Under the pieces are notes generated by a model. That model searched no databases. It saw nothing but the letters and a program-made list of their open reading frames with translations, and had not been told where the DNA came from. Below, piece after piece: positions 1 to 64,000 of a stretch of DNA of 64,000 bases. Positions within the stretch are counted from its first letter, which is position 1; each line of letters begins with the position of its first letter. Location of the stretch: contig JAJYXQ010000043.1 in NCBI GenBank assembly GCA_021796385.1, positions 2,202-66,201 on the forward strand, given 5' to 3'. The position numbers and the translations under genes are program-made. This DNA comes from Thermoplasmata archaeon. Lineage in GTDB: Archaea > Thermoplasmatota > Thermoplasmata > Lutacidiplasmatales > UBA184.

Positions 1-880
1 TCAAGGACGGAGGGAATCTGCTCGACCTTTGGCCCGGTGCACTACTCTCGTACAGATTTCTCGGTCCCGAACCTCAACCACGCCAAGGTTTTGAGATAGC
101 CCATCGCTTCTGAGAGGCTCCACTCGGCGTTCTTCCGAGTTCGACGTGAAAAGGTAATTTCACCCCGGGAATCACATGGGCCAAACCAAGCATTCCAAGT
201 GAGAGATCACGAGAATGCCGTGCCCAGGCTGAAACCTCAATAGACCATTGCTTACGAGTTCATAATATTGCACTTGCGAACACCGGCGATGCGCGCGTCG
301 TTTTCAGGCCTATGCCGCTCAGGGCGGAGAACGATCCATCACGTCGAACTCAGGTGATCCGCTTCCCCCGCCCTCTCGCTCCGCTCGACCGGCCCCCGTG
401 TGGGGGCCTGGGCAACTTTCCAAAGCGGTGCCCCCCACTCGGGGGTGCGGGTCGTCCGGCTCGGGGTGCGCTCTCTCCTTTCCGGGTCCGTTTTCCGACA
501 TAGGGGCTTTGCGCCTCACCCCCTTCATCAAGCCTCTCCCTCGACCGCCCGGGCACCGCTCCCCTCCAGTCTCGTAAAGGGGGCTGGTCCCGCTTTGCGG
601 ATACCGCCCCCATATCGGCCTGTCGGGGGGCGGGGCGGCCTCGGGACGCCGGAGGCATGATGGGGGGCCGCGGTTCGGGGGCCCCCCACCGCTTCGCCGG
701 TGCCCCCTGTCCCACCGCTTACGGCTGTGACCCGTTCACTATGTCGGAAAACGTAGTAAGCCAAGGAGAGAGCGCCTGTATCGCCGAACGACCCAGTGTC
801 CTCGTGGGGTGCCACGGGGTGTCTTTCGAAGGCCGAGACCGTGTCGTGACCTCCCCGCCCTCGGCAACCGGGGTGAGCGC

Positions 881-1387
881 ATGAGCAGCTACGCCCGCAG
901 TGCCGGGACGTGTGCCCTGTGCCAGACCCCGTTCCACGTGGGGGAGGAGATCGCCTTCGTAAACCGGGAGGGGAAGAACCGCCCGGTATGCGCCAACGGC
1001 CAGACGTCTGAGCAGCTGCGGGGTAAGCGCGTGTCGGAGACGCCGATCCAGACGAACGAGACGAAGCCCGCACCGTCCCCGGCACCCGTCCCGCCCGCAC
1101 CGACGAGCCCGCCCGCGCCGACCAAGGACCCGGCTCCGACCGTGGCCGTGTCCATCGTGAGGACCGGGGAGGAACGCGCTTGGTCCCTCCTACAGGTGAC
1201 CTACAACCTGGGGAGTTTCGAGAGCGTGAAGGCCGGGGTGGCCGACTACGCGAAGGACGGGGAGGACGCGCAGGCCCTCGCGCAGAGGGTGGCGGCGCTC
1301 GTCTACAGTGAGCTGGAGGCCCAGGTACAGGCGCTACGGAACCTGCACACGCGGGTCGAGGCCAACGCCGGGGAGGTGAGCGCATGA
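881..1387 (+). CDS. hypothetical zinc-ribbon protein (CxxC...C) with a Pro-rich linker
   Basis: ATG at 881 preceded by GGGGTGAG; the N-terminus has Cys pairs (CALCQT...PVCANG); a PAPSPAPVPPAPTSPPAPT linker; its stop overlaps the next start (ATGA at 1384). Confidence 0.4.
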   Translation: MSSYARSAGTCALCQTPFHVGEEIAFVNREGKNRPVCANGQTSEQLRGKRVSETPIQTNETKPAPSPAPVPPAPTSPPAPTKDPAPTVAVSIVRTGEERAWSLLQVTYNLGSFESVKAGVADYAKDGEDAQALAQRVAALVYSELEAQVQALRNLHTRVEANAGEVSA

Positions 1388-2238
1388 GCGCCTCCCTGGT
1401 CCTCCGTTCCCCGGAGGAGGTCCCGCTCTACGAGCTGGTGCCGGTCTTCGGGCCGGACGGGAAGGAGCTGGGCGCGTACCGGGGCGTCCGCGACACCGTG
1501 TCGGGTGGCGTGGTCTCCGTCGTCTCGGACCGCTACGGTCTGGTGCAGCACCGCGCGATAGCGGAGGCGGTGCACCAGGTGGGCGCGTCCCTAGGCCGAC
1601 CCGACCCCGAGGCCTTCGGGGCCCGGGCCGCGGCCTTCACCCCCGAGAGCATCACGCTCTACCAGGGCGGGCGGAGGATGGAGGTCAAGCTTGTGGTCGG
1701 CCAGAAGTTCAGCCTCGGGGAGGGGGAGACCTTCTTCCCCGGGCTCCGCATCCTGAACAGCCTGGATGGGGCGTGGGCGGTGCGCATGGAGGCCTTCGCC
1801 GTGCGAGCCTGCTGCACGAACCAACTCTACGCCGGGGCCCGGAGCTTCCTTGAGTTCCGCGAGCTCCACCTGTCGGACCCGGAGGACCTCCTCGCCCAGC
1901 TGGAGCGGGGCATCCACGAGGCTCTGGATCACTTCTCTGGGGCGCTCGACCTCTACGGGGAGAGCATGCGGGAGCGCATGGACATCGTGGACGTGGTGCC
2001 CGCCTTGGAGAGCGCAGGGATCCCGCGGAGGCACGCGCGGGCCATCGGGGAGAAGTTGCCGGAGTACTTCGGCTCGACGCTCTGGGGGCAGGCGAGCCGA
2101 TGGGAGGCATACAACCTCGCGACCGACGTTTTGACGCACGAGGTGCACGTGGCGCCGGACCGGGAACGCGCCTTCGAGCGCATGGCCGCCCGGGCGCTCC
2201 TCCTGTCGGAGGAAGAGGGGGTGATGGCGACCCCCTGA
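1384..2238 (+). CDS. DUF932-like (phage/plasmid-like, TIGR03299-type) protein
   Basis: The core LRILNSLDGAWAV...FAVRACCTNQLY matches the DUF932 signature NSHDGSSA...R.VCSNG; translationally coupled to the upstream zinc-ribbon gene. Confidence 0.45.
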   Translation: MSASLVLRSPEEVPLYELVPVFGPDGKELGAYRGVRDTVSGGVVSVVSDRYGLVQHRAIAEAVHQVGASLGRPDPEAFGARAAAFTPESITLYQGGRRMEVKLVVGQKFSLGEGETFFPGLRILNSLDGAWAVRMEAFAVRACCTNQLYAGARSFLEFRELHLSDPEDLLAQLERGIHEALDHFSGALDLYGESMRERMDIVDVVPALESAGIPRRHARAIGEKLPEYFGSTLWGQASRWEAYNLATDVLTHEVHVAPDRERAFERMAARALLLSEEEGVMATP

Positions 2239-2251
2239 GCCGGGGACAGGC

Positions 2252-2269
2252 CGGGGAGGCCCCGTTCTT
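2252..2269. terminator. GC hairpin (cGGGG-agg-CCCCg) followed by a T-rich run between convergent genes
   Basis: A 5-bp stem with a 3-nt loop at 2252-2264 followed by TTCTT, lying between the DUF932 stop (2238) and the end of the TIR-like gene (2274). Confidence 0.25.
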
Positions 2270-2273
2270 GGTG

Positions 2274-3239
2274 TTACTTCTCTGTATTCGTCAGCTCTTT
2301 CCATTCTGACTTTTCTGGGCTGTCAGGAAGGGTCTCAAATCGTAGTCTGAATTCCTCCCACTTTTCCGGATATGCGTATTTTAACATCAGATAAATCGAC
2401 TTGCGGATTGTGCGTAGCGAAGCTTCCTTGGTTGTAGCCAGTTCCAAAATGAGCGGGTGCTGGGGGGGTAATGGAGGATGGGGTTTGTCGTCTAAATGCC
2501 AACTCTTGTCCCCCCTTTCCACTTCGATTCGGTCGACCAAGGACCTGACTGATTCGGCCGCTCCATAAGCATCTGACACGGCTTGTTGTAACTGGTCAGT
2601 CAGTGTGTACAGACGACCCGAGGCTCTCGCGGTGAGGTAAGCAAGATCCAGATAGAACACGTTAGACTCCTGACTAACAGCTTGTAGTCTCTGATAGATC
2701 GTAAGAATCTCGACGAAAAGGGCCCTTAACGTGGCAATGTCATCTACAGATTCAGGAGGGGGAGAGAGACGATTTTTCAGTTCTGTGAGATACCTCACTG
2801 CAGTAGGCGCAGCTGCGCTAAGATCTTCGCGCGCAAAGCGTTCATATTTCGCTACGTGCGGGTCCAACCCCTCCACTTTCACTCCCTTCTCAACAAAGAC
2901 GGTCATGGGCTTGTTCATCGAGTACGCAAGCGCTATCTCCTGTTCAACCCAAGTTGGGGGTCGCCATTCGGCTGAACCCTCAATCTTGTCTCTTCGAGTG
3001 AGGAGGGCAATGAATCCATCACTGTCGCGTATAAGTGACTTGACCGTCTCTGCAAGGGGCGATACCGATGGCTCCTCTCCGGTGATGACTTCCAGCTCGA
3101 CTGCCTCGGCGATCTTTCTGAACCACTCGAAAACTGTTTTGTCTTCTTGGGAGAAACTCCCGCTAAGGAAACACTTTGGGAATCGGGGATACGGCAAGCT
3201 TGTCACCTCCGTTACGCTGTAGTGCGGAATGCTTTCCAC
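2274..3239 (-). CDS. TIR-like domain protein (N-terminal TIR_2-like fold plus a C-terminal helical domain of unknown function)
   Basis: The N-terminus KCFLSGSFSQEDKTVFEWFRKIAEAVELEVITGEE...DGFIALLTRRDKIEGSAEWRPPTWVEQEIALA follows the prokaryotic TIR pattern (FiSYs.eD...f...L...g..v......S.W...E). The gene is ~50 % GC against ~65 % flanks. Confidence 0.45.
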   Translation of the reverse strand: MESIPHYSVTEVTSLPYPRFPKCFLSGSFSQEDKTVFEWFRKIAEAVELEVITGEEPSVSPLAETVKSLIRDSDGFIALLTRRDKIEGSAEWRPPTWVEQEIALAYSMNKPMTVFVEKGVKVEGLDPHVAKYERFAREDLSAAAPTAVRYLTELKNRLSPPPESVDDIATLRALFVEILTIYQRLQAVSQESNVFYLDLAYLTARASGRLYTLTDQLQQAVSDAYGAAESVRSLVDRIEVERGDKSWHLDDKPHPPLPPQHPLILELATTKEASLRTIRKSIYLMLKYAYPEKWEEFRLRFETLPDSPEKSEWKELTNTEK

Positions 3240-3342
3240 ACCTTCTTGTCAGAGTTTTTCATGAGAACGTGTAAGCCTTCCAGTTCTTCAAGAGTTCCGC
3301 TCCTCTCTTTGATTTCCCCCGGCCCCCTCCCTATACTTTTCT

Positions 3343-3393
3343 GTCGGTGGCAGGCCCCGTCCGTCTCGCAGCCTTGCGCCCCGGAGGGTGCAG
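3343..3393 (+). repeat. copy A of an imperfect ~50-75-nt GC-rich direct repeat flanking the NUDIX gene
   Basis: gtcggtggcaggccccgtccgtctcgcagccttgcgccccggagggtgcagg aligns to 3934-4011; the second copy carries a ~24-nt insertion. Confidence 0.4.
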
Positions 3394-3466
3394 GACGAGC
3401 AGTGGCCACCCGAATAATGTGCTCACCCCTAATCCTAAAGAGCCGGTGGGAATATAGGCCATCTCC

Positions 3467-3895
3467 ATGCCCGCGAATCTGAAGGCCGAGGTCTGCGTTG
3501 GGGCAGCGATCGTGCGCCGCGGCAGGCTACTCCTACTGCGCCGCAGTTCGGAGGGTGCCTTTCCCGGGGTCTGGGAGATACCTGGAGGCCATGTAGAGAC
3601 TGGGGAGTCGCTGGAGGTCGCACTCCGCCGCGAGGTGCGGGAGGAGACGGGTCTCACAGTCAGGGTGGAGCAACCGTTCCATGTTTGGAGCTATGCCTAC
3701 CCATCGGGCCATCAAGGAACCGTGCCGACGGTCGAGATTGATTTCCACTGTTCCCTGAGGGCATTGAGGGCACCGCGAGTGAACCCGAAAGAGCACGTCG
3801 AGTTCGCGTGGGTACGGCGGAGCGAACTCTCGCAGTATCCCACGGACCCACGTCTCGACGCACTCCATCGAAGAGCGTTCGAAACGCGGCACTGA
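3467..3895 (+). CDS. NUDIX hydrolase
   Basis: Canonical Nudix box GGHVETGESLEVALRREVREETGL; 142 aa. Confidence 0.85.
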   Translation: MPANLKAEVCVGAAIVRRGRLLLLRRSSEGAFPGVWEIPGGHVETGESLEVALRREVREETGLTVRVEQPFHVWSYAYPSGHQGTVPTVEIDFHCSLRALRAPRVNPKEHVEFAWVRRSELSQYPTDPRLDALHRRAFETRH

Positions 3896-3933
3896 CGCAC
3901 CGGCCCGCAACCTTCCCTCCCGACACCCTCCCG

Positions 3934-4011
3934 GTCGGTGGCCAGGCCCGCACGCCGCTGCTCCGCCCGGGCCCCGTTCGTCACGCCGCCTTGCGCCCTG
4001 CCGGGCGCAGG
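3934..4011 (+). repeat. copy B of the direct repeat flanking the NUDIX gene
   Basis: gtcggtggccaggcccg...ggccccgttcgtcacgccgccttgcgccctgccgggcgcagg shares three collinear blocks with 3343-3393. Confidence 0.4.
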
Positions 4012-4133
4012 CATGATGGGTCGCTCGCGGAGGCTCGCTCTCACATCGAGCCGCGGTGGCAGGGAGAGAGGGTAGAGGCCGTATCCACCAATCGTCGTGA
4101 CGTTGAAGGAGGCAGCCAACGTTTAATCCTCAG

Positions 4134-4319
4134 ATGCGATTGGTTGTTGCGAGGCAAGAGATGGGATATCCGAAACCGACTCCAGCCCTGAAGGGGAAGG
4201 AAGCCAAGGAGTTCCTCAAGAAGCTGGAGACATTCAAGCTCAGTGACGACCAGCGCGGGCGCTGGAAGGGCTCTCGCGAGGTTTACCGGACTCTTCACCC
4301 TCGCACCAAGGGCGACTGA
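4134..4319 (+). CDS. small ORF upstream of the GNAT toxin; putative cognate antitoxin (not a recognisable DUF1778)
   Basis: 61 aa; the same reading frame as the toxin, separated from it only by TGA plus four codons; a weak resemblance (FKLSDDQRGRWKG) to the RHH strand of AtaR/TacA. Confidence 0.3.
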   Translation: MRLVVARQEMGYPKPTPALKGKEAKEFLKKLETFKLSDDQRGRWKGSREVYRTLHPRTKGD

Positions 4320-4331
4320 GGACTTCTCGGC

Positions 4332-4931
4332 ATGGGGCCCTCCGGTTCCCGAGGGCCGAGCGAGGAGGGGGAGCCCCCCATCCCTTTCAGTTCTCTCAGG
4401 ATTGAACCATTCCGGCCAACGCGGGACGTGGAGTCCTTTGATTGCGACGACCGTGACCTGAACGAGTTCCTCACCAAAGACCAGGTTTCACGCTATGAGG
4501 CCGAGGGTCTGGGGTACACCTACCTTGTGTACCTCCAGAGTGAGGGTCGGCTCATCGCTTACTTCACCGTGTGCACTGACACACTCCGCGTCGAGTATCT
4601 CAGGACTGTCAAGACGTTCAAGCCGTTGTCGGGCATCCAGTTGGAGAGCATCCCTAGCGTCAAGATCGGACGCTTGGCCGTGGACAAGCGGTACTGGGGT
4701 CGGGACATAGGGACGCACCTACTCCACTACATTGCAGGGATGGTCATGGAGACCGGCATTGCTGCCCGCCTACTCACCCTCCAAGCCACTTCCCGTTCCG
4801 TGGGTTTCTATCAACGGATGGGGTTCGAACTTACAACAGAGACAAGGCGCGAGCGAAGGAGAGACAACCGAACCATGTTCTTCGATCTGTGGAGCCACCC
4901 TGAGCACGGGCACGCTCTCCCGCGGGAGTAA
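4332..4931 (+). CDS. GNAT-family acetyltransferase toxin of the AtaT/TacT type (aminoacyl-tRNA acetyltransferase)
   Basis: SFDCDDRDLNEFLTKDQVSRY...GYTYLV and IPSVKIGRLAVDKRYWGRDIGTHLLHYIAGM closely parallel the AtaT blocks RFDCGEEALNLFLTTHLVRQH and IPSVTLGRLAIDRSLQGQGWGATLVAHAM. The true start may lie ~15-20 codons downstream of 4332. Confidence 0.75.
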   Translation: MGPSGSRGPSEEGEPPIPFSSLRIEPFRPTRDVESFDCDDRDLNEFLTKDQVSRYEAEGLGYTYLVYLQSEGRLIAYFTVCTDTLRVEYLRTVKTFKPLSGIQLESIPSVKIGRLAVDKRYWGRDIGTHLLHYIAGMVMETGIAARLLTLQATSRSVGFYQRMGFELTTETRRERRRDNRTMFFDLWSHPEHGHALPRE

Positions 4932-4935
4932 GTAG

Positions 4936-5202
4936 ATGACCGGAGCGGATGCGGAGTTCGAGACGCTTCTCAGGGATGCCCTTGGGTGGCCCGGAGTCAA
5001 GGAGATCATGGAGATTTGCGACCAGTGCGAGGAGCTCGTTTGCCAGACAATGATTGCCGCAAGGCTTTCGCTCCCCGACTCGCTGTGTGGACGAGCGACC
5101 GCACAGATTGGTGCGAGGGCAAGGTCGAGATTCGAGCGCCGGTGTAGAGGCACGACCCGCGTGGGCGGGCTGGTTTCTTATGCGCCCGTTCCTTCGGGAT
5201 AG
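4936..5202 (+). CDS. hypothetical small protein (CxxC...C)
   Basis: 88-aa ORF packed between the toxin gene and hsdR; contains CDQCEELVCQ; no recognisable family. Confidence 0.2.
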   Translation: MTGADAEFETLLRDALGWPGVKEIMEICDQCEELVCQTMIAARLSLPDSLCGRATAQIGARARSRFERRCRGTTRVGGLVSYAPVPSG

Positions 5203-5208
5203 CACGGA

Positions 5209-8019
5209 GTGGCATCGAGCTTGACACCGGAAGAGGAAGCCCGCAAGCAGATCGACAAGATGCTTATCGGCTCCGGATGGAAGGTTCAGACCGTCTCAGA
5301 GACGAATCTTCATGCGGGACCGGGGGTGGCCATCCGGGAGTTCCCGTTGAAGTCCGGGCACGGCTTCGCCGATTACCTGCTCTACGTCGACGGCCGGGCG
5401 GTCGGGGTCATCGAGGCCAAGCCGGAAGGGAGCACCCTCACGGGGGTCGAGGTCCAGACCGGGAAGTACTCGACCGGTCTCCCAGACGAGGTCCCGGCGC
5501 CGGTGCGCCCGCTCCCGTTCCTCTACCAGAGCACCGGGGTGGAGACCCGTTTCACGAACCTCCTCGATCCGGAGGCGCGAAGCCGTCGGGTCTATTCCTT
5601 CCACCGCCCCGAGACGTTCCGGGAGTGGCTCACCGCGGGCCGTTTGCCCGGGTCGGACCGCCCTTCCGCGCTCCGGGGACGGGTCCGTCACATGCCCCCG
5701 CTCGTCACCACTGGATTGTGGCCGGCCCAGACCCGGGCGGTCGAGAACCTCGAAAAGTCGCTGGCTGAGGACCGCCCCCGATCCCTGATCCAGATGGCCA
5801 CTGGGAGCGGCAAGACCTTCACCGCCATTACGGCAGCCTACCGCCTCGTGAAGTTCGCGGACGCAAGGCGCGTCCTCTTCCTCGTGGACCGGGCCAACCT
5901 CGGTCGGCAGGCGCTGAAGGAGTTCCAGCAGTACGTCACCCCCGACGATGGCCGGAAGTTCACCGAGCTTTACAATGTGCAGCTCCTCACGTCCAACAAG
6001 ATCGACCCCGTCGCTCGGGTGGTCATCACCACGATCCAGCGGCTCTACTCCATTCTCCGGGGAGACCCGGAGCTCGACCCTGCCCTGGAGGAAGGCTCTC
6101 AGTTCAGCACGGGAGCGGGGCTCCTGAATGAGCCCGTGCCCATCCAGTACAACCCGAACGTCCCGCCCGAACTCTTCGATGTCGTCTTCATTGACGAGTG
6201 TCACCGATCCATCTACACGCTCTGGCGCCAGGTCCTCGAATATTACGATGCCTTCCTTATCGGGCTCACGGCGACTCCCGGCAAGCAGACCTTCGGGTTC
6301 TTCAACCAGAACCTCGTCATGGAATACAACCACGAGCAAGCGGTCGCTGACGGCGTGAACGTGGATTTTGACGTCTACCGCATCCTCACCGAGATCACCA
6401 AGAAGGGTAGCATCATCCAGGCGGGCTTGTGGGTCGACAAGCGCAACCGGGAGACCCGGGCGGTCACCCTCCAGCGTCTCGACGAACCCCTTACCTACGG
6501 TGCCGACAGCTTGGACCGGGATGTTGTCGCCAAGGACCAGATCCGTCGGGTGGTCCGCACATTCAAGGAGCGGCTCCCCACCGAGATATTCCCGGGGCGC
6601 GCCGAGGTCCCGAAGACCCTCATCTATGCCAAGGACGACTCCCACGCCGAGGACATCGTCGAGATCGTCCGGGAGGAGTTCGGCAAGGGAAACGAGTTCT
6701 GCCAGAAGATCACGTACAAGACCACGGGTGCCAAGCCCGAGGACCTCATCCAGGCCTTCCGGAACAGCTTCAATCCGCGTATCGCCGTGACCGTGGACAT
6801 GATCGCCACGGGGACGGACATCCGACCCCTTGAGATCGTGATGTTCCTGCGTGCGGTGAAATCCCGCACCTTCTTCGAGCAGATGAAGGGGCGCGGGGTC
6901 CGCGTCATCAGCCCCTCCGACCTCCGGGCGGTCTCCGGAGAAGATGCCACCGTGAAAGACCGCTTTGTCATCGTGGATTGTGTCGGGGCCTGCGAGAGCG
7001 AGCTCAGCGACACGTTCTCGCTGGACCGTGAGCCCACGGCAAGCCTTGAGAAGGTCCTCAAACAGGTCGGGTTCGGGGCGGCAGGGGAGACCCTTGCGGG
7101 TACCCTCGCAGGTAAGCTCTCCCGCCTCGACCGGAGGCTGTCGGAGGAGCAGAGGGGAGCTATCCGAGAGGCGAGCGGGGGTCCCAGCCTCAAGGAGATC
7201 ACGGGCGGCATCGTGAAGGCCCTGGACCCGGACTCCCACATTGAGGCGGCCCGGGCGAAGCTGAAGCTTCCCGCCGGGACCACGCCGCCGCCCGAGGCCG
7301 TGAAGGAAGCGAAGGAGGAGCTCTTACGGGTAGCGCTCACGCCACTGGCCGCGAACCCTGCCCTCCGGGAAAAGATACTTGAGGTCAAGAAGCGGGCCGA
7401 GCAGGTCATCGACAATGTGAGTCAGGACCATCTCATCGAGGCCGGCTTCTCGGCCGATGCGAAGGCACGCGCAAAGACCGTTGTCAAGGACTTCGAAGAG
7501 TTCATCCGGGAGCACAAGGACGAGATCACCGCCCTCCAGGTCCTCTACGCGAAGCCCCACGCGAAGCGCCTCACCTTCGAGGATGTGAAGGCCCTCGCCG
7601 ATGCGATCGGCGCACCGCCGCGGCAGTGGACGCCGGAGGTGCTCTGGCGGGCCTACGAAACGCTGGAGAGGGACAAGGTGAAAGGCGCAAGCCAGAGGCG
7701 GCTCCTGACGGACATCGTGAGCCTCGTGCGGTTCGCCCTGAAGCAGGAGGAAGTCCTGGAGCCGTTCCCGGAGCATGTCAAGGAACGGTTCGAGGACTGG
7801 ATCAGGGGGCAGGAGGGGGGGGGACGGAAGTTCACGCCGGAGCAACGGGAGTGGCTGGAGCTGATGCGGGACCACATAGCGGGTAGCCTCGCGATTGACG
7901 CCGAAGCGTTCGAGTACGCGCCCTTCAGTCAGAAGGGAGGGCTCGGGAGGGCGAGTGTGGTGTTCGGGAAGGACCTCACGAAGGTCATCACGGAACTGAA
8001 CGAGGTGCTGGCAGAGTGA
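5209..8019 (+). CDS. hsdR: type I restriction enzyme R subunit
   Basis: N-terminal PD-(D/E)xK nuclease (GFADYLLYVDGRAVGVIEAKPEG); helicase motif I MATGSGKTFTA; DEAD-box FIDECHRS; 936 aa. Confidence 0.9.
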   Translation: MASSLTPEEEARKQIDKMLIGSGWKVQTVSETNLHAGPGVAIREFPLKSGHGFADYLLYVDGRAVGVIEAKPEGSTLTGVEVQTGKYSTGLPDEVPAPVRPLPFLYQSTGVETRFTNLLDPEARSRRVYSFHRPETFREWLTAGRLPGSDRPSALRGRVRHMPPLVTTGLWPAQTRAVENLEKSLAEDRPRSLIQMATGSGKTFTAITAAYRLVKFADARRVLFLVDRANLGRQALKEFQQYVTPDDGRKFTELYNVQLLTSNKIDPVARVVITTIQRLYSILRGDPELDPALEEGSQFSTGAGLLNEPVPIQYNPNVPPELFDVVFIDECHRSIYTLWRQVLEYYDAFLIGLTATPGKQTFGFFNQNLVMEYNHEQAVADGVNVDFDVYRILTEITKKGSIIQAGLWVDKRNRETRAVTLQRLDEPLTYGADSLDRDVVAKDQIRRVVRTFKERLPTEIFPGRAEVPKTLIYAKDDSHAEDIVEIVREEFGKGNEFCQKITYKTTGAKPEDLIQAFRNSFNPRIAVTVDMIATGTDIRPLEIVMFLRAVKSRTFFEQMKGRGVRVISPSDLRAVSGEDATVKDRFVIVDCVGACESELSDTFSLDREPTASLEKVLKQVGFGAAGETLAGTLAGKLSRLDRRLSEEQRGAIREASGGPSLKEITGGIVKALDPDSHIEAARAKLKLPAGTTPPPEAVKEAKEELLRVALTPLAANPALREKILEVKKRAEQVIDNVSQDHLIEAGFSADAKARAKTVVKDFEEFIREHKDEITALQVLYAKPHAKRLTFEDVKALADAIGAPPRQWTPEVLWRAYETLERDKVKGASQRRLLTDIVSLVRFALKQEEVLEPFPEHVKERFEDWIRGQEGGGRKFTPEQREWLELMRDHIAGSLAIDAEAFEYAPFSQKGGLGRASVVFGKDLTKVITELNEVLAE

Positions 8020-9257
8020 TTACACTGTTGCCCCCGGGTTGGGTTTCAACTCCGCTAAGAGTCGTTCTCGAGTTCAAGTACGGTAAGAGTTTGCCCGAAC
8101 ACAGTCGCGAGGAGGGACCGATTCCCGTTTTCGGCTCGAGCGGTGTGGTGGGAACTCATACTGTGGCATGGACAAGCGGTCCGACTATTGTGGTAGGCCG
8201 GAAGGGCACGGTTGGTGCGACTCACTTTTCAGCCGGCCCATGTTGGCCCATTGACACCACGTACTATGTCGATGATTTCGGTCCACTCGATCCAAAATTC
8301 CTGACACACCAATTACGGTTCATGGCTCTAGGCCAACATAACACGTCAACAGCCATTCCGGGGTTGAATCGCGACATAGTCTACGACCAAGATGTGAGGA
8401 TAGCTCCCCTCCCCGAGCAGCACCGCATCGTGGAGGCCATCGAAGCCAACTTCGCCAGGCTGGATGAGGCGGTCGCGGGGTTGGAGCGGGCATGGGCGAA
8501 CCTTGCCCGGTACCGAGATAATGTGCTGAAAGAGGCTTGCGAAGGGCGTCTGATCTTTTCGCGGGCGAGCACCACAACTCTTGGAGAGATAGCGGAAATT
8601 CAGGGTGGCATTACTCTTGGGAAGAAGCGTGGTCAGGGAGAGCGAGTTCGACCCGTGCCATACCTCCGAGTTGCGAATGTTCAGCGCGGTCGTCTCGACC
8701 TCTCCGAGATGAAGTCCATTCCAGCGACGGAGGAGGAAATTGGTCGTCTTCGACTCGTCAGGGGCGACGTCTTATTCAATGAAGGAGGAGATCGCGACAA
8801 ACTCGGTCGTGGCTGGATCTGGGAAGACCAGTTACCGGAGTGCATCCATCAGAACCACGTGTTTCGAGCGAGAGTCAACTCTTGCATGGCCTTCTCGAAG
8901 TTCATTTCTTACTATGGCAACTCCGTGGCGCAGGGGTATTTTTGGGACGAGGGAAAGCATACGACCAACATGGCGTCCATCAACCGCACGTCTCTTGCCG
9001 CCTTGCCAATCCGCCTTCCCCCGCTCCAGACCCAACTTGATATCGTTACCGAGGTTGAGCGCATTCTGTCAATTTCCGACGAAGCCTCAGTCGAGGTTCG
9101 CAAGTCCCTCGACCGAGCAAACCATCTCCGCAAGTCGATCCTTGAAGCCGCTTACTCGGGCCACCTCGTGCGGCAGGAACCTAGTGACGAACCAGCGAGC
9201 GCGCTCCTCGAGCGCATCAAGGCCGAACGCTCCAGGTCTGCCCCTCGGAGGCGGTAG
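8016..9257 (+). CDS. hsdS: type I restriction-modification specificity subunit
   Basis: GTG start overlapping the hsdR stop (GTGA); two target-recognition-domain halves separated by conserved helical spacers; 413 aa. Confidence 0.85.
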   Translation: MITLLPPGWVSTPLRVVLEFKYGKSLPEHSREEGPIPVFGSSGVVGTHTVAWTSGPTIVVGRKGTVGATHFSAGPCWPIDTTYYVDDFGPLDPKFLTHQLRFMALGQHNTSTAIPGLNRDIVYDQDVRIAPLPEQHRIVEAIEANFARLDEAVAGLERAWANLARYRDNVLKEACEGRLIFSRASTTTLGEIAEIQGGITLGKKRGQGERVRPVPYLRVANVQRGRLDLSEMKSIPATEEEIGRLRLVRGDVLFNEGGDRDKLGRGWIWEDQLPECIHQNHVFRARVNSCMAFSKFISYYGNSVAQGYFWDEGKHTTNMASINRTSLAALPIRLPPLQTQLDIVTEVERILSISDEASVEVRKSLDRANHLRKSILEAAYSGHLVRQEPSDEPASALLERIKAERSRSAPRRR

Positions 9258-9259
9258 CT

Positions 9260-10777
9260 ATGCGGGTCCTGCTCGATACTAACATCCTAATCCATCGCGA
9301 GGCGGACCGGGTTGACCGAGAAGACATTGGAACCTTGTTCCGGGCTCTGGACTCCATCCATGCAGAGAAATGCGTCCACCCTGCCTCCATTGAGGAGATT
9401 GCACGACACGCGGTCCCCGGAGTGGTCCACGCTTTCAAGGTCAAGCTGGACAGCTACCATGTCCTGAAGACGCTCGCCCCTGTAACTTCTGAGACTGCGC
9501 CTCTCGGAGTCGGAGACCGTACCGATAATGACCGGATTGACACCGCACTACTGCGCGAGGTCGCGGCCGGCCGCGTTGACGCCCTCATCACTGAAGACCG
9601 GGGAATCCATGCGAAGGCACGGTCGGTCGGTCTCTCCGCGTCGGTATTCACAATCGATTCCTTCTTGGAGAAGGTCAATGCCGAGAACCCCCCGCTCGCG
9701 GACTATCGGGTCCTTTCCGTCAGGAAGACCCACTTTGGCGCGGTCAACCTCCGTGACAAGTTCTTCGACTCGTTCCGCAGTGAGTACAAGGACTTCGACA
9801 AGTGGTTCAACAGGAAAGCCGACGAGGTCGCCTATTGCTGTACCGACGTTGGAGGAGACATAGTCGCATTCCTCTTCGTCAAGCGCGAGGGTGTGGAAGA
9901 GAACTACTCGGACATCTCTCCTCCCTTCGGAAAGGCAAACCGTCTCAAGATTGGCACGTTCAAGGTCACAGCCAATGGCTACAAACTTGGCGAGCGTCTC
10001 CTCAAGATCGTATTCGATAACTCTCTCCTCTACGGTGTGGACGAAATCTACGTGACCGCGTTCGGCAAGTCCACGGAACAAGAGCGATTGCTCGGTCTCC
10101 TGGGGGAATGGGGGTTCATTTTGCACGGCACGAAGACCACACTCGACGGGGTGGAGCAAGTTTGGCTTCGTAACTTCCGCCCTGCCTTCGATGCGGCAAA
10201 CCCACGGAGGAGCTACCCTTACATCTCGACACAGACGAGACAATTCATCGTGCCGATCTACCCGGCTTATCATACCGAGCTCCTTCCCGACTCCATCCTG
10301 GACACCGAGTCGCCGGCGGATTTCGTCGAGAGCAAGCCCAACCGTAACGCGATCAGTAAAGTCTACGTCTCGCGTTCCATTGAGCGGGGACTGCGACCCG
10401 GGGACATCATCGTATTCTACCGCACAAGATCAGGCAATGGTCCTGCCCACTACACTTCGGTGGCGACTACTCTCGGAATCGTCCAAGAGGTAGTCGAAGG
10501 CTTCCATACCAAGGACGAGTTCATCAAAGTCTGTCGGAAACGTAGCGTATTCACAGACGCGGAACTTACGGCCCAGTGGGATCACAATCCAAGTTCTCGT
10601 CCATTCATCGTCAACTTTCTCTACGCCTATTCACTTCCTACTCGGCCAAACCTCGTGAAGTTGAAGGAGGCGGGCATCATCACCGATGCCCCACGAGGCA
10701 TCGAATTCATGTCGATTGAATCGTTTAGAAAGTTGCTAGAGGTGTCTAATGCCAACAAGCGCGTTGTTATCGATTAG
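9260..10777 (+). CDS. multidomain protein: N-terminal PIN nuclease domain, central GNAT-like acetyltransferase fold, C-terminal ASCH (PUA-like) domain
   Basis: PIN: MRVLLDTNILIHREAD...ALITEDRG. GNAT-like: RLKIGTFKVTANGYKLGERLLKIVFDN...IYVTAFG. ASCH-like: AISKVYVSRS...GDIIVFYRT (a K-x4-R variant of GxKxxExR). Starts 3 nt after the hsdS stop and lies inside the R-M operon. Confidence 0.6.
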   Translation: MRVLLDTNILIHREADRVDREDIGTLFRALDSIHAEKCVHPASIEEIARHAVPGVVHAFKVKLDSYHVLKTLAPVTSETAPLGVGDRTDNDRIDTALLREVAAGRVDALITEDRGIHAKARSVGLSASVFTIDSFLEKVNAENPPLADYRVLSVRKTHFGAVNLRDKFFDSFRSEYKDFDKWFNRKADEVAYCCTDVGGDIVAFLFVKREGVEENYSDISPPFGKANRLKIGTFKVTANGYKLGERLLKIVFDNSLLYGVDEIYVTAFGKSTEQERLLGLLGEWGFILHGTKTTLDGVEQVWLRNFRPAFDAANPRRSYPYISTQTRQFIVPIYPAYHTELLPDSILDTESPADFVESKPNRNAISKVYVSRSIERGLRPGDIIVFYRTRSGNGPAHYTSVATTLGIVQEVVEGFHTKDEFIKVCRKRSVFTDAELTAQWDHNPSSRPFIVNFLYAYSLPTRPNLVKLKEAGIITDAPRGIEFMSIESFRKLLEVSNANKRVVID

Positions 10778-11141
10778 GCCCGAGTTCGCGGAGGCCATTC
10801 TAGAAGGGAGGAAGACCTATGAGCTTCGGCGCCGCTTATTTGCTCGCGATGACGTCACCCGAATCTTGGTCTATGCCTCCAGTCCTGTGCAGCGCGTGGT
10901 CGGCGAGTTCTCCGTGGAGAAGATCCTAGCGATGGAGCCGCGCAAGCTCTGGGCTGTAACTTCAAGTGGAGCTGCCGTGCAGCGGAGACTCTTCGACTCG
11001 TACTTCGAAGACCGGCAAGTAGGATATGCCATCAAGGTGGGAAAGGTGCGGCGCTATGGACATCCAATGACCCTGAAGGAAAGCTGCGGCTTGGAGCGCC
11101 CACCGCAGTCGTTTTGCTATCTTCGCCCAAAGGGTGACTGA
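10749..11141 (+). CDS. ASCH domain protein
   Basis: SIRPEFAEAILEGRKTYELRRR carries a perfect ASCH GxKxxExR signature; 130 aa; overlaps the upstream gene by 29 nt; its stop overlaps the hsdM start (ATGA). Confidence 0.7.
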   Translation: MPTSALLSIRPEFAEAILEGRKTYELRRRLFARDDVTRILVYASSPVQRVVGEFSVEKILAMEPRKLWAVTSSGAAVQRRLFDSYFEDRQVGYAIKVGKVRRYGHPMTLKESCGLERPPQSFCYLRPKGD

Positions 11142-12700
11142 TGGCAACCAACCACTCCCAACAGATCATCCAGAAGTTGTGGAACTACTGCAACGTCCTG
11201 CGTGACGACGGCCTATCCTACGGGGACTACCTCGAACAACTGACCTACCTCCTCTTCCTCAAGATGGCTCACGAACAGACGCAACCGCCGTGGAGCCGTG
11301 CTTCCCCCATCCCGGAACAGTTCGCCTGGCCGAGCCTCCTCAAGCGCTCCGGCGACGACCTTGAGACCCACTACCGGCACATCCTGGAGTCCCTCGGGAA
11401 GGAGAAGGGGATGCTGGGAATCATCTTCCGCAAGGCCCAGAACAAGGTCCAGGATCCCGCCAAGCTCGAACGCCTCATCAAGGACCTCATCGACCGCGAA
11501 CAGTGGATGTCCCTTGACGCCGACGTCAAGGGAGATGCCTACGAGGGACTCCTCCAGAAGAACGCCGAGGATGTGAAGGGAGGGGCCGGCCAGTACTTCA
11601 CCCCACGGCCCCTCATCCGAGCCATCGTGGATGTCATGCGGCCGGCGCCGGGAGAGACCGCCTGCGACCCTGCGTGCGGGACGGGCGGCTTCCTCCTCGC
11701 CGCCCACGACTACATCGTCCGCACGAACCCGAACCTCGACAAGACGCAGAAGAAGCACCTGAAGCTCCAGGCCCTTCATGGTGTCGAGATCGTGGACGCC
11801 GTGACGCGCCTCTGCGCGATGAACCTCCTCTTACATGGTATCGGACCTCAGGACGACGAGTCCGTCCCACCCGTGAAGACCGACGACAGCTTACGCGCCG
11901 ACCCCGGGGACCGCTTCGACATGGTCCTCACGAACCCCCCCTTCGGTCGGAAGTCCTCGGTCATGATCGTCAACCAGGAAGGGGAAGAAGAGAAGCAGTC
12001 GCTCACAGTCGTCCGCGATGACTTCTGGGCGGAGACGAGCAACAAGCAGTTGAACTTCGTCCAGCACGTCAAGACCCTCCTCAAGGTCAACGGAAGGGCG
12101 GCCGTCGTGGTTCCCGACAATGTCCTCTTCGAGGGAGGGGCGGGGGAGACCATCCGCAGGAAGCTCCTCGAGACGTGCGAGGTCCACACCCTCCTGCGTC
12201 TCCCCACGGGCATCTTCTACGCCCAGGGTGTGAAGGCCAACGTCCTCTTCTTCGACAAGAAGCCCGGGAGCGCAAAGCCCTGGACCCAGAAGTTGTGGGT
12301 CTACGATTTGCGAACGAACCAGCACTTCACTCTCCGCACGAATCCCCTGAAGCGGGAGGACCTGGACGAGTTCGTAGCCTGCTACAACCCGAAGAACCGG
12401 CACGAGCGGAAGTCCACCTACGACCCGAAGGCAAACCCACAGGGGAGGTGGCGTGCCTACGACTATGAGGAGCTCCTACAGCGGGACAAGGTGAGTCTCG
12501 ACCTGCTGTGGCTCAAGGACGATAGTCTGGAGGATTCGGCCAACCTCCCCGAGCCCCATGTCATTGCCGCCGAGATCGCCGAGGATCTGCAGGCGGCCGC
12601 TGAGCAGTTTGCGCTCATTGCCAATGACCTTCAGAGCCGCATGAAGAAGCCGGCGTCGGGGGATGACGGAAAGAAAAAATCCCTCCAGAGCAAGGGATAG
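11141..12700 (+). CDS. hsdM: type I restriction-modification N6-adenine DNA methyltransferase subunit
   Basis: Classic HsdM N-terminus (QKLWNYCNVLRDDG...YLEQLTYLLFLK); AdoMet motif DPACGTGGFL; catalytic NPPFG. Confidence 0.92.
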   Translation: MATNHSQQIIQKLWNYCNVLRDDGLSYGDYLEQLTYLLFLKMAHEQTQPPWSRASPIPEQFAWPSLLKRSGDDLETHYRHILESLGKEKGMLGIIFRKAQNKVQDPAKLERLIKDLIDREQWMSLDADVKGDAYEGLLQKNAEDVKGGAGQYFTPRPLIRAIVDVMRPAPGETACDPACGTGGFLLAAHDYIVRTNPNLDKTQKKHLKLQALHGVEIVDAVTRLCAMNLLLHGIGPQDDESVPPVKTDDSLRADPGDRFDMVLTNPPFGRKSSVMIVNQEGEEEKQSLTVVRDDFWAETSNKQLNFVQHVKTLLKVNGRAAVVVPDNVLFEGGAGETIRRKLLETCEVHTLLRLPTGIFYAQGVKANVLFFDKKPGSAKPWTQKLWVYDLRTNQHFTLRTNPLKREDLDEFVACYNPKNRHERKSTYDPKANPQGRWRAYDYEELLQRDKVSLDLLWLKDDSLEDSANLPEPHVIAAEIAEDLQAAAEQFALIANDLQSRMKKPASGDDGKKKSLQSKG

Positions 12701-12703
12701 CCG

Positions 12704-13150
12704 ATGAGCCCATTGGCGTGGTTCCCCCGCGGCCGCTGGCCCTCCCCGTGCGCCGGGTGCGGGAAGAAGATCCCCTCCTCCTCCCGCCGGACCCACGACC
12801 CGGCCACGAACAAGTTCTACCACCCCGCGTGCGCACCTGAGCCCGACCCCGACAACGGCGCAGCCGGCCAGTCGGGACCAGGGAAGAGTTCACTCGAAGC
12901 GCAAAGCAAGGCGGGGAACCTCCCCGGCTTCGTGAGCGGCGACAAGCTGAAGCCGGGCCCGCCCCGCGTGGCAATCTACGCGCGGGTCTCCACCAAGAAG
13001 CAGGAGACGGAGAACCAGGTGGTCTGGCTGCGCGACTACACCGCCCAGATGGGTCGGGCCGTGGCGGAGGTCCTGAGGGAGCTGGGGCTCCCGAAGACGG
13101 CGCTGTCGGCGGTGCAGAGAGCCGTTACGACGAGGCAGGAATTGAGGTGA
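12704..13150 (+). CDS. zinc-ribbon protein carrying a serine-recombinase N-terminal catalytic motif; likely recombinase remnant or fusion
   Basis: N-terminal CAGCGKK...HPAC; then RVAIYARVSTKKQETENQVVWLRDYTAQMGRAVAEV matches the resolvase motif aiYaRVSt..Q....Q...l..ya...g..v..v and then diverges; there is no resolvase core or HTH. GC falls from ~65 % to ~45 % at ~13150-13160. Confidence 0.45.
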   Translation: MSPLAWFPRGRWPSPCAGCGKKIPSSSRRTHDPATNKFYHPACAPEPDPDNGAAGQSGPGKSSLEAQSKAGNLPGFVSGDKLKPGPPRVAIYARVSTKKQETENQVVWLRDYTAQMGRAVAEVLRELGLPKTALSAVQRAVTTRQELR

Positions 13151-13767
13151 TGCGGGTGATGGAGGAACTCAACAACATTCAGTTTCCGAGAATTGATGAC
13201 TACTTCTACCCTAGCGGAAGTTTGGCGGAGGGTTGGAAGTTCAAATCGCAGAAAGCGAGAGCAGCCTGGATTCTCTTCAGGCTCTATTTGAACGGCACCA
13301 TTACTCAATGGAATCGCATGGCCGAGAATGCGGACTCTTCCCGTAAGGATATGGGAAACCTACAGGTGTGGTGCAGAAACCAGATTGACTTGCATTTCTA
13401 TCTTATCTGCTGGGACAAGATGCATAAGTATCTCAAAGTCTTTGTTAACGAACAGGATGACAGCGAGATTCTCAGGATATATTCTCGAATTAAGCGCCTG
13501 CTCGAAATGGGAAAACTAGCTCGAGACCATCTTGAGCACCTGGACAAACGAATCGATAGACCCACTACGGGATTCCATTATCTCGGTATTGGATCGGATG
13601 GGATGCTCACGCTGGCGTACAGAGATGTACCCAACAAGGGCGGAATAATCGAGAGGGATGTTGCGTTAGGCAAGGATGAAGTGGAGCAAGTGATGGCAAC
13701 GTTCAAAAATATCATGGATGTCTTGGAGGGTTCGACTCGAAGTAATCCGCGCCAAAACGATTTGTAG
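13147..13767 (+). CDS. hypothetical protein (low-GC insert); possible HEPN-like motif
   Basis: 206-aa ORF with protein-like composition and a downstream T5 tract; contains LARDHLEHLDKR (an Rx4H-like motif); no confident family. Confidence 0.5.
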   Translation: MMRVMEELNNIQFPRIDDYFYPSGSLAEGWKFKSQKARAAWILFRLYLNGTITQWNRMAENADSSRKDMGNLQVWCRNQIDLHFYLICWDKMHKYLKVFVNEQDDSEILRIYSRIKRLLEMGKLARDHLEHLDKRIDRPTTGFHYLGIGSDGMLTLAYRDVPNKGGIIERDVALGKDEVEQVMATFKNIMDVLEGSTRSNPRQNDL

Positions 13768-13790
13768 CGGGACCACTGGAGAGTTGGACA

Positions 13791-13845
13791 TTTTTAGCCC
13801 TACCTAAAGGGGACATTTAGGGATAGGGGAGTCTTCTAAAGACTC
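13791..13845. terminator. T5 tract plus a 7-bp hairpin (GAGTCTT-cta-AAGACTC) between convergent genes
   Basis: TTTTT at 13791-13795; a perfect inverted repeat at 13829-13845; lies between the stop of 13147..13767 and the 3' end of the HEPN gene. Confidence 0.25.
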
Positions 13846-14315
13846 TATGCGCAAAGCGACTGAATCTTGTCAATGAGTTCAAGGGCGCCGTTGTAGTAAT
13901 CTTTGAGACGACCATAGGAGATGCCTACATCGGAACCGTGCGATATGCTGTTCCGATTATTGACAATGCTGTTGACAGCCTCCTTCACGCGGTCATCCAA
14001 GCAATTCAGTTCTGCCTGCCATTTTGGGCTAAATGCTCCCGCAAGTTCAAGTATCTTCTGCATGTTTGGATTTTGAAAGTACTCCAGTTGGCTGCCAACG
14101 TAATTCGATACCGTGGGGGCGGCCTTGTTGGAGGCGTAGCCAGCGTAGATCGTGCGTAATGAGGTTTCGAGAAAACCAGAAATCAGGATGCAAAGGTAAC
14201 GTGTCCAATGGGACTGCATCTCAGGGTCGTCGGTGATCCGTATCTTCTCGAATAGGCGATCGATTCGCTGTTGTCGCCGCTTAATCTCGAAGTCATAGTA
14301 TCCCAGATTGGTCAT
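13845..14315 (-). CDS. HEPN-domain protein (Rx4HG motif), partner of the DUF262 protein
   Basis: A C-terminal NNRNSISHG gives the R-x4-H-G HEPN catalytic signature; alpha-helical; 156 aa; overlaps the upstream DUF262 gene by 4 nt. Confidence 0.6.
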   Translation of the reverse strand: MTNLGYYDFEIKRRQQRIDRLFEKIRITDDPEMQSHWTRYLCILISGFLETSLRTIYAGYASNKAAPTVSNYVGSQLEYFQNPNMQKILELAGAFSPKWQAELNCLDDRVKEAVNSIVNNRNSISHGSDVGISYGRLKDYYNGALELIDKIQSLCA

Positions 14316-15385
14316 GGTACATTCATGAAAGCATCGACTGCGAGCTTCATGCGCGCAGCGAGCTGAGCCTCTCTTGCCGTTGCCTTTCCAGATGCTTGGA
14401 TAAAGTCCGGATTCAAGAGAAGACTGTCATATGCCTGTGAGAGGGAGGTAGGGTTAGAGAGGGGGCCCCTCTTGAGCCTCTCAGCTACCCCCACCATGAC
14501 CGAATCAAAGACAGCCGCGTTCAACACCCCTTGCGGACGGAAGGCCCTCACTCCAATCGTGTCGTGAATGGTATGGATGGTCTTCGAAAACGTCGAGGTG
14601 AGTTCGTCCGCAGATTGCAGCACAAGACGCCGGTTTTTGGACATGTACCGGTTAAGGAACTTCTTCATGGGGCTTTCGTATTTCGTGCGATAATAGAACA
14701 TGGACAGGAACCGGAGAAGGAGTTCTTGGTCTCGCATTCTAGAACTCGTGTCACCGTATATCGCGCGCCAATCTTTGTTCCGATTCAGTTCCTTTAACAA
14801 TTCCTTGAATTCTCCATGGTAAATGGCGCTTCGAATCTCTTGGGATTGGAGATCGGTTCCGCCGGTGTTAAGTCGCTCGAAAATGAGGAAGGTACTGCTG
14901 TTCTCGTCTTCGGGCTCGTCCTGCCTAACGATTGTCGCATGGAGGATTGAATCGTCTAGCCTCCTTCGAGCTTCATCGGGGAGGGTTTTGTACGTCATGT
15001 CCTTGAATCGGCTTACGACCCCTCTTAGCTCAAACGCCTTCTTAGAAGGTTCAAAGACTCCATCGAAGAAGAACTGAAGAGTGCGCAATCGTTGGTTTCC
15101 GTCAATTACTAGGAGTTTCTGGGTCGATTCTTCCTTTGAAAGGAAGATGCCGGGGACCGGCAATCCCAAGAGGAGAGATTCGATGAACCTGCATGCTTGG
15201 CTGTAGGTCCAGACGTACCCTCTTTGGAAATCTGGCAGGGAGATGTCTCCGGCTTTGAGACGCTTGACAAGGCTGTCGACGGTGTAGTCGGCACCATAAG
15301 CCGTTATCGAGTAGTCGAACAGTATTTCTTCCTCGAACTCATCGCCTAAGCTGTCAACGATTTCGGTGTCGACCATCAAACCCAC
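14312..15385 (-). CDS. DUF262 (ParB/Srx-like, DGQQR motif) domain protein
   Basis: PDFQRGYVWT...ESLLLGLPVPGIFL...LLVIDGNQRLRTL (a DGQQR variant) and FERLNTGGTDLQSQEIRSAIY; 357 aa with a C-terminal helical region; ~47 % GC. Confidence 0.75.
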   Translation of the reverse strand: MGLMVDTEIVDSLGDEFEEEILFDYSITAYGADYTVDSLVKRLKAGDISLPDFQRGYVWTYSQACRFIESLLLGLPVPGIFLSKEESTQKLLVIDGNQRLRTLQFFFDGVFEPSKKAFELRGVVSRFKDMTYKTLPDEARRRLDDSILHATIVRQDEPEDENSSTFLIFERLNTGGTDLQSQEIRSAIYHGEFKELLKELNRNKDWRAIYGDTSSRMRDQELLLRFLSMFYYRTKYESPMKKFLNRYMSKNRRLVLQSADELTSTFSKTIHTIHDTIGVRAFRPQGVLNAAVFDSVMVGVAERLKRGPLSNPTSLSQAYDSLLLNPDFIQASGKATAREAQLAARMKLAVDAFMNVP

Positions 15386-15738
15386 CGGTGTAGTGGGGAG
15401 ATGGTGAGAAAGGGTATGATGTTTTCTGCCTGGTTTGCAGAGATTATGGAGAATCCAGAGTTCGCTCGCAGCTTACTTTTCCCATTCCCGTCAGCGACGC
15501 CCCACCCAAGTTGCTCCGTAGGGGTGTTGGGGTCTTTGCCGTCAGCAACAAGCTCATGCCTGGCATGAAACCCAGCAGTTCTGAAGAAAGGGGATGGGTT
15601 AAGCGTCAAGTTCAAGTTGTGTCCTTTCGTGGCGGCAATAATATCAGATGGTTACGGTCATGTGTATCACATCGCTCAAAACGAACTTCGCATTTCTCTT
15701 GTCTAGTCGATTTCAATAGCATATGAACCCGATTGATA

Positions 15739-16197
15739 TCAGCTTCGCGAATGTGGGGGGTATCGATACTTCCGGTCTCCCCCCCCCAACATATCAAAGC
15801 CACTTTTCACAGAATGGCAAGACCGGCAAAGGGTCCAGAGGTTCCACATTTCGTTAATGTTGCCAAGCTGCAGCTCGATAAGATGGTCCACCTCGAAGAG
15901 ACCCTTGGTGTCCCCGCATGCTTGGCACCTGTGTTGATCTCGTTCGAGGATCGATTCTCGCCAGCGATAGGCCCTTTTGGCGAGTTGGTGCTTCGACTCG
16001 GGTCCCTTGGTAACTCCTGAACGTGTCACACGCCAGGAGTGAGGTGTGCCAAGGGCAAGATGTCCTTCGACCCGCATGCACTCGGCCGAAATGATAGCGG
16101 ACGGGCGTTCGTAGTACTTCTCCATGATGCAGTCATACCTTGCTATGCATTTTGGGTAAGCCTTCAAGTCCGCAGTGAATGCGTCGTTCTTTTCCAT
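15739..16197 (-). CDS. HNH endonuclease
   Basis: RDQHRCQACGDTKGLFEVDHLIELQLGNINEMWNLWTLCRSCH is the HNH (H-N-H plus CxxC zinc) signature; 152 aa; its C-terminal tail runs through a C9 homopolymer. Confidence 0.7.
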   Translation of the reverse strand: MEKNDAFTADLKAYPKCIARYDCIMEKYYERPSAIISAECMRVEGHLALGTPHSWRVTRSGVTKGPESKHQLAKRAYRWRESILERDQHRCQACGDTKGLFEVDHLIELQLGNINEMWNLWTLCRSCHSVKSGFDMLGGGDRKYRYPPHSRS

Positions 16198-16323
16198 GAT
16201 CGTTCAAGTAGGAGCAAACATTCACTTAATTGTGGCTCTTTAATAGACACTCGATTCGAGCGTCACCGCCCACTGTGAGAAATCTCACGTACCCTCAAAT
16301 ACCCTTCCGTCTCGAACTCGGGC

Positions 16324-16617
16324 ATGTCCGCCGTTGCCCTCGTCCAAGAGAAGCCTCAGGAACACCGTAGGACCGCCCTCGTTGACTATTCCCAAGACGA
16401 TTCCAACCTATCGGCCGATGTGGCGGCCGTCACCGCCTTGCCCCAATCCAAGCCCGAGCTCGTGGTGAGCCTTCGCCCGTTGAAGACCGTTGCGGATAAG
16501 CTACTTCCCGATCACCCTCTCCGCATCCTTCTCTCCGGTGAGCCAGAGAACCTTCCTGTGGAGGAGTATCTCCTCAAGCTTCCCGGTTGGTATCGCCTTC
16601 TTCGTAGCGAGGAGTGA
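16324..16617 (+). CDS. hypothetical small protein
   Basis: 97-aa ORF; a GAGGAG SD-like sequence and the next gene's start lie 4 nt after its stop. Confidence 0.25.
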   Translation: MSAVALVQEKPQEHRRTALVDYSQDDSNLSADVAAVTALPQSKPELVVSLRPLKTVADKLLPDHPLRILLSGEPENLPVEEYLLKLPGWYRLLRSEE

Positions 16618-16621
16618 AACG

Positions 16622-17170
16622 ATGGATTCTCCTGTTGGCGACGAGCGAAAGTGGTGGGACTCCCTTCCTTCCGAGGTGAAGAAGAAGGTCAGGGACTTTG
16701 TGAATCAGTCGGAGGTGGATCTGGACCTTTCGACCATCGAGGCGCACATTGCTGAAGCCGGGGACTTCCTCGACCCGATCCGGGAGAAGCTCGCGCAATT
16801 GAACGAAACACTCGCGACCGTCCGCACGAGCCTGGAGGCGGCGATGTTCAGCTACTATCAGCTAGACGGCGAGGTCAGGGATTTCATTTCCGAAGATGGA
16901 CACAAAATGGAAGACCTCCAAGAAGTTCTCTGGCGACGCCTGGGAGACCCAAGGGGGCGCGTATCCTTGATAGCTCGTCGGTTGAAGACGCTGGACAGTC
17001 TCTTAGAGGAAATGGACCTCGCACTGGACCCTGACACTTCCCCTTTCCTCGAAGAGCAGTTGGAGATAGCAAGGCGAGCTGGGGACCTAGCGAAGGTGGG
17101 ATTGCTGGGCAAGACCATCCGAATGAAGAGGCGGCTTAAAGCGGGTCCGACTTCAACCATGCCTCGATAG
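16622..17170 (+). CDS. hypothetical coiled-coil protein
   Basis: ATG at 16622 with GAGGAG 8 nt upstream; 182 aa, charged and helical; convergent with the integrase. Confidence 0.4.
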   Translation: MDSPVGDERKWWDSLPSEVKKKVRDFVNQSEVDLDLSTIEAHIAEAGDFLDPIREKLAQLNETLATVRTSLEAAMFSYYQLDGEVRDFISEDGHKMEDLQEVLWRRLGDPRGRVSLIARRLKTLDSLLEEMDLALDPDTSPFLEEQLEIARRAGDLAKVGLLGKTIRMKRRLKAGPTSTMPR

Positions 17171-17274
17171 GGCTCGCCCTTCGAATATCCTTTCGATGCT
17201 TTTACGGTTCGCAGGCTCGACACGGGGGGACTCGGTAAGGTTAGGTCTGGTCTGTATTCGTTCTCTCCACGGGG

Positions 17275-18582
17275 TTACTGCCCCGGCGGGTTCAGCACGA
17301 CCTGATGCCCATTGAGGGCCGTCACGACCGTCCATCCTTCGTCGAGGTACTGGGGTAGCTCCGACGCCTCCACGAGCTTTTGCTTCTGCCGTGGGGCTGC
17401 GCTGGTCATCTTGTCTTTGACCAATTGTTGGAACACTTGCGGATCGAGGAGGTCCTTGTCGGCCAGATCCTCGTCAGAATATCCAAGCCCAAGGAGCATG
17501 ACCTTCGCAATGTTGGCCTGAGTGTCCTGCGCTCCCTTGGTGGGAATCGTGGACAGGAAGGGCTCGCACCGAGAGTAAGACTGTCTCATGTCTTCGATGA
17601 GTTCCTTGGGAAGGCGGCCCTTGTTCGTGGTGTATCGTGCTTCCATGGACCCCTTATGCCCCATCCAGAAGACCCGGTAATCGTGGGCCACCTTTCCTTT
17701 GCTCTCGGCAAGGAGCAACTGGGTGTCGAAGTAGGCACGGAGGACGTAGGGTCGCCAGGATAGACCTGCCTCACGCATGCCGTGTCGAATGAGCGCGCTG
17801 ACATTGAAGGTCCACATGAAGGGTTGTTTTCCCCTAAGCGTCTCATCTCCGGCTTCGGGTCGGATGATGCCGCTCCGAGGGGTGAGAATCTCACCTCTTC
17901 TCACTCGAGCCTCGAGGTACTCCTTTAGGTACTCGCATCCCTCTTCACCGAGGAACGTGAAATAGCGATGTCGTGCCTTCGAAAGCTCGGGGCGTACGAG
18001 CACTAAGGCGGGAACGTGGGTGAATCCAATGTTGGTGCCTTGGATCTCAAGGTCGGTGATATCACCTACACGAAGACCATCTTCCCCTCGATAGTGAGCA
18101 ATGACCTCGGGTCTGAGCCCGGAGAAAGCCATGAGGGCGGCGGCCACCCGTGCCCGGGGTTTGCACGTGTGGAAGATATGTCTCAATTCATCTTGTGTCG
18201 GGGTGCGCTCCTCGGCGATGGATGGGTTGAACTGGGCTCCCTTGATCTTGATGGATCGGGTCACCCGGATGCCATGGAACGAAAGCCATGATTTTACGGC
18301 TGCGATCCTCGTGCGGGTGGTCGACCCCGCGATTCCCCGATTCTGCTCGCTCGAAATGTAATCAAGAATGAGTGCATGGATTCGATCCTCATCCAGCTTC
18401 AACAATGATTTGGGGTCATTTTTCGAGGCCAAGCAAAAGTGCCTGAGGCTCCGGGCAGAAGAATCCGCGGTGGTCATGGAACCCCGCCCCATGTTCTGGT
18501 ACCACCGGTTGATGTCTGGGTCCTGTAGGAACGACCGTATCTCCTGGCCGTCGGAAAGTCTTCGGGGCATGTTTGACCTCAT
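17275..18582 (-). CDS. tyrosine recombinase / phage-type integrase
   Basis: 435 aa; the C-terminal catalytic region has the R...H..R...Y pattern (GLRPEVIAHYRGED...; PYVLRAYFDTQLL; VFWMGHKGSMEARY). Confidence 0.8.
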   Translation of the reverse strand: MRSNMPRRLSDGQEIRSFLQDPDINRWYQNMGRGSMTTADSSARSLRHFCLASKNDPKSLLKLDEDRIHALILDYISSEQNRGIAGSTTRTRIAAVKSWLSFHGIRVTRSIKIKGAQFNPSIAEERTPTQDELRHIFHTCKPRARVAAALMAFSGLRPEVIAHYRGEDGLRVGDITDLEIQGTNIGFTHVPALVLVRPELSKARHRYFTFLGEEGCEYLKEYLEARVRRGEILTPRSGIIRPEAGDETLRGKQPFMWTFNVSALIRHGMREAGLSWRPYVLRAYFDTQLLLAESKGKVAHDYRVFWMGHKGSMEARYTTNKGRLPKELIEDMRQSYSRCEPFLSTIPTKGAQDTQANIAKVMLLGLGYSDEDLADKDLLDPQVFQQLVKDKMTSAAPRQKQKLVEASELPQYLDEGWTVVTALNGHQVVLNPPGQ

Positions 18583-18606
18583 GACAGGGGTGTATTAAAA
18601 CGTATC

Positions 18607-19374
18607 TTGCATGAGATACAGGACTACGCAAATGAATCTCTTGCCGACATGCTCCGACAAGGTCGGGAGTACGGAGTGCACATCTGGGCGGCTACACAGT
18701 CGATCGCCGCTTTGCCGGAAGGGTTGCGAGAGGCGTTGGTCACAAACGCGAAGGACGTCATCCTCTTCCGTGGGTCCCCGTCGGATGCTCGGTTTGCTCG
18801 GGACGAGCTCGGACTGCCTCCCGAGGACTCACCAATGACATTGGCCCGGGGTGAGGCGTTCGCGTTTTTAGGAAAGTCCTCGTACATCCGACGGTTCCGC
18901 ATGAGAACGCCTTCGGCATCGCTCGGTCAGAGTGCTCTGGAAGGCCGTTATGTGCGTCTTGTCGACCAGTCTCGTCCGTTCTGGGCTAGGCAACAACCCC
19001 CACACCGGGCAATTACCAGCGTTGGGCCCACGCATCCTCCTTCCTCGGAAACCCCATTCAAGGACATCCTGCTGACACTCTTCGCAGGGGCCACAGCCAT
19101 GGGAGCAGAACACGAGTTCCAGGTTAGCGTATCCTTGGTCCGCGTCCTTTTCCAAGGGAACGAAGAGCTTACGCGGAGTTTCGGCCGATTCCTAGTTCAC
19201 AATGGGGTACTGATTCGGACACTTCGATCTGGCAAAATTCGCTGGTGGGTGCTTTCAACTCAAGGGCTTGGGAAGTTCCCGGGCACGTCTCCATCTCCGG
19301 AGATGCTTTCTGAAGCGCTGAACCGATACCATCGGGCGCTATCCTCTCTGGAAGCTCCGCATTTTGAAAAATGA
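18607..19374 (+). pseudogene. C-terminal fragment of a conjugative-type P-loop ATPase (VirB4/TrbE/HerA-FtsK-like), 5'-truncated
   Basis: Begins at MHEIQDY... (at the position of the DEAH Walker-B box) and continues with RQGREYGVHIWAATQSIAALPEGL...VILFRGSPSD, typical of the post-Walker-B region. No Walker A lies upstream, where the integrase gene sits. Confidence 0.4.
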
Positions 19375-19405
19375 AGTAGAGGAAAGACCGGAATAATCTT
19401 TTAAC

Positions 19406-20197
19406 TTGATTGACGTATCCGTCCCCGTGAATGCAGATTCCCCCCATTTAGACTTGCCCCGGTGCCCTACGGGTATCGAGGGCCTAGACAACATCTTGGA
19501 TGGAGGGTTTCCTCGGGGTTCCACGATTTTGCTCACGGGGAGCTGTGGGACGGGAAAGACCACGCTGGGTCTCGAGTACCTTGTCCGAGGAGCAAACGCC
19601 GGGGAGCGATCCATGTTCCTTTCGGTCACGGAAGCATCCGACCGGATTGTGCAGAATCTGGCTACCTTTGAGTTCTTCGACCGAAAGATCTTGGATGACG
19701 GGAAACTGGTCTTTATCGACGTTCCGATCCTCTACGAGAAGCTAGGCCTCTCCAAACAAGAACTCACCCCCGAGGATATTGACCTCTTGATTACAGCGAT
19801 TGTTGATCTGGCGAACACATTGAAGATTCAGCGACTGGTCCTGGACTCGGTCACTTCGGTCTGTTTCCGGATACGCCACGAGGAGAAGATCCGAGATTTC
19901 ATCTTGAAGTTGGGTAAGTCGCTCTCAGATATCGACTGCACGACGTTGCTTGTCAGCGAGATTGGCCCCCAAGCGGACCGTTACTCTCTTTATGGCGTGG
20001 AGGAGAACATTGCCGATGGGGTCATATTGCTCGGCAACATCCAGCGTCAGGGGGATCTTCTTCGAACCCTGCAGATTATCAAGGTTCGGGGTGCGACGCA
20101 TAGCCGGGCCCAGTACGTGATCGAGATCACCCCGCTGGGCATCTTCTTGGCACCGTTCCTTAAAGGGGGTGGGCGGACTAGCACCGGGAATGGCTGA
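19406..20197 (+). CDS. KaiC-like RecA-superfamily ATPase (intact P-loop)
   Basis: RCPTGIEGLDNILDGGFPRGSTILLTGSCGTGKTTLGLEYL (Walker A); Walker B LVLDSVTS; 263 aa. Confidence 0.8.
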   Translation: MIDVSVPVNADSPHLDLPRCPTGIEGLDNILDGGFPRGSTILLTGSCGTGKTTLGLEYLVRGANAGERSMFLSVTEASDRIVQNLATFEFFDRKILDDGKLVFIDVPILYEKLGLSKQELTPEDIDLLITAIVDLANTLKIQRLVLDSVTSVCFRIRHEEKIRDFILKLGKSLSDIDCTTLLVSEIGPQADRYSLYGVEENIADGVILLGNIQRQGDLLRTLQIIKVRGATHSRAQYVIEITPLGIFLAPFLKGGGRTSTGNG

Positions 20198-20789
20198 ATC
20201 ATCCTCCGCATCACAGCTCGCCGAAGGTCTGCGGAGCATGCCCCATAGCTCCGCGGTCCTAGTTCGCCTCAAAGGGGCGACGTACACGGACAGTTATTTT
20301 GCGGCCCTTTCGGCGGTGCTCCGAGAATACGCGATGGAGGTCAAGGGCTACGTGGTCTACCTCTCGGTAACTAATCCGGCCGCGCTCTTGATCGACATTT
20401 TAGGCTCGGTCGACATCCCGACCAAGAACGTCTCCTTCATCGACGTCACGAGCTACATGATGGTGGACAAGGCCCAGCGGGCCCCGAACACCACCTATGT
20501 CGAAAGTCCAACGATGCTCGAGACCATCATGCTCCGGGTAGAGTACCTCCTTCGCCGGAGCACCAGCGAGCGCAAGATCGTGGTTCTGGACTCCATTAGT
20601 TCCCTCGCCATCCACAACAACGTCCCGATCCTCCAGGAGTTCCTCCACATCTTGGTCAACAAGTTGAAATCCATCGGAGCCACGACGATCCTGTTCACCG
20701 TGATCGAAGAGACGGCACCAGAACTGTCGAACGTCCTTTCGCTCATCTCCGACGCAAATGTGACCCTTGAAGGAGGTGGGCAGCCATGA
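20190..20789 (+). CDS. KaiC-like domain protein with a degenerate P-loop
   Basis: RecA-like fold (KGYVVYLSVTNP...KIVVLDSISSL) with no GxxGxGKT; ATG at 20190 overlaps the upstream stop (ATGGCTGA); the alternative start at 20169 gives 206 aa. Confidence 0.55.
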   Translation: MAESSSASQLAEGLRSMPHSSAVLVRLKGATYTDSYFAALSAVLREYAMEVKGYVVYLSVTNPAALLIDILGSVDIPTKNVSFIDVTSYMMVDKAQRAPNTTYVESPTMLETIMLRVEYLLRRSTSERKIVVLDSISSLAIHNNVPILQEFLHILVNKLKSIGATTILFTVIEETAPELSNVLSLISDANVTLEGGGQP

Positions 20790-21568
20790 CGGAGAAGTCT
20801 TCCAAGGAGGCGATCTTCGGAATCCCGGAGGTCGACGATGAGCTTGGTGGTGTCCTACCGAAAGGTTGGGCAGGTATCGTGACCGGGGCGCCAGGGAGCG
20901 GGATCGAGCTCTTGGCCAAACAGTTTGCCAGCTTCGCTCCGGAACGGATGCCGGTCTATTACTACACCACAATGGAGCGGACCGAGGACATCCTCAGCGC
21001 ACTCCGCAATTTTGGGTGGAGGGAGAATCTGAACCTGGTCAACATCCTCGAAGAGTACTACGACCAAGTCCTTTCCCGGAACCTCGAGGTGAGCCGGTTT
21101 CGAGAAATGGGGATTTCCCCGGAGGACATCTCCCAGTTCACGATGAAGGGGATACAGGGTAAGCGCGTCAATTTCGTCACCCGGATGATCAACGATCTCG
21201 CCACCCTCGACAAGCCGTTCCGGCTCGTGGTGGATTCGTTGGACTTCTTCCTTGAGCAGGCCGAGACCAGCGATGTCATATCGATGGTTCGCCAGATCCG
21301 ATACCGCGCACAGCGGGTCGGAGGTCGTGCACTGATGACGTTGACCCCTGACATCCACGACCATCGCATTACTGGTACGCTCGGAACCATCGCCGATGTC
21401 CTCCTGAACCTTGAGGTAGAAGAGCGTGCGACCAAGTTTCAGTACGCCATCGCCATCGAAAAAGTCCGGAACCATCCCGAGTCGACCGGGCTCATCCGGG
21501 TCAATGTCGGAGACCAAGGCATTGCGAGTGCCGGATCCGAAGACAAGAGCCGTTTCTCGGCCGCCTAA
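20786..21568 (+). CDS. KaiC-like domain protein with a degenerate Walker A (GAPGSGIE, no Lys)
   Basis: IFGIPEVDDELGGVLPKGWAGIVTGAPGSGIELL...FRLVVDSLDF; ATGA overlap with the upstream gene; 260 aa. Confidence 0.65.
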   Translation: MTEKSSKEAIFGIPEVDDELGGVLPKGWAGIVTGAPGSGIELLAKQFASFAPERMPVYYYTTMERTEDILSALRNFGWRENLNLVNILEEYYDQVLSRNLEVSRFREMGISPEDISQFTMKGIQGKRVNFVTRMINDLATLDKPFRLVVDSLDFFLEQAETSDVISMVRQIRYRAQRVGGRALMTLTPDIHDHRITGTLGTIADVLLNLEVEERATKFQYAIAIEKVRNHPESTGLIRVNVGDQGIASAGSEDKSRFSAA

Positions 21569-24435
21569 CCAGTATCGTCTTTTTTCGGCGGAGGGTTCTC
21601 GCTCGCCCGGTCCTTCTTCGGGCGTTCCGGCACCTGGGTCATGACTTTGATGAACATCCGGTGGATGTCCTCGGGTCTCGGACCGGTTTGAGGGGTCCGG
21701 GAAGTCCCGGCAGACAGCCGCGTAGGACCCGAGCGAATGTCGTTGACAAACGTATCGAACTCGGCAAGGGTCTCATTCACGGTAGAGGCGTCGTACCCTT
21801 GGCTGGGAAGGCTACGGAGCGAATTGCGCACGAGTTGGGCATACGTGGCGAGCTCATCTCCGGGCTCCTCGGATCCATCCCGGGACTTTCCTCCCTCAGC
21901 AAGGGCGGCGGTGGATTCTACGTCATGGATGACCGACTCCATGCCCGTCTTGCCGAGATAGCCTTCGAGGAACCCTTTGAAAAGCGTGAGGGCCCACTGG
22001 AGACCGGCCGTCCCGCGTCGCGGGGAAGAGTCGACGGCTGTCCGGTCAAGTGCCTCCAGGACCCCCCTCACTCGAACCGCGTAATCGATTAGGGGTTCTC
22101 CGGGATTCCATGGTACGTTCACATCCTGCGACCACTTCCGGCTCGTTTCCTCCAAGGTCTTAGAGAGAGCGGACATTTCCCGCTCGCTCAGCCCGCGATG
22201 TGCCTCCATGAGGCTCGCCGAGACGGCTTTGGCCATCTGAAGGGAAACAGGAGGTGAGGAGGCGCCGGAAGGATGTTCCAATTGGGCCCTTTGGATGTAT
22301 TCCTTCGCGGGCTCATTCTGTTGGCGGATCACCCCCGTTGCATAGGCCGCCCGAAAGGCCGATGCTTCCCAGTCCACCTGGCTCATCGCAGGTTTTGTCG
22401 AGGGTGCCGTGGAGGGAGACGCCGCCCTCGGAGCCCCGTCGGAACTCGTAGGGGAAGGAGCGCTGGCTCCGGGCACGGACGGAGGGGTCTGCACCGGTTC
22501 CTGGGGCTCGGGAACCTCCCTTCGTGGTAATGGACGGGTCGTGGCTCGGCCGATAACTGCTTCGAAGATCTGGTTGACCCTCGCCACGCTCTCCTTGGGT
22601 GGAATGGCTGCCGGGATAGAACTTCCGGAGCTCGCATCATCCGACCCCTTCAGGTCTGTGACCAAGGCGTCAAACTCCCGAAGGATACGTCCCAATTCTT
22701 CCGGAGGGATCGTGCCCGGGCTGAGGGCACTCAGAGCATTCCTCACGAGACGTGCGTACGTTGCCATCTCGTCGCCTGCGTCCTCGGTCGTACTCCGGAA
22801 GACACTTCCGGAGGCGGCCTCTTCGGCAAGGGAGTCCACCAATTGGGCGGTCCGTTGCGGGCCGATTGAACTTTCGAGAAAACCTCGGAACAGGGCGAGC
22901 GCCCACTGGAATCCGGCCATCGTGTTCTTTTGGTCCGGCGCCGCTACGGCGGTACGTTCGAGGGTCGAATAGACACCATTCACTCGGGCAAGGTACTCGT
23001 CCAAAGGTTCCCCCGCATTTCGGGGAACTTTGAGCCGCTCATCGAGTCGTTTGCATTCGGATTCAAGAGAACGAAGGAACTCAGGGAACTTTTTCTCACC
23101 AATCTGGAGACGGGACTGCTCGAGCGTCCGCCGGAGGGCTACGACCAAGATCGCGGGATCAGGGGTTTTCCCTGCAAGTCGAGCCGATTCCAGCGCACCC
23201 CGGAGGGCGTAATCCCGACCCGATTCTCCTTCGTTCCGTAGTGCACCTGTGCTCATCGCAGTGCGGAACGCGGTCGACTCCCAGGGCCCAATCCCATCTT
23301 TGGGGGAGAGGAACTGCATCCCATAGGACGCTCCAATGGTTTGTGCTGCCCGTCGGTCCATCGGGTTTGGTGCGTTCGTCAATAGCGATGGGTCGGGCGA
23401 GGGACTGGAGGCTTGGGGGGTCGCTAGCGGTCGGGTTCCCGGTGATATCGAGGAACGGTCTACCGGTTTCTCAGAAAGCGGGACACCCCCCATCTCCGCA
23501 GCGGATTTTCCATCGACCTGCCGCGCCAACGCCAGTCGAAGGGCTTCGAGCTTGGCACCGGTGAGATCGGTGTAGTCCGCAATGTCTTTGAGACTGGGTT
23601 CCCGTCCCCGAATCTCGGCTTCAGGTCTGAGGGTCGCCTTGACAAGATCGGCGGAGGGTATCCTCGCAACCAGAGCCTTCATGTTCCGAAGTTGGGTTTG
23701 GGTTGCCACCCACTTCTCACGCTCTAGCACTACGTAATCTGGGGTGCTTTCGGGGATCCCATCTTCCTCACCTTCCGGAACAAGGGCCGCCAATGTTCCC
23801 CCTACTGTCGCAATTCCCCCCACAAGCAGGAACACAACCCACAAGGGGTAGTATCGGTCTCCGATGCGGTCGTAGCTGCCCCAGAAAAGTATCGAGATAA
23901 CGATGGCAGCGACCCCGAAGAAGAGAAGGGGGGCACTCGATTCAAACCCTTCCAGAAGTTCCTGGGTCCGGCTGGGGATGGAACGAGACTTAGTAGGGTT
24001 ATCCAAGCGCGGCTCCTGTTCCCGAACAACCTGACGGTCCTTGGCTGCGACAGAATTGCCTCCAAGCACAAACCGTATGAGCGGAAGGAACCAGAGCAGA
24101 ACTCCAATCACAAGGAACGTTCCTATGGGTAGAAGCAGTGCCCCTTCGACCGCCGTAGGGTCCAAAATGAGAACAGACAGTCCCAAGATGGTCAGGATCG
24201 TGGCTGCAGAAAGGAGTAAAAGGAAGGCCAGTCGAGGGCGGTAGATGTCGGTACGGGTCATGCTGCGTCTCCGTGCCCGCCGAATGCGTTTTGACAAGGT
24301 CTTGCGAGAGAACTCGGGAACAGTGGATTTTGGACGGATCTTAGCGGACCGTGAAGGGGCACGCCATTCCCGGATAGGCGGTTGTTTCTTCGCTCGAGAC
24401 GCTTGGGGAAGGGTCGCCATCCAGGTGTACAGCAC
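21565..24435 (-). CDS. hypothetical polytopic membrane protein (basic N-terminus, 4 TM, large soluble region with internal duplication)
   Basis: 956 aa; TM helices LAFLLLLSAATILTILGLSVLIL, ALLLPIGTFLVIGVLLWFLPLI, LLFFGVAAIVISILFW and LWVVFLLVGGIATVGG; its 3' end overlaps the third KaiC-like gene by 4 nt, convergently. Confidence 0.6.
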   Translation of the reverse strand: MLYTWMATLPQASRAKKQPPIREWRAPSRSAKIRPKSTVPEFSRKTLSKRIRRARRRSMTRTDIYRPRLAFLLLLSAATILTILGLSVLILDPTAVEGALLLPIGTFLVIGVLLWFLPLIRFVLGGNSVAAKDRQVVREQEPRLDNPTKSRSIPSRTQELLEGFESSAPLLFFGVAAIVISILFWGSYDRIGDRYYPLWVVFLLVGGIATVGGTLAALVPEGEEDGIPESTPDYVVLEREKWVATQTQLRNMKALVARIPSADLVKATLRPEAEIRGREPSLKDIADYTDLTGAKLEALRLALARQVDGKSAAEMGGVPLSEKPVDRSSISPGTRPLATPQASSPSPDPSLLTNAPNPMDRRAAQTIGASYGMQFLSPKDGIGPWESTAFRTAMSTGALRNEGESGRDYALRGALESARLAGKTPDPAILVVALRRTLEQSRLQIGEKKFPEFLRSLESECKRLDERLKVPRNAGEPLDEYLARVNGVYSTLERTAVAAPDQKNTMAGFQWALALFRGFLESSIGPQRTAQLVDSLAEEAASGSVFRSTTEDAGDEMATYARLVRNALSALSPGTIPPEELGRILREFDALVTDLKGSDDASSGSSIPAAIPPKESVARVNQIFEAVIGRATTRPLPRREVPEPQEPVQTPPSVPGASAPSPTSSDGAPRAASPSTAPSTKPAMSQVDWEASAFRAAYATGVIRQQNEPAKEYIQRAQLEHPSGASSPPVSLQMAKAVSASLMEAHRGLSEREMSALSKTLEETSRKWSQDVNVPWNPGEPLIDYAVRVRGVLEALDRTAVDSSPRRGTAGLQWALTLFKGFLEGYLGKTGMESVIHDVESTAALAEGGKSRDGSEEPGDELATYAQLVRNSLRSLPSQGYDASTVNETLAEFDTFVNDIRSGPTRLSAGTSRTPQTGPRPEDIHRMFIKVMTQVPERPKKDRASENPPPKKDDTG
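21727..22371 (-). repeat. second copy (about aa 689-903) of an intragenic ~215-aa tandem domain duplication
   Basis: WEASAFRAAYATGVIRQQNE...PWNPGEPLIDYAVRVRGVLEALDRTAV...GLQWALTLFKGFLEG...GDELATYAQLVRNSLRSL...LAEFDTFVNDIRSG parallels aa 385-600. Confidence 0.55.
22636..23283 (-). repeat. first copy (about aa 385-600) of the intragenic tandem domain duplication
   Basis: WESTAFRTAMSTGALRNEGE...PRNAGEPLDEYLARVNGVYSTLERTAV...GFQWALALFRGFLES...GDEMATYARLVRNALSAL...LREFDALVTDLKGS. Confidence 0.55.
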
Positions 24436-24706
24436 GCTTACTCAGTCTTTGAATCTATCGGACCCTTTAGGACCCAAGAAAAGGTCGATTTATCTGAGAT
24501 TGACCCCTCAACAAACACGGTCCAGACCGATTTGCGAAAGAGAACCGATAAAGCTGGATCCCGGGTTTCACACAATGCGTAACGCATGTGGCCCCCACAA
24601 CGTTCACTGCGCAAAGTGTACGGCGCAATCGGTCGGATTACTTGGCCGACCGCAGGTATAGGCATCTCGCAGTGTTGACGGGAAAATCCGGAGAAGAGCG
24701 GTCGCC

Positions 24707-25897
24707 CTAAGCCCATCGGTCGATGAGCTCCTCCGTCGTGGCGTAAAGGACCTTTTGCCCGCTGAACGAACGTTTGGAAGCATAGAAGGCCGCCTTGGCT
24801 GAGTTGACGGCGATCACGGGGTAGCTCGTGCCGATCGGGGCGACGACCATGCAAGTGTCTTGTATGACCTTCACTCCTGCAGCCGTAAGAAATGCCACCG
24901 TGTCCGGGTTCTCCTGGATCACCTGACGGTTCGTGCACACCCATACCTCGATCCGCGGTTTGATTTTTCCCCCCCTCTTTTCTCGGATCACGCGTGCGAG
25001 ATACCGTAACTCTCCAGCAGTAGCGTGGGGACAGCCGATGGCGATCAGACTGGGCTCATCCCCATCCAATCCCAAGGTTCGTTCGAACTGAGTGATCTCT
25101 TCGGGTCCAACATGGTAGGTCTCCAACCCCGACAGCACCTGTCTTTCGGCTTCGTGCGTAACACCCTCTACGTGGAACATGGGGACAGATCCCCAGGCAC
25201 TCATGGCCGAGCCCATGGCTTTCAGGTCGTCGACATCGGGGTGAATACCCCGGATGAATGGGATACGGCTCCCGAGCAATTTCCCCAGGTAGCCTCCGAG
25301 GCTGGAGTAGTGGAGGTCTTTGCTCGATTCCACATTGATGACCGCCTGCGCTCTGCGGCCCTCAGGCAAGTGGAGTCCGTACTCCGGAGTAAACCCGGTA
25401 ACCGCACTTGCAAGCGCGCTCGGCGCTCCCTCTCGGTTGGAAAAGGCACCGATCACGCTGTTTGAATAAATGACCGCCGAGCTCTCGGCCCAGGCGAGGT
25501 GGGCTCCGGGAGGAGGCGAATACTGGGTTGTGTAAGGGGTGCAAGAAAAGGTGGATATCGCACCCATGGCGAGGAGCGAGCGCACGATCCGCTGTTGCTT
25601 CTCTTTGAAATCCTCGCTCGCAGGCACGATCCCGGGGCCGCCTACGTCGTACCCGGCCGGGTTGATGGTTGTCGGCACAGAAAAACGAACTTCTCGTGCG
25701 GCGTCCTCAAGGAACTCCGTGCCCGGTGTCCCCATGGTCTTGAAGGAGATGCCGGAAAGCTGGACCGACCAAACCGGGATAAGCCGGGGAGCGTCATTCA
25801 ACTCCCCCAAGGCGACCAGAATGCGCAACAGTTCGGCGTACCGGGGACCTTTGGCGCCTCCGAGGGCCGCCTCCAAGTCTCGAGAAAGCTCCATCAT
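24707..25897 (-). CDS. aconitase X catalytic-domain (DUF521, AcnX large-subunit-like) protein
   Basis: 396 aa; the N-terminus ELSRDLEAALGGAKGPRYAELLRILVALGELNDAPRLIPVWSVQLSG resembles the DUF521 N-terminus; no AcnX small-subunit (DUF126) gene is adjacent. Confidence 0.55.
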   Translation of the reverse strand: MMELSRDLEAALGGAKGPRYAELLRILVALGELNDAPRLIPVWSVQLSGISFKTMGTPGTEFLEDAAREVRFSVPTTINPAGYDVGGPGIVPASEDFKEKQQRIVRSLLAMGAISTFSCTPYTTQYSPPPGAHLAWAESSAVIYSNSVIGAFSNREGAPSALASAVTGFTPEYGLHLPEGRRAQAVINVESSKDLHYSSLGGYLGKLLGSRIPFIRGIHPDVDDLKAMGSAMSAWGSVPMFHVEGVTHEAERQVLSGLETYHVGPEEITQFERTLGLDGDEPSLIAIGCPHATAGELRYLARVIREKRGGKIKPRIEVWVCTNRQVIQENPDTVAFLTAAGVKVIQDTCMVVAPIGTSYPVIAVNSAKAAFYASKRSFSGQKVLYATTEELIDRWA

Positions 25898-26021
25898 CCG
25901 TCAAACACAGGTCCCCGTATATAATGCGCGGTTCAGGGTCCCCGATTTCCCCAAGCGCAACGCGCACCTTTTCTAAGACGAGAACTCCTGAATCCATCAC
26001 GGTCATTACGGACCAAGAATC

Positions 26022-26981
26022 ATGCCGCAGGAAGTCATCGTTGCGCGGGGCCTTCGTCAGTCGTATGACGGGAAGCGGTTTGCGCTGAACGGTGTGGACC
26101 TCTCAGTCCACAAAGGGGAGGTGTTCGGCCTCTTGGGCAAGAATGGAGCAGGCAAGACCACGCTCATCAAGGTTATGACGACCTTGATCCGGGCCTCTTC
26201 TGGCGAGCTCCAGATCCTCGGGATGGATCCGGTCCACCGCGGCAAAGAGATCCGGAGCCGGATTGGGGTCGTGCAACAGGGCGAATCATTTGATTTCACC
26301 TCGGTCGAGGGAAACTTGGATATCTACGGCGTGCTCTGGGGTGTCCCCAAGGGTCTTCGTCAGCAAAGGCGCGAGGAGCTCCTCCATCGCTTCGAGATCG
26401 AGGATATCCGGAAGGAACGCTCGTTCGATCTCTCTGGCGGTCAGAAGCGACGCGTACAGGTGGCCCGGGAGTTCATGCACGATATGGACATTCTTTTCCT
26501 GGACGAACCGACCGTGGGATTGGATGTGATCATGCGCCGCAAGCTCCTCGATTCGATCCGAGAACAGGTCCGTGGGGGGCTCACCGTCCTTTTCACCACC
26601 CACAATCTGGAGGAGGCAGACTATCTTTGCGATCGGGTCGCCGTGATCGATTCGGGGCGGATCCTAGTCAATGATACCCTCGAGAACCTCAAACGTCGCT
26701 ACGGCGGAAAGCGTACTATCGAGGTCACCGTCGCACTATCCGACGCCGAAGCGTACTTCGAGGCCCTTAGGCACCGCCTCTCCGACCAAGCATCCGTCCG
26801 ACGCGAGGGGGGATCCGGGCTCATTTTGACCTCCGACGTGCGGGGGGCATTAGGGCATATCACGGAGTTGGCCTCCGCTCAGGGAGCCCAGATCGAATGG
26901 CTCAACGTCCGCAAGAACACACTGGAAGACGTGTTCCTCAAAACAGTCACCCACCCCCCGGAGAATGATGGCGCTGCCTAA
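26022..26981 (+). CDS. ABC transporter ATP-binding protein (ABC-2/DrrA-like)
   Basis: Walker A GKNGAGKTT; ABC signature LSGGQKRR; Walker B ILFLDEPT. Confidence 0.9.
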   Translation: MPQEVIVARGLRQSYDGKRFALNGVDLSVHKGEVFGLLGKNGAGKTTLIKVMTTLIRASSGELQILGMDPVHRGKEIRSRIGVVQQGESFDFTSVEGNLDIYGVLWGVPKGLRQQRREELLHRFEIEDIRKERSFDLSGGQKRRVQVAREFMHDMDILFLDEPTVGLDVIMRRKLLDSIREQVRGGLTVLFTTHNLEEADYLCDRVAVIDSGRILVNDTLENLKRRYGGKRTIEVTVALSDAEAYFEALRHRLSDQASVRREGGSGLILTSDVRGALGHITELASAQGAQIEWLNVRKNTLEDVFLKTVTHPPENDGAA

Positions 26982-27735
26982 CCTGTTCCGGTTGATATAC
27001 CGTAACTTCCGGGTCAACACGGATCCCGGCTCCTTGGTCATCCTTATCGGCCTACCCGCACTTTACCTCGTCTTCTTCGGGTTCGGTTTCTCCTCCTTTG
27101 CCGGGGGTGGGACGGGAAATGCGTCCTACCTTGCCTTTCTCACACCCGGCATCATGGCCTTTCAAGTGGTCATGGCGGGTACGGTAGGGGGAAGCATTCT
27201 TTGGTCCGATCGCCGATGGGGTATGCTGGCCCAGCTCCTTTTGGGGCCGTTCACCCGGCTCGAATACCTCCTCGGGATCATGCTCACATCGGTCATCCTT
27301 GGACTCTTCGGGGCCATCATCATGCTCTTGGTCGCCCTCGGTCTGCTTGGATCCGTTCCCGTGACATTGACAGGATTCCTGATCATCTTAGGGGTGCTTA
27401 CCGTTGGGTCCCTGCTTTTCGGGTCCATCATGCTCATCATCGCCGCCCTTGTGAAGTCGAGCAATGCCTACAATAGCATCCAAGTCCTCATCATATTCGT
27501 GGTCAATTTTGCCAGCACAGTCTTTTACCCCTTCAGCCCCAAGCTCCCAACCCTTATCCAAGCCCTTTTCGATGTCAACCCCCTCACATACGTGGCGGAC
27601 ATAGTGAGGTCCTCCTACTTCGGCACGCTAGGAAGCGTAGACCTCAGCTACTTTATTGTCCTGGCTTCCAGTACCCTTGTGCTCCTCTACCTGGCAACCC
27701 GGACGTACATGCGTTCGGATGTCTCCATGGACTGA
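26965..27735 (+). CDS. ABC-2 family transporter permease
   Basis: 256 aa with six predicted TM helices; overlaps the ATPase gene. Confidence 0.8.
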   Translation: MMALPNLFRLIYRNFRVNTDPGSLVILIGLPALYLVFFGFGFSSFAGGGTGNASYLAFLTPGIMAFQVVMAGTVGGSILWSDRRWGMLAQLLLGPFTRLEYLLGIMLTSVILGLFGAIIMLLVALGLLGSVPVTLTGFLIILGVLTVGSLLFGSIMLIIAALVKSSNAYNSIQVLIIFVVNFASTVFYPFSPKLPTLIQALFDVNPLTYVADIVRSSYFGTLGSVDLSYFIVLASSTLVLLYLATRTYMRSDVSMD

Positions 27736-27885
27736 TCTGACGGTGAGAGGGGTTTGATCGCTCGGCTGTACGCCGGCGCGCTCTTTCGAGGTACTCAGGG
27801 AACTCCCGCTCGATTCAAGGTTGAAGCTTCACGGATCCTTACGACGGACGACACATTGGCCCGTGTCCATGTCACGCACCCAAGG

Positions 27886-30084
27886 TTAGGGATGCAGGGT
27901 TGCGAGGTATCCGACCAGATTGTTCGACACTACGAGGTAAACGAAGAGGATGCTGATGGTATTGACCACCTTGATGAGAGGGTTGATGGCTGGTCCTGCC
28001 GTGTCCTTTGTCGCATCACCAACAGTATCACCAACGACCGCGGCCTTGTGGGCGTCCGAACCCTTGCCTCCATAGTGACCCTGTTCGATCCACTTCTTCC
28101 CATTGTCCCAAGCGCCCCCACCCACGGTCATGAAGATGGCGAGCGGGAGTCCCGAAAGGATGACACCGAACAAGAGACCGCTCACCGCAACCGGTCCGAG
28201 TAGAAAGCCCACGGCCAACGGAGTCACCACTGCGATGATCGCGGGGGCCACGAGTTCGTTGATCGCAGTGCGGGTGACAATGTCTACACAAGGGCCGTAC
28301 TCGGGACGCCCCGACCCGTCCATGATCCCCTTGATCGTGCGGAACTGCCGACGGACCTCTTCCACGACGGCCTGGGCGGCTGTCCCGACCGCGCGCATCA
28401 GAAATGCGGTGAAGAAGAAGGGCAACATCGCACCAATGATGAGTCCGATGATCACGAGGGGCTGGTTCACCGCCAGTTGTTCCAATTGGGTGGCTCCCGC
28501 AGCCGGGAATGCCGCCTGATAGTAGGCAGCAAAGAGCACGAGGGCGGCCAACGCGGCGGATCCCACGGCGTACCCCTTCGTCACGGCTTTCGTGGTGTTC
28601 CCGACGGCGTCCAGCGGGTCGGTGATCTCACGGGCCTCCTTGGGCAACGCGGACATCTCTGCAATCCCTCCGGCATTGTCGGTAATCGGCCCGAAGGCAT
28701 CGATGGAGATGATCATTCCTGTGGCTGAGAGCATCGATGCGGCCGCAAGTCCGATCCCATAGAGACCAAAGTCTCCGGCACCAGCGGCCGTAGGTGCATA
28801 GAGATACATGACCCCATAAGCGGCGATGATACCACCGACGATTGCCAGGGCAGGTATCAGGACGGCTTCGAGCCCTACACTCATGCCTTGGATCACCACG
28901 GGTCCCGCCCCACGCTGGGCCGACTCCGCGATGGTGTTCACGGGGCGCCGGCCAGTGCTCGTGTAGAAGTCCGTTGAGAACACGATGACGAGCATCACGA
29001 TAAGGCCGGTGGTGCTCGCTACGAAGACCGCTCCCCATTCGGGGGCCATGAATATGTATGAGAGGATTGCAAGGCCGATCACTCCGACCACTACAGTCGC
29101 AATGAGTCCCTTGTACAGGGCACCCATGATAGAGCCCCCCTGACTCATGCGCACGAAGGGGAAGGCCACTATGGTCGCAACGATGGACCAGGCCGAAACG
29201 ATCAGCGGGAAAAGTATGGCCCAGGGAAGGTAGCTTGTGACGTCCTTCAAAAAGAAGGCAAGAAGCATCGTCGAGACCGCGGTGACCACATAGGTCTCGA
29301 ACAGGTCGGCGGCCATTCCGGCGCAATCCCCGACATTGTCCCCCACGTTGTCCGCGATGACGGCCGGGTTCCGCGGGTCATCTTCAGGGATCCCTGCCTC
29401 GACCTTGCCGACAAGGTCTGCTCCCACATCCGCTCCCTTGGTGTAGATTCCCCCACCGACCCGGGCGAAGAGGCTCATCAGCGAGGCGCCAAAGATAAAG
29501 CCCGCCATCTCCAGTATGTTTCCCTGGAAGCCTATGTAGAACCCAATCAGTCCTAGTAAGGCGAATCCTGCAACGGAAAGACCAGTCACGGAACCGCTCA
29601 TGAAGGCAAACCGCATGGCGGCGTCGAGCCCCCGCTCATGGGCCGTTTTGCGAGCTTCTTCGGAAGATCCTTTGACGGACCCCTCGTCGAACTTGCCCTG
29701 TTCCCGAGCCACGTTCGCTGTTCGAACATTCGCCCGGACACTAACATACATTCCGAGGTAGCCTGCTAAGGCGCTCCCGATCGCCCCGGCAACAAAGCCG
29801 AGAGCCATGTGAGCGCTGAAGAAAGTGTCCCCGTGGGATGCCCCGTACTCGTAGAGCCCCCCCAGGATCAGTACCGCTATGATGGCACCGACCACTGCGA
29901 CTGTCTTGTATTCTCGGGCCAGGAAGGCTTCGGCACCCTCCCGGATGGCCTTTGAGATTTCCCGCATCCGGTCGGTTCCCTCGTCTTCTTGAAAGACCCG
30001 GTAGGTCTCATATCCGGCGAACCCGAGGGCAAGCATCGCGGCAAGGAAGACAAACAGCTCCACGATCGGCACTGGAAGGGTCAT
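27886..30084 (-). CDS. hppA: membrane-bound proton/sodium-translocating pyrophosphatase
   Basis: 732 aa; hallmark motifs GADVGADLVGKVE, DNVGDNVGDCAGMAADLFE and GGAWDNGKK. Confidence 0.95.
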   Translation of the reverse strand: MTLPVPIVELFVFLAAMLALGFAGYETYRVFQEDEGTDRMREISKAIREGAEAFLAREYKTVAVVGAIIAVLILGGLYEYGASHGDTFFSAHMALGFVAGAIGSALAGYLGMYVSVRANVRTANVAREQGKFDEGSVKGSSEEARKTAHERGLDAAMRFAFMSGSVTGLSVAGFALLGLIGFYIGFQGNILEMAGFIFGASLMSLFARVGGGIYTKGADVGADLVGKVEAGIPEDDPRNPAVIADNVGDNVGDCAGMAADLFETYVVTAVSTMLLAFFLKDVTSYLPWAILFPLIVSAWSIVATIVAFPFVRMSQGGSIMGALYKGLIATVVVGVIGLAILSYIFMAPEWGAVFVASTTGLIVMLVIVFSTDFYTSTGRRPVNTIAESAQRGAGPVVIQGMSVGLEAVLIPALAIVGGIIAAYGVMYLYAPTAAGAGDFGLYGIGLAAASMLSATGMIISIDAFGPITDNAGGIAEMSALPKEAREITDPLDAVGNTTKAVTKGYAVGSAALAALVLFAAYYQAAFPAAGATQLEQLAVNQPLVIIGLIIGAMLPFFFTAFLMRAVGTAAQAVVEEVRRQFRTIKGIMDGSGRPEYGPCVDIVTRTAINELVAPAIIAVVTPLAVGFLLGPVAVSGLLFGVILSGLPLAIFMTVGGGAWDNGKKWIEQGHYGGKGSDAHKAAVVGDTVGDATKDTAGPAINPLIKVVNTISILFVYLVVSNNLVGYLATLHP

Positions 30085-30599
30085 TTTTCACCGGTTGACG
30101 TTCCCCTCAGGGCACTTCCAGTACGTTTTAACGTTTCCACTTCGGCCCCCATGTGACGGCGGATGCCAAAAATCAGGAACGCAAGCAAGCCGTCCACAAG
30201 GAAGGTCGCAAGATAGAACGCATAGTGGTCCTGGGTCAGGAAGAACGTAAGACCGGTCAGGCTGGAAGTGATCTTCAGTACTAGCAGGATATTGAGATAC
30301 GGTGCAGGTTCGGTAGGCTCCCGCCCCGCCGCAAAGGAACAGGCGGCCGCCCCGATCATATAGGCTAAGGTGAAGATAAGCCAGCCGCCAAAGGAATCCT
30401 CCAAGTGGTCCGAGGGGGGTTGTGGCAGTCCTAAGTTCGCTCCCAACTGCCCGATGGTCTGGGCGGCGGACATCGGATAGACCACATACAAGAACCCGAA
30501 GAGAAGGAAAATGGTCCCCAGGGCATATAGCAGCAGGGATGAGGTACGGCAGATCGGGAACCAGCCTATTCCCGACGCCCTCGTTACTTCGTCTGTCAC
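30081..30599 (-). CDS. small integral membrane protein (about 4 TM)
   Basis: GTG start at 30599 overlaps the GMC oxidoreductase stop (GTGA); ATGA overlap with the hppA start; hydrophobic helices (LLLYALGTIFLLFGFLYVVYP and others). Confidence 0.5.
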   Translation of the reverse strand: MTDEVTRASGIGWFPICRTSSLLLYALGTIFLLFGFLYVVYPMSAAQTIGQLGANLGLPQPPSDHLEDSFGGWLIFTLAYMIGAAACSFAAGREPTEPAPYLNILLVLKITSSLTGLTFFLTQDHYAFYLATFLVDGLLAFLIFGIRRHMGAEVETLKRTGSALRGTSTGEK

Positions 30600-32512
30600 G
30601 GGGTCCACTCCTTCGCCCAGAGTTCCGCATTGCGCTCCGCTAGGCCAATGATACTGATCATAGGGTTGACTTGTGGAGAGCCGGGCAGCATGCTCGCATC
30701 CGACACCGCGAGTCCATCCTCTCCCCATACGAGACCCCGGTCATCGGTCATGCCTAACTCCGCCTCCCCCGCCATTCGTGCCGTTCCGAGCGGGTGGAAC
30801 GCGAACAAGTGAAGGCTTTCTCGGGGAAGGGGGTCGGCCTCGAAACCGGCGATGTCACCCGGACGGTCAATGGACCGGCCCGCCCCAATGGGAAGGAAGA
30901 CATGCCGGGCTCCGGCAGCCAAAAGGACCCGGGCCGAGAGCGCCATGGCCTCCCGTATACGCTCGATGTCCCCGGGGTTTAAGCTATAGGATATCCAAGG
31001 GTGCCCGGAAGTCTCCGTTATGAGCTGGCCCTCTGAATCCTCGCTCACCATACCGCCGACGATCGCCCATCGATGAAGCAAGGAGAGATAATCCTTGTAC
31101 TCCCGCCCGATTCGCGGAGTGAGACCGGCCGTACTGAGTATCCCTCGAGGCTGAAAGGTGGCCTCTAGCAGGATCTTGGGGTCATCCCCCCGTATGAAGT
31201 AGGACTGGAGCACCCCTTCCCACCCATGGACCTCTTCCGACATTTCCCCCGCCACCTCAAACGAAGGATGGATACGGAGATGTCGGCCGCAATGGGAGCG
31301 GGAGCGCCGAAGTCCGCGCCCGGAGAGTAGAGTCGGTGTGTGTAAGGCACCACCCGCCACCACAAGCCATCGAGCCCGGACGGCCACGTTCGCGCCCGGG
31401 GAGGATTCCCCCTTACCTCCTCCAAAGCGCGCTCGTACTTCCCAACGGAACTTGCCTTCCCGGATAGGGCGAACGTTTCGGACACGACAACCCGAAATGA
31501 TCCGGGCACCCCGTGCGAGGGCCTCTGGAAGGTACGATAGCGCCATGCTTCGCTTGGCATCCCTTGGACAACCGATCACGCATTCATCCGACCCACGACA
31601 CCCCGGGGCGGGACGCGGGATGACACCATGTTCCCTCACGCCTAACGCATCGGCCCCTTTCTTCATGGCCCGGGCGTTCCCCCCCAAGATATCCCAAGTC
31701 GGGATCCCGACTCCCAACGTCTTCTCGGCCCGCTCGAAAAACGGGGCCAATCGTTCCGGAGAGAAGGAATGCAATGCAAGATCCGAAGCCCAACGGCGCA
31801 CCACGGTGTCTGGAGGTCGAAAACAGCTTCCGGAATTGAAAACCGTGGTGCCACCGACCGCGCTCGCTTCCACCACGGACACCACCGGTCGACCGAGGGT
31901 GGTCAGCAAACCCGCCCCCCGGTAGTGCCTTGCCATTCTGGCTAACGGAGGTCCACGGAAATCCGCTCGGTTGTACGGGTTTCCTTCCTCTAAGATAAGC
32001 ACTCGGAGGCCCGATGCTGCCAGAACCTTGGCTGCCGGAGCCCCGCCCGCACCACTTCCGATGATACAGACGTCGCAATCACGATTGGCGGCGACGCTGA
32101 CTTCCCCTATGGACTGGGTAGGCAGGCGGGGAGCGGGGGGTCCCAGGTCAGACAGCGGAGGCCCGCGGATCCCCAGAGCGGACCGCACCGAATCCCGAGA
32201 AGTGTAGGCCCCCTCAATGAGATGGCGAAGAAGTTGGACAAGGGCCCCCGGAATCCCCCCCTGTGCCCCCATCGACGTCAAGTGCTCCTCAGCCGCGCGG
32301 GCCGGCAAGGAGCTCAAGCGCGCGCCATGCGACGAAAAGAAGGCGGAAAGGTCGACGGCCCAGACGGCTCCGTGTACGAGCGACCTCGAGATAGGGTCTG
32401 CCTCCAAGAGAAGGCGTTCTATTTCCTGTGGTACCCCTTCGTCCATCGCACCCGATGGGACGAACCCCCCCGGAGGGATCAGGGTGTCTGCGATCTTTTC
32501 AAGAGGGTTCAT
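30596..32512 (-). CDS. GMC-family FAD oxidoreductase fused to an N-terminal Gluconate_2-dh3-like domain
   Basis: Rossmann DCDVCIIGSGAGGAPAAKVLAASGLRVLILEEG and a GMC C-terminal domain; the N-terminal ~130 aa ADTLIPPGGFVPSGAMDEGVPQEIERLL resembles the gluconate 2-dehydrogenase subunit-3 family. Confidence 0.85.
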   Translation of the reverse strand: MNPLEKIADTLIPPGGFVPSGAMDEGVPQEIERLLLEADPISRSLVHGAVWAVDLSAFFSSHGARLSSLPARAAEEHLTSMGAQGGIPGALVQLLRHLIEGAYTSRDSVRSALGIRGPPLSDLGPPAPRLPTQSIGEVSVAANRDCDVCIIGSGAGGAPAAKVLAASGLRVLILEEGNPYNRADFRGPPLARMARHYRGAGLLTTLGRPVVSVVEASAVGGTTVFNSGSCFRPPDTVVRRWASDLALHSFSPERLAPFFERAEKTLGVGIPTWDILGGNARAMKKGADALGVREHGVIPRPAPGCRGSDECVIGCPRDAKRSMALSYLPEALARGARIISGCRVRNVRPIREGKFRWEVRARFGGGKGESSPGANVAVRARWLVVAGGALHTPTLLSGRGLRRSRSHCGRHLRIHPSFEVAGEMSEEVHGWEGVLQSYFIRGDDPKILLEATFQPRGILSTAGLTPRIGREYKDYLSLLHRWAIVGGMVSEDSEGQLITETSGHPWISYSLNPGDIERIREAMALSARVLLAAGARHVFLPIGAGRSIDRPGDIAGFEADPLPRESLHLFAFHPLGTARMAGEAELGMTDDRGLVWGEDGLAVSDASMLPGSPQVNPMISIIGLAERNAELWAKEWTP

Positions 32513-32994
32513 CGGCCGTCCGACTCGAGTAACTTCTTGAGCTCAAGCAAAGACTCCTGGGTTTCCCTCCGCACCCGGGAGCGCAGGAAAAGCCAATCGA
32601 TCAAACTACCGAGTGGACCATATGGGAGCACATAGTGCAGCCTGAACCGCATTCCACTGAACGCCCCTCTAGGCTCGATTTCGCAATGGTCTTCAAACTC
32701 GCGGAAAGGCGGCAGGGGAAGCTCTTTCCCTTCTGCTCGCCGTCCGGTCACCATCCGGTCCGTGAAGCGGTGTGGAGGAGCCCACTCTGTCACCTCTTGG
32801 ACCCAGCCGAAATCCTTCCGACCGAGATGGGCATGGACCTCAAGCAAGGTCCCTACCCGGATCGGCGTGGGGGTGAGATGACGCCCGACCTTTATCGAAC
32901 GATGCCAGCGGGGGGCATTCTCCCCATTGGAGACAAAGGCAAAGACCTTCTCCGGAGGAGCGCGGATTTCGGTGGTAAACGCTAGGCTCCCCAC
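32509..32994 (-). CDS. SRPBCC (START/polyketide-cyclase-like) domain protein
   Basis: 161 aa; EIRAPPEKVFAFVSNGENAPRWHRSI is typical of Polyketide_cyc2/SRPBCC; its 4-nt overlap with the GMC gene start suggests co-transcription. Confidence 0.6.
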   Translation of the reverse strand: MGSLAFTTEIRAPPEKVFAFVSNGENAPRWHRSIKVGRHLTPTPIRVGTLLEVHAHLGRKDFGWVQEVTEWAPPHRFTDRMVTGRRAEGKELPLPPFREFEDHCEIEPRGAFSGMRFRLHYVLPYGPLGSLIDWLFLRSRVRRETQESLLELKKLLESDGR

Positions 32995-33005
32995 GTCTTC
33001 AAAGC

Positions 33006-33329
33006 CTACTGGATCGCCTTCCTCAGATCTTCAATGTCCTTATCTGAAAGTCCCTTCAAACTGGCGCCATCCCGGCGCCAAAAGACCCCGCCATCTCGAA
33101 ACACGACGACCGTAGGTATCACATCCAGATGGAAGGCATTCCACAAGGGGTCATCTGTATCAGACACATCTGCCCATGCCGTTGTGCCTTCGAGCGTTCC
33201 CTCTTGCTTCTCGTATCGTCGTCGGAAATCCCGGCAATAGGGACACCACTCCGCCCCGAATGCAACGATCCATTGCCCGTCCCGAAGAAGTCGATCTTCC
33301 GAGAAATCCGCACGGCTCAGGTTCTGCAT
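33006..33329 (-). CDS. thioredoxin-like protein (WCPYC active site)
   Basis: IVAFGAEWCPYCRDF; 107 aa. Confidence 0.75.
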   Translation of the reverse strand: MQNLSRADFSEDRLLRDGQWIVAFGAEWCPYCRDFRRRYEKQEGTLEGTTAWADVSDTDDPLWNAFHLDVIPTVVVFRDGGVFWRRDGASLKGLSDKDIEDLRKAIQ

Positions 33330-33884
33330 GGACGTCGGGATGCGATTTCCCTTCTTATCTATTCCTCCCGAACCATTCTATCGTACGGTCGGTCGAGAAC
33401 CAATCCGGACTACCTCGGAGCTATGGTCCGAGGCCCGTGCCGTAATCGAGTATAACGGCCCTTTCCCCCGGGAAGAATCCCAACGAGCGGTACAATATGA
33501 TCGTGGCTGGATTGGATTGTTCTAAAAAGAGCCCATCCTTATGCACCTGCCGGAACTTTTCCCGGAGAAAAGCGGAAGTCACCTGCGTGGCTAGCCTTGA
33601 TGAAGGTACCCTTCCAAGGTCTCCACACCGGTGAGCACACACTTTCCGAGACCCACCCAGATGCATTGGTGGACGATACGGATGCAATTCGCCTTCCCCT
33701 ACGTAATCCATACACCATTTGCCACTGAACGGAACGTCCGGTTCTTCGCCACCGAACGGGCAAAGCCGTCCCTTGAGCGCGGAAGAGGCGCCGGCAAGGT
33801 GAATCGGGTGAGGTCCTCGACATCCTCGGGAACGAGACGGAGTGCATCACCGATAGCCTAAGAGTGGAAGCCCTCCCGGGGGAC

Positions 33885-34262
33885 CTACATCACGATCCCT
33901 GTGTAGTCCCACGTGAGCTCTGGGCGTCGGATTAGGAACTCCCTCAATCCTGCGTCGTCCGAAACTACATGCCGCACATGAGGCAGGTAGTCCATTGGAG
34001 GATGGACTGTTTCCGGTCCTCTGGGGAGATAACACCAAGTCAGGTCATGCTCCGGAAGGGATGAAAGGTGAAGGTACTGGCAGGGCTGATCGTCACAGTG
34101 CACCACGTAGAGCTTCCTTCTATCGGGCGCATCTGACCTGAGGGAGCATACGGGATATTGGCCGCGGACTGGGTCAGAAAGATGGTATGAAAGGTTTCCG
34201 GGACCGAGTTCGGCGACCTGGATCAAATCTACGTCATGAATAATGCGAACGCCGGAGCGCAA
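33885..34262 (-). CDS. hypothetical Cys/His-rich protein (uncertain)
   Basis: 125-aa ORF; together with 33421..33711 it may be a disrupted gene; no family recognised. Confidence 0.2.
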   Translation of the reverse strand: MRSGVRIIHDVDLIQVAELGPGNLSYHLSDPVRGQYPVCSLRSDAPDRRKLYVVHCDDQPCQYLHLSSLPEHDLTWCYLPRGPETVHPPMDYLPHVRHVVSDDAGLREFLIRRPELTWDYTGIVM

Positions 34263-34304
34263 ACCCTGAGACGTCTATATATCATGAGTTGAGGTTTCCC
34301 CTGC

Positions 34305-36314
34305 ATGGTCGCATTCGAACTTGACAAGACCATGTCCCCGCGCGGAGACCAGCCCGAGGCGATACGGGAATTGGTCTCCGGGGTGAAGAGGGGGGAGCCA
34401 TATCAAACCCTCCTCGGGGTAACCGGTTCTGGCAAGACATTCACAATGGCGAACATCATTGCTGCGCTGGATCGGCCGGCACTTGTCATTTCCCCTAACA
34501 AGACCTTGGCCGCGCAACTCACGAGCGAGTTCCGTGCCCTCTTCCCCCAGAACGCCGTGGAGTACTTCGTCAGCTACTATGACTACTACCAGCCAGAGGC
34601 ATATGTTCCTGCCTCGGACCTTTACATCGAGAAGGACGCCTCGGTCAACGCGGAGATTGACCAACTGCGGCACCGAGCGACACAGGCGCTCTTGACTCGG
34701 AGGGATGTGATTGTCGTCGCCTCGGTCAGTTGCATCTACGGGCTTGGTTCCCCGGAGGAATACCGCTCGAGCATCTTGGAGCTGCATACCGGAGATGCCC
34801 TCCCTCGGCGCGAATTGCTGGCCAAACTGGTTTCCATGCGTTACGAACGCAATGATGTCGAACTGGACCGGGGCCGCTTTCGAGTGCTCGGCTCTACCTT
34901 GGAGATCATGGACACGGTCTCCCGGATGTACCGGGCGACGTTCGCAGGAAACGTGCTCGAGACGCTCCATGAAGTGGACCCCACCACGCGCGAGGAACTT
35001 CGCCCATTGACGGCGATCGCTCTTTTCCCGGCAACCCATTTCGTGACGGCATCCGAGAAGCTGGAGAGCATCATCGCCGAGATCCGTACGGAGTTGGGCG
35101 CGCGGGTGAAGGAACTGGTGGACCAGAACAAACCCCTCGAGGCCCAACGCCTCAAGACCCGTACCGAATATGATATCGACATGATTCGGGAAACCGGGTA
35201 CTGCAGTGGCATCGAGAACTACTCTCGATTCTTCTCCGGACGGTCTCCCGGTGAGCCCCCCTTTACCCTTCTCGATTTCTTTCCCGAAGACCGCCTGACG
35301 TTCGTGGACGAGTCTCATGTCACGCTTCCGCAGCTCCGGGGAATGTACGAAGGTGACCGGACCCGGAAGAACAACCTCGTCGACTTCGGGTGGCGGCTGC
35401 CATCGTGCCGCGACAACCGTCCGTTGAAATGGAAGGAGTTCCTAGCTCACACGCCTCAGGCCATTTTCGTGTCGGCCACCCCGGGCCCGCTCGAACTCAA
35501 GCTGAGCCGGACGATCGTAGAGCAGGTCATCCGACCTACGGGGCTCGTGGACCCCCCCATCGAGGTACGACCGTTAAAGGGACACGTGAACGACCTGATC
35601 GAAGAGATCCGCCAGAAGGTGAGTCATGGGGAACGAGCGCTCGTCACCACCCTGACTAAGGTGACAGCGGAAGACTTGGCCGATCATCTGGCGTCCAAGG
35701 ATCTGAAAGTTCGTTACCTTCATTCCGAGGTGGAGACCCTCAAGCGGATCGAGGTGATCCGCGACCTGCGCCTTGGGGTGTTCGATGTCCTTGTCGGGGT
35801 CAACCTCCTCCGAGAGGGGCTGGACCTCCCCGAAGTGGGACTCGTGGCCATCCTCGATGCCGACAAGGAAGGATACCTGCGCTCCGAGACCTCCATCATT
35901 CAAACCGCTGGCCGGGCTTCCCGGAACGTAGACGGGAAGGTGATACTCTACGCGGACCGGCAGACCGGTTCTATGGAACGGGCCATCCGGGAGATGGCGC
36001 GAAGACGTCAGAAGCAGATCGAGTACAACTCGGCCCATGGGATCGTTCCCGCTACGGTGATGAAGGAGGTCCGCGGTCTACTGGCCGAGAACTTGGGGTC
36101 CGCCTCCGGGGAACTCTCGGTCTCGCATCTGGGCAAGTACTGGAAGGACAAGCTGCCCCTGCTCGTAGCGAATCTCGAAGAGGAGATGCGTCTCGCGGCC
36201 GAGGAACTCGATTTTGAGGAGGCCGCCCGCATCCGGGACCGTATTCGCAAGTTGCTGGATTCGGCCAGTCCGGCCTCCCGGCCCCGGGCTCCGGAACGTA
36301 TTTCACGGCCTTAG
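34305..36314 (+). CDS. uvrB: excinuclease ABC subunit B
   Basis: PRGDQPEAIRELVSGVKRGEPYQTLLGVTGSGKTFTMANIIA; helicase motifs; 669 aa. Confidence 0.95.
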   Translation: MVAFELDKTMSPRGDQPEAIRELVSGVKRGEPYQTLLGVTGSGKTFTMANIIAALDRPALVISPNKTLAAQLTSEFRALFPQNAVEYFVSYYDYYQPEAYVPASDLYIEKDASVNAEIDQLRHRATQALLTRRDVIVVASVSCIYGLGSPEEYRSSILELHTGDALPRRELLAKLVSMRYERNDVELDRGRFRVLGSTLEIMDTVSRMYRATFAGNVLETLHEVDPTTREELRPLTAIALFPATHFVTASEKLESIIAEIRTELGARVKELVDQNKPLEAQRLKTRTEYDIDMIRETGYCSGIENYSRFFSGRSPGEPPFTLLDFFPEDRLTFVDESHVTLPQLRGMYEGDRTRKNNLVDFGWRLPSCRDNRPLKWKEFLAHTPQAIFVSATPGPLELKLSRTIVEQVIRPTGLVDPPIEVRPLKGHVNDLIEEIRQKVSHGERALVTTLTKVTAEDLADHLASKDLKVRYLHSEVETLKRIEVIRDLRLGVFDVLVGVNLLREGLDLPEVGLVAILDADKEGYLRSETSIIQTAGRASRNVDGKVILYADRQTGSMERAIREMARRRQKQIEYNSAHGIVPATVMKEVRGLLAENLGSASGELSVSHLGKYWKDKLPLLVANLEEEMRLAAEELDFEEAARIRDRIRKLLDSASPASRPRAPERISRP

Positions 36315-36462
36315 AATGGCAAGCGCAAGAACTATCCCTTTCCTGGATATGCGATCAGCAGCGCACATGGGTCCTTTGCACCAAAAGTCTACGGCTTTCT
36401 CGGGCTCTGTGCCAAGCAGACTGTTCTCATGGACGGAACCCTTGTTGCCTAGGGGGGAATGA

Positions 36463-37497
36463 TTGATGGCAACCGGAACCGTCCCCCCAGTGCCGTTCGT
36501 GTCCCGAACTGGTGAAGTCTTGGTCTCAGGAAGAGGACTTCTCAACCATCAGTCCTCTAAGATGAACAACGAAGCCCCCTTTGGCGTCGATACTCCTGGT
36601 ACCAAGACCTCGGGGATCCAAGAGGCCGTCGACTGGCTCTATTCCCACCGCAAGGGGAACAACCGGACGGCTGAAGGGGGCCGCATCCGGGTCGTCGGGG
36701 ACGTGGCCATCCATGACACTGTTCGGATCCCCATCTGGCCCGGACTATTGTTCGAGGCCGACCATATCACCGTGGCCATGCAGGAGGGGGATGGGTTCCT
36801 GATCGGTCACGACTACAAGGAGCTCGGGGACATCATCATCGGAGGGTCCACCCTCTCCATCCGGGTTTTGGACGGGCCGTTCGTGGGCAACCGGGGTCCG
36901 GCACTCCCCAAGTATTCAAGCCGTGGCACCACGGGGCTCCATGTGAAACAACTGGACGGCGGTCGGATCGATATCGGCATGGTGCGGTTCTTCACGCGTT
37001 ATGGGATCTTCCTTGACGGTTTCGACGAAGAGGATGCCCATGCGGCCTGCATCGACAATCTCATCCTCGTCAATGCGTTCACGTCGAACGGTGTCGGTCT
37101 CCGGACCCGGAGCAATTCAAGCCCGCAAGGGAGCTTCACGGGCGGAAATCGGTTGATGCTTGGTCATTTCCTCGGCAATTTCTATGGAATCCTTTTGGAC
37201 GCCGATACGGACGAGGGCGGGCACGTCAGTGTGACGAACCCTACGAGCATCAACAATCACCTCTTCGCGACCGTGGAAGATTCTACGGTGCTCATGCTGC
37301 AGCAACGACCCCCGGATGCCGCGGACGTTATCATCAACTCGACCGCGTGCTTTCTTGTGTTGAATGCCAAAGTCGCTGACCTGCGGGGCGACCAGAACTT
37401 CCTGGTGATGCCGGGGGTCGAACGGTTACGACGCTCCCGTCCTGAGGATCATAATGTGGTCGCCGCTCCGACCATGCGTCCCGGTGGGTTCTTCTAA
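36463..37497 (+). CDS. hypothetical protein, probable right-handed parallel beta-helix fold
   Basis: 344 aa rich in short beta-strand repeats (IRVVGDVAIHD, IIIGGSTLSIRVLDG, IDNLILVNAF, HVSVTNPTSINNHLF). Confidence 0.5.
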   Translation: MMATGTVPPVPFVSRTGEVLVSGRGLLNHQSSKMNNEAPFGVDTPGTKTSGIQEAVDWLYSHRKGNNRTAEGGRIRVVGDVAIHDTVRIPIWPGLLFEADHITVAMQEGDGFLIGHDYKELGDIIIGGSTLSIRVLDGPFVGNRGPALPKYSSRGTTGLHVKQLDGGRIDIGMVRFFTRYGIFLDGFDEEDAHAACIDNLILVNAFTSNGVGLRTRSNSSPQGSFTGGNRLMLGHFLGNFYGILLDADTDEGGHVSVTNPTSINNHLFATVEDSTVLMLQQRPPDAADVIINSTACFLVLNAKVADLRGDQNFLVMPGVERLRRSRPEDHNVVAAPTMRPGGFF

Positions 37498-37507
37498 TTT
37501 CTCAGCG

Positions 37508-38311
37508 ATGGGGAAACAGGGGGACAGGAATCCGTTCGATTATACCCGGAAACCCCGGGGGAGTAGGAACGGCATCCTGGTTATCGAGCTCATGGTACTA
37601 ACCGTATCCGTTTTCCTGATCGGCGTGGTGACGGGTGCTGTCCTCGCGCTCATGGAGTATGAAGGGACCTTTCCTCAGGTAAACTCCTCCACGTGGATCG
37701 CCATCGGTACCCTTGGCGTGGCGATCGCTACGGCCGCAACGGCAACGCATGAAGCGCTCAAGGAGCACCGAAGTCGGACCCCGAACCTCCAGTTGGTGCT
37801 GATGGAGTCCACGCACCCCCGGGCCAAGCCGACGGACTTTGGTGGTGTGGTCACGGTAAAGAACCTGGGTCCGGGTACTGCGCGGAATGTCATCGTCACG
37901 ACCTTTGCCTATCCGGTGGGTACGGTCCTCACGGAGTCGCGCGACGAAGCTGTCGGGCCGACGACGTGGTCGGGAGTGGAAGAGCGCGGCGCTTTAGATG
38001 CCGGGGAGGCTTGGGTCATCCAGGCTGAGGAGTTCACTGGCTCTGACGTCAAGGTCCTGCCGAAATTGCCCCCCGGCGACTACTACTATGAATTCCTTCT
38101 CGAAGCGGAGACCGTGTTCGGGTCCCAAATCCGCCCCGTACGGGAGACACTAAGTCGTGTACGTTCCGAACAGGACATCGGGGCAGGCCCCATCAAGGTC
38201 TTCCGCTGGAAGATCGTCCCCGAGGCCGAAGCCATGGCTTCCCGAAGGAAGGCCGAAGCCACCTGGAGACAACGGGCCGAACGATTGGATTCCGGGCCCT
38301 TGCGCCATTGA
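37508..38311 (+). CDS. hypothetical membrane-anchored protein
   Basis: ATG at 37508; an N-terminal TM (ILVIELMVLTVSVFLIGVVTGAVLAL) plus a second hydrophobic segment; soluble C-terminal domain. Confidence 0.5.
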   Translation: MGKQGDRNPFDYTRKPRGSRNGILVIELMVLTVSVFLIGVVTGAVLALMEYEGTFPQVNSSTWIAIGTLGVAIATAATATHEALKEHRSRTPNLQLVLMESTHPRAKPTDFGGVVTVKNLGPGTARNVIVTTFAYPVGTVLTESRDEAVGPTTWSGVEERGALDAGEAWVIQAEEFTGSDVKVLPKLPPGDYYYEFLLEAETVFGSQIRPVRETLSRVRSEQDIGAGPIKVFRWKIVPEAEAMASRRKAEATWRQRAERLDSGPLRH

Positions 38312-38392
38312 AAGAGGGCTACCACCCCCCCATCGCTCCTTCCTCTTGCAGCCACAAACAGCCTAAATGGGGATTGCAGTAACCCAAGGACG

Positions 38393-40468
38393 ATGGTCAT
38401 GGCAGAGGCGAAGCGAGAGATCCATTGGCGCCCATGGGGTGAGGAGGCTTTCGCCCTCTCCCGGAAACTAGGACGGCCCGTTCTCCTCGATATCGGGGCA
38501 ACCTGGTGTCACTGGTGTCATGTCATGGAGGAGACCACCTACTCCGACGATGAGGTCATTCGCCTGGTGGAAGAGTTCTACGTGCCGATTAAGGTCGACC
38601 GCGACCGGAACCCAGAGATCGACCGTCGGTACCAGTCGCTTGTCGGCTCTGTCACGGGAGAGGGAGGATGGCCTCTCACGGCGATCCTGACTCCGGAAGG
38701 GGACCTCATCACGGGCGGTACCTACTTCCCGGCCAAAGATGGGGGAGGGCGCCCTGGTCTGCGTCGGGTACTCCGGGACACGGCGAATCAATGGCGCACG
38801 CGGTCCAAAACCGGAGGCCTCGACACGTATCGCCTAGGCACGGGTGAACCGAAAGTGCCCTTATCGTCGGATGGGGAGGCACAACGGAAGTTCCTCGGCA
38901 GTGTATCGGATTCTATCGAGACCAATTTTGACGAACTCCATGGGGGATTCGGCCTGGCTCCGAAGTTCCCTCACCCGTTTTCGGTCTCGCTTGCGTTCGC
39001 TCTGGAGCACAGTCAACACAACGAGCGGTTAGGTCGTATCGCTTGGGAAACCTTGAAGCACATGGCCGACGGGGGCGTCCACGACCAGCTCGGTGGGGGG
39101 TTCCACCGGTACTCCGTGGACGCAGCGTGGCACATTCCTCACTTTGAGAAGCTTGCCATCGACCAGGCCTTCCTTCTTAGGAATTTCCTCGAGCTCCACG
39201 CCGTCTCGCACGATGAGGAAGCTCTATTGGTGGTACGCGGCATCGTCGGATTTTGCCGGGAAGTGCTCTCGGATTCCCATCCAGGATTGGCCTCGAGCCA
39301 GGACGCAGATCGCTTTCCGGGAGACGATGGCAGTTACTTCACGTGGACCCGACGGGAGCTTGCTGAGCATCTCACGCGAGAAGAACTTCGCGTGGTCCAG
39401 CACCGTTTCGGCATCGACACCGACGGGACCATGCCTCATGACCCCGACCAGAACGTGCTCTATCGGCTCTTTTCAAACAAAGAGATCGCTGAAGCGATGG
39501 GGCTTTCAGAAGAAGAAGTGGGAAGGCTCCTCGGTTCGGCCCTGCAGAAGATGCGGGGCCTACGCGCTTCCCGTAAAGTGCCTGCCGTCGATGTTACCCG
39601 ATATGCCAGTGTGAATGGCTATCTAGCAGGGGCACTGGCGCTCGCGGGAAGAGTGCTCGGAGACACTGAGCTCGTGCAGGCTGCGGAAGCAGCTGTGGGC
39701 CTGTTCATCTCTCCAAAGATAGCCCAACGTGGGGTTCCCCATGAGGTCAGCCGGGATGGCGACCCGCGCGGATGGGGAATCCTGGAGGATCAGGCATCGA
39801 TTGCCTGGGGTCTTCTCGATCTGGCAGAAGTGACGGGAAAAAAGTCACTTCTGGACAGTGCCCACAGCCTGCTTGAATTCATCTCCACCAAATTCACCGA
39901 TTCATCGGGTTTGCTCTCGGATATTGCTCCCGATGTGTTTGATGGACATATCCCCTCAAGCGCAGGGCAACAACGCTTTCCACTGGAGGATACACCCCTT
40001 CTCTCACCCAATGCTGCCGTGGCTCTGGCGTGGGAAAGGTTCGCGGACCTGTCGGGAGAGACCGGGGCTACCGATCGGGCATGGAAGCTCTTCACAGCCG
40101 CGATTCCACATCTGGAGGGGACCGGTTTCTTTGCCTCAAGCATGGCACTTGCCGCTCATTTGCACACAATCGAGCCCGTCAAGGTCACGATCGTTGGGGA
40201 CCGTGCAAGGTCCCAGGAGCTACTCCGCTCCGCTCTCGAAACGTTTCATCCTCGAAAAGTAGTTTTGGATGGTCGAGCATTCGATGGGATGACGTTGCCG
40301 CCAGAGTCCGAAGCATCTCTCTCCCAGGACAGCGCTGACGCTTTCGCCATCATTTGCATCGGGAACCGTTGTCTCAGTCCGGAAAGAGATCCGGTAAGGC
40401 TGTCCGAAAGCATAAGGACGGCCGGTCGCGGCGCGAAAGATGGGAAGGGACCTACACTCCCCGGATAG
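38393..40468 (+). CDS. thioredoxin-domain protein of the DUF255 / YyaL / SSP411 family
   Basis: The N-terminus [38 protein letters not shown]...[16 protein letters not shown] is the DUF255 hallmark; 691 aa with a C-terminal alpha/alpha-toroid-like region. Confidence 0.85.
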
Positions 40469-40511
40469 CGATACTAACAAGCTAATACCCCCCCTCGCTT
40501 CGGTCGATTCG

Positions 40512-40985
40512 ATGCCGCGGGTCAGCGTGGTAATGGGAAGCAAGAACGATTATGATTGCATGTCGAGCGCTGTTTCTCTCCTGAAAGACTTTGGAGTGGA
40601 GACGGAGGCTCTGGTGGTGTCTGCGCACCGAACTCCGGAACGACTCTTCGAATTTTCAAGGAACGCTGCCAAACGTGGCATTGAGGTCATTATCGCCGGT
40701 GCCGGTGGGGCCGCCCACCTTCCGGGTATGGTCGCCTCAATGACAACCCTCCCAGTCATCGGTGTCCCTGTTCCGAGCAAACACCTTTCGGGCATCGATT
40801 CTCTGTTGTCCATCGTGCAGATGCCGCTCGGGGTACCGGTGGCGACTGTTGCCATCGGCAATGCTGCCAATGCCGCTCTCTTGGCCGTGCGAATACTTGG
40901 TCTTAGTGACCCTGTACTGGCGGGAAAGATGGAAAAGTACATGGCGGACCAGACGGCAAATACATTGAAAGCCAGTTTAGATTAG
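40512..40985 (+). CDS. purE: N5-carboxyaminoimidazole ribonucleotide mutase
   Basis: [17 protein letters not shown]...[17 protein letters not shown]...[10 protein letters not shown]. Confidence 0.9.
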
Positions 40986-41140
40986 TAAGGTGAGTACCCT
41001 GTCAAATCTCCTGGTCGGAAAGGGTACGCAGCCCGTACTTTTCATCCTCACCGAAAAGGTCCGCCAAATTCATGCCCCTGGTACAGCTTACCCTTTAATG
41101 CAAGATCTGTGAAGGGACCCATGCATTGGGAGATTCCAAA

Positions 41141-42229
41141 ATGAAAGTAGGGATCATTGGTGCTGGACAGCTCGGGTGGATGATGATCACCGAAGGGAGG
41201 AAGCTGCAGCACCAATACCTTGTTCTTAGTGAGAATCCAGGACCGGCATCCAAGGTAGCGGACGGAAATTTTTCTTTAAGGGATTATCGGAGGTTTGTTG
41301 ATAAGTGTGATGTGGTGACCCCAGAATTCGAACACACGAACCCCTCGATATTCGAGTACGCCCAAGAGCAGGGAAAACTCCTCCCTTCCATGGACGCTCT
41401 TTCACTGAAAGTCGACCGCTCGCTAGAGAAGAGTTTCTTGGCGGAACACGGGTTCCCGGTTGCCAAGTTCAGTGTCGCCCGGGAAGGTGCGGAGGCAATC
41501 AAAATGGCAAAGGCTTTCGGTCGTTCAGTGATCAAAGCTTCGAAGGGGGGATACGACGGAAAGGGGCAGTACTACATCGGCGAGACCGGGAGGTTGCCCA
41601 CGGAAGCACTTACTGCCCCGGGCTACGTGGTGGAAGAATTCATTGAGTTCGAGACAGAGGCATCGATCATCGCGTCCCGGGATCGAGACGGAGTGAAGCT
41701 CTTTCACCCGCCCTCACTGAACAAGAACCTGAATGGTATCCTGTTCTCAAATGAGGCACCCTGTGAAGATTACGGCATGAAGCGGATAACCTCTCGGTTG
41801 ATGGACTCGTTGGGTTACGTAGGGGTGATGGCCGTCGAATTCTTTATCGTCAACGGGAAAGCCATCGTGAATGAATTTGCGCCTCGAGTGCATAACTCGG
41901 GCCATCACACTTTGCACGGTTCCTCCATATCCCAGTTTGAACAACACATCCGCGTTATCACGGACCTTCCCGTGACTTCACCCGAGCTCTTCCGACCTAG
42001 TGGCATCGTCAATGCCGTCGGTTTGAATGTCGATCGTCACCTTCAGGAGGCCGTACTCTCGATCCCAGAGACGCACTCGTACTCCTACGGGAAGCAAGAG
42101 ACGCGCCCCGGCCGCAAGATGGGGCACGTTAACCTTACCGCTGAGGGCCTAAAGACCCTGAGGAAAAGGTCGGCTCAGGTCGTAAACGCCCTCTATGGCA
42201 ACGACCCATCCGAAAATTTCGGTTCTTGA
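41141..42229 (+). CDS. purK: N5-carboxyaminoimidazole ribonucleotide synthase (ATP-grasp)
   Basis: MKVGIIGAGQLGWMM; ATP-grasp core; C-terminal PGRKMGHVN; located downstream of purE. Confidence 0.85.
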   Translation: MKVGIIGAGQLGWMMITEGRKLQHQYLVLSENPGPASKVADGNFSLRDYRRFVDKCDVVTPEFEHTNPSIFEYAQEQGKLLPSMDALSLKVDRSLEKSFLAEHGFPVAKFSVAREGAEAIKMAKAFGRSVIKASKGGYDGKGQYYIGETGRLPTEALTAPGYVVEEFIEFETEASIIASRDRDGVKLFHPPSLNKNLNGILFSNEAPCEDYGMKRITSRLMDSLGYVGVMAVEFFIVNGKAIVNEFAPRVHNSGHHTLHGSSISQFEQHIRVITDLPVTSPELFRPSGIVNAVGLNVDRHLQEAVLSIPETHSYSYGKQETRPGRKMGHVNLTAEGLKTLRKRSAQVVNALYGNDPSENFGS

Positions 42230-43353
42230 GCCAAACCTTGGTCCCCGCGCCCCGTCCTCCGTTTTCTGCCGCGGACATGGATTACGCGTCCATCGGCAGC
42301 GCGCACTAGGCGGTCCATGACGGCGAGACCTAAGCCGCGGATGGGTATCCCCTCGACCAGCATCTCTTGGACACCCGAAGCGTCGGCATCTCTCAGAACA
42401 CGAAAAAGACGAGAAGCCACAGTACTGGGAGTATATCGCGAGCCGAATTTCCATACCCCCTCCCCTTTCAACGGGGACTCCCAGCTCACTAAGAGCGCCA
42501 AGGATATGTGCAGCTGGCGCAATGCACTCCGGCGCAGACGCATCGCCTCCCAGACCAAAGAAGGGGGACCAACGTAGAGCGTCACCCTCGCCTTGGGAGC
42601 ATAGTGCCGATGGCGCAATCCGGGAGACCGGGGCGGGTTGGTGTCCGTCGCGGAATTTTCTCTGAAAAATGTAGGTAACACGATCGACGGGGCGACCTTC
42701 CGAATTCGTTCAACGGAAAGTCCCCCGGGGCGCAGTACCACGGGCGGGGAGGTTCGGACATCTATGACCGTCGACTCAACCCCAATCGGCGAGTTTCCGG
42801 CAAGGAGAAGGACGTCCACCTTGCCAGATAGTTCTTGCAACAAGTAAGCCGGGGAGGTGAGGCTGGGCCGGCTTGAGAGGTTCGCACTGGGAGCGGCGAC
42901 AGGAACCCCCGCCCCCGCAATCAGCTGACGGGCAATGGGATGGTTTGGAACGCGCACCGCCACGCTGTCCATACCCGCGGTCGTCACCTTAGGGACATCG
43001 GATCTCGCCGGCAACACCAAGGTCAATGGCCCCGGCCAAAAATTAGCGGCCAAGCGCTTGGCCAAGGCAGGCACCTGTTGGGCCACGAGGGGAAGATCGT
43101 CGACGGAGGACAGATGAACTATCAAGGGATTGTCGGAAGGTCTACCCTTGACGCGAAAGATATCACGTACGGCCCTTTCGGAAAGGGCATTGGCCCCGAG
43201 CCCGTACACGGTCTCCGTGGGAAATACAACAAGGCCTCCCTTCCTTAGGACTGTGGATGCATAGGCTAGCGCCCTTTGGTCATCCTTTCCTCCAGAAAGG
43301 CGAAATATGCGGGTCCGACGACGTCGGAGTCGTGCCTCCTTGGATTTGCGCAT
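42193..43353 (-). CDS. sua5: L-threonylcarbamoyladenylate synthase (Sua5/YrdC with a C-terminal SUA5 domain)
   Basis: LAYASTVLRKGGLVVFPTETVYGLGANAL; 386 aa. Confidence 0.85.
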   Translation of the reverse strand: MRKSKEARLRRRRTRIFRLSGGKDDQRALAYASTVLRKGGLVVFPTETVYGLGANALSERAVRDIFRVKGRPSDNPLIVHLSSVDDLPLVAQQVPALAKRLAANFWPGPLTLVLPARSDVPKVTTAGMDSVAVRVPNHPIARQLIAGAGVPVAAPSANLSSRPSLTSPAYLLQELSGKVDVLLLAGNSPIGVESTVIDVRTSPPVVLRPGGLSVERIRKVAPSIVLPTFFRENSATDTNPPRSPGLRHRHYAPKARVTLYVGPPSLVWEAMRLRRSALRQLHISLALLVSWESPLKGEGVWKFGSRYTPSTVASRLFRVLRDADASGVQEMLVEGIPIRGLGLAVMDRLVRAADGRVIHVRGRKRRTGRGDQGLAQEPKFSDGSLP

Positions 43354-43380
43354 AAACAGCCCCTAGCCCTCAGTGGAGAG

Positions 43381-44850
43381 TCATTGGCCCTGTCCTAAGG
43401 AAAATCCCGGTTTACCATCGAAAGTGAAAAGCCCTTCGGTCTTTATGGGAGGCAACCCTGCCGTCACAAGCCGGGATTCAAGTGCGATGATCTCTTCATG
43501 AGTGACTTTTCCAATGCCGTTGGGATTTTGGAAGCGGCAACGCCAGTGGTCAACACAGAAGGTCTCAGATATCCCGCCGGGATAGACTTTTGTCCCTCGA
43601 TTTGTGATCATCACAAGGCGGAGTTCAGGAGAGGACAATTTCTCAAGGTCCTTGCCCAAGGCCTCTGGGGAGCCAAGCCACTCGACAAAGACATCCACGC
43701 CCACGAGTTCCTTGTGTGCGCGCGGGCGTTCTCGGGGTTTAGCAACAATTGGGGGACTGTGCACCGGGTAGCTTACCTCCTTCAACACCTGCGGTTTCGT
43801 TCCAAGACGTTCGATCACCGCGTTCGCAAACTCGCTTGTGCTGACTTTGGCTTTTGAACGGGAGGGATCGTAGATGTCGTACGTGTGTACTCCATCTTCG
43901 ATGGTTCGTAACCAAGCGTTCTGAACTCGGGTCGCCACATCCCCCTGGCCAATGTGAACAAGCATACGCACCCCAGCCAAGAGCAATCCGGATGGGTTCG
44001 CCATATTTTGTCCCGCGCGTTTGGGAGCGGACCCGTGGATCGCTTCAAACATCGCCACTTCACTTCCTATGTTCTCGCTGCCCACTAGACCGACAGAGCC
44101 CGCGATTTGAGCGGCCACATCGGACAAAATGTCCCCGTAAAGGTTCGGGAGAACCAGTACGTCGAACTGTTCCGGGGTATTCGCCATCTTTGCCGCACCA
44201 ATGTCGACGATCATGTGCTCACTGGTCAGGTCGGGATACTCGATCGCCACCTCATCAAACACCTGGTGGAACAAGCCATCGGTTTGTTTCATGATGTTGT
44301 CCTTGGTAAAACACGTTACCTTGCGACGGCCGTAGCGACGGGCGTATTCGAAGGCGTATCGGACCACTCGCTCTGTACCGGGTCTTGAAATCAGCTTGAG
44401 GCACTGGGTCACTTCATCTGTTTGGCGATGCTCTATTCCGCCATAGAGGTCTTCTTCGTTCTCACGGACGATAACCATGTCCATTCCGGGATGCTTTGTA
44501 GCGATGAACGGCTCATAGGAAAGGCACGGCCGAACGTTCGCGAAGAGCCCCAACGTTTTTCGGACGGTCACATTGAGGCTCTTGAACCCACCGCCTTCCG
44601 GAGTGGTCACGGGGGCTTTCAGGAATACCTTGGTTCTTCGAAGCGACTCCCAGGCTACGGGTTCAATGCCGGCGGTGATTCCTCTATCGTAGACCGCCCT
44701 GCCTATCTGGATCACTTCCGGAGCTAGGCGCGCCCCCCCCGCGTTTAGGATGCGAAGGGTGGCATCCATGATCTCGGGGCCTATCCCATCACCGTACGCT
44801 ACCGTGATCGGCACCGCCGAACCGGAGACTTCGTTACTTGTGGTCGACAT
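43381..44850 (-). CDS. isocitrate/isopropylmalate dehydrogenase family enzyme (probably isocitrate dehydrogenase) with a ~130-aa C-terminal extension
   Basis: ITVAYGDGIGPEIMDA, SLNVTVRKTLGLFANVRP, NLYGDILSD; 489 aa against ~350-420 typical. Confidence 0.75.
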   Translation of the reverse strand: MSTTSNEVSGSAVPITVAYGDGIGPEIMDATLRILNAGGARLAPEVIQIGRAVYDRGITAGIEPVAWESLRRTKVFLKAPVTTPEGGGFKSLNVTVRKTLGLFANVRPCLSYEPFIATKHPGMDMVIVRENEEDLYGGIEHRQTDEVTQCLKLISRPGTERVVRYAFEYARRYGRRKVTCFTKDNIMKQTDGLFHQVFDEVAIEYPDLTSEHMIVDIGAAKMANTPEQFDVLVLPNLYGDILSDVAAQIAGSVGLVGSENIGSEVAMFEAIHGSAPKRAGQNMANPSGLLLAGVRMLVHIGQGDVATRVQNAWLRTIEDGVHTYDIYDPSRSKAKVSTSEFANAVIERLGTKPQVLKEVSYPVHSPPIVAKPRERPRAHKELVGVDVFVEWLGSPEALGKDLEKLSSPELRLVMITNRGTKVYPGGISETFCVDHWRCRFQNPNGIGKVTHEEIIALESRLVTAGLPPIKTEGLFTFDGKPGFSLGQGQ

Positions 44851-45201
44851 GTCACCGCATAGGTTTCACACTATAAATCCTGCGGAGTTTGGCTTTCCCG
44901 TGCACGCTCGGATAGCGATTTGCCGGCGGGGGCAATTCTCTTTCTTCCGGATGCAGTGTCCATCCGTCAAGGGAAGTCCCGGTCGCCCTTTCATGAGCGG
45001 GCGGACCGTCAGTCCGCTTTCCTACGAGCTCGAGCTTGCGCCATCCGCCCTTGAGATCCGAAGTCTCCCATGACTCCGTACTTCTCGAAGCGGCTTTCCG
45101 CGGGGTTCGGGTCTTTATCGGTATTCTGGGTAGCCCGGTGCGGCGCAAACGTCCAATTCAGGTGAAAGACGGAAATACTCTTGGTCTTCTGTCGAGTCAT
45201 G

Positions 45202-45498
45202 GCCTGGCGGATATTTGAACTCCCAGCCGAGAAGAAAGAGGCGCTTGAACTGGTATTGCAAGACAATGTTCTATGGCGCCAAACGCGAATATTCAAGGAG
45301 GCCTCCCTCTACGGTGGCAAGGCTGGAGATTATTACCTTTACATGAACGGAGCGGACGAAGCGATGGCCCGGGCGGACACGATGGTCCCTCCCATCGGAA
45401 AGAAGCTGACCGGGGCCGATGCGGAGAAAGTGTACGCCCAGATCCGGGAGGAGGAAGATCGGGCCGCTTCTGGAATGGGGATGATATTCCCCGATTGA
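45202..45498 (+). CDS. hypothetical small protein
   Basis: 98 aa from ATG 45202; charged and helical; its stop overlaps the nth TTG start (TTGA). Confidence 0.4.
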   Translation, partial: AWRIFELPAEKKEALELVLQDNVLWRQTRIFKEASLYGGKAGDYYLYMNGADEAMARADTMVPPIGKKLTGADAEKVYAQIREEEDRAASGMGMIFPD

Positions 45499-46571
45499 AG
45501 GCCACCCCGATCCCGACCTTGCCTGAACGGGCCTTACGATTGGCTCGCCCGCCCGGTACCCGGCTCCCTTGGGGTAGGGTTCTCAATATTCTGGAACGAC
45601 GATATTCTGTCGGGAAATGGAAGGTACCCCACTTGAATGCGCGACACCCTGACCCGTTTCAGGTGCTCGTTAGCACGATCCTCTCGCAGCGCACTCAAGA
45701 CCAGGTCACGTATGGTGTCGCAGACGAACTGCTGAACCCCCACCCGACACCAGAGGAACTTTCGAAATTGAGCGTGGGCGAGATCGAGAGGATCATCCAT
45801 CGCGTGGGCTTCCCTCGGCCGAAGGCTGAGGCCATTTCGAAGATATGTCGAATCCTACTGGAGAGATACCATGGGGAGGTTCCCCGTGAGATGGACACGC
45901 TTCTAGGACTGCCCATGGTCGGGCGTAAGACGGCAGGCTGTGTAATCGTCTACGGGTTTGATGGGGACGCCCTGCCTGTGGACACTCATGTCCACCGAAT
46001 ATCGAACCGTCTTGGGGTGGTCCGGACCCGGACCCCTGAAGAGACCGAGATGGCGTTAATGGCCATCGTGCCGAAACCCCTATGGAAGAAGGTGAACCCC
46101 CTCCTTGTCCAGCACGGGCAGAACATCTGCCGTCCAATCGGTCCCCGATGCGGAGAATGTCCTATCTCACGCTACTGTCTTTTCTACCGGAACCAGCCCC
46201 GAAGCAACGCAGGGACGTCGGGGGTTCGAAAGGGGAGCGTTAGTAAGGCGACGAAATCCTCGGGGGCTCTAGTCCCGGGTCATGATGGTGTATCGAACCC
46301 GGGTCCCGGCAAGCGCGCTATGCAACTTACGAATGATGGCCCCATACTGTTCCGGTGTCTCCCAAGCGACCGAGAAATCGTAGTCACCCACCTCGGTGCG
46401 GAACCCCATCTTCTTCAGATCTTCAACCATATCGAGCGGCCCGGCTCCTTCACTGCTGAAATACATCTTGACGTAGGTTCTCATGGACGACTCCGCGCAG
46501 GTTCGAAAGGGACCCGAATCCATAAAAGCTTTGTGTGGAACGATTGTCGGTCCCCTCCCAACTATGGATGA
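45495..46571 (+). CDS. nth: endonuclease III (HhH-GPD, [4Fe-4S]); the ORF has no in-frame stop after the FeS cluster (possible frameshift)
   Basis: HhH-GPD LGLPMVGRKTAGCVIVYGF...VDTHVHRISNRLG and a C-x6-C-x2-C-x5-C cluster (CRPIGPRCGECPISRYC). Frame 0 continues ~90 codons of low-complexity sequence to 46571. A tandem TAG-TAA lies in the +2 frame at 46241-46246, so the likely true end is ~46246. Confidence 0.7.
   Translation: MKATPIPTLPERALRLARPPGTRLPWGRVLNILERRYSVGKWKVPHLNARHPDPFQVLVSTILSQRTQDQVTYGVADELLNPHPTPEELSKLSVGEIERIIHRVGFPRPKAEAISKICRILLERYHGEVPREMDTLLGLPMVGRKTAGCVIVYGFDGDALPVDTHVHRISNRLGVVRTRTPEETEMALMAIVPKPLWKKVNPLLVQHGQNICRPIGPRCGECPISRYCLFYRNQPRSNAGTSGVRKGSVSKATKSSGALVPGHDGVSNPGPGKRAMQLTNDGPILFRCLPSDREIVVTHLGAEPHLLQIFNHIERPGSFTAEIHLDVGSHGRLRAGSKGTRIHKSFVWNDCRSPPNYG
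46269..46484 (-). CDS. hypothetical small protein (72 aa), convergent with nth
   Basis: MRTYVKMYFSSEGAGPLDMVEDLKKMGFRTEVGDYDFSVAWETPEQYGAIIRKLHSALAGTRVRYTIMTRD has protein-like composition; it lies antisense to the improbable C-terminal extension of the nth ORF. Confidence 0.3.
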   Translation of the reverse strand: MRTYVKMYFSSEGAGPLDMVEDLKKMGFRTEVGDYDFSVAWETPEQYGAIIRKLHSALAGTRVRYTIMTRD

Positions 46572-49176
46572 AAAGGAGTACCAGAACGAATTCTTTCGGC
46601 AGAAAGGGTTCGTGCGGCAAACCTGCCGGGGTTGCGGGAGCGCGTTCTGGTCCGAGAGACCCCGCGAGCTCTGTTCTGAGACCCCGTGCACTCCGTATTC
46701 CTTCCCCGGAAACAGTCCTATCCAGAAAAGTTATTCCGCGGATCAGTTTCGAGAGCTCTACCTTCACTACTTCGAACAACGCGGACATACCCGGATCGCT
46801 CGCTACCCTGTGGTTCCGAGGTGGAGGGACGACGTGTTCTTCGTACAGGCGTCTATCTACGATTTTCAGCCCTGGGTGACCTCCGGGGCTGTTGAGCCCC
46901 CCGCAAACCCCCTCGTGATCTCGCAGCCCTGTCTCCGATTCACTGACGTTACCGAAGTTGGAGTTACCCAACGCCACCTCACCAGTTTCGAAATGATGGC
47001 CCATCACTGCTTCAATTACCCCGGTCGAGAAATCTACTTCAAAGACCGAACCGTGGAACTCTGTCACGAGTTCCTCACCTCCGAGCTTGGAGTGGACGGT
47101 ACGATTGTGAGCTACAAAGAAGAGGAATGGGAAGGCGGTGGGGATATGGGCCCGTCCCTTTCGGTTGGCTTGTCCGGGCTTGAGGTTGCCACCTTGGTCT
47201 TCATGCAGTATACCAACAAAGGAGGGGTCGTCCGCCCCTTACCACTCCGTATCGTGGACACGGGATATGGGCTCGAAAGATTCACATGGATCTCCCAAGG
47301 CACGCCCACCATTTACGATGCGGTTTTCGGTGAAGTGTTCCGTGACCTGCCTTCTACGATCGCGCCCAAGGACCTGGCCGTCCTAGTCGACCACTCTCGA
47401 AGCTTCGTCTTAATGCTCACTGACGGGGTCGTCCCGTCCAATGTACATGCCGGTTACCTTGCCAGAATGCTTCTTCGCCGAATGCTTCGGATCCTAGCCC
47501 GATACCCCAACGGAATCGGATTGATCGACGTCATGGAGCAGGTCCGACGTCATCTCTCCCGGACCCTTCCAGGCCTCGACCTCAGTGATCGGACCCTTCG
47601 GCAGATCGTGGAGATCGAGGAACAACGGTTTTCCGAGACCCTAGAGCGCGGGCGTTCCCACATTCGAAAGCTCAAGGAGAAGCTCGACCAAGAAGGTCGA
47701 AAGATCAGTGTCCCGGAACTGCTCACCCTCTATGACTCCCGTGGGATCACCCCGGACATCGTGGAGGAAGAGCTGGGAATGACGGGGCTCAGCCCTCCCG
47801 ACTTCTTCGCCTTGGCAGCCAAATTACACCAGGAGGGAACGGAATCCACCGAAAAGCCAGGCGCACCGGCTGAGGACACTTCTCCACCAGATATGCCCAG
47901 CGACTTGCCCCCGACCCGAGTACTCTACCATACGGACCCTTACACACTGTCCTTTTCCGCAAAGATCGTCTGGGCCTTCGAGTCTTGGGTGGTGCTCGAA
48001 TCGACGTACTTTTACCCCACCGGGGGGGGTCAGATCACCGATACCGGAAAGATCGCAGGCGTTCCAATATCAGAAGTAGTTCGCAAAGGCCCGTGGGTTT
48101 ATCACCGAGTAGCCCCGGGTCACCGCTTTGCCCAGAAGACAGGAGAGACCGTGCCATGTGAGATACTGGGCGCCCGACGGCAGCAACTGATGCAACATCA
48201 CACGGCCACGCACATTCTAAACGGAGCGCTCCGAAGACTGCTAGGCCCTCACGTGTGGCAGGCCGGGGCCTTCAAGGGAATGGAGGAGGCGCGGCTCGAT
48301 GTGACACATTTTCGGAGCCTTACCCCGACCGAACTCCGTAACGTTGAACGTCTGGCCAACCAGGTCATCCGGGAAGATCGGCCAGTGAAGAGCTACTTCC
48401 TGCCTCGGTCCGAGGCCGAGAACAGATTCGGGTTCTCTATCTACCAGGGAGGTGCGGTACCTGGCAAGGAGCTACGCATCGTGGAGATCGACGGCTTCGA
48501 TGTCGAAGCCTGCGGAGGCACCCATTGTACGCATACCTCCGAAGCCGGGTACCTACGGGTACTTTCGACAGAGCGGATACAGGACGGCATGGTCCGCTTG
48601 CATTTTGCTGCTGGCGAACGCGCGCTCGATATCGTAGATGAGCAGGCGGAGATCCTACACGGGCTCTCCGTGAAGCTTGCGCAGCCGATAACCAACATTC
48701 CGCGTGCTGTCGATGAGCTTCTCGAGAAGAAGCGGCTGGATGAGAGGGCAACCCGGAAGAATTCTTCTCGGGAACTGGCCGACCTCGCCCGCAGGTTAGA
48801 GACTGACCCGTCTCACGCTATCGACCTTGGCAATTCGATCCGTGCGATCTGGTCCGTTACCCCAGTGGCCGTCAGCCAGCTTCAGGACCTGGCCCGATTG
48901 CTTTCCTCCCGTCCGGGCACCATCGTGCTCCTTGCGGCCATCGAGGGTGACCGCTGGACCCTTTTCTTCGCTTCAGGGTCTCCCGACCGATTCTCAGCGA
49001 GGGACCTTTTGGATGGGGTGCTTAGGATCTGGCCGGGAAAGGGAGGGGGCAATGCCTCAGCGGCACGCGCGTCCGGGCCCGCCCAAGGGAATCCTGAGTC
49101 CCTCCTAGAGTCGGCGCTCACTGTAGCCCGTTCCTTGGCTTCGGAGAAGATGAGCGGAGCGAGAGCGGCGGTTTAA
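46564..49176 (+). CDS. alaS: alanine--tRNA ligase
   Basis: Archaeal AlaRS N-terminus MDEKEYQNEFFRQKGFVRQTCRGCGSAFWS; the editing-domain HxxxH...CGGTH motif is present; 871 aa. Confidence 0.95.
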   Translation: MDEKEYQNEFFRQKGFVRQTCRGCGSAFWSERPRELCSETPCTPYSFPGNSPIQKSYSADQFRELYLHYFEQRGHTRIARYPVVPRWRDDVFFVQASIYDFQPWVTSGAVEPPANPLVISQPCLRFTDVTEVGVTQRHLTSFEMMAHHCFNYPGREIYFKDRTVELCHEFLTSELGVDGTIVSYKEEEWEGGGDMGPSLSVGLSGLEVATLVFMQYTNKGGVVRPLPLRIVDTGYGLERFTWISQGTPTIYDAVFGEVFRDLPSTIAPKDLAVLVDHSRSFVLMLTDGVVPSNVHAGYLARMLLRRMLRILARYPNGIGLIDVMEQVRRHLSRTLPGLDLSDRTLRQIVEIEEQRFSETLERGRSHIRKLKEKLDQEGRKISVPELLTLYDSRGITPDIVEEELGMTGLSPPDFFALAAKLHQEGTESTEKPGAPAEDTSPPDMPSDLPPTRVLYHTDPYTLSFSAKIVWAFESWVVLESTYFYPTGGGQITDTGKIAGVPISEVVRKGPWVYHRVAPGHRFAQKTGETVPCEILGARRQQLMQHHTATHILNGALRRLLGPHVWQAGAFKGMEEARLDVTHFRSLTPTELRNVERLANQVIREDRPVKSYFLPRSEAENRFGFSIYQGGAVPGKELRIVEIDGFDVEACGGTHCTHTSEAGYLRVLSTERIQDGMVRLHFAAGERALDIVDEQAEILHGLSVKLAQPITNIPRAVDELLEKKRLDERATRKNSSRELADLARRLETDPSHAIDLGNSIRAIWSVTPVAVSQLQDLARLLSSRPGTIVLLAAIEGDRWTLFFASGSPDRFSARDLLDGVLRIWPGKGGGNASAARASGPAQGNPESLLESALTVARSLASEKMSGARAAV

Positions 49177-49190
49177 TATAAGGCGAAAGT

Positions 49191-50777
49191 ATGGCAGGAG
49201 CCGAGGGAGATCCTACGATGGAGTCGGGTGTGGTTCAAACGGCGATACCTCCGGAGCTGATATCATTCTTAGGAGGGGCAGGCGGCAGGAGTCTTATCGT
49301 CAAGGGAGGGGCAGGTACCGGAAAGACCACATTTTGTCTCGAGGTCCTCGAGAAGGTCGGGAAGAAGGGGCAGAGCTTCTATCTTTCTACCCGAGTCTCC
49401 GATGACGCACTATATCACCAGTTCCCCTGGCTCAAACAGACCGAGATGCGCACCCGAATTTTCGACTCCGGTAAGATCCTTCTCGATATGCTTGTTGGGC
49501 GGGACTCGGCTCGCTCCTCTCAGGAACCTTCACCTGACCAGAAAGCCAAGGTCTCGGGAGCTCGGGACTTCTTGAAGAGCATAGGCGGTGAAGGCGAGCG
49601 CCCAACGAAGGTGGACCGCGCCCGGCTGACTGCTCTGATGCAGCACACCCGGATGCCGGAAGTGGAACACGTCTACGACCGGATCGAGAAAGTGCTTCCT
49701 GAGAAGTCACTCCTCGTGGTCGATTCCCTTGAGGGCATCACGCACCGCTACGGCCTCGAGATGGAGGAGTTTGTCATGTGCCTTCAAAAGGACCTGGTGG
49801 AAAACTCCAATACCAACGTCATTCTCGTCCTGGAGAAGGCAGAAGCCGGCGGGATAGAATACTTGGTGGACGGTTTGGTCTCTCTCAGCCGGGAAGAGGT
49901 GGACGAGCGCCGGATCCGTCACGTGCGTTTCGACAAGCTCCGGGCGACGAACATTTCCAAACCCCGGTATGCCGCCACCCTATCGCAAGGGAGGTTCCGA
50001 GCGTTAGGTGGACTGCATTCCCGGGCCAGCAACAATGGTCACGCCGGTTCATCCCGCCAGTGGCAGGCAATCCCCGACTCTCCTACGCACTTTTCGAGCG
50101 GTGTACCCGACATCGATGCGCTCATGGGTGGGGGTTACAAGCGGGGCTCGTACAACGCCTTTGACATTGACATCAACGTCTCGATCGATGATTACTACCA
50201 TCTGTTCATACCCACCTTCCTGAACTTCCTGGCCCAGGGTCGGGGGATGATGGGCGTCCTCGCCGGTGGGGAGTATCCCGATCGGCTCAAGGAACTCATC
50301 ACACAACACCTGCCATCGAACATCTTTGACTCCCGGGTGAGGATCATCGATTACACAGCGACAGAGCAGACCTCGCCGTACATCCTTCCCTTCGGGCGGA
50401 TAAGGAGCAGCGCAGATGCCCAACGGGCCTACGAAGAGATTGAGCGGGCCGTGCGTGGCGGCCAGGACAAGAACCCTTACATCGAGTACACGGCGTTCGA
50501 TACCCTCGAGTATCAACAGGGGGACAACATGGCCATTACAGGGCTCTTTCAAGCCGTCCAGCGGACTAAGATCATGGGCAACCTCGGGATCGGACTGCTC
50601 AAGCCTGGTCTTATGGTGACCTCGGAGATCATCAACATGATGGATACATACTTCCGGGTAGTGAACATCGATGATTCTCCATGCATCTATGGTATCCGGC
50701 CAAGGACACTAATTTACGCTATCGGGATCGATGAGCAACGGGGTGCGCCCCATGTATCCCTCACTCCGATCGTGTGA
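49191..50777 (+). CDS. two-domain KaiC-like ATPase (N-domain with P-loop, C-domain without)
   Basis: ISFLGGAGGRSLIVKGGAGTGKTTFCLEVL; a second RecA-like domain (GVPDIDALMGGGYKRGSYNAFDIDIN) lacks Walker A; an alternative start is at 49218. Confidence 0.6.
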   Translation: MAGAEGDPTMESGVVQTAIPPELISFLGGAGGRSLIVKGGAGTGKTTFCLEVLEKVGKKGQSFYLSTRVSDDALYHQFPWLKQTEMRTRIFDSGKILLDMLVGRDSARSSQEPSPDQKAKVSGARDFLKSIGGEGERPTKVDRARLTALMQHTRMPEVEHVYDRIEKVLPEKSLLVVDSLEGITHRYGLEMEEFVMCLQKDLVENSNTNVILVLEKAEAGGIEYLVDGLVSLSREEVDERRIRHVRFDKLRATNISKPRYAATLSQGRFRALGGLHSRASNNGHAGSSRQWQAIPDSPTHFSSGVPDIDALMGGGYKRGSYNAFDIDINVSIDDYYHLFIPTFLNFLAQGRGMMGVLAGGEYPDRLKELITQHLPSNIFDSRVRIIDYTATEQTSPYILPFGRIRSSADAQRAYEEIERAVRGGQDKNPYIEYTAFDTLEYQQGDNMAITGLFQAVQRTKIMGNLGIGLLKPGLMVTSEIINMMDTYFRVVNIDDSPCIYGIRPRTLIYAIGIDEQRGAPHVSLTPIV

Positions 50778-51253
50778 TCACGGCGAGGGTCTGCATGGCC
50801 GCCCTCGGTCCTCACCTTGGCAGCCCGAGTAACCCATCCGTTGCCCTAGAGCATGCCGCGTCCTCAATCCGATCGGCGTACGGCCCTTCGGTCCGAACGG
50901 CGCCGACACAGAATCGTTGGGAATGTTATCACCGAGTATCGGTAGAGACCAGTGCAAAGCTTTACTGCCCCGAGATTGGGCTGTTCACGGTGAACCACGG
51001 ACTCACGGCCGTCCTGGCAAGTGGACGAAGAAAGGATTCGTACCTGTCCGGTTGGCTCCCGCTCGAACAACCGCTTTCTTTGGCTCCCTTGTCCGATTTC
51101 GCTCCTGAGACGTTTCAGTGGGCTGACGCGGCCAGGAACCTCCTTCTCCGGACCAAGGAGATCCCACAGGCATCTCTTTCGACCATCCAAGCTCTTCCGG
51201 CAGCCCGTTGGCAAAGGGATGTCGACAATGGGACGATCGAGGCATTCAATTGA
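50774..51253 (+). CDS. hypothetical protein (uncertain)
   Basis: GTG start overlaps the upstream stop (GTGA) and its stop overlaps the guaA TTG start (TTGA); no family recognised. Confidence 0.3.
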   Translation: MITARVCMAALGPHLGSPSNPSVALEHAASSIRSAYGPSVRTAPTQNRWECYHRVSVETSAKLYCPEIGLFTVNHGLTAVLASGRRKDSYLSGWLPLEQPLSLAPLSDFAPETFQWADAARNLLLRTKEIPQASLSTIQALPAARWQRDVDNGTIEAFN

Positions 51254-52203
51254 AAGACGCTGCAACACGTATTCAAGACATAGAGCGGGCGATAGAATCC
51301 GAGCTCCCTGGGGATACCCGGGCCATCGCCGCCGTTTCAGGGGGTATCGATAGCACGGTCGCGGCGTTGCTCGTGGCCCGTGTCGTTGGCCAACGGCTAC
51401 GTCCCTTGTTTGTGGACACAGGCCTTCTTCGCCAAGGGGAGGCGGAGAAGGTGCTCGATACGGTCCGGCGTTCGGGACTTTCTCTTGAGCTCATCGATGC
51501 CCGAGAAGAGTTCTTCCAAACTCTGAAAGGGGTGGTCGACCCAGAGGAAAAGCGCAGTCGGATCGGCGAGGCCTTCATCCGAGTCTTCGAAAAGGAGTCG
51601 GCCCGTACCGGCGCCACCCACCTCGTTCAGGGGACCATTGCCCCTGACTGGATCGAGAGCGGAGGTGGTATGCGGGACACAATCAAAAAGCACCACAATG
51701 TGGGGGGGTTGCCGAAGGACATGCGGCTCAAGGTGGTCGAGCCGCTGCGCGATCTTTACAAGGATGAGGTCCGCGCGATTGCTGCGCAGTTGGGTATCCC
51801 GGATTCGCACCGGCAACCGTTTCCGGGACCGGGCCTCGCCGTCCGTGTCCTTGGCGAAGTGACGGTGGACCGTGTGGAAACCCTCCGAAAGGCGACGGCT
51901 GTCGTCGAAGAGATGGTCGAGCGGGCCGTGGCGCAAGGCAAGCTCTCGGCTCCCTGGCAGTATTTCGCGGTGCTTCTCCCCGTGCAAAGCACGGGCGTGA
52001 TCGGGGACAACCGAACCTACGCGAACACCATTGCCGTACGGTTGGTCGAATCGACCGATGCCATGTCGGCGACAGCCTCCAATCCACCTGCTTGGCTCTT
52101 GCGAGAGATGTCGGAGCGGATCACGCGCGAGCTTTCGGGTAAGATCAACCGGGTGGTCTACGATATCACGGACAAACCCCCCGCGACGATCGAGTGGGAG
52201 TAA
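51250..52203 (+). CDS. guaA: GMP synthase [glutamine-hydrolysing] subunit B (ATP pyrophosphatase subunit)
   Basis: PP-loop AVSGGIDSTVAALL; GMP-synthase C-terminal domain; TTG start at 51250, with an ATG-initiated ORF from 51208 as the alternative. Confidence 0.85.
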   Translation: MKDAATRIQDIERAIESELPGDTRAIAAVSGGIDSTVAALLVARVVGQRLRPLFVDTGLLRQGEAEKVLDTVRRSGLSLELIDAREEFFQTLKGVVDPEEKRSRIGEAFIRVFEKESARTGATHLVQGTIAPDWIESGGGMRDTIKKHHNVGGLPKDMRLKVVEPLRDLYKDEVRAIAAQLGIPDSHRQPFPGPGLAVRVLGEVTVDRVETLRKATAVVEEMVERAVAQGKLSAPWQYFAVLLPVQSTGVIGDNRTYANTIAVRLVESTDAMSATASNPPAWLLREMSERITRELSGKINRVVYDITDKPPATIEWE

Positions 52204-52318
52204 GGGACCCGCGGTCGCCCTTTGATGGAGGCCCGGGTCCGTCAGGTCCCTAATCCGGGTCTATGGGGTTAAGGGTGGGTTCAACGGGTTCACACCCGCT
52301 GGATCAGGCACCCAAGCC

Positions 52319-52846
52319 TCAGCCGGCCAGAGCACTACTGAACCAGGCGCGTGTCGGGGCGTCCACGTCCTGCTGCCAGAACAGTGCGTTGAGCTCCCCG
52401 CGGTGCTGGAGTTCCTCCTCGACCACGTGCCAGATGATCGTGCGAAGGTTCATCTGCATCTCGAACGGCTTACCATTGCCTTGGGTGCCACGGATGACGT
52501 AGCGTTGATTCAAGCGGGTCGGGGTCAAGGACCTAGCGAGACGACGACTCGATTGAGCCACCCGACGAGCCTGCCGCCGTATCTCGGCGTCGCTCAGGGA
52601 CCCCTTGATTTCGCGATGTGTTTCCTGGCGCCCGTTCGGCACGCTGTCGAACCACCAAGCGTTGTTGTCGAGGATATGGAGGAAGATATCCTGCATCGAC
52701 GGAAACGAGGCGCCCCGGTCGCGAAGGCGCTCCTTCCGGGGCAGCCGAAGCAGAGAGTCGAGGTAGTCCCGCCGGGTGTTGACCAACCAATCCACCCACG
52801 CCCGCGCCAGCTCGATCTCGTCTACCATTTTGGTCTTCCGGCCCAT
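52319..52846 (-). CDS. DinB/YfiT-like (DinB_2) putative metal-dependent hydrolase
   Basis: IWHVVEEELQHRGELNALFWQ and WVDWLVNTRRDYLDSL are typical of the DinB four-helix bundle; start ATG at 52846. Confidence 0.6.
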   Translation of the reverse strand: MGRKTKMVDEIELARAWVDWLVNTRRDYLDSLLRLPRKERLRDRGASFPSMQDIFLHILDNNAWWFDSVPNGRQETHREIKGSLSDAEIRRQARRVAQSSRRLARSLTPTRLNQRYVIRGTQGNGKPFEMQMNLRTIIWHVVEEELQHRGELNALFWQQDVDAPTRAWFSSALAG

Positions 52847-52850
52847 GCGT

Positions 52851-53249
52851 TCACTCCTTCGGGAAGTGCGAGATCTCCCAGAGATTCCCTTCCGGATCCT
52901 CAAAGAACGCGAAGCGCTGACCATTTGGACGGGTGGCGGGGGGTTGCAGGAACTTGACTCCCTTTGCCCGCAGTGTTTCGTACTCCCGGTCCGCGTCTTC
53001 CAGAAATACAGCGAAATAGTTCCGCACCAGCGGACTTTGGTCCGCTCGGATTCGTTCGGGCGGGAGTTCCTTCGCCAATCCCTTCGCCCCAATGATCGCT
53101 AATACCGGAGACCCCTTCTTGGGGAATGACAGGTACGCTTCCTCCTCATCCATCATGTCGACCTTTAGGCCCACCATATCCCGGTAGAATTCGGCGCACT
53201 TCTTGACATCGCGCACAGTGAGTGCGAATGCGTTCAGATGGTCGATCAT
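52851..53249 (-). CDS. VOC-family (glyoxalase/bleomycin-resistance) protein
   Basis: MIDHLNAFALTVRDVKKCAEFYRDMVGLKV...FFEDPEGNLWEI; the alternative upstream start at 53342 adds a hydrophobic N-terminus. Confidence 0.7.
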   Translation of the reverse strand: MIDHLNAFALTVRDVKKCAEFYRDMVGLKVDMMDEEEAYLSFPKKGSPVLAIIGAKGLAKELPPERIRADQSPLVRNYFAVFLEDADREYETLRAKGVKFLQPPATRPNGQRFAFFEDPEGNLWEISHFPKE

Positions 53250-53769
53250 AGCGAGCGGGAAGCGCGCTTCTCCATATAAAGAAGCTAGGGTAAGAGCGAC
53301 AACTTTGCCGAGAAGCGAGCATTTGGGATATTCCCAGGGCAATCGTTTGCTCCTTCAAGATATCCCGGGACCGCATTATCTTGGGGTCTACTTCATCTCT
53401 ATGGGTTCCGGTTGGCCCCCTTCCCGATTGGTGGCCGCCGCCCGCGCCTCCGCATTCACGTTCGTGGGTGTAGGCCGGAGGCTGTTCATCATATTCATTT
53501 CTTGGCTCGTACCCCGAGTAAGGCGTACTGATGGGGAGCGAAGACTCTGGGGGGAGGGGAGCGAACCACAGTGGTAGACCACGTCTAAAGCTGGATTTGA
53601 TGGAATGAAAGGAGCCTAACTATTCTTGTGGCTGAATCTGGCGCAAGTCATCCTAGCGTGAGGGGGAGGCTGTGGTGGCGAAGATTCCTTCCCGAAGACG
53701 CAACTCCACCGTTCAAGTTCGACCGAGGACGCACGATCGCCATTCCGCGCGGTTAGTGTACTGTTAGAG

Positions 53770-54963
53770 TTACTTTCGAGGTATGTGAAGCGGCTTTCGA
53801 TTATCGGGGGTACGGAAGTCCATCCGCGGCATCACTACCTCCCGCCGGCACTCAAGGCGGGAGCGGAACTTCTCTAGGTCGGTCAGGATCTCCGTGAGTG
53901 ATTGCCGCAGCGACCGACTGTGGCGATACCCAAGTTTTAGAAGGTTCTCGTGGTGCGGGTTATAGTAGTGCTCCTCCGCCTCTACCCGGGGATTGTATGA
54001 ATTGTGGATCTCGGCTTCCCGGTGAAGGTCTTCCTTGGTGGCCGTGACGACCATCTTGGCGAGCTCAGTCACAGAATAGGATTCATCGAACTGATTGAAC
54101 ACACGGTACTCCCCTTGGGTCGCCGGGTTTTCCACCGCCAGTGTGAGGCTCTGCATAGAATCCTCCAATGCAATGAACCCCCGTTTTTGGTGTCCCTTTC
54201 CATAGGGTGTTAGCGGAAGGCCAAGCACAGCCTGAACACAGAAACGGTTGAGGGCAGTGCCCCACACCTCATCAAAGTCGAACCGGGTGAGAAAGTCTGG
54301 CCGGTCAATGTCCGGGGTTCGGGTGCCGTAGATAATTCCCTGCATCACGTCGGTCGCAGCGATGCCCCAAAGGCGATTGGCCAGCATGACGTCCCCAGTA
54401 TCGAATACCTTGGACCAATGGTACCAACTCGAAGCTTGGCGGGGGAAAGGGACCCGGTCCTTGCGCCCGAGGTACTCCACTTCGAAGAATCCCTCGGCAA
54501 TATCGATGTTCGGAGTCCCGTACTCTCCCATCGTACCCATTTTCACGAGGTGAGTCTTTGGGGACTCCTCCCGTATCGCGTACAGGATGTGTAGCGTGCT
54601 GGTGACGTTCTGCACCTGGGTTTCGACCGCATGATGCACATCGATCATGGAATACGGGGCGGAACGCTGTTCTCCAAGATGGACGATGGCGTCCGGCTTC
54701 TCCTTCCGCACCACTTTGCGGACAAACTCCCAGTGGCAAAGGTCCCCGCGATAGAACCGAAGGGTCTTCCCCAATTGTTTTCGCACGGCCTGGACCCGTC
54801 GGGGCATCGAAGCGATCGGAGTGGCACTGTGACTTCCGACCTCCGCCACCCGCTTGCGCGTGATCAAATTGTCGATACCCGATACGTCATGCCCCCGGTT
54901 CAGGAGATGAAGGGCAAGCGGCCAGCCTGAGTAGCCGTCGACACCGGTGATGAGGACTCTCAT
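53770..54963 (-). CDS. agl3: UDP-sulfoquinovose synthase (SQD1/Agl3-type NAD-dependent epimerase/dehydratase)
   Basis: Collinear with plant SQD1: RVLITGVDGYSGWPLALHL, HLGEQRSAPYSMID, HLVKMGTMGEYGTPNIDIAEGF, ASSWYHWSKV, FGTALNRFCVQA, EYRVFNQF, NPRVEAEEHYYN. Confidence 0.85.
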   Translation of the reverse strand: MRVLITGVDGYSGWPLALHLLNRGHDVSGIDNLITRKRVAEVGSHSATPIASMPRRVQAVRKQLGKTLRFYRGDLCHWEFVRKVVRKEKPDAIVHLGEQRSAPYSMIDVHHAVETQVQNVTSTLHILYAIREESPKTHLVKMGTMGEYGTPNIDIAEGFFEVEYLGRKDRVPFPRQASSWYHWSKVFDTGDVMLANRLWGIAATDVMQGIIYGTRTPDIDRPDFLTRFDFDEVWGTALNRFCVQAVLGLPLTPYGKGHQKRGFIALEDSMQSLTLAVENPATQGEYRVFNQFDESYSVTELAKMVVTATKEDLHREAEIHNSYNPRVEAEEHYYNPHHENLLKLGYRHSRSLRQSLTEILTDLEKFRSRLECRREVVMPRMDFRTPDNRKPLHIPRK

Positions 54964-54970
54964 CTTCGGA

Positions 54971-57900
54971 CTATCGGGTTACTGCACCGCAGAAGGGACA
55001 GAGCAACATCGATTCGTTTATGCTCCGGCCACAAGATGGGCAAGCTTTCATCCCAGGCCCAGCGGGACCCGTCGGGCCTGCGGGCGGAGCTTCCGTGGCA
55101 GGAGGTTGTTGAGGCATCCTTTGGCCCTGGGTAGACGGGGGAGAGGGAGCCATTGGTTGACCCATCTGCGCCTGTGGCGGTGCACCACCCTGCCCTTTGC
55201 GGCCCTTCATCTTCGCCGCAGCGGCGTCTGGAGCGGAACCACCTGTGGCACCGGAAACCGCCATCTGCTGCTTCCACGTGGTGAAGGGGACATAGGTTGG
55301 CTGGCGTTTCCACCAGTCCCAGAACGCCCCCTCGTTGTAGTTCTCCGCCAACTCCTTCTGTGCCACGACCCGGAACCGTTGGGTGAAAGTGTTGTAATCC
55401 GCAGCCATGGGATCTGGTTTGAGCCCGACCAGAAGTGCGGAGCAATCAGGGCAAACAGAGCTGTTCGACGGGATAGACGCACCACAGCGGCTGCAGCGCA
55501 TGAGTTCCTTCTCAAACTCGGCTCCACATTTGGGACAGGCAACAGCGCTCTCCGGGATCAATTCACCACATTCTCCACACTCGACAAGGTTCCCACGTCC
55601 CAGGCGTCGGAAGAAGAAGAGCACCAAGGCAACGGCCACGACCGCGATGGCAGCGATAACGAGCCAAAGCCAATACTGCTGGAGGAAGCTCGCTTGGGAC
55701 ACTGCAGGGACATACGCTACCACCCCATTCTGGAGAGCGGGGGCTGTGATATAAGTCGTGTTTCCAAGGAGGGTGAACTTAAGGACGAGACTATACGTCC
55801 CTGGTTGCAGGCACGTCAAAGGAACTCGGAAGGAGGGCAGCGGGGACGTTCCGTTCTGAACGTTAGGAGAACCGGCCGAAACGGTACAGTTGGAACCGAG
55901 CGTCTTGTCGACGTACGACACATACATGGATGCAACGTAGGGATTTACCAGCGTAGCGGTCGTTTGGATGACAAGCTCTGGGACGGAGGTTGCCGACAAA
56001 TCGACTTTCGTCGGCGTGAAGCTAACAGGGGAGAGCTGGATGGATGGGGGGCGTATGTATACGTTAAACGAGTATGAGAAATTAAAGTTCTCCACTCCGT
56101 AGATGTACGTGTTCGACCAACGGACGACCAGGTCGAAGGTGTACAGGCCGACATTGCTTCCGATTACGGTAGAATTGATGTGCCAGATAGGCATCAGAAC
56201 ATCGACGGAAGTGGGGGAGTAACCAATCGCCCCGAGGGTCCGCTCCGACACGGGGATCAATCGGGAGCTATTCTGAAGGTACAGCGTTGCATTCGCTGCG
56301 GATGTCGCACCACCGACGTTCTCCATGATTGCGGTCGCACCGATTCCGGTCCCCACCCCAAAGGGTGAGTATTGCGGGCTCTGGGCCACTTCAGATGCAT
56401 TGAGTTTGAACGTGCCGCTCGAATTGGTGTAGGTGGCTCCAGCCACACTGTAAAGCTGACCGTTGGCCCCCACACTTTGCAGCGTAAAGTTTGCCGAAGG
56501 ATTGTTGAGGACCAAGGTGGTATAATCCTCGAATGACGCGGTTTGAGAGATATTGAAGAACACTCGGTTGTAGGTGATCGGTGGCAAGAGCGGTGTCTCC
56601 ACATGCATTTGGATGGCACCGAGGAACGTGCTCGTGGTGATCAAGAGGGAACCATTCACAGTAGCACTTCCCCCGGCCGGCACAGTGCGGCTCACCGGAA
56701 CTCCGATCGGGGTCGAGCCGTTCCAAGAAAGGGAAAGGGTGGCCGTGACTCCGGCATCGCCAGTGTTCGTAACGGTCCCATCTATATTCACCCTGTTACA
56801 GGTGTTGGCCAAGGCAAGGGTGATAGGTTGACCGTTACATGCATCATAAACCGTAATGACTGCCTCGGAAGGTAGTATCTGGGGGGCCTTGTAGACGTTG
56901 TAGGGCAACGACATCGTCTTACCAATCGTGCCGTTTTCTGGCGCCACGTGCATTGGGTCAACAACGACCTGGATCGTGTGAGAGCCGGAATCGCTGTACG
57001 GGATCGTCACCGAAATGGATTGGGATTGTTGGGCGGGGCTCGAAATGTCGAAGTTGTAGAGCATCTCACCGAGGGTGGTGTTTGTAGTGCCATACAGGTC
57101 GTAGACGTATACCGGGATGGCCTGCTGGTCTGCTACGATAAGGTTGTTGACATCGTCGACTGTAACGTTGACGTCCACGCTATTGCCTTCGAAGACGTAA
57201 CAGCTCGAAGTACACCCAAATACACCCTGGGTCCCGAGTGAGATGGACTGCACCTGAACGTTGGCTGTGAAGAGTTCAAGCGAAACCGGGGCAAGTATCG
57301 TCAGGCCACACCCGGCGCTGGACCGCGGCCAACCGCACAGCGGTGGCGAGCGAGCAAAGCCGCTTCCTTTCTGCACGGAAGAACCGTTCAAATAGGTGAG
57401 TTTGCCGTTAAAGGTGACATTGTAGAGCCCTCCCACGTAAAGTCCATCGGGCAGAGAACCGAGCGTTACGTATGAGGTTCCGAGGGCAAGCAGCGCCTGT
57501 CCATTCTGTTGTGTCACCCCGTACTGGGCTACCGGCGCTGCCACAGAGTCAACGGCTGCGCGGAAGATCGCTGGGAAGAGGCTGGGGTTCGACGAAGCGT
57601 TAGCAAGGGCGGAAATTGTCGAATTGGAAACCATCGAGGTGGCCTGGACTTGGGCCCCCGGGAGAGGTGCTCCAGTGGTTCCTAGGGCCGTGACACGGGC
57701 CCAGTCATAAACCCAGTAAGAACTGGATGCATCCACTTCGAAGGCATCTTGCTCACCACAGGAAGGCACGGTCTGGTTCAGCCAGGTGAGATACGAGCTC
57801 GAGTTCAGCAGGTCCCCTTGAGAACCGCCCAAAAAGAACAGCTTGTTGGAGTCTGCGGGAATGACGCAAGTGGAGTTGGCGTAGTTCACATCGAAGGTCG

Positions 57901-59251
57901 AATCAACCGCATAGAGCTGTGAACCGGAGGCGAAGGTGATGTTGAAGTCAAAGAGGGGGACCATCGAGAGGACGACCGAATTGAGCTTGCCGGCGCCCGT
58001 TCCGGTGAAAGTCACGTTCGTGTTCCCTAGCATCATAGAGTTCAGCAGGCCCGAGAGACCCTCGGGGTTCATGTACGGTTGAACAAATGTAGACCCAGGA
58101 ATCATTTCGGAGAAGTTGGTCATGTTGCCCTTGGAGACAACAAGTGTCTTTCCGACAAAATTGTGGCCCCCTGTCTCGAAGGTCGGAGTTAACGTGCCAT
58201 TGGCCGTAACGTTGATCACTCCAGTGAGGATGCCGGCGGACCACGTAGGGTAAGTATCCTGTATCAAGGCTTGAATGTTCGGTACAGTGAATCCTTTTAC
58301 CACTCCGGGAATCACAACGGGGTGCGACTGGACGGCCGAACTGACGAAGTTCTCGTTGAGGGTCGAGGTCAGGGCCAGGGGGTCGGCATAGTAGGATTGG
58401 ACTGTGCTATTGGTGGAGACCACCGTACTCCCTCCATTCACGGTGATCTGGGGAGCATAAGCGTTGTCTTGGCTATAGTTCGAGTTGCCAACCGGAACGG
58501 CATGATTCGCGCGGATGGTGGAGGAATTGAGGTAGAGAGTGGAGCCCCCCGCCGAGCCTCCTCCAACGTAGATCCATCCAGCGAAATCGAGGGTCCCATC
58601 AGAAGCAGATAGCATACTACCGTTTGTGACCGACAGGTTGAGCTTTGGATAGGACGCGAACGATCCCCCCGCCCCGACCGAAGTGTTAATCGAAGCGTTC
58701 AAGAGGCGGAGCTGGGCCCCGTTGGACACATTTAGATGGAACCGGAATGCAAGGTCGTCCGCCAGTCGGAAATTACTCGTGCCGGTTTGACTCTCGATGA
58801 GTAGATCGGCGTTCTCAATCGTGACGATCGCTTTATTGCAGACGGTAAAATTGCCGGCGACTGGGATGAAGCCGGTGGTTGAGGTGAGCGTACGGGTCTG
58901 GGGCCCGCAGATCGTGATCCCGGCGTTCGTCGAATTGGATGCCGCAGGGTTAACACCCTGAACTTGCGTGGCGGCAATCGGCCCATTTCCGGAAGGTCTG
59001 GCCAATGCAGTATTCGTGGGAACCACTAGCCCAACCGTGAACCCTGAGGCCAACAGCAGTATCAATACAATCGGCGCGAACAAACGACTCCAATACCGAA
59101 ACGAGGGTGACAACGCTCTCCCACTCTCCCAATGAGATGTAATAGGCCGAAGGCTTATAAAAGGTGACCAACTTTGTTTGACCATACTCGGGACCATCCG
59201 AAAGGGGGGAGTTGTGAATCCTTGCCCTGCCCAAAGCTGCCCGGATGCCAA
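54971..59251 (-). CDS. giant sequon-rich surface (S-layer-like) glycoprotein with a C-terminal TM anchor and cytoplasmic zinc-ribbon tail
   Basis: 1426 aa; an N-terminal hydrophobic signal/anchor; Thr/Ser/Asn/Gly-rich ectodomain with >35 N-x-S/T sequons; a C-terminal TM (LWLVIAAIAVVAVALVLFFF) followed by four CxxC pairs; lies 7 nt upstream of agl3 on the same strand. Confidence 0.7.
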   Translation of the reverse strand: MASGQLWAGQGFTTPPFRMVPSMVKQSWSPFISLRPITSHWESGRALSPSFRYWSRLFAPIVLILLLASGFTVGLVVPTNTALARPSGNGPIAATQVQGVNPAASNSTNAGITICGPQTRTLTSTTGFIPVAGNFTVCNKAIVTIENADLLIESQTGTSNFRLADDLAFRFHLNVSNGAQLRLLNASINTSVGAGGSFASYPKLNLSVTNGSMLSASDGTLDFAGWIYVGGGSAGGSTLYLNSSTIRANHAVPVGNSNYSQDNAYAPQITVNGGSTVVSTNSTVQSYYADPLALTSTLNENFVSSAVQSHPVVIPGVVKGFTVPNIQALIQDTYPTWSAGILTGVINVTANGTLTPTFETGGHNFVGKTLVVSKGNMTNFSEMIPGSTFVQPYMNPEGLSGLLNSMMLGNTNVTFTGTGAGKLNSVVLSMVPLFDFNITFASGSQLYAVDSTFDVNYANSTCVIPADSNKLFFLGGSQGDLLNSSSYLTWLNQTVPSCGEQDAFEVDASSSYWVYDWARVTALGTTGAPLPGAQVQATSMVSNSTISALANASSNPSLFPAIFRAAVDSVAAPVAQYGVTQQNGQALLALGTSYVTLGSLPDGLYVGGLYNVTFNGKLTYLNGSSVQKGSGFARSPPLCGWPRSSAGCGLTILAPVSLELFTANVQVQSISLGTQGVFGCTSSCYVFEGNSVDVNVTVDDVNNLIVADQQAIPVYVYDLYGTTNTTLGEMLYNFDISSPAQQSQSISVTIPYSDSGSHTIQVVVDPMHVAPENGTIGKTMSLPYNVYKAPQILPSEAVITVYDACNGQPITLALANTCNRVNIDGTVTNTGDAGVTATLSLSWNGSTPIGVPVSRTVPAGGSATVNGSLLITTSTFLGAIQMHVETPLLPPITYNRVFFNISQTASFEDYTTLVLNNPSANFTLQSVGANGQLYSVAGATYTNSSGTFKLNASEVAQSPQYSPFGVGTGIGATAIMENVGGATSAANATLYLQNSSRLIPVSERTLGAIGYSPTSVDVLMPIWHINSTVIGSNVGLYTFDLVVRWSNTYIYGVENFNFSYSFNVYIRPPSIQLSPVSFTPTKVDLSATSVPELVIQTTATLVNPYVASMYVSYVDKTLGSNCTVSAGSPNVQNGTSPLPSFRVPLTCLQPGTYSLVLKFTLLGNTTYITAPALQNGVVAYVPAVSQASFLQQYWLWLVIAAIAVVAVALVLFFFRRLGRGNLVECGECGELIPESAVACPKCGAEFEKELMRCSRCGASIPSNSSVCPDCSALLVGLKPDPMAADYNTFTQRFRVVAQKELAENYNEGAFWDWWKRQPTYVPFTTWKQQMAVSGATGGSAPDAAAAKMKGRKGQGGAPPQAQMGQPMAPSPPSTQGQRMPQQPPATEAPPAGPTGPAGPGMKACPSCGRSINESMLLCPFCGAVTR

Positions 59252-59290
59252 AGCGGAAAGGCTTTCTACTGGCGGTTATCCTGACCACCG

Positions 59291-60778
59291 GTGCTAACCA
59301 TGAGCCAAGAGTTCGGTCTCTTCATCGGAGGAAAATGGGAGGTCCCGCCAGGAGCCAAGCGATTTGTGACGAAGAGCCCCGCCACAGGTGAAGAATTAGG
59401 AAGTTTCGTCTCTGCCACTGCGGCGGACGCGCGACGCGCGATCGAGTCGGCCGGCCAGGCTTTCGATGGCTGGCGACGCACCCCTCCACCGAAGCGGGGG
59501 CAGATCCTCTTGGAGGCAGCCCGAATCTTCAAGGAGCGCAAGAACGACCTGGGGCGGCTGGTCACTCAAGAGATGGGTAAGATCCTTCCCGAGGGAAAGG
59601 GCGACGTCCAGGAAGCAATCGATTTCGTAGAGTATATGAGCGGCGAGGGACGACGACTTCTCGGTGAGACCGTCCCGTCGGAGTTGCGCAACAAATATTG
59701 CTTTACCCTTCGCCAACCAAAGGGGGTTGTTGTGGCCATCACACCCTGGAACTTCCCGGTGGCCATTCCCAATTGGAAGATCGCGGCCGCGCTCATTTCA
59801 GGCAACACTGTTGTATTCAAACCTGCGAGCAACACATCCCGCTGCGGAGCTGAACTTACGAAGGTCTACGAAGAGGCGGGATTGCCACCGGGCGTTCTTA
59901 ACCTGCTCACTGGCTCTGGAAGTTCGGTAGGCAAGGAATTGACCACCCATCCCTTGGTCCGAGCGGTAAGCTTTACGGGGGGCACCGATACGGGACGCGG
60001 AGTCTATACCGAGGCCGCCCAAGCCCTCAAGTATGTGCATTTGGAGATGGGCGGGAAGAATCCCCAGATCGTGATGGACGATGCGGACCTAGACCTCGCA
60101 CTAGATGGAGTCCTTTTCGGGGCATTCGGCTCATCGGGTCAGCGATGCACTGCGACCAGCCGCCTCCTGATACAACAATCGGTTTATGATCGTTTTCTCG
60201 ACATGTTGTTGAAGCGCCTTGCGAAGTTCAAGGTTGGCAATCCCCTCAATGATGGCATCGACATGGGGCCAGTCGCCAGTGCGGATCAAGAGAAGAAGAT
60301 ACTCGGGTATATCGAGACCGGAAAGAGCGAGGGCGCCAAGCTTATCATGGGGGGAAAGAAGCTTAAGGGAGGTGCCTTTGACAAAGGGTACTTCATCGAG
60401 CCCACGGTCTTTGAAGCCCGGCATGGGATGCGCATCACCTTGGAGGAGATCTTTGGACCCGTGCTTTCGGTGATCAAGGTCGCGGACTTCGATGAGGCGG
60501 TTCGCGTTGCCAACGGTGTCGACTACGGACTCTCCTCGTCGATCTACACCCGGGATGTGAACCGTTCCTTCCAGGCAATGGAGCGACTGGAGGCAGGGAT
60601 CACCTACATCAATGCGCCCACCATCGGTGCCGAAGTTCAACTTCCCTTCGGCGGGATCAAGAACACCGGTAACGGAGGCCGAGAGGCGGGTACCGTGGCC
60701 ATCGAGGAGTTCACGGAGATCAAGACCGTTTTCGTTGACTTCTCTGCCCGTCTCCAGAAGGCTCAGATCGAAGTGTAA
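59291..60778 (+). CDS. NAD(P)-dependent aldehyde dehydrogenase
   Basis: ALDH glutamate-site LEMGGKNP and catalytic Cys GQRCTATSRLL; 495 aa. Confidence 0.9.
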   Translation: MLTMSQEFGLFIGGKWEVPPGAKRFVTKSPATGEELGSFVSATAADARRAIESAGQAFDGWRRTPPPKRGQILLEAARIFKERKNDLGRLVTQEMGKILPEGKGDVQEAIDFVEYMSGEGRRLLGETVPSELRNKYCFTLRQPKGVVVAITPWNFPVAIPNWKIAAALISGNTVVFKPASNTSRCGAELTKVYEEAGLPPGVLNLLTGSGSSVGKELTTHPLVRAVSFTGGTDTGRGVYTEAAQALKYVHLEMGGKNPQIVMDDADLDLALDGVLFGAFGSSGQRCTATSRLLIQQSVYDRFLDMLLKRLAKFKVGNPLNDGIDMGPVASADQEKKILGYIETGKSEGAKLIMGGKKLKGGAFDKGYFIEPTVFEARHGMRITLEEIFGPVLSVIKVADFDEAVRVANGVDYGLSSSIYTRDVNRSFQAMERLEAGITYINAPTIGAEVQLPFGGIKNTGNGGREAGTVAIEEFTEIKTVFVDFSARLQKAQIEV

Positions 60779-60781
60779 CGG

Positions 60782-61987
60782 ATGGTCTCGCCCGGTCAAC
60801 AGGGGGGGAAGAGCGCCTTCCCCTCCCGGCCCAGCTCTCTACGCACCGTCCAAGCCCGTCTTGCACGCGCCCTGCGAGAGGACTGGGACTACCGGAAAGG
60901 TCGCATCTTTGGGAGCATGTGCACTCAACCTTTACCTTGGGCCGAGCGCTTGGCGCAGCCGTTCGCTACCGCCAACACCGGGAATCCAGGCTTGTGCCCA
61001 GGGACGGTACGGTTGGAAGAGGAACTCATGGCCTGGCTCCTTGACCTCTTTCACGCCCCTTCCTTTGGTGCTGGAGGAACGGTCGTCACGGGGGGGACGG
61101 AGGGAAACATTACGGCACTCTGGATCGCCCGCAACGTATCCGGCCTCCGCGAGGTCGTTGTTCCCCGGAGCGCCCACTTCTCTGTCGCCAAGGCCCTCGA
61201 TCTTTTGTCTCTGAAGCCTCGTTGGGCAAAGACATCACCAGACGGGGTGGTGCGCGTAGAAGAGGTACGTCGTCTGGTTTCTTCTCGGACGGCGGCCGTC
61301 ATCGCAATGGCCGGGTCAACGGAGTTAGGTGCGGTCGATCCCATCCCGGAACTTTCCGAATGGCTTGAGCCCCGCGGAGTTCGGCTCCATGTCGACGCCG
61401 CATTTGGAGGATTCATTTTGCCCTTCCTCCGGGAGATCAAGGGCACGGACCTTCCCTTCGATTTCAAACTCCCAGGAGTGACCAGCCTATCCGTCGATCC
61501 ACACAAGATGGGCGGGGCTCCCATCCCCTCCGGAGCGCTGCTCTTGAGGAACTGGGAGGAAGCCCAGAGCATCATGACCGACTCTCCCTATCTGAGCACC
61601 CCCAGGTCCATCGGTCTTTTTGGCACTCGTCCTTCGCGGAACGTGGCGAGTACGTATGCTGCGATCGCCATGATGGGCCGGACCGGTTATGTGCGGCAGC
61701 TGCGGCGCGCACTTCAGCTCACGCACCGGATCGCCGAGGAAGGGCGGCGCTTGGGCATTCCTGCCGTCCGGGAGCCATCCCTCAACCTCGTGGTTCTTCA
61801 GCACCCGAACCCACAACAGGTTCAACTAGAGATGCTTCGGAGGGGTTGGGACATCAGTGCGATCCGCGAGCCCCGAGGCCTCAGGTTCGTGGTCATGCCC
61901 CATGTGACAGCGGCCTCTGTCAAGGAAATGCTCATCGATCTGACTACCGTTGTCCGAAGCAAACGACGTCAACGATTTCCATCGTAG
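60782..61987 (+). CDS. mfnA: PLP-dependent L-tyrosine/L-aspartate decarboxylase (MfnA-like)
   Basis: GSMCTQPLPWA...NTGNPGLCPGT...VTGGTEGNITALWIARN; PLP-lysine region SVDPHKMGGAPIPSGALL; 401 aa. Confidence 0.7.
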   Translation: MVSPGQQGGKSAFPSRPSSLRTVQARLARALREDWDYRKGRIFGSMCTQPLPWAERLAQPFATANTGNPGLCPGTVRLEEELMAWLLDLFHAPSFGAGGTVVTGGTEGNITALWIARNVSGLREVVVPRSAHFSVAKALDLLSLKPRWAKTSPDGVVRVEEVRRLVSSRTAAVIAMAGSTELGAVDPIPELSEWLEPRGVRLHVDAAFGGFILPFLREIKGTDLPFDFKLPGVTSLSVDPHKMGGAPIPSGALLLRNWEEAQSIMTDSPYLSTPRSIGLFGTRPSRNVASTYAAIAMMGRTGYVRQLRRALQLTHRIAEEGRRLGIPAVREPSLNLVVLQHPNPQQVQLEMLRRGWDISAIREPRGLRFVVMPHVTAASVKEMLIDLTTVVRSKRRQRFPS

Positions 61988-63342
61988 TGGTACAAGCTGC
62001 GTTGGTTCTGGACCCGCTGTTTTGAGAGGGGCATCAACATGGCGTCCTCCTCCAATGCGTGAAGGGTTTCCTGTGCCGGCACGGCAATGGTGACCTGCCG
62101 GTATCGTCCCCCTCGTCCACGAGAAAGAAGCTCGGTGTGAATAAGCCCAAGGGTCTCCATCTCAGAGATGTAATTGAAAATGCTGCGCGTCGTGAGTGCG
62201 GTGATCCCCATCCGGCTGCAGAGATCGGCGTACCCATCGTAGACCTCCCCTGTGGGAAGCGGAACACGGCGCCGCTCGGTCGAAGAGACAATCGACCATA
62301 GAAGTATCTTGCATTGCACCGGGAGAGTCCGTACGCAGTCGGTGATGATGTCCGTTTCCAGGCTGGCCTTTGCTCGATGGACATGCTCCTCGGTGATGAC
62401 GGAAGAGCCGGTCCGCTCCGCGATCTGAGCGGAGACCCTAAGCAAAGCGAGAGCACGGCGGGCATCGCCGTTCTCTTGGGCCGCATAGACGGCGCACCGT
62501 TCGATGACCCCGGCCTCCACGACATCTTCACCGAACACTTCCTGCACACGGTCCCGGAGGATGTCCCGGAGCTGGGTCCAGTCATACGGGGGAAAAAGGA
62601 TCTTCTCCTCATTCATCCGGCTGCGCACCCGGGCATCGATGGAGTCCGTAAACTTGAGGTCGTTCGAGATCCCTATGATCCCAACCTTGGCGGAGGATAG
62701 GTCCGAGTTGACCTGCGAGAGGGTGTAGAGCACATTGTCTCCGGAGCGCTTGACGAGCTTGTCAATCTCATCGAGGATGAGAAGTATCGTCCCTCCTCGC
62801 TTCTCGAAGAGTGAACGCATCGTGACATACACCCGGTCAAGGGACCAACCGGTGGGTATGCGGGACTCCTCTAGTTCCGCCACGGCATTCCCTAGCGTCT
62901 GGAGTAAGGCGTAATGCGTGTCTACGTTCGCGCAGTTCACGGTGATGAATGTGAGGGGCTTGGGAAGTCCTTGACGGCGCTCCATGTCCTTTCGAATAAG
63001 GGTGATGACCGCGGTCTTCCCCGTCCCAATCTTCCCGTAGATCATGATGTTCGAAGGGGTGGCACCCTTGAGCGCAGGCGCCAAGATCTCCACAATCCGC
63101 TCAATCTCACGGTCACGATGGAGGAGGCGGGCCGGGACGTAGTTCTCTCGGAGCACTTCGGGGTTGCCCTTGTAGAGGACAGAGGACTTGTCCAGAATCC
63201 GGTTGAAGGCGCTGGCCACGGAGCCGGTGGAGTTGTCGGGATGGCCTGGCGAGCCATTCTCGTTTGATTCGTCCACGGTTCGCTCCTGGTAAGAGGAGGA
63301 TAGCACGCTCCCGACCTTAAAGACTTTCCATCTCGTTCGCAT
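61969..63342 (-). CDS. cdc6: Orc1/Cdc6 replication initiation protein
   Basis: AAA+ Walker A IMIYGKIGTGKTAVI; a C-terminal winged helix; ATG at 63342 (an in-frame TTG at 63351 would add 3 aa); a TTTAAG TATA-like box ~20 nt upstream. Confidence 0.85.
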   Translation of the reverse strand: MRTRWKVFKVGSVLSSSYQERTVDESNENGSPGHPDNSTGSVASAFNRILDKSSVLYKGNPEVLRENYVPARLLHRDREIERIVEILAPALKGATPSNIMIYGKIGTGKTAVITLIRKDMERRQGLPKPLTFITVNCANVDTHYALLQTLGNAVAELEESRIPTGWSLDRVYVTMRSLFEKRGGTILLILDEIDKLVKRSGDNVLYTLSQVNSDLSSAKVGIIGISNDLKFTDSIDARVRSRMNEEKILFPPYDWTQLRDILRDRVQEVFGEDVVEAGVIERCAVYAAQENGDARRALALLRVSAQIAERTGSSVITEEHVHRAKASLETDIITDCVRTLPVQCKILLWSIVSSTERRRVPLPTGEVYDGYADLCSRMGITALTTRSIFNYISEMETLGLIHTELLSRGRGGRYRQVTIAVPAQETLHALEEDAMLMPLSKQRVQNQRSLYHYDGNR

Positions 63343-63393
63343 GTTATGCAAGACTCGGCTTAAATCCCCTCACGCGTTCCCCCCGCCCGGAGC

Positions 63394-63466
63394 GCCGCCA
63401 TAGCTCAGTTGGCAGAGCAGCTGATTTGTAATCAGCAGGTCGAGAGTTCAAACCTCTCTGGCGGCT
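63394..63466 (+). tRNA. tRNA-Thr (anticodon UGU)
   Basis: Cloverleaf folded by hand: acceptor GCCGCCA/TGGCGGC; D-stem GCTC/GAGC; anticodon stem GCTGA/TCAGC with loop TTTGTAA; T-arm GAGAG-TTCAAAC-CTCTC; discriminator T; no encoded CCA. Confidence 0.85.
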
Positions 63467-63549
63467 CCGACGGACATAGGAGCTATCTACTCGAGCCCCC
63501 TGAGAGTCCCCCGTGTTCGATCCACCTATTCCAAGCCGCACGCCCTCGC

Positions 63550-64000
63550 TCTCGGAGCGATGGAGACCCACCACTCTGAACGGTGTCGTGGGCCAGTGGG
63601 ACGCCGTGAACCGGTTGCGGACGTTTGGGAACGCATGGTCCTCGCATTTGGACGACCGAGCGTCATAGCAGCCGTCCTGGAAGGCCCGACAGGTTCAGGA
63701 AAGACTTCCGCCGCCCATGCTCTTGCCCACGACATGGGTTGGAACATTGTGGAGATGAATGCCTCGGATGCGCGGAACGAGGATGCGCTGTCCGAGATTG
63801 CGGGACGGGCCTCGATCACGGATTCCTTTTCTGACGATGGACGTTACCTCTCAGCCTCGAGCGGAGGACGGAGCCTCGTGCTCATGGACGAGGTGGACGC
63901 ACTGCCCCTCGGCTCAGGACGGAAGGGGCGCAGCAGCGCGACGCGTCCCGTAGTGAGCTTCCGGGAGTTTCTGCAGGGAAGATACCGTCGCATCGAAGAG
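63550..64000 (+). CDS. rfc: replication factor C subunit, partial at the window edge and apparently frameshifted
   Basis: Frame +1 (63551-63655) encodes WRPTTLNGVVGQWDAVNRLRTFGNAW (the RFC box II, W.EKYRP.TL.dvVGQ) and then hits TAG. Frame 0 from ATG 63550 encodes ...VLEGPTGSGKTSAAHALAHDMGWNIVEMNASDARN (Walker A plus NASD). Confidence 0.5.

Follow-up and report, generated by a model that had tools for sequence, protein, structure and literature searches.

The window analysed here, 64,000 nt from a Thermoplasmata archaeon (GCA_021796385.1, contig JAJYXQ010000043.1, positions 2,202 to 66,201), carries five genes on its + strand in the order hsdR-hsdS-X-Y-hsdM, all five open reading frames lying where the preliminary description had placed them. 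The first, hsdR (5209..8019, 936 aa), encodes a type I restriction subunit of the EcoEI/EcoAI-like family (Pfam ResIII, E 5e-35; EcoEI_R_C, E 2e-40; PADLOC REase_I, E 6e-43); the NCBIfam type I endonuclease models also match it, under the model cut-offs. The specificity subunit gene hsdS (8016..9257, 413 aa) matches Pfam Methylase_S in two stretches and PADLOC Specificity_I at E 7.5e-77, and hsdM (11141..12700, 519 aa) encodes a type I N6-adenine methyltransferase (Pfam N6_Mtase, E 1e-67, together with HsdM_N; PADLOC MTase_I, E 1.3e-198). HsdR, HsdS, and HsdM are bona fide type I R-M proteins. The junctions bear out the tight, operon-like packing first described, with a 4-nt overlap of hsdR and hsdS (GTGA) and a 29-nt overlap of X and Y (10749..10777, +) both as claimed; the hsdS/X gap, however, is 2 nt and not 3, and the Y/hsdM overlap is 1 nt and not 4, the hsdM start lying on the Y stop codon (TGATG). 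Translational coupling of X and Y is probable, and gene calls in relatives at 63–100% identity show this 29-nt overlap again. The X-Y cassette is probably transcribed together with the surrounding R-M operon.

Gene X (9260..10777, +) encodes a 505-aa fusion in which domain and fold assignment recover the three expected units, PIN, GNAT-like, and ASCH/PUA-like. Residues 1–142 (9260..9685, +) form a PIN nuclease domain with its acidic site intact; residues ≈153–320 (9716..10219, +) adopt a GNAT-like fold that has W284-G-F286 and a β4-α3 loop, N239-G-x-K-x-G-E-R246, that departs from the canonical form yet is invariant; and residues ≈325–505 (10232..10774, +) form a PUA-like (ASCH/EVE) β-barrel, which includes the invariant Y337-HTELLPDSIL-x-TE350 in a low-confidence loop. 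Across 47 bacterial and archaeal homologs, the PIN acidic residues, the GNAT loop, the motif-B-like W-G-F, and the PUA residues are all invariant. Archaeal X proteins and their counterparts in many bacterial phyla are 51–62% identical, and the length of X is uniform across domains of life; such conservation is unusually high for a defence gene and counts against a defence reading.

Gene Y (10749..11141, +) encodes a stand-alone ASCH protein of 130 aa, as had been proposed: it scores 24.4 bits against Pfam ASCH (gathering score 21.2) and has the motif G20-x-K22-x-x-E25-x-R27, of which K22, E25, and R27 do not vary among 52 homologs. Its closest characterised homolog is the Zymomonas mobilis ASCH protein (ZmASCH), which binds ssDNA and ssRNA, cleaves ssRNA in vitro, and has a proposed role in the control of cellular RNA levels (Kim et al., 2017, PMC5615036). 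The Y family profile matches ZmASCH (PDB 5GUQ/5GUS) over its full length at E 1.2e-20, while YqfB gave no entry at E ≤ 1 in the same search; by profile, then, Y groups with the Zymomonas ssRNA-binding RNase and not with YqfB. Two of the three ZmASCH functional residues are kept in Y (Y42 and S121, equivalent to Tyr47 and Ser128), and Lys53 is replaced by Gln. In Zymomonas the protein is encoded by a solo chromosomal gene beside an unrelated gene, with no X-like neighbour. Because ZmASCH occurs alone, Y-type proteins have a function of their own, which counts against reading Y as an antitoxin.

YqfB is an ASCH protein that hydrolyses N4-acetylcytidine; at the position of the canonical Glu of GxKxxExR it has Thr, whereas Y has Glu. 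A “GNAT acetyl-writer” beside an ASCH eraser, as the preliminary description put it, would correspond to the nucleic-acid acetylation system that Bell et al. (2020) and Matelska et al. (2017) summarise from Iyer et al. (2013), in which the GNAT domain would acetylate a DNA or RNA base (e.g., N4 of cytosine), the EVE-like barrel would provide targeting, the ASCH protein Y would read or remove the mark, and the PIN domain would use RNA as substrate or guide. The invariance of the N-G-x-K-x-G-E-R loop and of W-G-F does argue for a conserved ligand site; hhalign, in a profile comparison that is non-significant, pairs this loop with the one for the CoA pyrophosphate in a genuine GNAT; and the reading of modified bases is a property of PUA-like domains (Bell et al., 2020, PMC7641849). 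Nevertheless, the X domain is recognisable as GNAT-like by fold only: no member of the X family matches a Pfam acetyltransferase model, the canonical motif A (Q/R-x-x-G-x-G/A) is unsatisfied, and the domain has been judged degenerate and probably inactive, and argued not to bind acetyl-CoA (Matelska et al., 2017, PMC5499597). Since, in addition, Y is allied to ZmASCH rather than YqfB, the writer/eraser idea is unsupported, and we regard an acetylation system at this locus as very unlikely.

X matches PADLOC PDC-M11A over its full length at E 6e-197 and Y matches PDC-M11B (PDLC04425), likewise over its full length, at E 6.5e-45, so neither assignment is due to chance; ZmASCH itself matches PDC-M11B at E 3e-29. 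The X-Y pair is thus a further instance of the “(PIN)-GNAT-EVE + ASCH” cassette, PADLOC candidate PDC-M11, which is widespread and moves horizontally. The claim that this architecture had not been described does not hold, as it is contradicted by these matches and by two earlier accounts: Bell et al. (2020, BMC Biol 18:159, PMC7641849), crediting Iyer et al. (2013), list a “(PIN)-GNAT-EVE + ASCH ± AAA_17” operon, and Matelska et al. (2017, PMC5499597) define the corresponding families PIN_15/PIN_17. That this operon is often associated with type I R-M, in archaea as well as bacteria, has been reported already (PMC7641849, PMC5499597; Payne et al., 2024). The suggestion of a candidate defence or abortive-infection-type cassette inside an R-M operon has fared better, the same inference having been drawn through “guilt-by-embedding” by Payne et al. 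(2024), whose PDC-M11 was drawn from genes lying inside BREX, DISARM, or type I R-M systems. PDC-M11 is a candidate only, so that membership is uninformative about mechanism; none of these modules had been characterised by the time of Bell et al. (2020, PMC7641849), and we found in the literature no experiment on any PIN-containing family member, which counts against the explanation that we favour below.

The cassette is patchily distributed, with 335 pattern hits in 185,579 species genomes, and horizontal transfer drives this pattern. We sampled 80 species-level X loci and sought hsd genes up to 10 kb away. At 74 of the 80, Y is the next gene downstream of X, a placement unlike that of most antitoxins, and one that counts against a toxin–antitoxin (TA)-like reading. 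A kinase-like gene (AAA_17) stands beside X-Y in 31/80 and is absent at the present locus. Genes for hsd subunits are nearby in only ≈11% of these loci: hsdM, hsdR, and hsdS at eight loci and hsdR with hsdS at one more. Four loci are embedded within type I R-M and two directly adjacent, in unrelated taxa, which is roughly tenfold over a chance expectation that we infer, as a rough estimate, to be about 1%.

These figures bear directly on whether X-Y is coupled to R-M in the sense of PrrC/RloC, that is, wired physically or functionally to the HsdRMS complex, and either kept latent by that complex or informed of methylation or modification state by its EVE/ASCH barrels, so that the PIN RNase would fire once restriction had been knocked out or escaped by a virus. 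Such coupling would suit the near-abutting or overlapping junctions, the recurrent embedding, the ASCH-HsdS fusion of Methanohalophilus (Bell et al., 2020, PMC7641849), and the retention of the S-X-Y-M order in relatives at 80–100% identity even though hsdS varies (close relatives have HsdS proteins of 311 to 466 aa). It is hard to reconcile, however, with the lack of hsd genes in the 10-kb surroundings of ≈89% of species-level loci, with phage and plasmid copies without R-M, or with a cassette position that changes by taxon (M-S-X-Y-R, M-X-Y-S-R, and, here, S-X-Y-M). At 63–69% identity, relatives are found alone, in a prophage-like region, or amid metabolic genes with a kinase-like gene ahead of the cassette, and in a lineage at 86% identity X-Y is intact beside an hsdM reduced to a 92-aa fragment, where a PrrC-like latent toxin should kill or decay. 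Domain, profile, and fold assignment, moreover, find in X neither the ABC-ATPase nor the anticodon-nuclease module of PrrC/RloC. X-Y is an autonomous mobile cassette, independent of R-M, and the R-M coupling first suggested is improbable.

The genetic surroundings are those of mobile DNA and of conflict. Flanks in close relatives carry DUF932, ParA, resolvase, Tn3, and IS21 genes, the window itself holds a resolvase remnant and an adjacent pair of HEPN and GmrSD_N (NsnA/PD-T4-2_A) genes, and neighbours at cassette loci include HNH, TIR, nSTAND, and AIPR genes. Many other loci lie amid ordinary metabolic genes, an observation that counts against a defence reading. Copies of X-Y also occur on plasmids and in phages; in lambdoid phages, homologs without the PIN domain, 36% identical to X over residues 153–504 and 43% to Y, lie directly after cI, in the rexAB position. 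GenBank PV340567.1 labels this phage pair “GevT toxin” and “GevA antitoxin”, a depositor's annotation for which we found no publication in the literature.

A selfish addiction module that stabilises the island or R-M operon, or a pair engaged in a housekeeping-type RNA transaction, with no antiviral role and an R-M location due to nothing more than insertion into mobile DNA, would fit the frequent mobile-element genes, the metabolic settings, an X whose conservation and uniform length differ from those of fast-evolving immune sensors, and the solo ZmASCH gene with its proposed cellular role (PMC5615036). We consider it unlikely, given the patchy, transfer-driven spread, the recurrent R-M embedding through which the cassette was picked as a defence candidate, the conflict genes among its neighbours, and the phage copies in the rexAB slot.

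We therefore favour, with a probability of about 0.6, the reading of X-Y as a putative self-contained, TA-like, RNA-targeting conflict or defence module lodged in a type I R-M operon of an archaeal chromosome, rather than a component of the R-M enzyme. The TA-like part of this reading draws on the lambdoid phage pair and on the conserved X/Y overlap, the competence of X as an effector on its invariant residues, and the RNA target on the activity of ZmASCH and the two functional residues that Y shares with it. X would be the effector: its GNAT-like domain and PUA-like barrel, both facing nucleic acid, would pick out the target RNA, for which tRNA or some other conserved single-stranded RNA is most plausible, and the PIN domain, with its acidic site intact, would cut it. 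The GNAT-like domain may acylate the substrate or serve as a ligand/CoA sensor. Y, as an ASCH protein predicted to bind single-stranded nucleic acid and to be coupled to X in translation, would hold back or regulate X until infection or stress. If this reading is true, the location within the R-M operon would allow a second line of defence, directed at RNA, to be expressed and transferred along with the DNA restriction that it backs up.

Among known systems, the nearest are the (PIN)-GNAT-EVE + ASCH (± AAA_17) operons of PIN_15/PIN_17, which share with the present locus the three-domain fusion, the adjoining ASCH gene, and the type I R-M association, and whose published ASCH pairing and optional kinase-like gene are both reproduced in our sample. 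PDC-M11 was defined from genes in exactly the setting of the present X-Y. GevT/GevA of lambdoid coliphages have the same gene order and overlapping junction, but have no PIN domain and occupy the rexAB slot of a prophage, whereas X-Y has a PIN domain and sits in an R-M operon. ZmASCH (PDB 5GUQ) belongs to the Y family and has in common with Y the GxKxxExR motif and the Tyr47 and Ser128 equivalents, differing in Lys53 (Gln in Y) and in being a solo gene where Y is paired with X. PrrC/RloC, like the proposed effector X, are RNA-directed and encoded inside hsd loci, where they form a second line of defence; the proteins, however, are unrelated to X, and PrrC is almost exclusively R-M-embedded (Payne et al., 2024), while only about 10% of X-Y loci lie in or next to R-M genes. 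Finally, the GNAT toxins of TacAT, AtaRT, ItaRT, and KacAT and the PIN toxins of VapBC share their folds with X and, like X-Y, form two-gene modules with a small partner. These TA systems, which Bell et al. (2020) cite, act on translation. Their antitoxins are RHH/HTH proteins, whereas the partner of X is an ASCH barrel placed downstream; the GNAT-like domain of X, in contrast to theirs, is without the canonical motif A, and X fuses PIN, GNAT, and a PUA-like reader in a single 505-aa protein.

The five genes at 5209-12700 lie on the same strand and are packed like an operon: hsdR (5209-8019, +; ResIII and EcoEI_R_C in Pfam), hsdS (8016-9257, +; Methylase_S), X (9260-10777, +), which encodes a PIN-GNAT-PUA fusion protein of 505 residues, Y (10749-11141, +), which encodes a stand-alone ASCH protein of 130 residues, and hsdM (11141-12700, +; HsdM_N and N6_Mtase). 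These coordinates are exactly those of the preliminary description. Read directly from the sequence, the junctions are a 4-nt overlap between hsdR and hsdS (GTGA), a 2-nt gap between hsdS and X, a 29-nt overlap between X and Y and a 1-nt overlap between Y and hsdM (TGATG); the tight packing reported earlier holds, while the junction sizes given then were slightly off, e.g., at hsdS/X and Y/hsdM. HsdR, HsdS and HsdM also match strong PADLOC type I models, and the complete trio apparently forms an intact type I R-M system. A scan of the operon for sigma-70 promoters and intrinsic terminators gave counts not above those of shuffled sequence, which is uninformative because the host is archaeal.

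The remainder of the window is chromosomal, with an H+-PPase, UvrB, a GvpD/KaiC-like ATPase and an aldehyde dehydrogenase, and it encodes an alanyl-tRNA synthetase that scores 907 bits with the archaeal equivalog TIGR03683, above the cutoff of 745. Just upstream of hsdR, within 4161-5202 (+), is a canonical GNAT gene (4332-4931; Acetyltransf_1/_10); a gene of 52 aa, called in relatives, lies before it and an ORF of 88 aa behind it, and together with these small neighbours it is possibly a GNAT-toxin TA module. Directly after hsdM, the ORF at 12704-13150 (+) retains no more than part of the N-terminal domain of a resolvase (aa 89-126), whereas close relatives have an intact resolvase of 283 aa at this position, which suggests that the island has been remodelled at its right edge. 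Further along, a HEPN_RiboL-PSP gene (13845-14315, minus strand) overlaps a GmrSD_N/DUF262 gene (14312-15385, minus strand), the latter matching PADLOC NsnA (E 4e-69) and PD-T4-2_A (E 3e-57); the pair is a second defence system beside the R-M operon, and the local GC falls to about 0.50. Three ORFs have no Pfam or NCBIfam match at the thresholds used: 2274-3239 (minus strand, 321 aa), 13147-13767 (+, 206 aa) and 21565-24435 (minus strand, 956 aa). The first two, which also have no PADLOC match, flank the defence island.

X and Y are clearly identified as the two components of PDC-M11, a PADLOC phage defence candidate: residues 1-504 of X align with positions 1-500 of the 501 in the PDC-M11A profile (PDLC04422; E 6.4e-197), and Y, which adjoins X through the 29-nt overlap, matches the PDC-M11B profile (PDLC04425; E 6.5e-45). 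In Payne et al. 2024 PDC-M11 appears as cassette CAS_00069, one of 145 candidates drawn from genes that lie inside BREX, DISARM and type I R-M systems. The order of domains in X, an N-terminal PIN, a central GNAT-like and a C-terminal EVE/PUA-like domain, is that which defines the (PIN)-GNAT-EVE operons of Bell et al. 2020 (PMC7641849), in which an ASCH gene is nearly always present and a gene for an AAA_17 ATPase, described as non-essential, is frequent; the same architecture was classified as PIN_15/PIN_17 by Matelska et al. 2017 (PMC5499597). The architecture, of which the preliminary description knew no earlier account, is both published and catalogued, and so is its association with R-M. 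According to Bell et al. 2020 (PMC7641849) none of the modules had been experimentally characterised, and our search of the literature found no later paper characterising a PIN-containing member experimentally.

The earlier assignment of X as PIN-GNAT-ASCH/PUA is correct at the level of the fold, and invariant, intact residues are found in the PIN domain, the GNAT loop and the PUA-like barrel. In the PIN domain D6, E46, D94 and D113 (together with E100, E112 and D133) are invariant in 47/47 homologs; mapped by position, the first four probably correspond to the canonical PIN D-E-D-D metal-site quartet. The invariance of these acidic residues suggests an intact nuclease site. Nothing in X is better conserved than Y337-HTELLPDSIL-x-TE350 (10268-10309), likewise invariant in 47 homologs, which lies partly within and partly next to a loop (residues 343-361) left unplaced by the structure model (pLDDT < 50) and may serve as an interface or a catalytic lid. 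Y and the C-terminal barrel of X were compared as possible sequence homologs, and the match was not significant: the fold alone links them.

The central domain is linked to GNATs less directly. Sequence tests failed three times: none of the 47 X-family members (0/47) matched a Pfam Acetyltransf_* model at E <= 0.05, the X-family profile found no GNAT in the PDB, and hhalign of the domain against the window's bona fide GNAT (4332-4931) was not significant. The hhalign alignment still pairs the β4-α3 loop of X with the CoA-binding loop of that GNAT. In X this loop reads N239-G-Y-K-L-G244-E-R and is invariant in 47 sequences, as is the motif-B-like W284-G-F286; motif A (Q/R-x-x-G-x-G/A), the loop for the CoA pyrophosphate, is not satisfied, the last glycine alone fitting. 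Matelska et al. 2017 (PMC5499597) also found motif A missing and suggested that the GNAT-like domain is inactive. The invariance of the loop argues for at least a conserved ligand site.

Y scores 24.4 bits against Pfam ASCH (gathering cutoff 21.2) and has the motif G20-x-K22-x-x-E25-x-R27, in which, across 52 homologs, K22, E25 and R27 never vary and the conservation of G20 is at least 90%, so that its recognition as an ASCH protein with GxKxxExR stands. It also matches NCBIfam PRK12279 ("ribosomal protein L22/unknown domain fusion protein"; E 4e-12) at profile positions 192-311, from which it follows that the C-terminal "unknown domain" of that family is an ASCH barrel like Y, joined to a ribosomal protein. 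A profile built from the 52 Y homologs matches Zymomonas mobilis ASCH (ZmASCH; 5GUQ/5GUS) over its full length in the PDB with E 1.2e-20, and at E <= 1 its matches are ZmASCH and two hypothetical proteins, none of them a YqfB entry. A YqfB structure is, we presume, present in the PDB. In vitro, ZmASCH binds single-stranded DNA and RNA and, with Mg2+, cleaves single-stranded RNA; the residues important for this are Tyr47, Lys53 and Ser128 (Kim 2017, PMC5615036). Two of these are kept in Y as Y42 and S121, and the position of Lys53 is taken by Gln48, glutamine being also the consensus in the Y family. We considered ZmASCH itself as the ASCH partner of a Zymomonas GNAT-EVE operon and rejected this; its upstream neighbour of 375 aa is unrelated to X and has no PADLOC match. 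The proposal that a GNAT acetyl writer stands beside an ASCH eraser of the YqfB type is left unsupported by these comparisons. Acetylation of DNA bases had been proposed by Iyer et al. 2013, whom we cite as credited by Bell et al. 2020 (PMC7641849); in X the GNAT-like domain is non-canonical, with no Pfam acetyltransferase match among 47 members and motif A unsatisfied, and Y belongs with ZmASCH, not with YqfB.

The family is large. At 90% identity the homologs of X form >4,130 clusters, nearly all with a length near 505 aa, and an exhaustive search of 1.84 billion representatives gave 1,761 matches at E <= 1e-3 and, as clusters at 50% identity, 368 matches at E <= 1e-30. The size variants number three: about 500 aa with the full PIN-GNAT-PUA architecture, about 350 aa without the PIN domain, and about 615-635 aa with additional N-terminal sequence. 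In the long subfamily (P0150, P0152, P0153, P0155 and others), whose members have about 580-635 aa, some 85-125 extra residues precede the PIN domain. Among species-representative genomes, 335 stretches encode relatives; at 51-62% identity, these are spread over many bacterial phyla and over Bathyarchaeia, Nano-, Micr- and Woesearchaeota. Y follows directly downstream of X in 74 of the 80 best loci. Four compared loci from Hymenobacter and Chitinophaga (L013, L014, L023 and L059) have about 960 nt between X and Y, hence an extra gene, which is not the kinase-like gene described next. A gene of about 180 aa adjoins the pair in 31/80 of the best loci, 28 times upstream and three times downstream of Y (e.g., L005, L008, L011, L012, L015, L018, L021, L058, L075 and L093). 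It encodes a P-loop protein, Pfam AAA_17/AAA_18 and adenylate/UMP-CMP-kinase-like by profile, with the Walker A sequence GGIHGVGKTT; the possibility that this recurrent upstream neighbour was an HsdS or half-HsdS was rejected on that assignment. A profile search of all six frames of the 64-kb window found no such kinase-like gene.

On the relation to restriction-modification our analysis departs from the preliminary description, which had seen in X-Y a possible R-M-coupled effector recalling PrrC and RloC. Type I R-M genes accompany the cassette in a minority of loci: with iterated profiles, hsdM, hsdR and hsdS are found within 10 kb of X-Y in 8 of the 80 best loci, and one more has R and S. 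X-Y is embedded in the R-M genes in four of those loci (as M-S-X-Y-R, M-X-Y-S-R or M-S-kinase-X-Y-R) and directly adjacent to them in two more, which would be about ten-fold above a rough chance estimate of about 1%. Relatives at 80-100% X identity all keep the order hsdR-hsdS-X-Y-hsdM, with HsdS of 311-466 aa, and have DUF932, ParA, resolvase, Tn3 and IS21 genes on their flanks. Within one strain cluster the specificity region is variable: L081 and L082-L084, whose X proteins are 100% identical, have hsdS of 311 or 413 aa and hsdR of 932 or 936 aa, and hsdR is split in one sample. Against a PrrC-like coupling stand the roughly 89% of loci without R-M, the varying position within R-M operons and the survival of X-Y beside a destroyed hsdM. 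The last is seen in the P0004 lineage (L085-L087; X 86% identical), where all that is left of hsdM is an HsdM_N fragment of 92 aa, with an unrelated gene of 571 aa after it, and X-Y is intact; that gene, which has no Pfam match, was weighed as a divergent HsdM and rejected. At 63-69% identity the surroundings of the relatives differ: prophage-like DNA, a metabolic neighbourhood in which X-Y follows the kinase-like gene (Longimicrobium terrae), or neither, the pair standing by itself. The coupled reading is weakened accordingly: embedding in R-M is facultative, far from obligatory, and the cassette is autonomous.

Mobile elements carry it as well. Homologs of X without the PIN domain occur in annotated phages (lambdoid coliphages, Salmonella SopEPhi, Lactobacillus and Enterococcus phages), and the Methanothermobacter phage psiM100 (AF301375.1 / NC_002628.3, 8233-9534) has a full-length homolog, ORFD, in its "inserted fragment IFa", with 29% identity over X residues 1-435. 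In Escherichia phage PhiR47_2 the pair stands directly after cI, the position of rexAB in lambda, and these PIN-less homologs are labelled "GevT toxin" and "GevA antitoxin" by the depositor; Y is 43% identical to GevA. The pair is also found on 33 plasmids, including rhizobial megaplasmids and haloarchaeal plasmids. A literature search found no publication behind "GevT/GevA" and none reporting a PDC-M11 experiment.

We infer that X-Y is a self-contained, toxin-antitoxin-like conflict or defence module. X would be the effector, its PUA-like barrel and GNAT-like domain picking a conserved single-stranded RNA, e.g., a tRNA, which the PIN domain would then cleave; Y, translationally coupled, may act as a restrainer or regulator that binds single-stranded nucleic acid. 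Lying in an R-M operon would let a second, RNA-directed layer, placed behind DNA restriction, be expressed and transferred together with it. This reading is supported by the phage homologs, with their toxin and antitoxin annotation and their place in the rexAB slot, by the conserved 29-nt X/Y overlap, by the mobile and defence genes around it, among them the neighbouring HEPN_RiboL-PSP and GmrSD_N pair (NsnA/PD-T4-2_A), and by the biochemistry of ZmASCH. It is weakened by the position of Y downstream of X, by the existence of solo Y-type genes (e.g., ZmASCH, with its X-unrelated neighbour) and by the unusually strong conservation of X. The support for the putative toxicity of X and its neutralisation by Y is the depositor's label on PIN-less phage homologs.

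A more ambitious reading concerns the R-M-embedded copies, in which the two PUA-like barrels, Y and the C-terminal domain of X, would read a modification state of nucleic acid that is tied to the host type I system, or to hypermodified viral genomes escaping it, and then gate a dual PIN-RNase and GNAT-acyltransferase effector. We consider this improbable; if true, the modification-reading barrels would turn the cassette into an abortive-infection system that senses modification and is integrated with R-M, perhaps including genuine acylation of nucleic acid. Interest lies in the cassette as a class, which is abundant, strikingly conserved between archaea and bacteria, and present in prophages, plasmids and R-M operons. 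Establishing the joint role of a PIN domain, a GNAT-like domain and two PUA-like readers would settle whether it represents a new RNA-targeting immunity, a TA module or nucleic-acid acylation, and the class is worth experiments. The question has already been posed in the literature, and the window adds only one more clean archaeal example.

Compared with known systems, X-Y differs from PrrC and RloC in that neither X nor Y has their ABC-ATPase and anticodon-nuclease domains; near-obligate residence in type I R-M loci, moreover, is expected of nucleases of the PrrC/RloC type, whereas X-Y has hsdMRS within 10 kb in 8-9/80 loci and exists in stand-alone, prophage and plasmid copies. By the PDB profile search (E <= 1), Y is not placed in the subfamily of YqfB-type N4-acetylcytidine amidohydrolases. 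With ZmASCH it shares the family, the tyrosine and the serine, and differs in the replacement of Lys53. The (PIN)-GNAT-EVE operons with ASCH agree in the PIN, GNAT-like and EVE/PUA-like domains and in the ASCH gene of the same operon, and differ in the frequent, optional AAA_17 gene, absent from the window. With PDC-M11 the agreement extends to both profiles, A and B, and to the adjacency of the two genes: the locus is an ordinary member of a known and widespread candidate system, with nothing new in kind.

Follow-up and report, generated by a model that had tools for sequence, protein, structure and literature searches.

PD-T4-2, a two-gene system of Escherichia coli ECOR65 entered as 'DUF262, HEPN' in Table S1 of Vassallo et al. 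(2022), is a validated anti-T4 system (PMC9519451). It protects against T4 both natively and in K-12, and deletion of PD-T4-2 in ECOR65 restores T4 plaquing (PMC9519451). The H127A substitution in PD-T4-2B was one of four mutants, and the four mutated systems were reported to lose protection (PMC9519451). Even so, a 2025 paper still called PD-T4-2 largely uncharacterised (PMC12065111). The operon had been recorded as 'Ribo L-PSP-HEPN in operon with ParB' in the HEPN superfamily survey of Anantharaman et al. (2013) (PMC3710099), and DUF262 is known as the NTPase and DNA sensor of GmrSD, BrxU, and SspE (PMC12065111). An earlier note on the DNA analysed here had presented its DUF262 and HEPN genes as what looks like an uncharacterised two-component defence system, a description that does not hold, the operon having been catalogued in 2013 and validated as PD-T4-2 in 2022. 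Sequence comparison places the pair as a distant, divergent relative of the PD-T4-2 type, and it adds a member to a type of system that was already known. We assign a probability of about 0.8 to the reading that the pair forms a self-contained two-gene antiviral module of PD-T4-2 type, horizontally acquired into a variable defence hotspot with a type I R-M operon as its neighbour.

The window, the whole 64,000-nucleotide stretch of archaeal DNA that was analysed, carries the two genes on its minus strand. Gene A (14312-15385) encodes a DUF262/ParB-like NTPase domain followed by a C-terminal helical (ParBDB-like) domain, without a nuclease domain, and gene B (13845-14315) encodes a stand-alone 156-aa HEPN protein of the RiboL-PSP family, a predicted RNase effector. 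The start codon of B and the stop codon of A share an ATGA at 14312-14315, which can be read directly in the sequence; this 4-nt overlap had been noticed before and suggests translational coupling. The product of A has 357 residues when read from the GTG at 15385 and 354 when read from the ATG at 15376, the start used in public gene calls on identical contigs. The ATG is more probably the true start.

The three DUF262 motifs of A are conserved among 35 relatives. In motif I, FQRGYVW (QRxxxW, 15209-15229, minus strand), Gln51, Arg52, and Trp56 are invariant, as are Phe166, Glu167, Arg168, Leu169, and Asn170 in motif III, FERLN (FxxxN, 14867-14881, minus strand), which is followed by TGG. Motif II, IDGNQR (DGxQR, 15089-15106, minus strand), has invariant Asp92, Gly93, Gln95, and Arg96, and the DGxQR sequence is the predicted NTP-binding and hydrolysis centre of DUF262 (PMC12065111). 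The heading of the earlier note gave this motif as DGQQR; the protein itself reads DGNQR, and DGQQR is the form of most relatives (56 of 65 paired relatives). In B, the HEPN catalytic motif Arg121-Asn-Ser-Ile-Ser-His126-Gly127 (Rx4HG, 13935-13955, minus strand) is read from the sequence within NNRNSISHG. Among 16 relatives of B, Gly127 is invariant and Arg121 and His126 are conserved in at least 90%; Rx4H is found in 60 of 65 harvested partner proteins, and the remaining ones have the conservative variant KNxIAHG. Every motif that had been quoted for the two proteins could be located. Both ORFs are intact and every catalytic residue is present. The DUF262 and HEPN pair is real, and its motifs are not a product of chance.

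Profile searches and structure prediction agree with these motifs, and the Pfam scores lie far over the curated cutoffs. A matches Pfam DUF262/GmrSD_N (E = 1e-28), as the previous domain call had it, and its predicted structure combines an alpha/beta domain at the N-terminus with a C-terminal half made of helices. A contains an N-terminal DUF262 NTPase domain with DGxQR, and the DUF1524 His-Me nuclease domain is absent from it. Since A is without DUF1524, the comparison with GmrSD that had been drawn is only partly apt: the DUF262 domain is shared and the nuclease domain is missing. The best Pfam family of B is PF18735 RiboL-PSP (6e-17; 62.6 bits against a cutoff of 28.4). A HEPN-family match had been expected, with MAE_28990 as an example; the HEPN match was obtained, and MAE_28990 came up as a secondary, sub-threshold match. 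The predicted structure of B is all-helical, and B shows both the Rx4-6H motif and the alpha-helical HEPN fold that define the HEPN superfamily, the reverse of the missing HEPN match and non-helical prediction that had been named as grounds for rejecting the reading. When the B profile was searched against PDB sequences, no meaningful match came up.

We located the genuine PD-T4-2 through exact matches to the lambda-red primers of Vassallo et al. A of the window is 33% identical to PD-T4-2A (L102:5001-6095) over 340 aa in BLASTP (E = 8e-47). The B proteins are much further apart. Pairwise BLASTP of window B against PD-T4-2B and against the B protein of an IncX1 plasmid gave nothing significant, and the PADLOC PD-T4-2_B model (PDLC04028) did not match window B even at E <= 10. 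Given these failures, the relation between the two B proteins rests on common Pfam membership, a deeper profile, and a bridging sequence. Both pass the PF18735 cutoff, genuine PD-T4-2B with 31.4 bits (cutoff, 28.4). A shallow profile comparison was weak (21% probability), while hhalign of a 68-sequence window-B profile against the PD-T4-2B family reached 85.7% probability over 127 columns with the catalytic motifs aligned (E = 5.4e-6, an E-value from a very small target set). His126 of window B aligns with His127 of PD-T4-2B in every profile alignment. The B protein of E. coli pLR-27_3, which is 27% identical to window B in BLASTP (E = 2e-13), bridges the subfamilies, scoring 2.5e-25 on the window-family HMM and 2.6e-6 on the PD-T4-2B-family HMM, again with very small target sets. 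The PADLOC PD-T4-2_B model appears narrow: it matches two of 16 close relatives of window B, with 4.6e-5 at best, and fails on all 10 of the more distant partners, and the pairs of E. coli plasmids it also misses or barely matches. Since window B is too divergent for this model, annotation rules that require both the A and B models probably miss the locus.

The pairing of the two genes extends far beyond the window. Alignment-based scans of metagenome and viral contigs gave 73 independent loci with an A homolog, and in 68 of them (93%) the next gene downstream belongs to the B family, which answers the objection, anticipated in the earlier note, that the genes might not be neighbours in other genomes. 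The spacing is -3, the same 4-nt overlap as in the window, in 41 of the 68 paired loci, and most others have 0 to +10 nt. Five proteins with DUF262 and ParBDB domains, each of 396 aa, are solo. No other recurring neighbour of the paired loci was found, the gene upstream of A in the window included. Over 64 pairs, identity to window A correlates with identity to window B (r = 0.79; medians, 53% for A and 42% for B). This correlated divergence, together with the ATGA overlap, suggests that A and B are made together and act as a complex. The family is large: a word-indexed search gave more than 6,500 A homologs, B forms about 2,000 clusters at 50% identity, and A retains 55-65% identity between members of many bacterial phyla. 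Nearly all of the relatives that carry an organism name are bacterial. The contexts of the pair are unrelated to one another: it occurs on a Trueperaceae chromosome beside a transposase, on IncX1 and 3.9-kb plasmids of E. coli, on a Kocuria plasmid, on viral contigs, and in a P4-like satellite in E. coli; proteins identical to those of the window are present on 21 contigs from several samples.

In the window, the hsdR/S/M genes of a type I R-M operon adjoin the pair, as do other genes of defence type. The GC content is 50.6% in the module, about 8 points under the mean of the whole window (58.5%), 49.9% in the segment 13151-16250, and 61-66% in the adjacent hsdM region. The contrast of about 47% with about 65% reported before is thus real in direction and overstated in size, both values being local extremes. 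Since homology with a related archaeal locus stops at about 13081, where the GC content drops, the proposal of a low-GC insert is supported; the related locus carries different defence cargo. The site of the module is a variable, lower-GC defence hotspot in an archaeal genome. Around the low-GC segment, the search for terminal direct or inverted repeats returned only short matches at chance level. Rfam gave nothing near the module and only a tRNA-Thr at 63394 in the window, and no ATPase gene was found in the segment and no NTase domain in the neighbours of the pair. Downstream of B lies a convergent orphan ORF of 206 aa (13147-13767) with the string RDHLEH. It was considered as a second HEPN protein of the family and rejected, as it gave no HMM or hhalign signal and is not conserved beside other pairs.

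Two alternatives assign the genes to other known systems. An HNH gene (15739-16197; Pfam HNH PF01844, 2.7e-8) lies just upstream, on the same strand and 350 nt from the pair, and A structurally resembles the N-terminal part of BrxU and SspE; GmrSD, moreover, consisted of two proteins in its first description. These points would suit a split GmrSD-like type IV restriction system, in which A and the HNH endonuclease cut modified DNA and the HEPN protein is an accessory. We regard it as very unlikely. The HNH protein belongs to the PF01844 family and not to DUF1524, and the gene is absent from the other paired loci outside copies of the same genome, the sole exception being an unrelated 317-aa HNH protein 2.6 kb downstream in one locus (L007). 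The partner of A in 68 of 73 loci is the HEPN gene, not an HNH gene, and the genuine PD-T4-2 works as a two-gene clone in which no HNH gene is present (PMC9519451). The other proposal, a degenerate Menshen (NsnABC) system of which an NsnA-like gene is the sole survivor beside an unrelated HEPN gene, starts from PADLOC, where A scores best on NsnA (3.8e-69, full length), ahead of PD-T4-2_A (2.6e-57, profile positions 45-361 of 363). However, NsnA also outscores PD-T4-2_A on the DUF262-HEPN pairs of E. coli plasmids and is thus a generic model of DUF262 plus ParBDB proteins. Neither an NsnB (ABC-ATPase) nor an NsnC (inPIN-effector) gene lies nearby, whereas the HEPN partner is kept in 93% of the loci, and we consider a Menshen remnant hardly credible.

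The remaining alternatives accept the pair as a unit and differ on what it does. It may be mainly a toxin-antitoxin or addiction module, with B as the RNase toxin and A as the antitoxin, that stabilises its carrier mobile element. This is unlikely in our view, since the E. coli homolog protects measurably against T4, natively and in K-12, and since A, an NTPase of 354 aa that also has a DNA-binding domain and whose catalytic motifs are invariant, goes far beyond what a simple antitoxin needs. The gene for the large protein comes first and A is 55-65% conserved between phyla, and both features point instead to an enzymatic sensor. The toxin-antitoxin and defence readings are compatible, as an abortive-infection system can resemble a toxin-antitoxin module. 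Alternatively, the pair could be intact and silent, a passenger recently acquired from bacteria that is unexpressed or non-functional in its archaeal host. The low GC content, the bacterial origin of nearly all named relatives, and the bacterial style of the ATGA coupling would all fit. On the other hand, both ORFs have kept all catalytic residues, identical proteins recur on contigs from several samples, and the other cargo of the hotspot is also defence-related, so that we hold a silent passenger to be quite unlikely.

For the antiviral module of PD-T4-2 type, we propose a working model. A would be the sensor and switch, its ParB-like NTPase and helical DNA-binding domain binding invading, possibly modified, DNA, and the binding or hydrolysis of NTP by A would cause a conformational change. 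B would be the effector: its dimerisation would create a composite Rx4H RNase site, and, on release or activation by A, it would cut RNA (tRNA, rRNA, or mRNA). Cutting of RNA would then stop the virus from replicating, and the infected cell might be lost in the process. Since no mechanism has been published for PD-T4-2, the model is drawn by analogy; we infer the division into sensor and effector, the RNA target, the trigger, complex formation, and activity in this host. Nothing in the archaeal host obviously corresponds to the validated trigger of PD-T4-2, a T-even phage with hypermodified DNA. The Asn in place of Gln in motif II is unusual and was counted against the explanation.

PD-T4-2, validated yet mechanistically unexplained, falls within a much larger family, which reaches many bacterial phyla, plasmids, viral contigs, and one archaeal genome. 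The failure of the B model on this subfamily leaves a gap in annotation, and its loci are likely unannotated or called orphan NsnA-like genes. A wider claim is possible and is put forward tentatively: a large cross-domain DUF262-HEPN subfamily, missed by current models because the B model is too narrow, may respond to a trigger other than hypermodified T-even DNA and act as an antiviral module in archaea as well as bacteria. Because A and B are tightly coupled, the NTPase and HEPN motifs invariant, and the conservation of A unusually high, the subfamily is a good substrate for studying how a ParB-like NTPase controls a HEPN RNase.

Comparison with described systems places the pair closest to PD-T4-2. 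GmrSD, BrxU, and SspE each consist of one polypeptide, about 560-800 aa long, that ends in a DUF1524 His-Me DNA nuclease, whereas the pair has no DUF1524 and encodes an RNase-type HEPN protein separately. With HepT-MNT, ApeA, DARNA/PD-T7-3, and Csm6, B shares the HEPN fold, the Rx4H site, and a probably dimer-dependent RNase activity; DARNA and ApeA cleave tRNA upon activation. The regulator differs from those of stand-alone HEPN proteins, being a DUF262 NTPase and not an MNT antitoxin, a fused sensor domain, or a cyclic-oligoadenylate sensor, and no minimal nucleotidyltransferase of the HEPN-MNT type is adjacent, the partner being the DUF262 protein. A has the architecture of NsnA of Menshen (NsnABC; Millman et al. 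2022; Gao et al. 2025), a ParB-DUF262 domain with a helical ParBDB-like C-terminus, and the proposed logic of a DUF262 sensor and an RNase effector is similar. Unlike Menshen, the pair is without the NsnB ABC-ATPase and the NsnC inPIN-effector, and its effector, a small HEPN protein, is encoded separately and directly coupled to A. [quoted passage not shown] From PD-T4-2 itself, the pair differs in the 4-nt overlap of its genes (a 4-nt gap in E. coli), in the DGNQR of motif II, in its strongly divergent B, and in its archaeal host and type I R-M neighbour, compared with an enterobacterial host and a P4-like satellite. Both consist of two co-directional genes: the first encodes the DUF262 protein (354 and 364 aa), the second a stand-alone HEPN protein (156 and 167 aa). 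Their A proteins are homologous over the full length and carry no nuclease domain, the catalytic His occupies a near-identical position (His126 and His127), and both systems lie within mobile or defence regions, in hotspots of variable content.

Both ORFs described in the earlier note were recovered on the minus strand of the window. Gene A, which encodes the DUF262 (ParB-like NTPase) protein, runs from 15385 to 14312 and yields 357 aa from a GTG, or 354 aa from the ATG at 15376, the start used by the gene calls on identical public contigs. Gene B, which encodes the HEPN protein of 156 aa, runs from 14315 to 13845. Since the sequence reads GTACCATGACC, the ATG of gene B and the TGA of gene A share the four bases 14312‒14315, and the proposed 4-nt overlap is present. 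The quoted motifs were also located by reading the sequence: FQRGYVW (15209‒15229), IDGNQR (15089‒15106), and the FERLN region (14867‒14881) in gene A, and NNRNSISHG, containing R121-x4-H126-G127, in gene B (13935‒13955). The motif announced as DGQQR actually reads DGNQR. The lower-GC segment exists, but the contrast is smaller than the 47% against 65% first put forward: GC is 50.6% in the module and 49.9% in the segment 13151‒16250, compared with 58.5% in the window and 61‒66% in the adjacent hsdM gene. The 77-nt gap between gene B and a convergent gene (13768‒13844) can fold into two small hairpins, GAGTCTT...AAGACTC and CCTAAA...TTTAGG, and its folding energy is modestly better than that of shuffled sequence (z = −1.9).

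Protein A matches Pfam GmrSD_N/DUF262 over residues 39‒189 (E = 1e-28), in agreement with the DUF262 call of the earlier note. Among the PADLOC models, it matches NsnA of the Menshen system (3.8e-69) and PD-T4-2_A (2.6e-57), each over nearly the whole model length, and the N-terminus of BrxU is its only PDB sequence-profile match below E = 1e-3. The AlphaFold2 model (pLDDT 82.9) consists of an alpha/beta N-terminal domain and a helical C-terminal half, and neither DUF1524 nor another nuclease domain was found in the protein. The three DUF262 motifs are invariant across 35 relatives. A word-indexed search returned more than 6,500 relatives with lengths near 357 aa; many are 55‒65% identical and derive from MAGs with the labels Nitrospiraceae, Cyanophyceae/Microcoleus, Acidobacteria, Zixibacteria, Poribacteria, and Anaerolineae.

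Protein B matches Pfam HEPN_RiboL-PSP (PF18735) over residues 12‒154 (6.2e-17; 62.6 bits against a cutoff of 28.4), so that the expected HEPN match was obtained with PF18735 as the best family; MAE_28990, the family that had been expected, appears with the ApeA-type HEPN families only as a sub-threshold secondary match. The predicted structure (pLDDT 93.9) contains seven helices and no other secondary structure, as anticipated. Among 16 relatives, G127 never varies, and R121 and H126 are each conserved at 90% or more. The Rx4H motif occurs in 60 of the 65 harvested partner proteins, and the other five carry KNxIAHG. While the word-indexed search returned 16 B relatives, an exhaustive HMMER search gave 1,967 representative clusters at E ≤ 1e-3, nearly all of them stand-alone proteins of 150‒160 aa; the lower count is thus an artefact of the word index.

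The pairing was assessed in 80 metagenomic and 10 viral loci fetched with the A alignment, plus a few found by exact look-up, by running HMMs of the A and B alignments over every ORF. Among the independent loci, 73 extend 470 nt or more past the A gene, and in 68 of these (93%) a B-family ORF follows the A homolog directly. The spacing is −3 (an ATGA-type overlap) in 41 of these paired loci and 0 to +10 nt in most others. The five loci without a HEPN partner (L017, L029, L051, L058, and L085) form a subclade of solo DUF262 proteins whose longest ORFs are 396‒398 aa; their neighbours look like housekeeping genes, and L058 and L085 adjoin the same conserved convergent gene of about 285 aa. An all-against-all comparison of flanking ORFs in the fetched loci revealed no other recurrent neighbour; nothing clustered except antisense shadow ORFs within A and B and one neighbour that only the solo subclade has. 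Across 64 pairs, identity to window A correlates with identity to window B (r = 0.79), and B diverges faster (median identity 42%, against 53% for A). The HEPN match, the helical model, and the conserved adjacency answer in its favour both objections that the earlier note had raised against itself. Its observation is confirmed. On plasmids, the 3.9-kb pLR-27_3 of E. coli (NZ_AP027509.1) carries a DUF262-HEPN pair, a VbhA-family antitoxin gene, and little else, and IncX1 plasmids from both E. coli and Salmonella, such as p94EC-4, have the pair immediately behind the gene for the replication initiator.

The module follows closely on a type I R-M operon comprising hsdR (5209‒8019), hsdS (8016‒9257), and hsdM (11141‒12700). 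Between hsdS and hsdM, two extra genes (9260‒11141, plus strand) encode a protein of 505 aa, whose N-terminus matches PIN_3 weakly, and a 130-aa ASCH protein that matches the PADLOC candidate PDC-M11B (6.5e-45). In the related archaeal MAG GCA_021851265.1, hsdR, hsdS, and hsdM are contiguous without the PIN_3-like and ASCH genes, and after the operon come an intact 219-aa resolvase-like gene and then cargo unlike that of the window: an Eco57I-like methyltransferase, a HincII-like endonuclease, and a HEPN_AbiV protein. Nucleotide identity between the two loci is 79% in hsdR, 84% in hsdM, and 71% in the 5′ part of the resolvase-like gene. The homology ends at about 13081, where GC falls, which supports the proposed low-GC insert and the idea that the lower-GC segment may be exchangeable cargo in a defence hotspot; no terminal repeats bounding the segment were found. 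The 148-aa protein encoded at 12704‒13150 (plus strand) combines a Zn-ribbon-like N-terminus with no more than the initial ~40 residues of a serine-recombinase domain (VAIYARVSTKKQ). Over 126 residues it shares 62% identity with the intact resolvase-like protein, and the two part exactly where GC breaks; it has the look of a recombinase cut short by cargo exchange. Upstream of the operon, the sequence 2095‒2262 matches positions 799‒883 and 10871‒11000 of the related locus with 74‒84% identity, which hints at a small repeated element tied to the island.

Within the lower-GC segment, an orphan ORF of 206 aa (13147‒13767, plus strand) converges with gene B and contains an Rx4H-like string in LARDHLEHLDKR. 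It has no significant match in Pfam (best E = 0.05, below cutoff), PADLOC, or NCBIfam, and it was rejected as a HEPN relative, being related to neither HEPN subfamily and absent beside other pairs. About 350 nt upstream of gene A and on the same strand, a gene at 15739‒16197 encodes a 152-aa HNH endonuclease (Pfam HNH, 2.7e-8, with a partial NCBIfam match to the IscB HNH region), which is not conserved with the pair elsewhere. A 435-aa protein (17275‒18582, minus strand) has tyrosine-recombinase-like sequence features and no Pfam match at E ≤ 0.1; it may serve as integrase for the element or island bearing the defence genes. Three tandem KaiC/RecA-like ATPase genes (19406‒21568, plus strand), two with DUF7504 similarity, adjoin the island, and a further KaiC-family gene lies beyond it (49191‒50777, plus strand). 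Since the window also encodes Orc1/Cdc6 (61969‒63351, minus strand; adjacent to tRNA-Thr at 63394‒63468), aconitase X, and a split GMP synthase, and since a 'Nitrososphaerota archaeon' MAG belongs to the 90%-identity cluster of its hsdM, the window appears to be archaeal.

The defence role suggested for the pair is judged probable, and its domains were correctly named. In GmrSD, BrxU, and SspE, the DUF262 NTPase detects features of DNA and permits the nuclease attached to it to act; by this analogy, A is most likely a sensor and switch, and by comparison with the HEPN effectors DARNA, ApeA, HepT, and Csm6, the most likely role for B is that of an RNase effector working as a dimer. A would gate B within a stoichiometric A-B complex, an arrangement favoured by the overlapping ATGA, by adjacency in 93% of loci, by the correlation in how A and B diverge, and by the invariant catalytic residues in both. 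In view of the plasmid locations of DUF262-HEPN pairs, a toxin-antitoxin-like reading is also compatible with the data. As for known systems, the window locus is not Menshen, since it has no genes for the ABC-ATPase NsnB or the inPIN-effector NsnC, and it is not a GmrSD-type enzyme, since DUF1524 is absent.

The earlier note took the pair for an uncharacterised kind of system, but its architecture is already known: Table 1 of Anantharaman et al. (2013) has the entry 'Ribo L-PSP-HEPN ... operon with ParB' (PMC3710099), and Vassallo et al. (2022) isolated PD-T4-2, entered as 'DUF262, HEPN', from E. coli ECOR65 and assigned A to PF03235 and B to PF18735 (97.8%) by HHpred (PMC9519451). In that study, deletion of PD-T4-2 from ECOR65 restored T4 plaquing, mutation of key conserved residues abolished protection in four cases, and the plasmid list holds exactly four point mutants, among them the PD-T4-2B H127A mutant (PMC9519451). 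Reviews and a 2025 analysis still call PD-T4-2 mechanistically uncharacterised. Genuine PD-T4-2 was sought with the 50-nt homology arms of the lambda-red deletion primers of Vassallo et al. The forward arm, at the start of the A gene, matches exactly in 17 of 5,426 complete E. coli genomes, and strain 2009C-3133 contains both arms with zero mismatches. The arms bound a 364-aa DUF262 gene and a 167-aa HEPN gene (chromosome 3553868‒3555503) between psu and the integrase of a P4-like satellite, in the variable hotspot of this satellite, which is integrated next to ssrA.

Window A is 33% identical to PD-T4-2A over 340 residues (BLASTP, E = 8e-47), and window B gave no BLASTP alignment with PD-T4-2B, which itself scores above the PF18735 cutoff (31.4 bits). 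A profile of 31 PD-T4-2B relatives reached 21% probability against the 16-sequence window B profile; with a 68-sequence profile, hhalign gave 85.7% over 127 co-linear columns (E = 5.4e-6, for a tiny target set and to be read with bit scores) and placed RNxxxH on R122...H127 of PD-T4-2B. By sequence, the B protein of pLR-27_3 is a bridge between the two subfamilies: it is 27% identical to window B (BLASTP, E = 2e-13) and scores 2.5e-25 with the HMM of the window family and 2.6e-6 with that of the PD-T4-2B family, E-values that likewise refer to tiny target sets and are to be read with bit scores. The PADLOC PD-T4-2_B model recognizes neither window B nor most of its relatives, and it misses or barely detects the B proteins of the E. 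coli plasmids (pLR-27_3 and IncX1). Automated calling that needs both subunits would probably miss the window locus. The window pair adds a new and rather divergent member to the known PD-T4-2 / DUF262-RiboL-PSP-HEPN kind; its host, apparently archaeal, is an unusual one, and the B subunit of the pair escapes current annotation models.

What the first reader, a model, noticed from the sequence alone, without database searches (positions are those of the whole stretch)
53770..59251. Giant sequon-rich surface protein with a C-terminal anchor and cytoplasmic zinc-ribbon tail, co-oriented with UDP-sulfoquinovose synthase
The 1426-aa protein has a signal/anchor, a Thr/Ser/Asn-rich ectodomain with at least 35 N-x-S/T sequons and a C-terminal TM helix. 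It ends in an intracellular tail with four CxxC pairs (CGECG...CPKCG, CSRCG...CPDC, CPSCG...CPFCG). The next gene, 7 nt downstream on the same strand, is collinear with plant SQD1 (archaeal Agl3), which makes the sulfoquinovose found on archaeal N-glycans. The inference is a glycoprotein and its dedicated sugar-nucleotide synthase expressed together. The zinc-ribbon cytoplasmic tail is unusual for an S-layer-type protein.
Basis: partly seen in the sequence, partly recalled or inferred. Interest (0 to 1): 0.6.

Follow-up and report, generated by a model that had tools for sequence, protein, structure and literature searches.

The report
Archaeal surface glycoprotein with zinc-ribbon tail
This is a large, sugar-coated cell-surface protein of an uncultured soil archaeon (class Thermoplasmata), and its short intracellular tail, built of three zinc-binding knuckles and a tryptophan-rich helical domain, is an undescribed module shared by hundreds of giant surface proteins of this phylum, while the sugar-synthesis gene next to it is a neighbour only in one small lineage.

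Summary
Window 54971-59251(-) is an ORF for a secreted, single-pass membrane protein. It has 39 N-x-S/T sequons in a 1106-aa ectodomain, 14 times the window background (z=6 against shuffles). A TM helix is followed by a 210-aa tail with three Cys4 zinc ribbons. Seven nt downstream lies a bona fide UDP-sulfoquinovose synthase (NCBIfam equivalog; catalytic residues intact).

Corrections: the real start is most likely the conserved TTG at 59113, giving 1380 aa rather than 1426. There are six CxxC motifs, which make three ribbons.

The "dedicated synthase" reading is only partly supported. The pairing is tight (7 nt here; stop/start overlap in a 36%-identical orthologue) but confined to one lineage in which the whole region is syntenic. 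About 70 other orthologue loci have no SQD1 gene within up to 10 kb, and 78 of 80 related SQD1 genes lie elsewhere, usually with a nucleotidyltransferase and a GT4.

The more interesting result is the tail. TM, double zinc ribbon, W-rich helices and a third ribbon are far better conserved than the ectodomain (70-81% vs 28-36% identity; dN about 6-9 times lower). The module recurs at the C-terminus of at least 266 representative giant proteins (900-3789 aa), many of them CARDB-rich, in Thermoplasmatota including Methanomassiliicoccus luminyensis. I found no published description. Its function is inferred only.

The parts
59155..59162 (-). Candidate archaeal TATA box (TTTTATAA), about 41 nt upstream of the TTG start
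   Evidence: Read directly. The block TTTTATA..TATTAC..GGAGAGTG..TTGTCACCCTC aligns with the upstream regions of orthologues L003, L004 and L010. The promoter role is inferred.
59122..59129 (-). Shine-Dalgarno-like GGAGAGTG, 8 nt upstream of the TTG
   Evidence: Conserved in all four aligned sequences.
59114..59251 (-). 46-codon upstream extension of the maximal ORF. Probably untranslated (promoter and 5' UTR).
   Evidence: It contains the conserved TATA and SD-like motifs. The database gene call P0001 starts at residue 47.
54971..59113 (-). Probable CDS of the surface glycoprotein (1380 aa plus stop)
   Evidence: Purifying selection across the gene: ectodomain dN/dS of 0.08-0.11 against L009 and L003, 0.26 against L004.
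59000..59113 (-). Sec-type signal peptide (ORF residues 47-84): n-region with 2 Arg, 21-aa h-region, c-region ALA|RP
   Evidence: Hydropathy peak at residues 55-80. An N-terminal hydrophobic segment is present in nearly all full-length family members. Cleavage is inferred.
55676..58999 (-). Ectodomain (ORF residues 85-1192). All-beta, with 39 sequons and 12 Cys in 6 conserved pairs. The N-terminal part looks beta-helix-like; the membrane-proximal part looks like CARDB-like beta-sandwiches.
   Evidence: The AF2 model is all-beta but of low confidence, pLDDT 54. Foldseek finds only generic beta-sandwich strings. Weak CARDB hits occur in 11 of 33 orthologues. The window protein itself has no Pfam or NCBIfam hit in this region.
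55604..55675 (-). Transmembrane helix (ORF residues 1193-1216), followed by RRLGRG (positive-inside)
   Evidence: Hydropathy maximum of 3.1. AF2 helix at model residues 2-33, pLDDT 80-95.
55442..55579 (-). Double zinc ribbon (ORF 1225-1270): CGECG-x10-CPKCG and CSRCG-x10-CPDC
   Evidence: Pfam DZR 1.5e-9 and Zn_Ribbon_1 4.6e-11. 81% mean pairwise identity across 33 orthologues.
55253..55405 (-). Conserved three-helix W-rich domain (ORF ~1283-1333; ...ENYNEGAFWDWWKRQPTY...). No Pfam family.
   Evidence: AF2 helices at model residues 98-148, pLDDT 92-96. EGAFWDWWKRQ is invariant in 33 orthologues. 70% mean identity.
55055..55252 (-). Disordered Pro/Ala/Gly/Gln-rich linker (ORF ~1334-1399)
   Evidence: pLDDT below 50. 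35% identity and variable length, 60-150 aa, across the family.
54974..55054 (-). Third zinc ribbon at the extreme C-terminus (CPSCG-x10-CPFCG)
   Evidence: Pfam Zn_ribbon_3 at 1401-1424. 70% identity across the family. Present in 73 of 77 full-length tail-bearing relatives.
54964..54970 (-). 7-nt intergenic spacer (TCCGAAG)
   Evidence: The length is conserved in L003 and L004 but the sequence is not. It is replaced by a stop/start overlap in L090 and L091.
53770..54963 (-). UDP-sulfoquinovose synthase (SQD1/Agl3/SqdB orthologue), 397 aa
   Evidence: NCBIfam NF041015, 590 bits against cutoff 575. 384 bits to SQD1 1qrr, with GvDGYsGW, GTMGEYG and YHwSK aligned to the SQD1 NAD and catalytic motifs (residues as defined in PMC4388408).

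Best explanation
The locus encodes a type-I membrane-anchored, heavily N-glycosylated cell-surface protein of a soil Thermoplasmata archaeon. In this lineage it is followed in the same transcription unit by UDP-sulfoquinovose synthase.

Proposed working:
1. Transcription starts from a TATA promoter just upstream of the TTG at 59113. It probably reads through the 7-nt spacer into the synthase gene (inferred).
2. The N-terminal Sec signal peptide exports the ~1100-aa all-beta ectodomain. This consists of a beta-helix-like head plus CARDB-like beta-sandwich modules with six probable disulfides. AglB decorates many of its 39 sequons on the outer face (inferred from sequence statistics).
3. The glycan plausibly carries a 6-sulfo-6-deoxyhexose made from the synthase's UDP-sulfoquinovose, as in Sulfolobus and Thermoplasma (inferred from known pathways).
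4. A single TM helix stops transfer and leaves a 210-aa cytoplasmic tail. The tail has two zinc ribbons against the membrane, a compact Trp-rich three-helix domain, a flexible Pro/Ala-rich tether and a terminal third zinc ribbon.
5. This tail is a conserved, phylum-wide anchoring module shared by many giant surface proteins. Its strong constraint implies a common cytoplasmic interaction. The most likely role is tethering or organising the glycoprotein coat from the inside, either by self-association or by binding a conserved cytoplasmic or membrane-proximal partner. This last step is a hypothesis.

The protein is an ancestral, essentially single-copy orthologue in these genomes. That makes it a good candidate for a core envelope (coat) component rather than an accessory adhesin.
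For: Topology and glycosylation:
- Two hydrophobic segments only, with positive residues after the second.
- Sequons are 14-fold above the window background and 2.2-fold above composition (z=6).
- Sequons N134, N242, N483 and N543 are conserved in 29-32 of 33 orthologues.
- Twelve ectodomain Cys are invariant, in pairs, in the close orthologues.
- The charged-residue content is low and acidic.

Real gene:
- Ectodomain dN/dS is 0.08-0.11 against L009 and L003, and 0.26 against L004.

Start and promoter:
-.

Synthase:
-.

Operon-like pairing:
-.

Orthologue family:
- 80 loci in Thermoplasmata MAGs share the same architecture. There is mostly one locus per genome, and synteny is conserved.

Tail constraint:
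- Identity is 81/70/70% for ZnR1+2, helices and ZnR3, against 28-36% for the ectodomain.
- dN is 0.034 against 0.294 (L003) and 0.082 against 0.509 (L004). Against L009 the structured tail has no amino-acid change at dS 0.16.

Tail as a shared module:
- A full HMMER scan of 1.84 billion representatives gives 526 hits, 266 of them at E<=1e-10.
- More than 100 proteins of 900-3789 aa match only TM, DZR and helices, near their C-terminus.
- CARDB arrays occupy their ectodomains.
- 146 of 147 top hits have a TM directly before the DZR.
- All source names fall within Thermoplasmatota, including Methanomassiliicoccus luminyensis and Methanomethylophilaceae.

Tail fold:
- AF2 gives TM, two ribbons, three helices at pLDDT 92-96, a disordered linker and a third ribbon.

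Context:
- Thermoplasmatales lack an S-layer. They carry a ~20 nm exterior glycoprotein layer whose proteins are unidentified (PMC12448462).
Against: - Everything is sequence inference. There are no expression, localisation or glycan data.
- The ectodomain model is of low confidence (pLDDT 54), so the beta-helix and CARDB assignments are tentative.
- There is no homology to any known S-layer family, and lattice formation cannot be judged.
- No candidate cytoplasmic partner emerged from gene neighbourhoods.
- The tail has no significant structural match in the PDB, so its function is a guess.
- Co-transcription with the synthase is not shown. The conserved adjacency sits in a region that is collinear as a whole.
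Confidence: 0.7

Rival explanations
1. The glycoprotein and UDP-sulfoquinovose synthase form a dedicated functional pair: the synthase exists to supply the sugar for this particular protein's N-glycans, and the two are co-expressed for that reason.
For: Same strand, with a 7-nt spacer conserved in length in sister species. Stop and start overlap in L090 and L091, whose orthologue is only 36% identical. The protein probably carries more N-glycosylation sites than any other protein in the window. The synthase is intact.
Against: The adjacency is restricted to one lineage in which about 20 kb is collinear. About 70 orthologue loci lack SQD1 within their flanks. 78 of 80 related SQD1 genes sit elsewhere, usually with an NTP-transferase and a GT4. 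A nucleotide-sugar synthase feeds the general dolichol-linked glycan used for all glycoproteins (established for Agl3 in Sulfolobus, PMC4388408). No other agl genes (AglB, glycosyltransferases) lie in the 64 kb window.
Confidence: 0.2
2. The protein is an accessory adhesin or environment-binding giant protein rather than a core envelope component. It would be one of many variable paralogues that share the tail as a generic membrane anchor.
For: The tail module is attached to very diverse, often CARDB-repeat ectodomains of 650-2540 aa. The ectodomain evolves quickly, at 28-36% identity. Beta-helix and Ig-like modules are typical of adhesins.
Against: This particular ectodomain family is orthologous. 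It is mostly single-locus and syntenic across about 80 species-level genomes. The whole ectodomain is under purifying selection, and several sequons are conserved family-wide.
Confidence: 0.3
3. The protein is a transmembrane receptor. The ectodomain senses an external cue, and the zinc-ribbon tail is an output domain that binds nucleic acid, RNA polymerase or transcription factors, or a ubiquitin-like modifier.
For: The tail is the most conserved part. Zinc ribbons of this type occur in TFIIB, Spt4, RPABC4 and L40E, which is how IMG auto-annotates family members. A flexible tether ending in a conserved ribbon looks like a partner-capture device.
Against: The same tail on hundreds of unrelated ectodomains argues for a generic anchoring or sorting role rather than specific signalling. 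No regulator or kinase is conserved nearby. The Foldseek matches to zinc fingers are all non-significant, E>0.2.
Confidence: 0.12
4. The SQD1 homologue serves sulfoglycolipid synthesis or another glycoconjugate rather than N-glycans, so its position next to the glycoprotein gene has no functional meaning.
For: In most related genomes SQD1 is clustered with a GT4 glycosyltransferase, the family of the plant SQDG synthase SQD2 (own knowledge), and with an NTP-transferase. The adjacency here is lineage-specific.
Against: Within Archaea, sulfoquinovose or 6-C-sulfofucose is documented on N-glycans of Sulfolobus and Thermoplasma, and T. acidophilum has an Agl3 homologue (PMC4388408; reference 48 of PMC12448462). 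The tight or overlapping junction with the most sequon-rich gene suggests co-expression.
Confidence: 0.2

Closest known systems
Membrane-anchored archaeal surface or S-layer glycoproteins (Halobacterium salinarum CSG, Sulfolobus SlaB, Staphylothermus tetrabrachion)
   Same: N-terminal Sec signal. Large sequon-rich ectodomain that is N-glycosylated by AglB. A single C-terminal TM anchor. Acid-adapted, low-charge surface.
   Different: No sequence homology to any S-layer family. Those proteins end a few residues after the TM or are lipid-anchored via PGF-CTERM (own knowledge). Here a 210-aa structured, highly conserved cytoplasmic tail follows the TM. Lattice formation is unknown.
Exterior protein layer (EPL) of S-layer-less Thermoplasmatales (PMC12448462)
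   Same: Same phylum. A dense, unordered, probably glycoprotein coat about 20 nm thick on the membrane, made of unidentified proteins. A ~1100-aa TM-anchored glycoprotein is the kind of component expected.
   Different: The EPL was seen in Cuniculiplasma and Oxyplasma (order Thermoplasmatales). I could not test whether those genomes encode the tail module. The present organism is an uncultured soil lineage with no imaging data.
UDP-sulfoquinovose synthase Agl3 (Sulfolobus acidocaldarius) / SQD1 (Arabidopsis) / SqdB, and the agl3-agl4 gene cluster
   Same: Full-length collinearity with SQD1. The motifs G-x-D-G-Y-x-G-W, GTMGEYG and YHxSK are present. The NCBIfam equivalog cutoff is passed.
   Different: In this lineage the gene has left the usual NTP-transferase/GT4 neighbourhood seen in 47 and 38 of 80 related loci. 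It sits directly behind the glycoprotein gene instead.
Pfam DZR (PF12773) double-zinc-ribbon membrane proteins
   Same: Two tandem Cys4 ribbons adjacent to a TM helix on the cytoplasmic side.
   Different: In my recollection, DZR is typically N-terminal on type-II proteins. Here it is C-terminal on type-I giant proteins. It is always coupled to an unannotated W-rich three-helix domain, a third ribbon and a disordered stretch.
CARDB-domain giant proteins of Thermoplasmatota (e.g. Methanomassiliicoccus luminyensis WP_019178439.1, 1625 aa)
   Same: Identical tail module: TM, GxGK[LM]VECGECG double ribbon, helical xxWWKxQ domain, third ribbon. Signal peptide and many sequons.
   Different: Their ectodomains are arrays of canonical CARDB domains. 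The window protein's ectodomain belongs to a separate orthologous family with only weak CARDB similarity. In them the third ribbon directly follows the helices and the disordered region is C-terminal.

Membership tests
UDP-sulfoquinovose synthase (SQD1/Agl3/SqdB; NCBIfam NF041015) | Whole-protein score above the curated equivalog cutoff | tested here: met
   590 bits against a cutoff of 575, aligned 1-383 of 384
UDP-sulfoquinovose synthase (SQD1/Agl3/SqdB; NCBIfam NF041015) | SDR catalytic residues Thr145/Tyr182/Lys186 (SQD1), the GxxGxxG NAD site, and the residues essential in Agl3 (His95, Arg101, Met145, Glu147, Tyr148) | tested here: met
   The alignment to 1qrr shows GvDGYsGW, vHlGEQRSAPY, GTMGEYG and YHwSK in register. 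Residue list from PMC4388408.
UDP-sulfoquinovose synthase (SQD1/Agl3/SqdB; NCBIfam NF041015) | Converts UDP-glucose plus sulfite to UDP-sulfoquinovose | not testable with these tools
   Requires an enzyme assay
Archaeal S-layer glycoprotein | Homology to a known S-layer protein family | tested here: not met
   No S-layer family in Pfam or NCBIfam at E<=0.05, for the protein or for 33 orthologues. No PDB sequence match.
Archaeal S-layer glycoprotein | Secreted, with N-glycosylation sites enriched | tested here: met
   Signal peptide and TM. 3.53 against 0.25 sequons per 100 aa, z=6 against shuffles.
Archaeal S-layer glycoprotein | Forms a 2-D paracrystalline lattice and is the dominant envelope protein | not testable with these tools
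   Needs cryo-ET and proteomics. Relatives in Thermoplasmatales have an unordered layer (PMC12448462).
Pfam DZR / zinc-ribbon (PF12773, PF13240, PF13248) | Paired CxxC-x(n)-CxxC ribbons scoring above the gathering threshold | tested here: met
   DZR 38.3 bits (GA 27.3). Zn_Ribbon_1 42.6 bits (GA 25). Zn_ribbon_3 36 bits (GA 27).
CARDB-domain surface proteins (PF07705) | CARDB domain above threshold in the ectodomain | tested here: inconclusive
   No hit in the window protein. Weak hits in 11 of 33 orthologues, best E 9.5e-4. Strong arrays in the three tail-sharing paralogues scanned.
PGF-CTERM / archaeosortase-processed surface proteins | C-terminal PGF motif plus TM plus a short basic tail at the very end of the protein | tested here: not met
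   The TM at 1193-1216 is followed by a 210-aa structured tail, and there is no PGF motif
Thermoplasmatota 'TM-DZR-W-helix-ZnR' tail-bearing giant proteins (undescribed grouping defined here) | TM immediately followed by G-x-G-K/N-[LM]-V-E-C-G-E-C-G double ribbon, a helical domain with the xxWWKxQ motif, and a third ribbon | tested here: met

The most novel reading that the evidence does not exclude
The conserved tail (TM, double zinc ribbon, Trp-rich three-helix domain, flexible tether, terminal zinc ribbon) is a Thermoplasmatota-wide transmembrane coupling device. It would physically link the glycoprotein coat of these wall-less or S-layer-less archaea to a conserved intracellular scaffold or to neighbouring tails, forming an inside-the-membrane skeleton. 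Functionally this would resemble the cytoplasmic tails of eukaryotic adhesion receptors. The proteins carrying it, including this one, would be the long-sought constituents of the 'exterior protein layer'.
Probability: 0.2. Interest if true: 0.8.

Novelty: new variant of a known kind. Interest (0 to 1): 0.55.

Why it matters
The proteins that make up the envelope of Thermoplasmatota are unknown. A 2025 cryo-ET study states explicitly that the identity of the exterior protein layer remains to be found (PMC12448462).

This analysis makes that question testable. It yields a concrete candidate family and a simple sequence signature (TM-GxGK[LM]VECGECG...WWKxQ...CxxC) that picks out the giant surface proteins of the phylum, including one in the cultured Methanomassiliicoccus luminyensis.

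It also flags an unannotated cytoplasmic domain under strong constraint. Its partner, if there is one, would reveal how a wall-less archaeon connects its coat to the cell interior.

The SQD1 adjacency shows in a modest way how a general glycan-precursor gene can be recruited into an operon with the major glycan consumer in one lineage.

Tried and rejected
- Word-indexed protein searches, with the whole protein, a 33-sequence profile and an 18-sequence tail profile, returned only 4 to 9 hits. In the first two, S/T/N-rich words filled the 8000-candidate limit. These searches greatly understate the family. The genome scan and the full HMMER scan were needed.
- The AF2 model of the ectodomain, from a 5-sequence alignment, gave pLDDT 54. 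Its Foldseek hits (lambda tail tip, complement C3, transglutaminase) have TM-scores of about 0.1 and rmsd of 30-50 A. I read them only as 'strings of beta-sandwiches', not as homology.
- Foldseek of the tail against the PDB gave nothing below E=0.27, only generic small zinc fingers.
- A PDB sequence search with the family profile found only bL32/RpoP-type ribbons at E>0.03.
- The search for a conserved partner gene next to distant orthologues found only housekeeping genes: Zn-ADH, cystathionine enzymes, AdoHcy hydrolase.
- No other agl, AglB or glycosyltransferase genes lie in the window.
- No tandem repeats in the gene, no Rfam hit, and no second tail-bearing gene in the window.
- Hydrophobic-moment analysis of the tail helices was not decisive for a membrane-interface role.
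- Literature searches for the tail architecture found nothing. The Thermoplasma glycoprotein paper is not in the held library.
- I rejected the 1426-aa start because conserved promoter and SD-like motifs lie inside the extension.

Full report
**1. The observation**

The ORF listing gives an ORF at 54971..59251(-) of 1426 aa starting at a TTG. A 397-aa ORF at 53770..54963(-) follows on the same strand. The spacer is 7 nt, TCCGAAG.

The large protein has exactly two strongly hydrophobic segments, at residues 55-80 and 1189-1219. It is rich in S, T and N (10.5, 9.1 and 6.5%). It holds 41 N-x-S/T sequons, 39 of them between the two hydrophobic segments.

After the second segment, Pfam finds Zn_Ribbon_1/DZR at 1225-1270 and Zn_ribbon_3 at 1401-1424. 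The 12 tail cysteines form six CxxC motifs, i.e. three Cys4 ribbons.

The downstream protein passes the NCBIfam equivalog model for UDP-sulfoquinovose synthase, at 590 bits against a cutoff of 575. It aligns end to end with Arabidopsis SQD1 (1qrr, 384 bits). The NAD motif, GTMGEYG and YHxSK are in register. These cover the catalytic residues Thr145/Tyr182/Lys186 of SQD1 and the residues shown to be essential in Sulfolobus Agl3 (PMC4388408).

- Sequon density in the ectodomain is 3.53 per 100 aa, against 0.25 in 39 other window ORFs.
- It exceeds all 5000 composition-preserving shuffles (mean 17.6, maximum 31, z=6).
- 45% of ectodomain Asn are in sequons, against 10% in the background.

**2. 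Correction of the start**

Upstream of the TTG at 59113 lie a TTTTATAA box (59155-59162) and GGAGAGTG (59122-59129). The block TATA...TATTAC...GGAGAGTG...TTGTCACCCTC aligns with the upstream regions of three orthologous loci. The public gene call for the identical protein is 1380 aa.

The protein therefore most likely starts MSPSFRYWSR-LFAPIVLILLLASGFTVGLVV-PTNTALA|RP. This is a textbook Sec signal peptide rather than an internal signal anchor. The first 46 codons of the long ORF are promoter and leader.

**3. The organism and the orthologue family**

The identical gene lies on MAG contigs (GCA_027387155.1). Two sister species have orthologues at 66% and 51% identity.

The word-indexed search badly understated the family. 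A scan of GTDB species genomes for the tail peptides EGAFWDW and TWKQQMA returned 80 loci. Nearly all are titled Thermoplasmata archaeon, from soil and peat, and they include Ca. Lutacidiplasmatales.

Almost every full-length member has the same layout: an N-terminal hydrophobic segment, an 850-1180-aa ectodomain with 1.7-3.5 sequons per 100 aa, a TM, and a tail with six CxxC.

In a 33-sequence alignment the ectodomain is 28-36% identical on average. In contrast, ZnR1+2 is 81%, the following helical region 70% and ZnR3 70% identical. The linker is 35% identical.

Codon-level comparison agrees:
- dN in the structured tail is 0.034 against 0.294 in the ectodomain (L003).
- It is 0.082 against 0.509 for L004.
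- Against a 98%-identical strain (L009) the structured tail has no amino-acid change despite dS 0.16.
- The ectodomain is itself under purifying selection: dN/dS is 0.08-0.11 against L009 and L003, and 0.26 against L004.

Four sequons (N134, N242, N483, N543) are conserved in 29-32 of 33 orthologues. Twelve ectodomain Cys are invariant, in six pairs, among the close orthologues. Both features fit an extracellular, glycosylated and disulfide-bonded domain.

**4. The ectodomain**

There is no Pfam or NCBIfam hit in the ectodomain, and the family profile finds no PDB sequence match there. Weak CARDB hits occur in 11 of 33 orthologues.

Its Foldseek matches are generic multi-beta-sandwich proteins with TM-scores of about 0.1. 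I take from this only that the ectodomain is a beta-rich modular stalk.

The N-terminal consensus (…YYQGGNITV..GGTL.V.N.T..F…) looks like parallel beta-helix repeats. This is inference.

**5. The tail is a phylum-wide module**

I ran a full HMMER scan of 1.84 billion representatives with ORF residues 130-1329. It gave 526 hits, 266 of them at E<=1e-10.
- Only about six hits align over the whole ectodomain.
- About fifty align from the last beta-sandwich domains onward.
- More than a hundred proteins of 900-3789 aa match only query positions 1064-1200, that is TM, double ribbon and helices, always near their own C-terminus.

The three of these I scanned carry arrays of 5 to 14 CARDB domains. 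Of the top 147 hits, 146 have a TM directly before the double ribbon. Of 77 full-length ones, 73 have the third ribbon, and their median sequon density is 2.3 per 100 aa.

Source names, where present, are all Thermoplasmatota: Thermoplasmata archaeon, Ca. Methanomethylophilaceae, Ca. Thermoplasmatota, and the cultured Methanomassiliicoccus luminyensis (WP_019178439.1). The products are called hypothetical, CARDB domain-containing, zinc ribbon domain-containing, or are mis-named after RPABC4/Spt4 or L40E.

The Methanomassiliicoccus tail reads ...YKYGLGKMVECGECG...CPKCG...CSKCG...CPDCG...YREEAKKVLDKKYSDAKFPDWWKKQASY...CPTCG...CHKCG, followed by a K/P/E-rich disordered end. It is the same module with the linker moved.

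AF2 of the window tail gives the following:
- a TM helix;
- two ribbons;
- three helices at pLDDT 92-96;
- a disordered stretch of about 60 aa;
- a terminal ribbon.

Foldseek against the PDB finds nothing significant. I found no paper describing this architecture.

**6. The SQD1 adjacency**

In the three close species the synthase follows at exactly 7 nt. However, the whole neighbourhood is collinear too: Aldedh and PLP-decarboxylase on the upstream, divergent side, and GMP synthase, a GvpD/KaiC-like ATPase and AlaRS downstream.

Among the other ~70 orthologue loci, with up to 10 kb flanks, tblastn finds no SQD1. Their conserved neighbours are a Zn-ADH and cystathionine enzymes upstream and AdoHcy hydrolase about 85 nt downstream.

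From the synthase side, a metagenome scan returned 80 loci with SQD1 homologues at 62-75% identity. Only two, L090 and L091 (74-75%), have the tail-bearing orthologue upstream. That orthologue is 36% identical over its full length. In these loci the stop and start codons overlap (TGATG), and L091 shares the window's synteny block.

In the other 78 loci the synthase is usually followed at about +88 nt by a nucleotidyltransferase (47 loci), and a GT4 glycosyltransferase lies nearby (38 loci). This arrangement recalls agl3-agl4 of Sulfolobus.

The pairing is therefore a derived feature of one lineage. It is tight enough there to suggest co-transcription and even translational coupling. It is not a property of the protein family or of the enzyme. 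No AglB or glycosyltransferase genes lie in the window.

A role of the product in N-glycans is plausible. Sulfoquinovose decorates Sulfolobus N-glycans. Thermoplasma N-glycans carry 6-C-sulfofucose, and T. acidophilum has an Agl3 homologue (PMC4388408; reference 48 in PMC12448462). That role is not shown here.

**7. How it most likely works**

Shown by sequence analysis:
- a secreted type-I membrane protein with strongly enriched and partly conserved sequons;
- an intact UDP-sulfoquinovose synthase directly downstream;
- a cytoplasmic tail under much stronger constraint than the ectodomain, shared with hundreds of giant Thermoplasmatota proteins.

Inferred:
- a TATA promoter and a bicistronic transcript;
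- signal-peptide cleavage;
- AglB glycosylation with a sulfosugar-containing glycan;
- disulfides in the ectodomain;
- zinc binding by the tail.

Hypothesis: the tail organises or tethers the glycoprotein coat from the cytoplasmic side, either by self-association or by capturing a conserved partner with the tethered terminal ribbon.

Thermoplasmatales lack an S-layer and carry an unordered ~20 nm glycoprotein layer of unknown composition (PMC12448462). This orthologous, syntenic, mostly single-locus family is therefore a reasonable candidate for a core coat protein in its lineage. An accessory adhesin role and a receptor role remain open.

**8. Verdict**

The glycoprotein, the synthase and a probable operon in this lineage all stand. 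A "dedicated" synthase does not. The tail is not an oddity but a conserved module.

Relative to known systems this is a new variant of the membrane-anchored archaeal surface glycoprotein. Its distinguishing feature is an undescribed, phylum-wide cytoplasmic zinc-ribbon and W-helix module.

Interest is moderate to good. Nothing here overturns a concept. The result does supply a testable handle on the unknown envelope proteins of Thermoplasmatota, including in a cultured species.

Noticed in passing
window 53343-53769, and genes 52851-53342(-) and ~52300-52850(-): A 427-nt stretch with no called gene and no Rfam hit separates the SQD1 gene from a glyoxalase-family gene. The glyoxalase and DinB pair is present only in this species. 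In L003, L004 and L091 the SQD1 gene is followed directly by the convergent GMP-synthase gene. No oligo-T terminator is visible after the SQD1 stop codon.
   Followed up: partly
window 1384-15385: Defence/mobile island: DUF932 (1384-2238), type I R-M genes HsdR (5209-8019), HsdS (8016-9257) and HsdM (11141-12700), and a GmrSD-type endonuclease (14312-15385). GC drops to 0.51 at 14-16 kb, against about 0.58 elsewhere.
   Followed up: no
window 19406-21568 and 49191-50777: Three consecutive KaiC-like ATPase genes (19406-20197, 20169-20789, 20786-21568). A separate GvpD/KaiC-like P-loop protein (49191-50777) is conserved in synteny with the glycoprotein locus in all close relatives.
   Followed up: no
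window 21565-24435 (-): A 956-aa ORF with no Pfam hit and only one sequon, so it is not another surface glycoprotein of this type. Function unknown.
   Followed up: no
window 61969-63468: An Orc1/Cdc6 gene (61969-63351, -) lies next to tRNA-Thr(TGT) at 63394-63468, the only RNA gene in the window. The intergenic DNA around it could hold a replication origin. I did not examine it.
   Followed up: no
window 54947-56077 (+) and L015 7281-12155 (-): Long antisense ORFs overlap the glycoprotein gene: 376 aa in the window and 1624 aa in L015. I take them to be artefacts of high GC and codon bias, not genes.
   Followed up: partly
L093-L169 (metagenome loci with SQD1 homologues): In most related soil Thermoplasmata the SQD1 homologue sits in a conserved cluster. 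A PAC2-family gene and a GNAT gene lie upstream. An NTP-transferase follows at about +88 nt, then an M20 peptidase and a GT4 glycosyltransferase. This is a candidate sulfosugar glycosylation cluster.
   Followed up: partly
P0085/P0192 (Methanomassiliicoccus luminyensis WP_019178439.1) and P0121 (Ca. Methanomethylophilaceae): Cultured or host-associated methanogens of the same class carry CARDB-rich giant proteins with the same TM, double zinc ribbon, WWKxQ helix and third ribbon tail. This offers an experimental system.
   Followed up: partly
A2 alignment, linker region after the helical domain: Within the otherwise variable tail linker, short motifs recur across orthologues: QGTRAGMxAPP just after the helices, and a PPxxGGG stretch. 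These may be short linear binding motifs.
   Followed up: no
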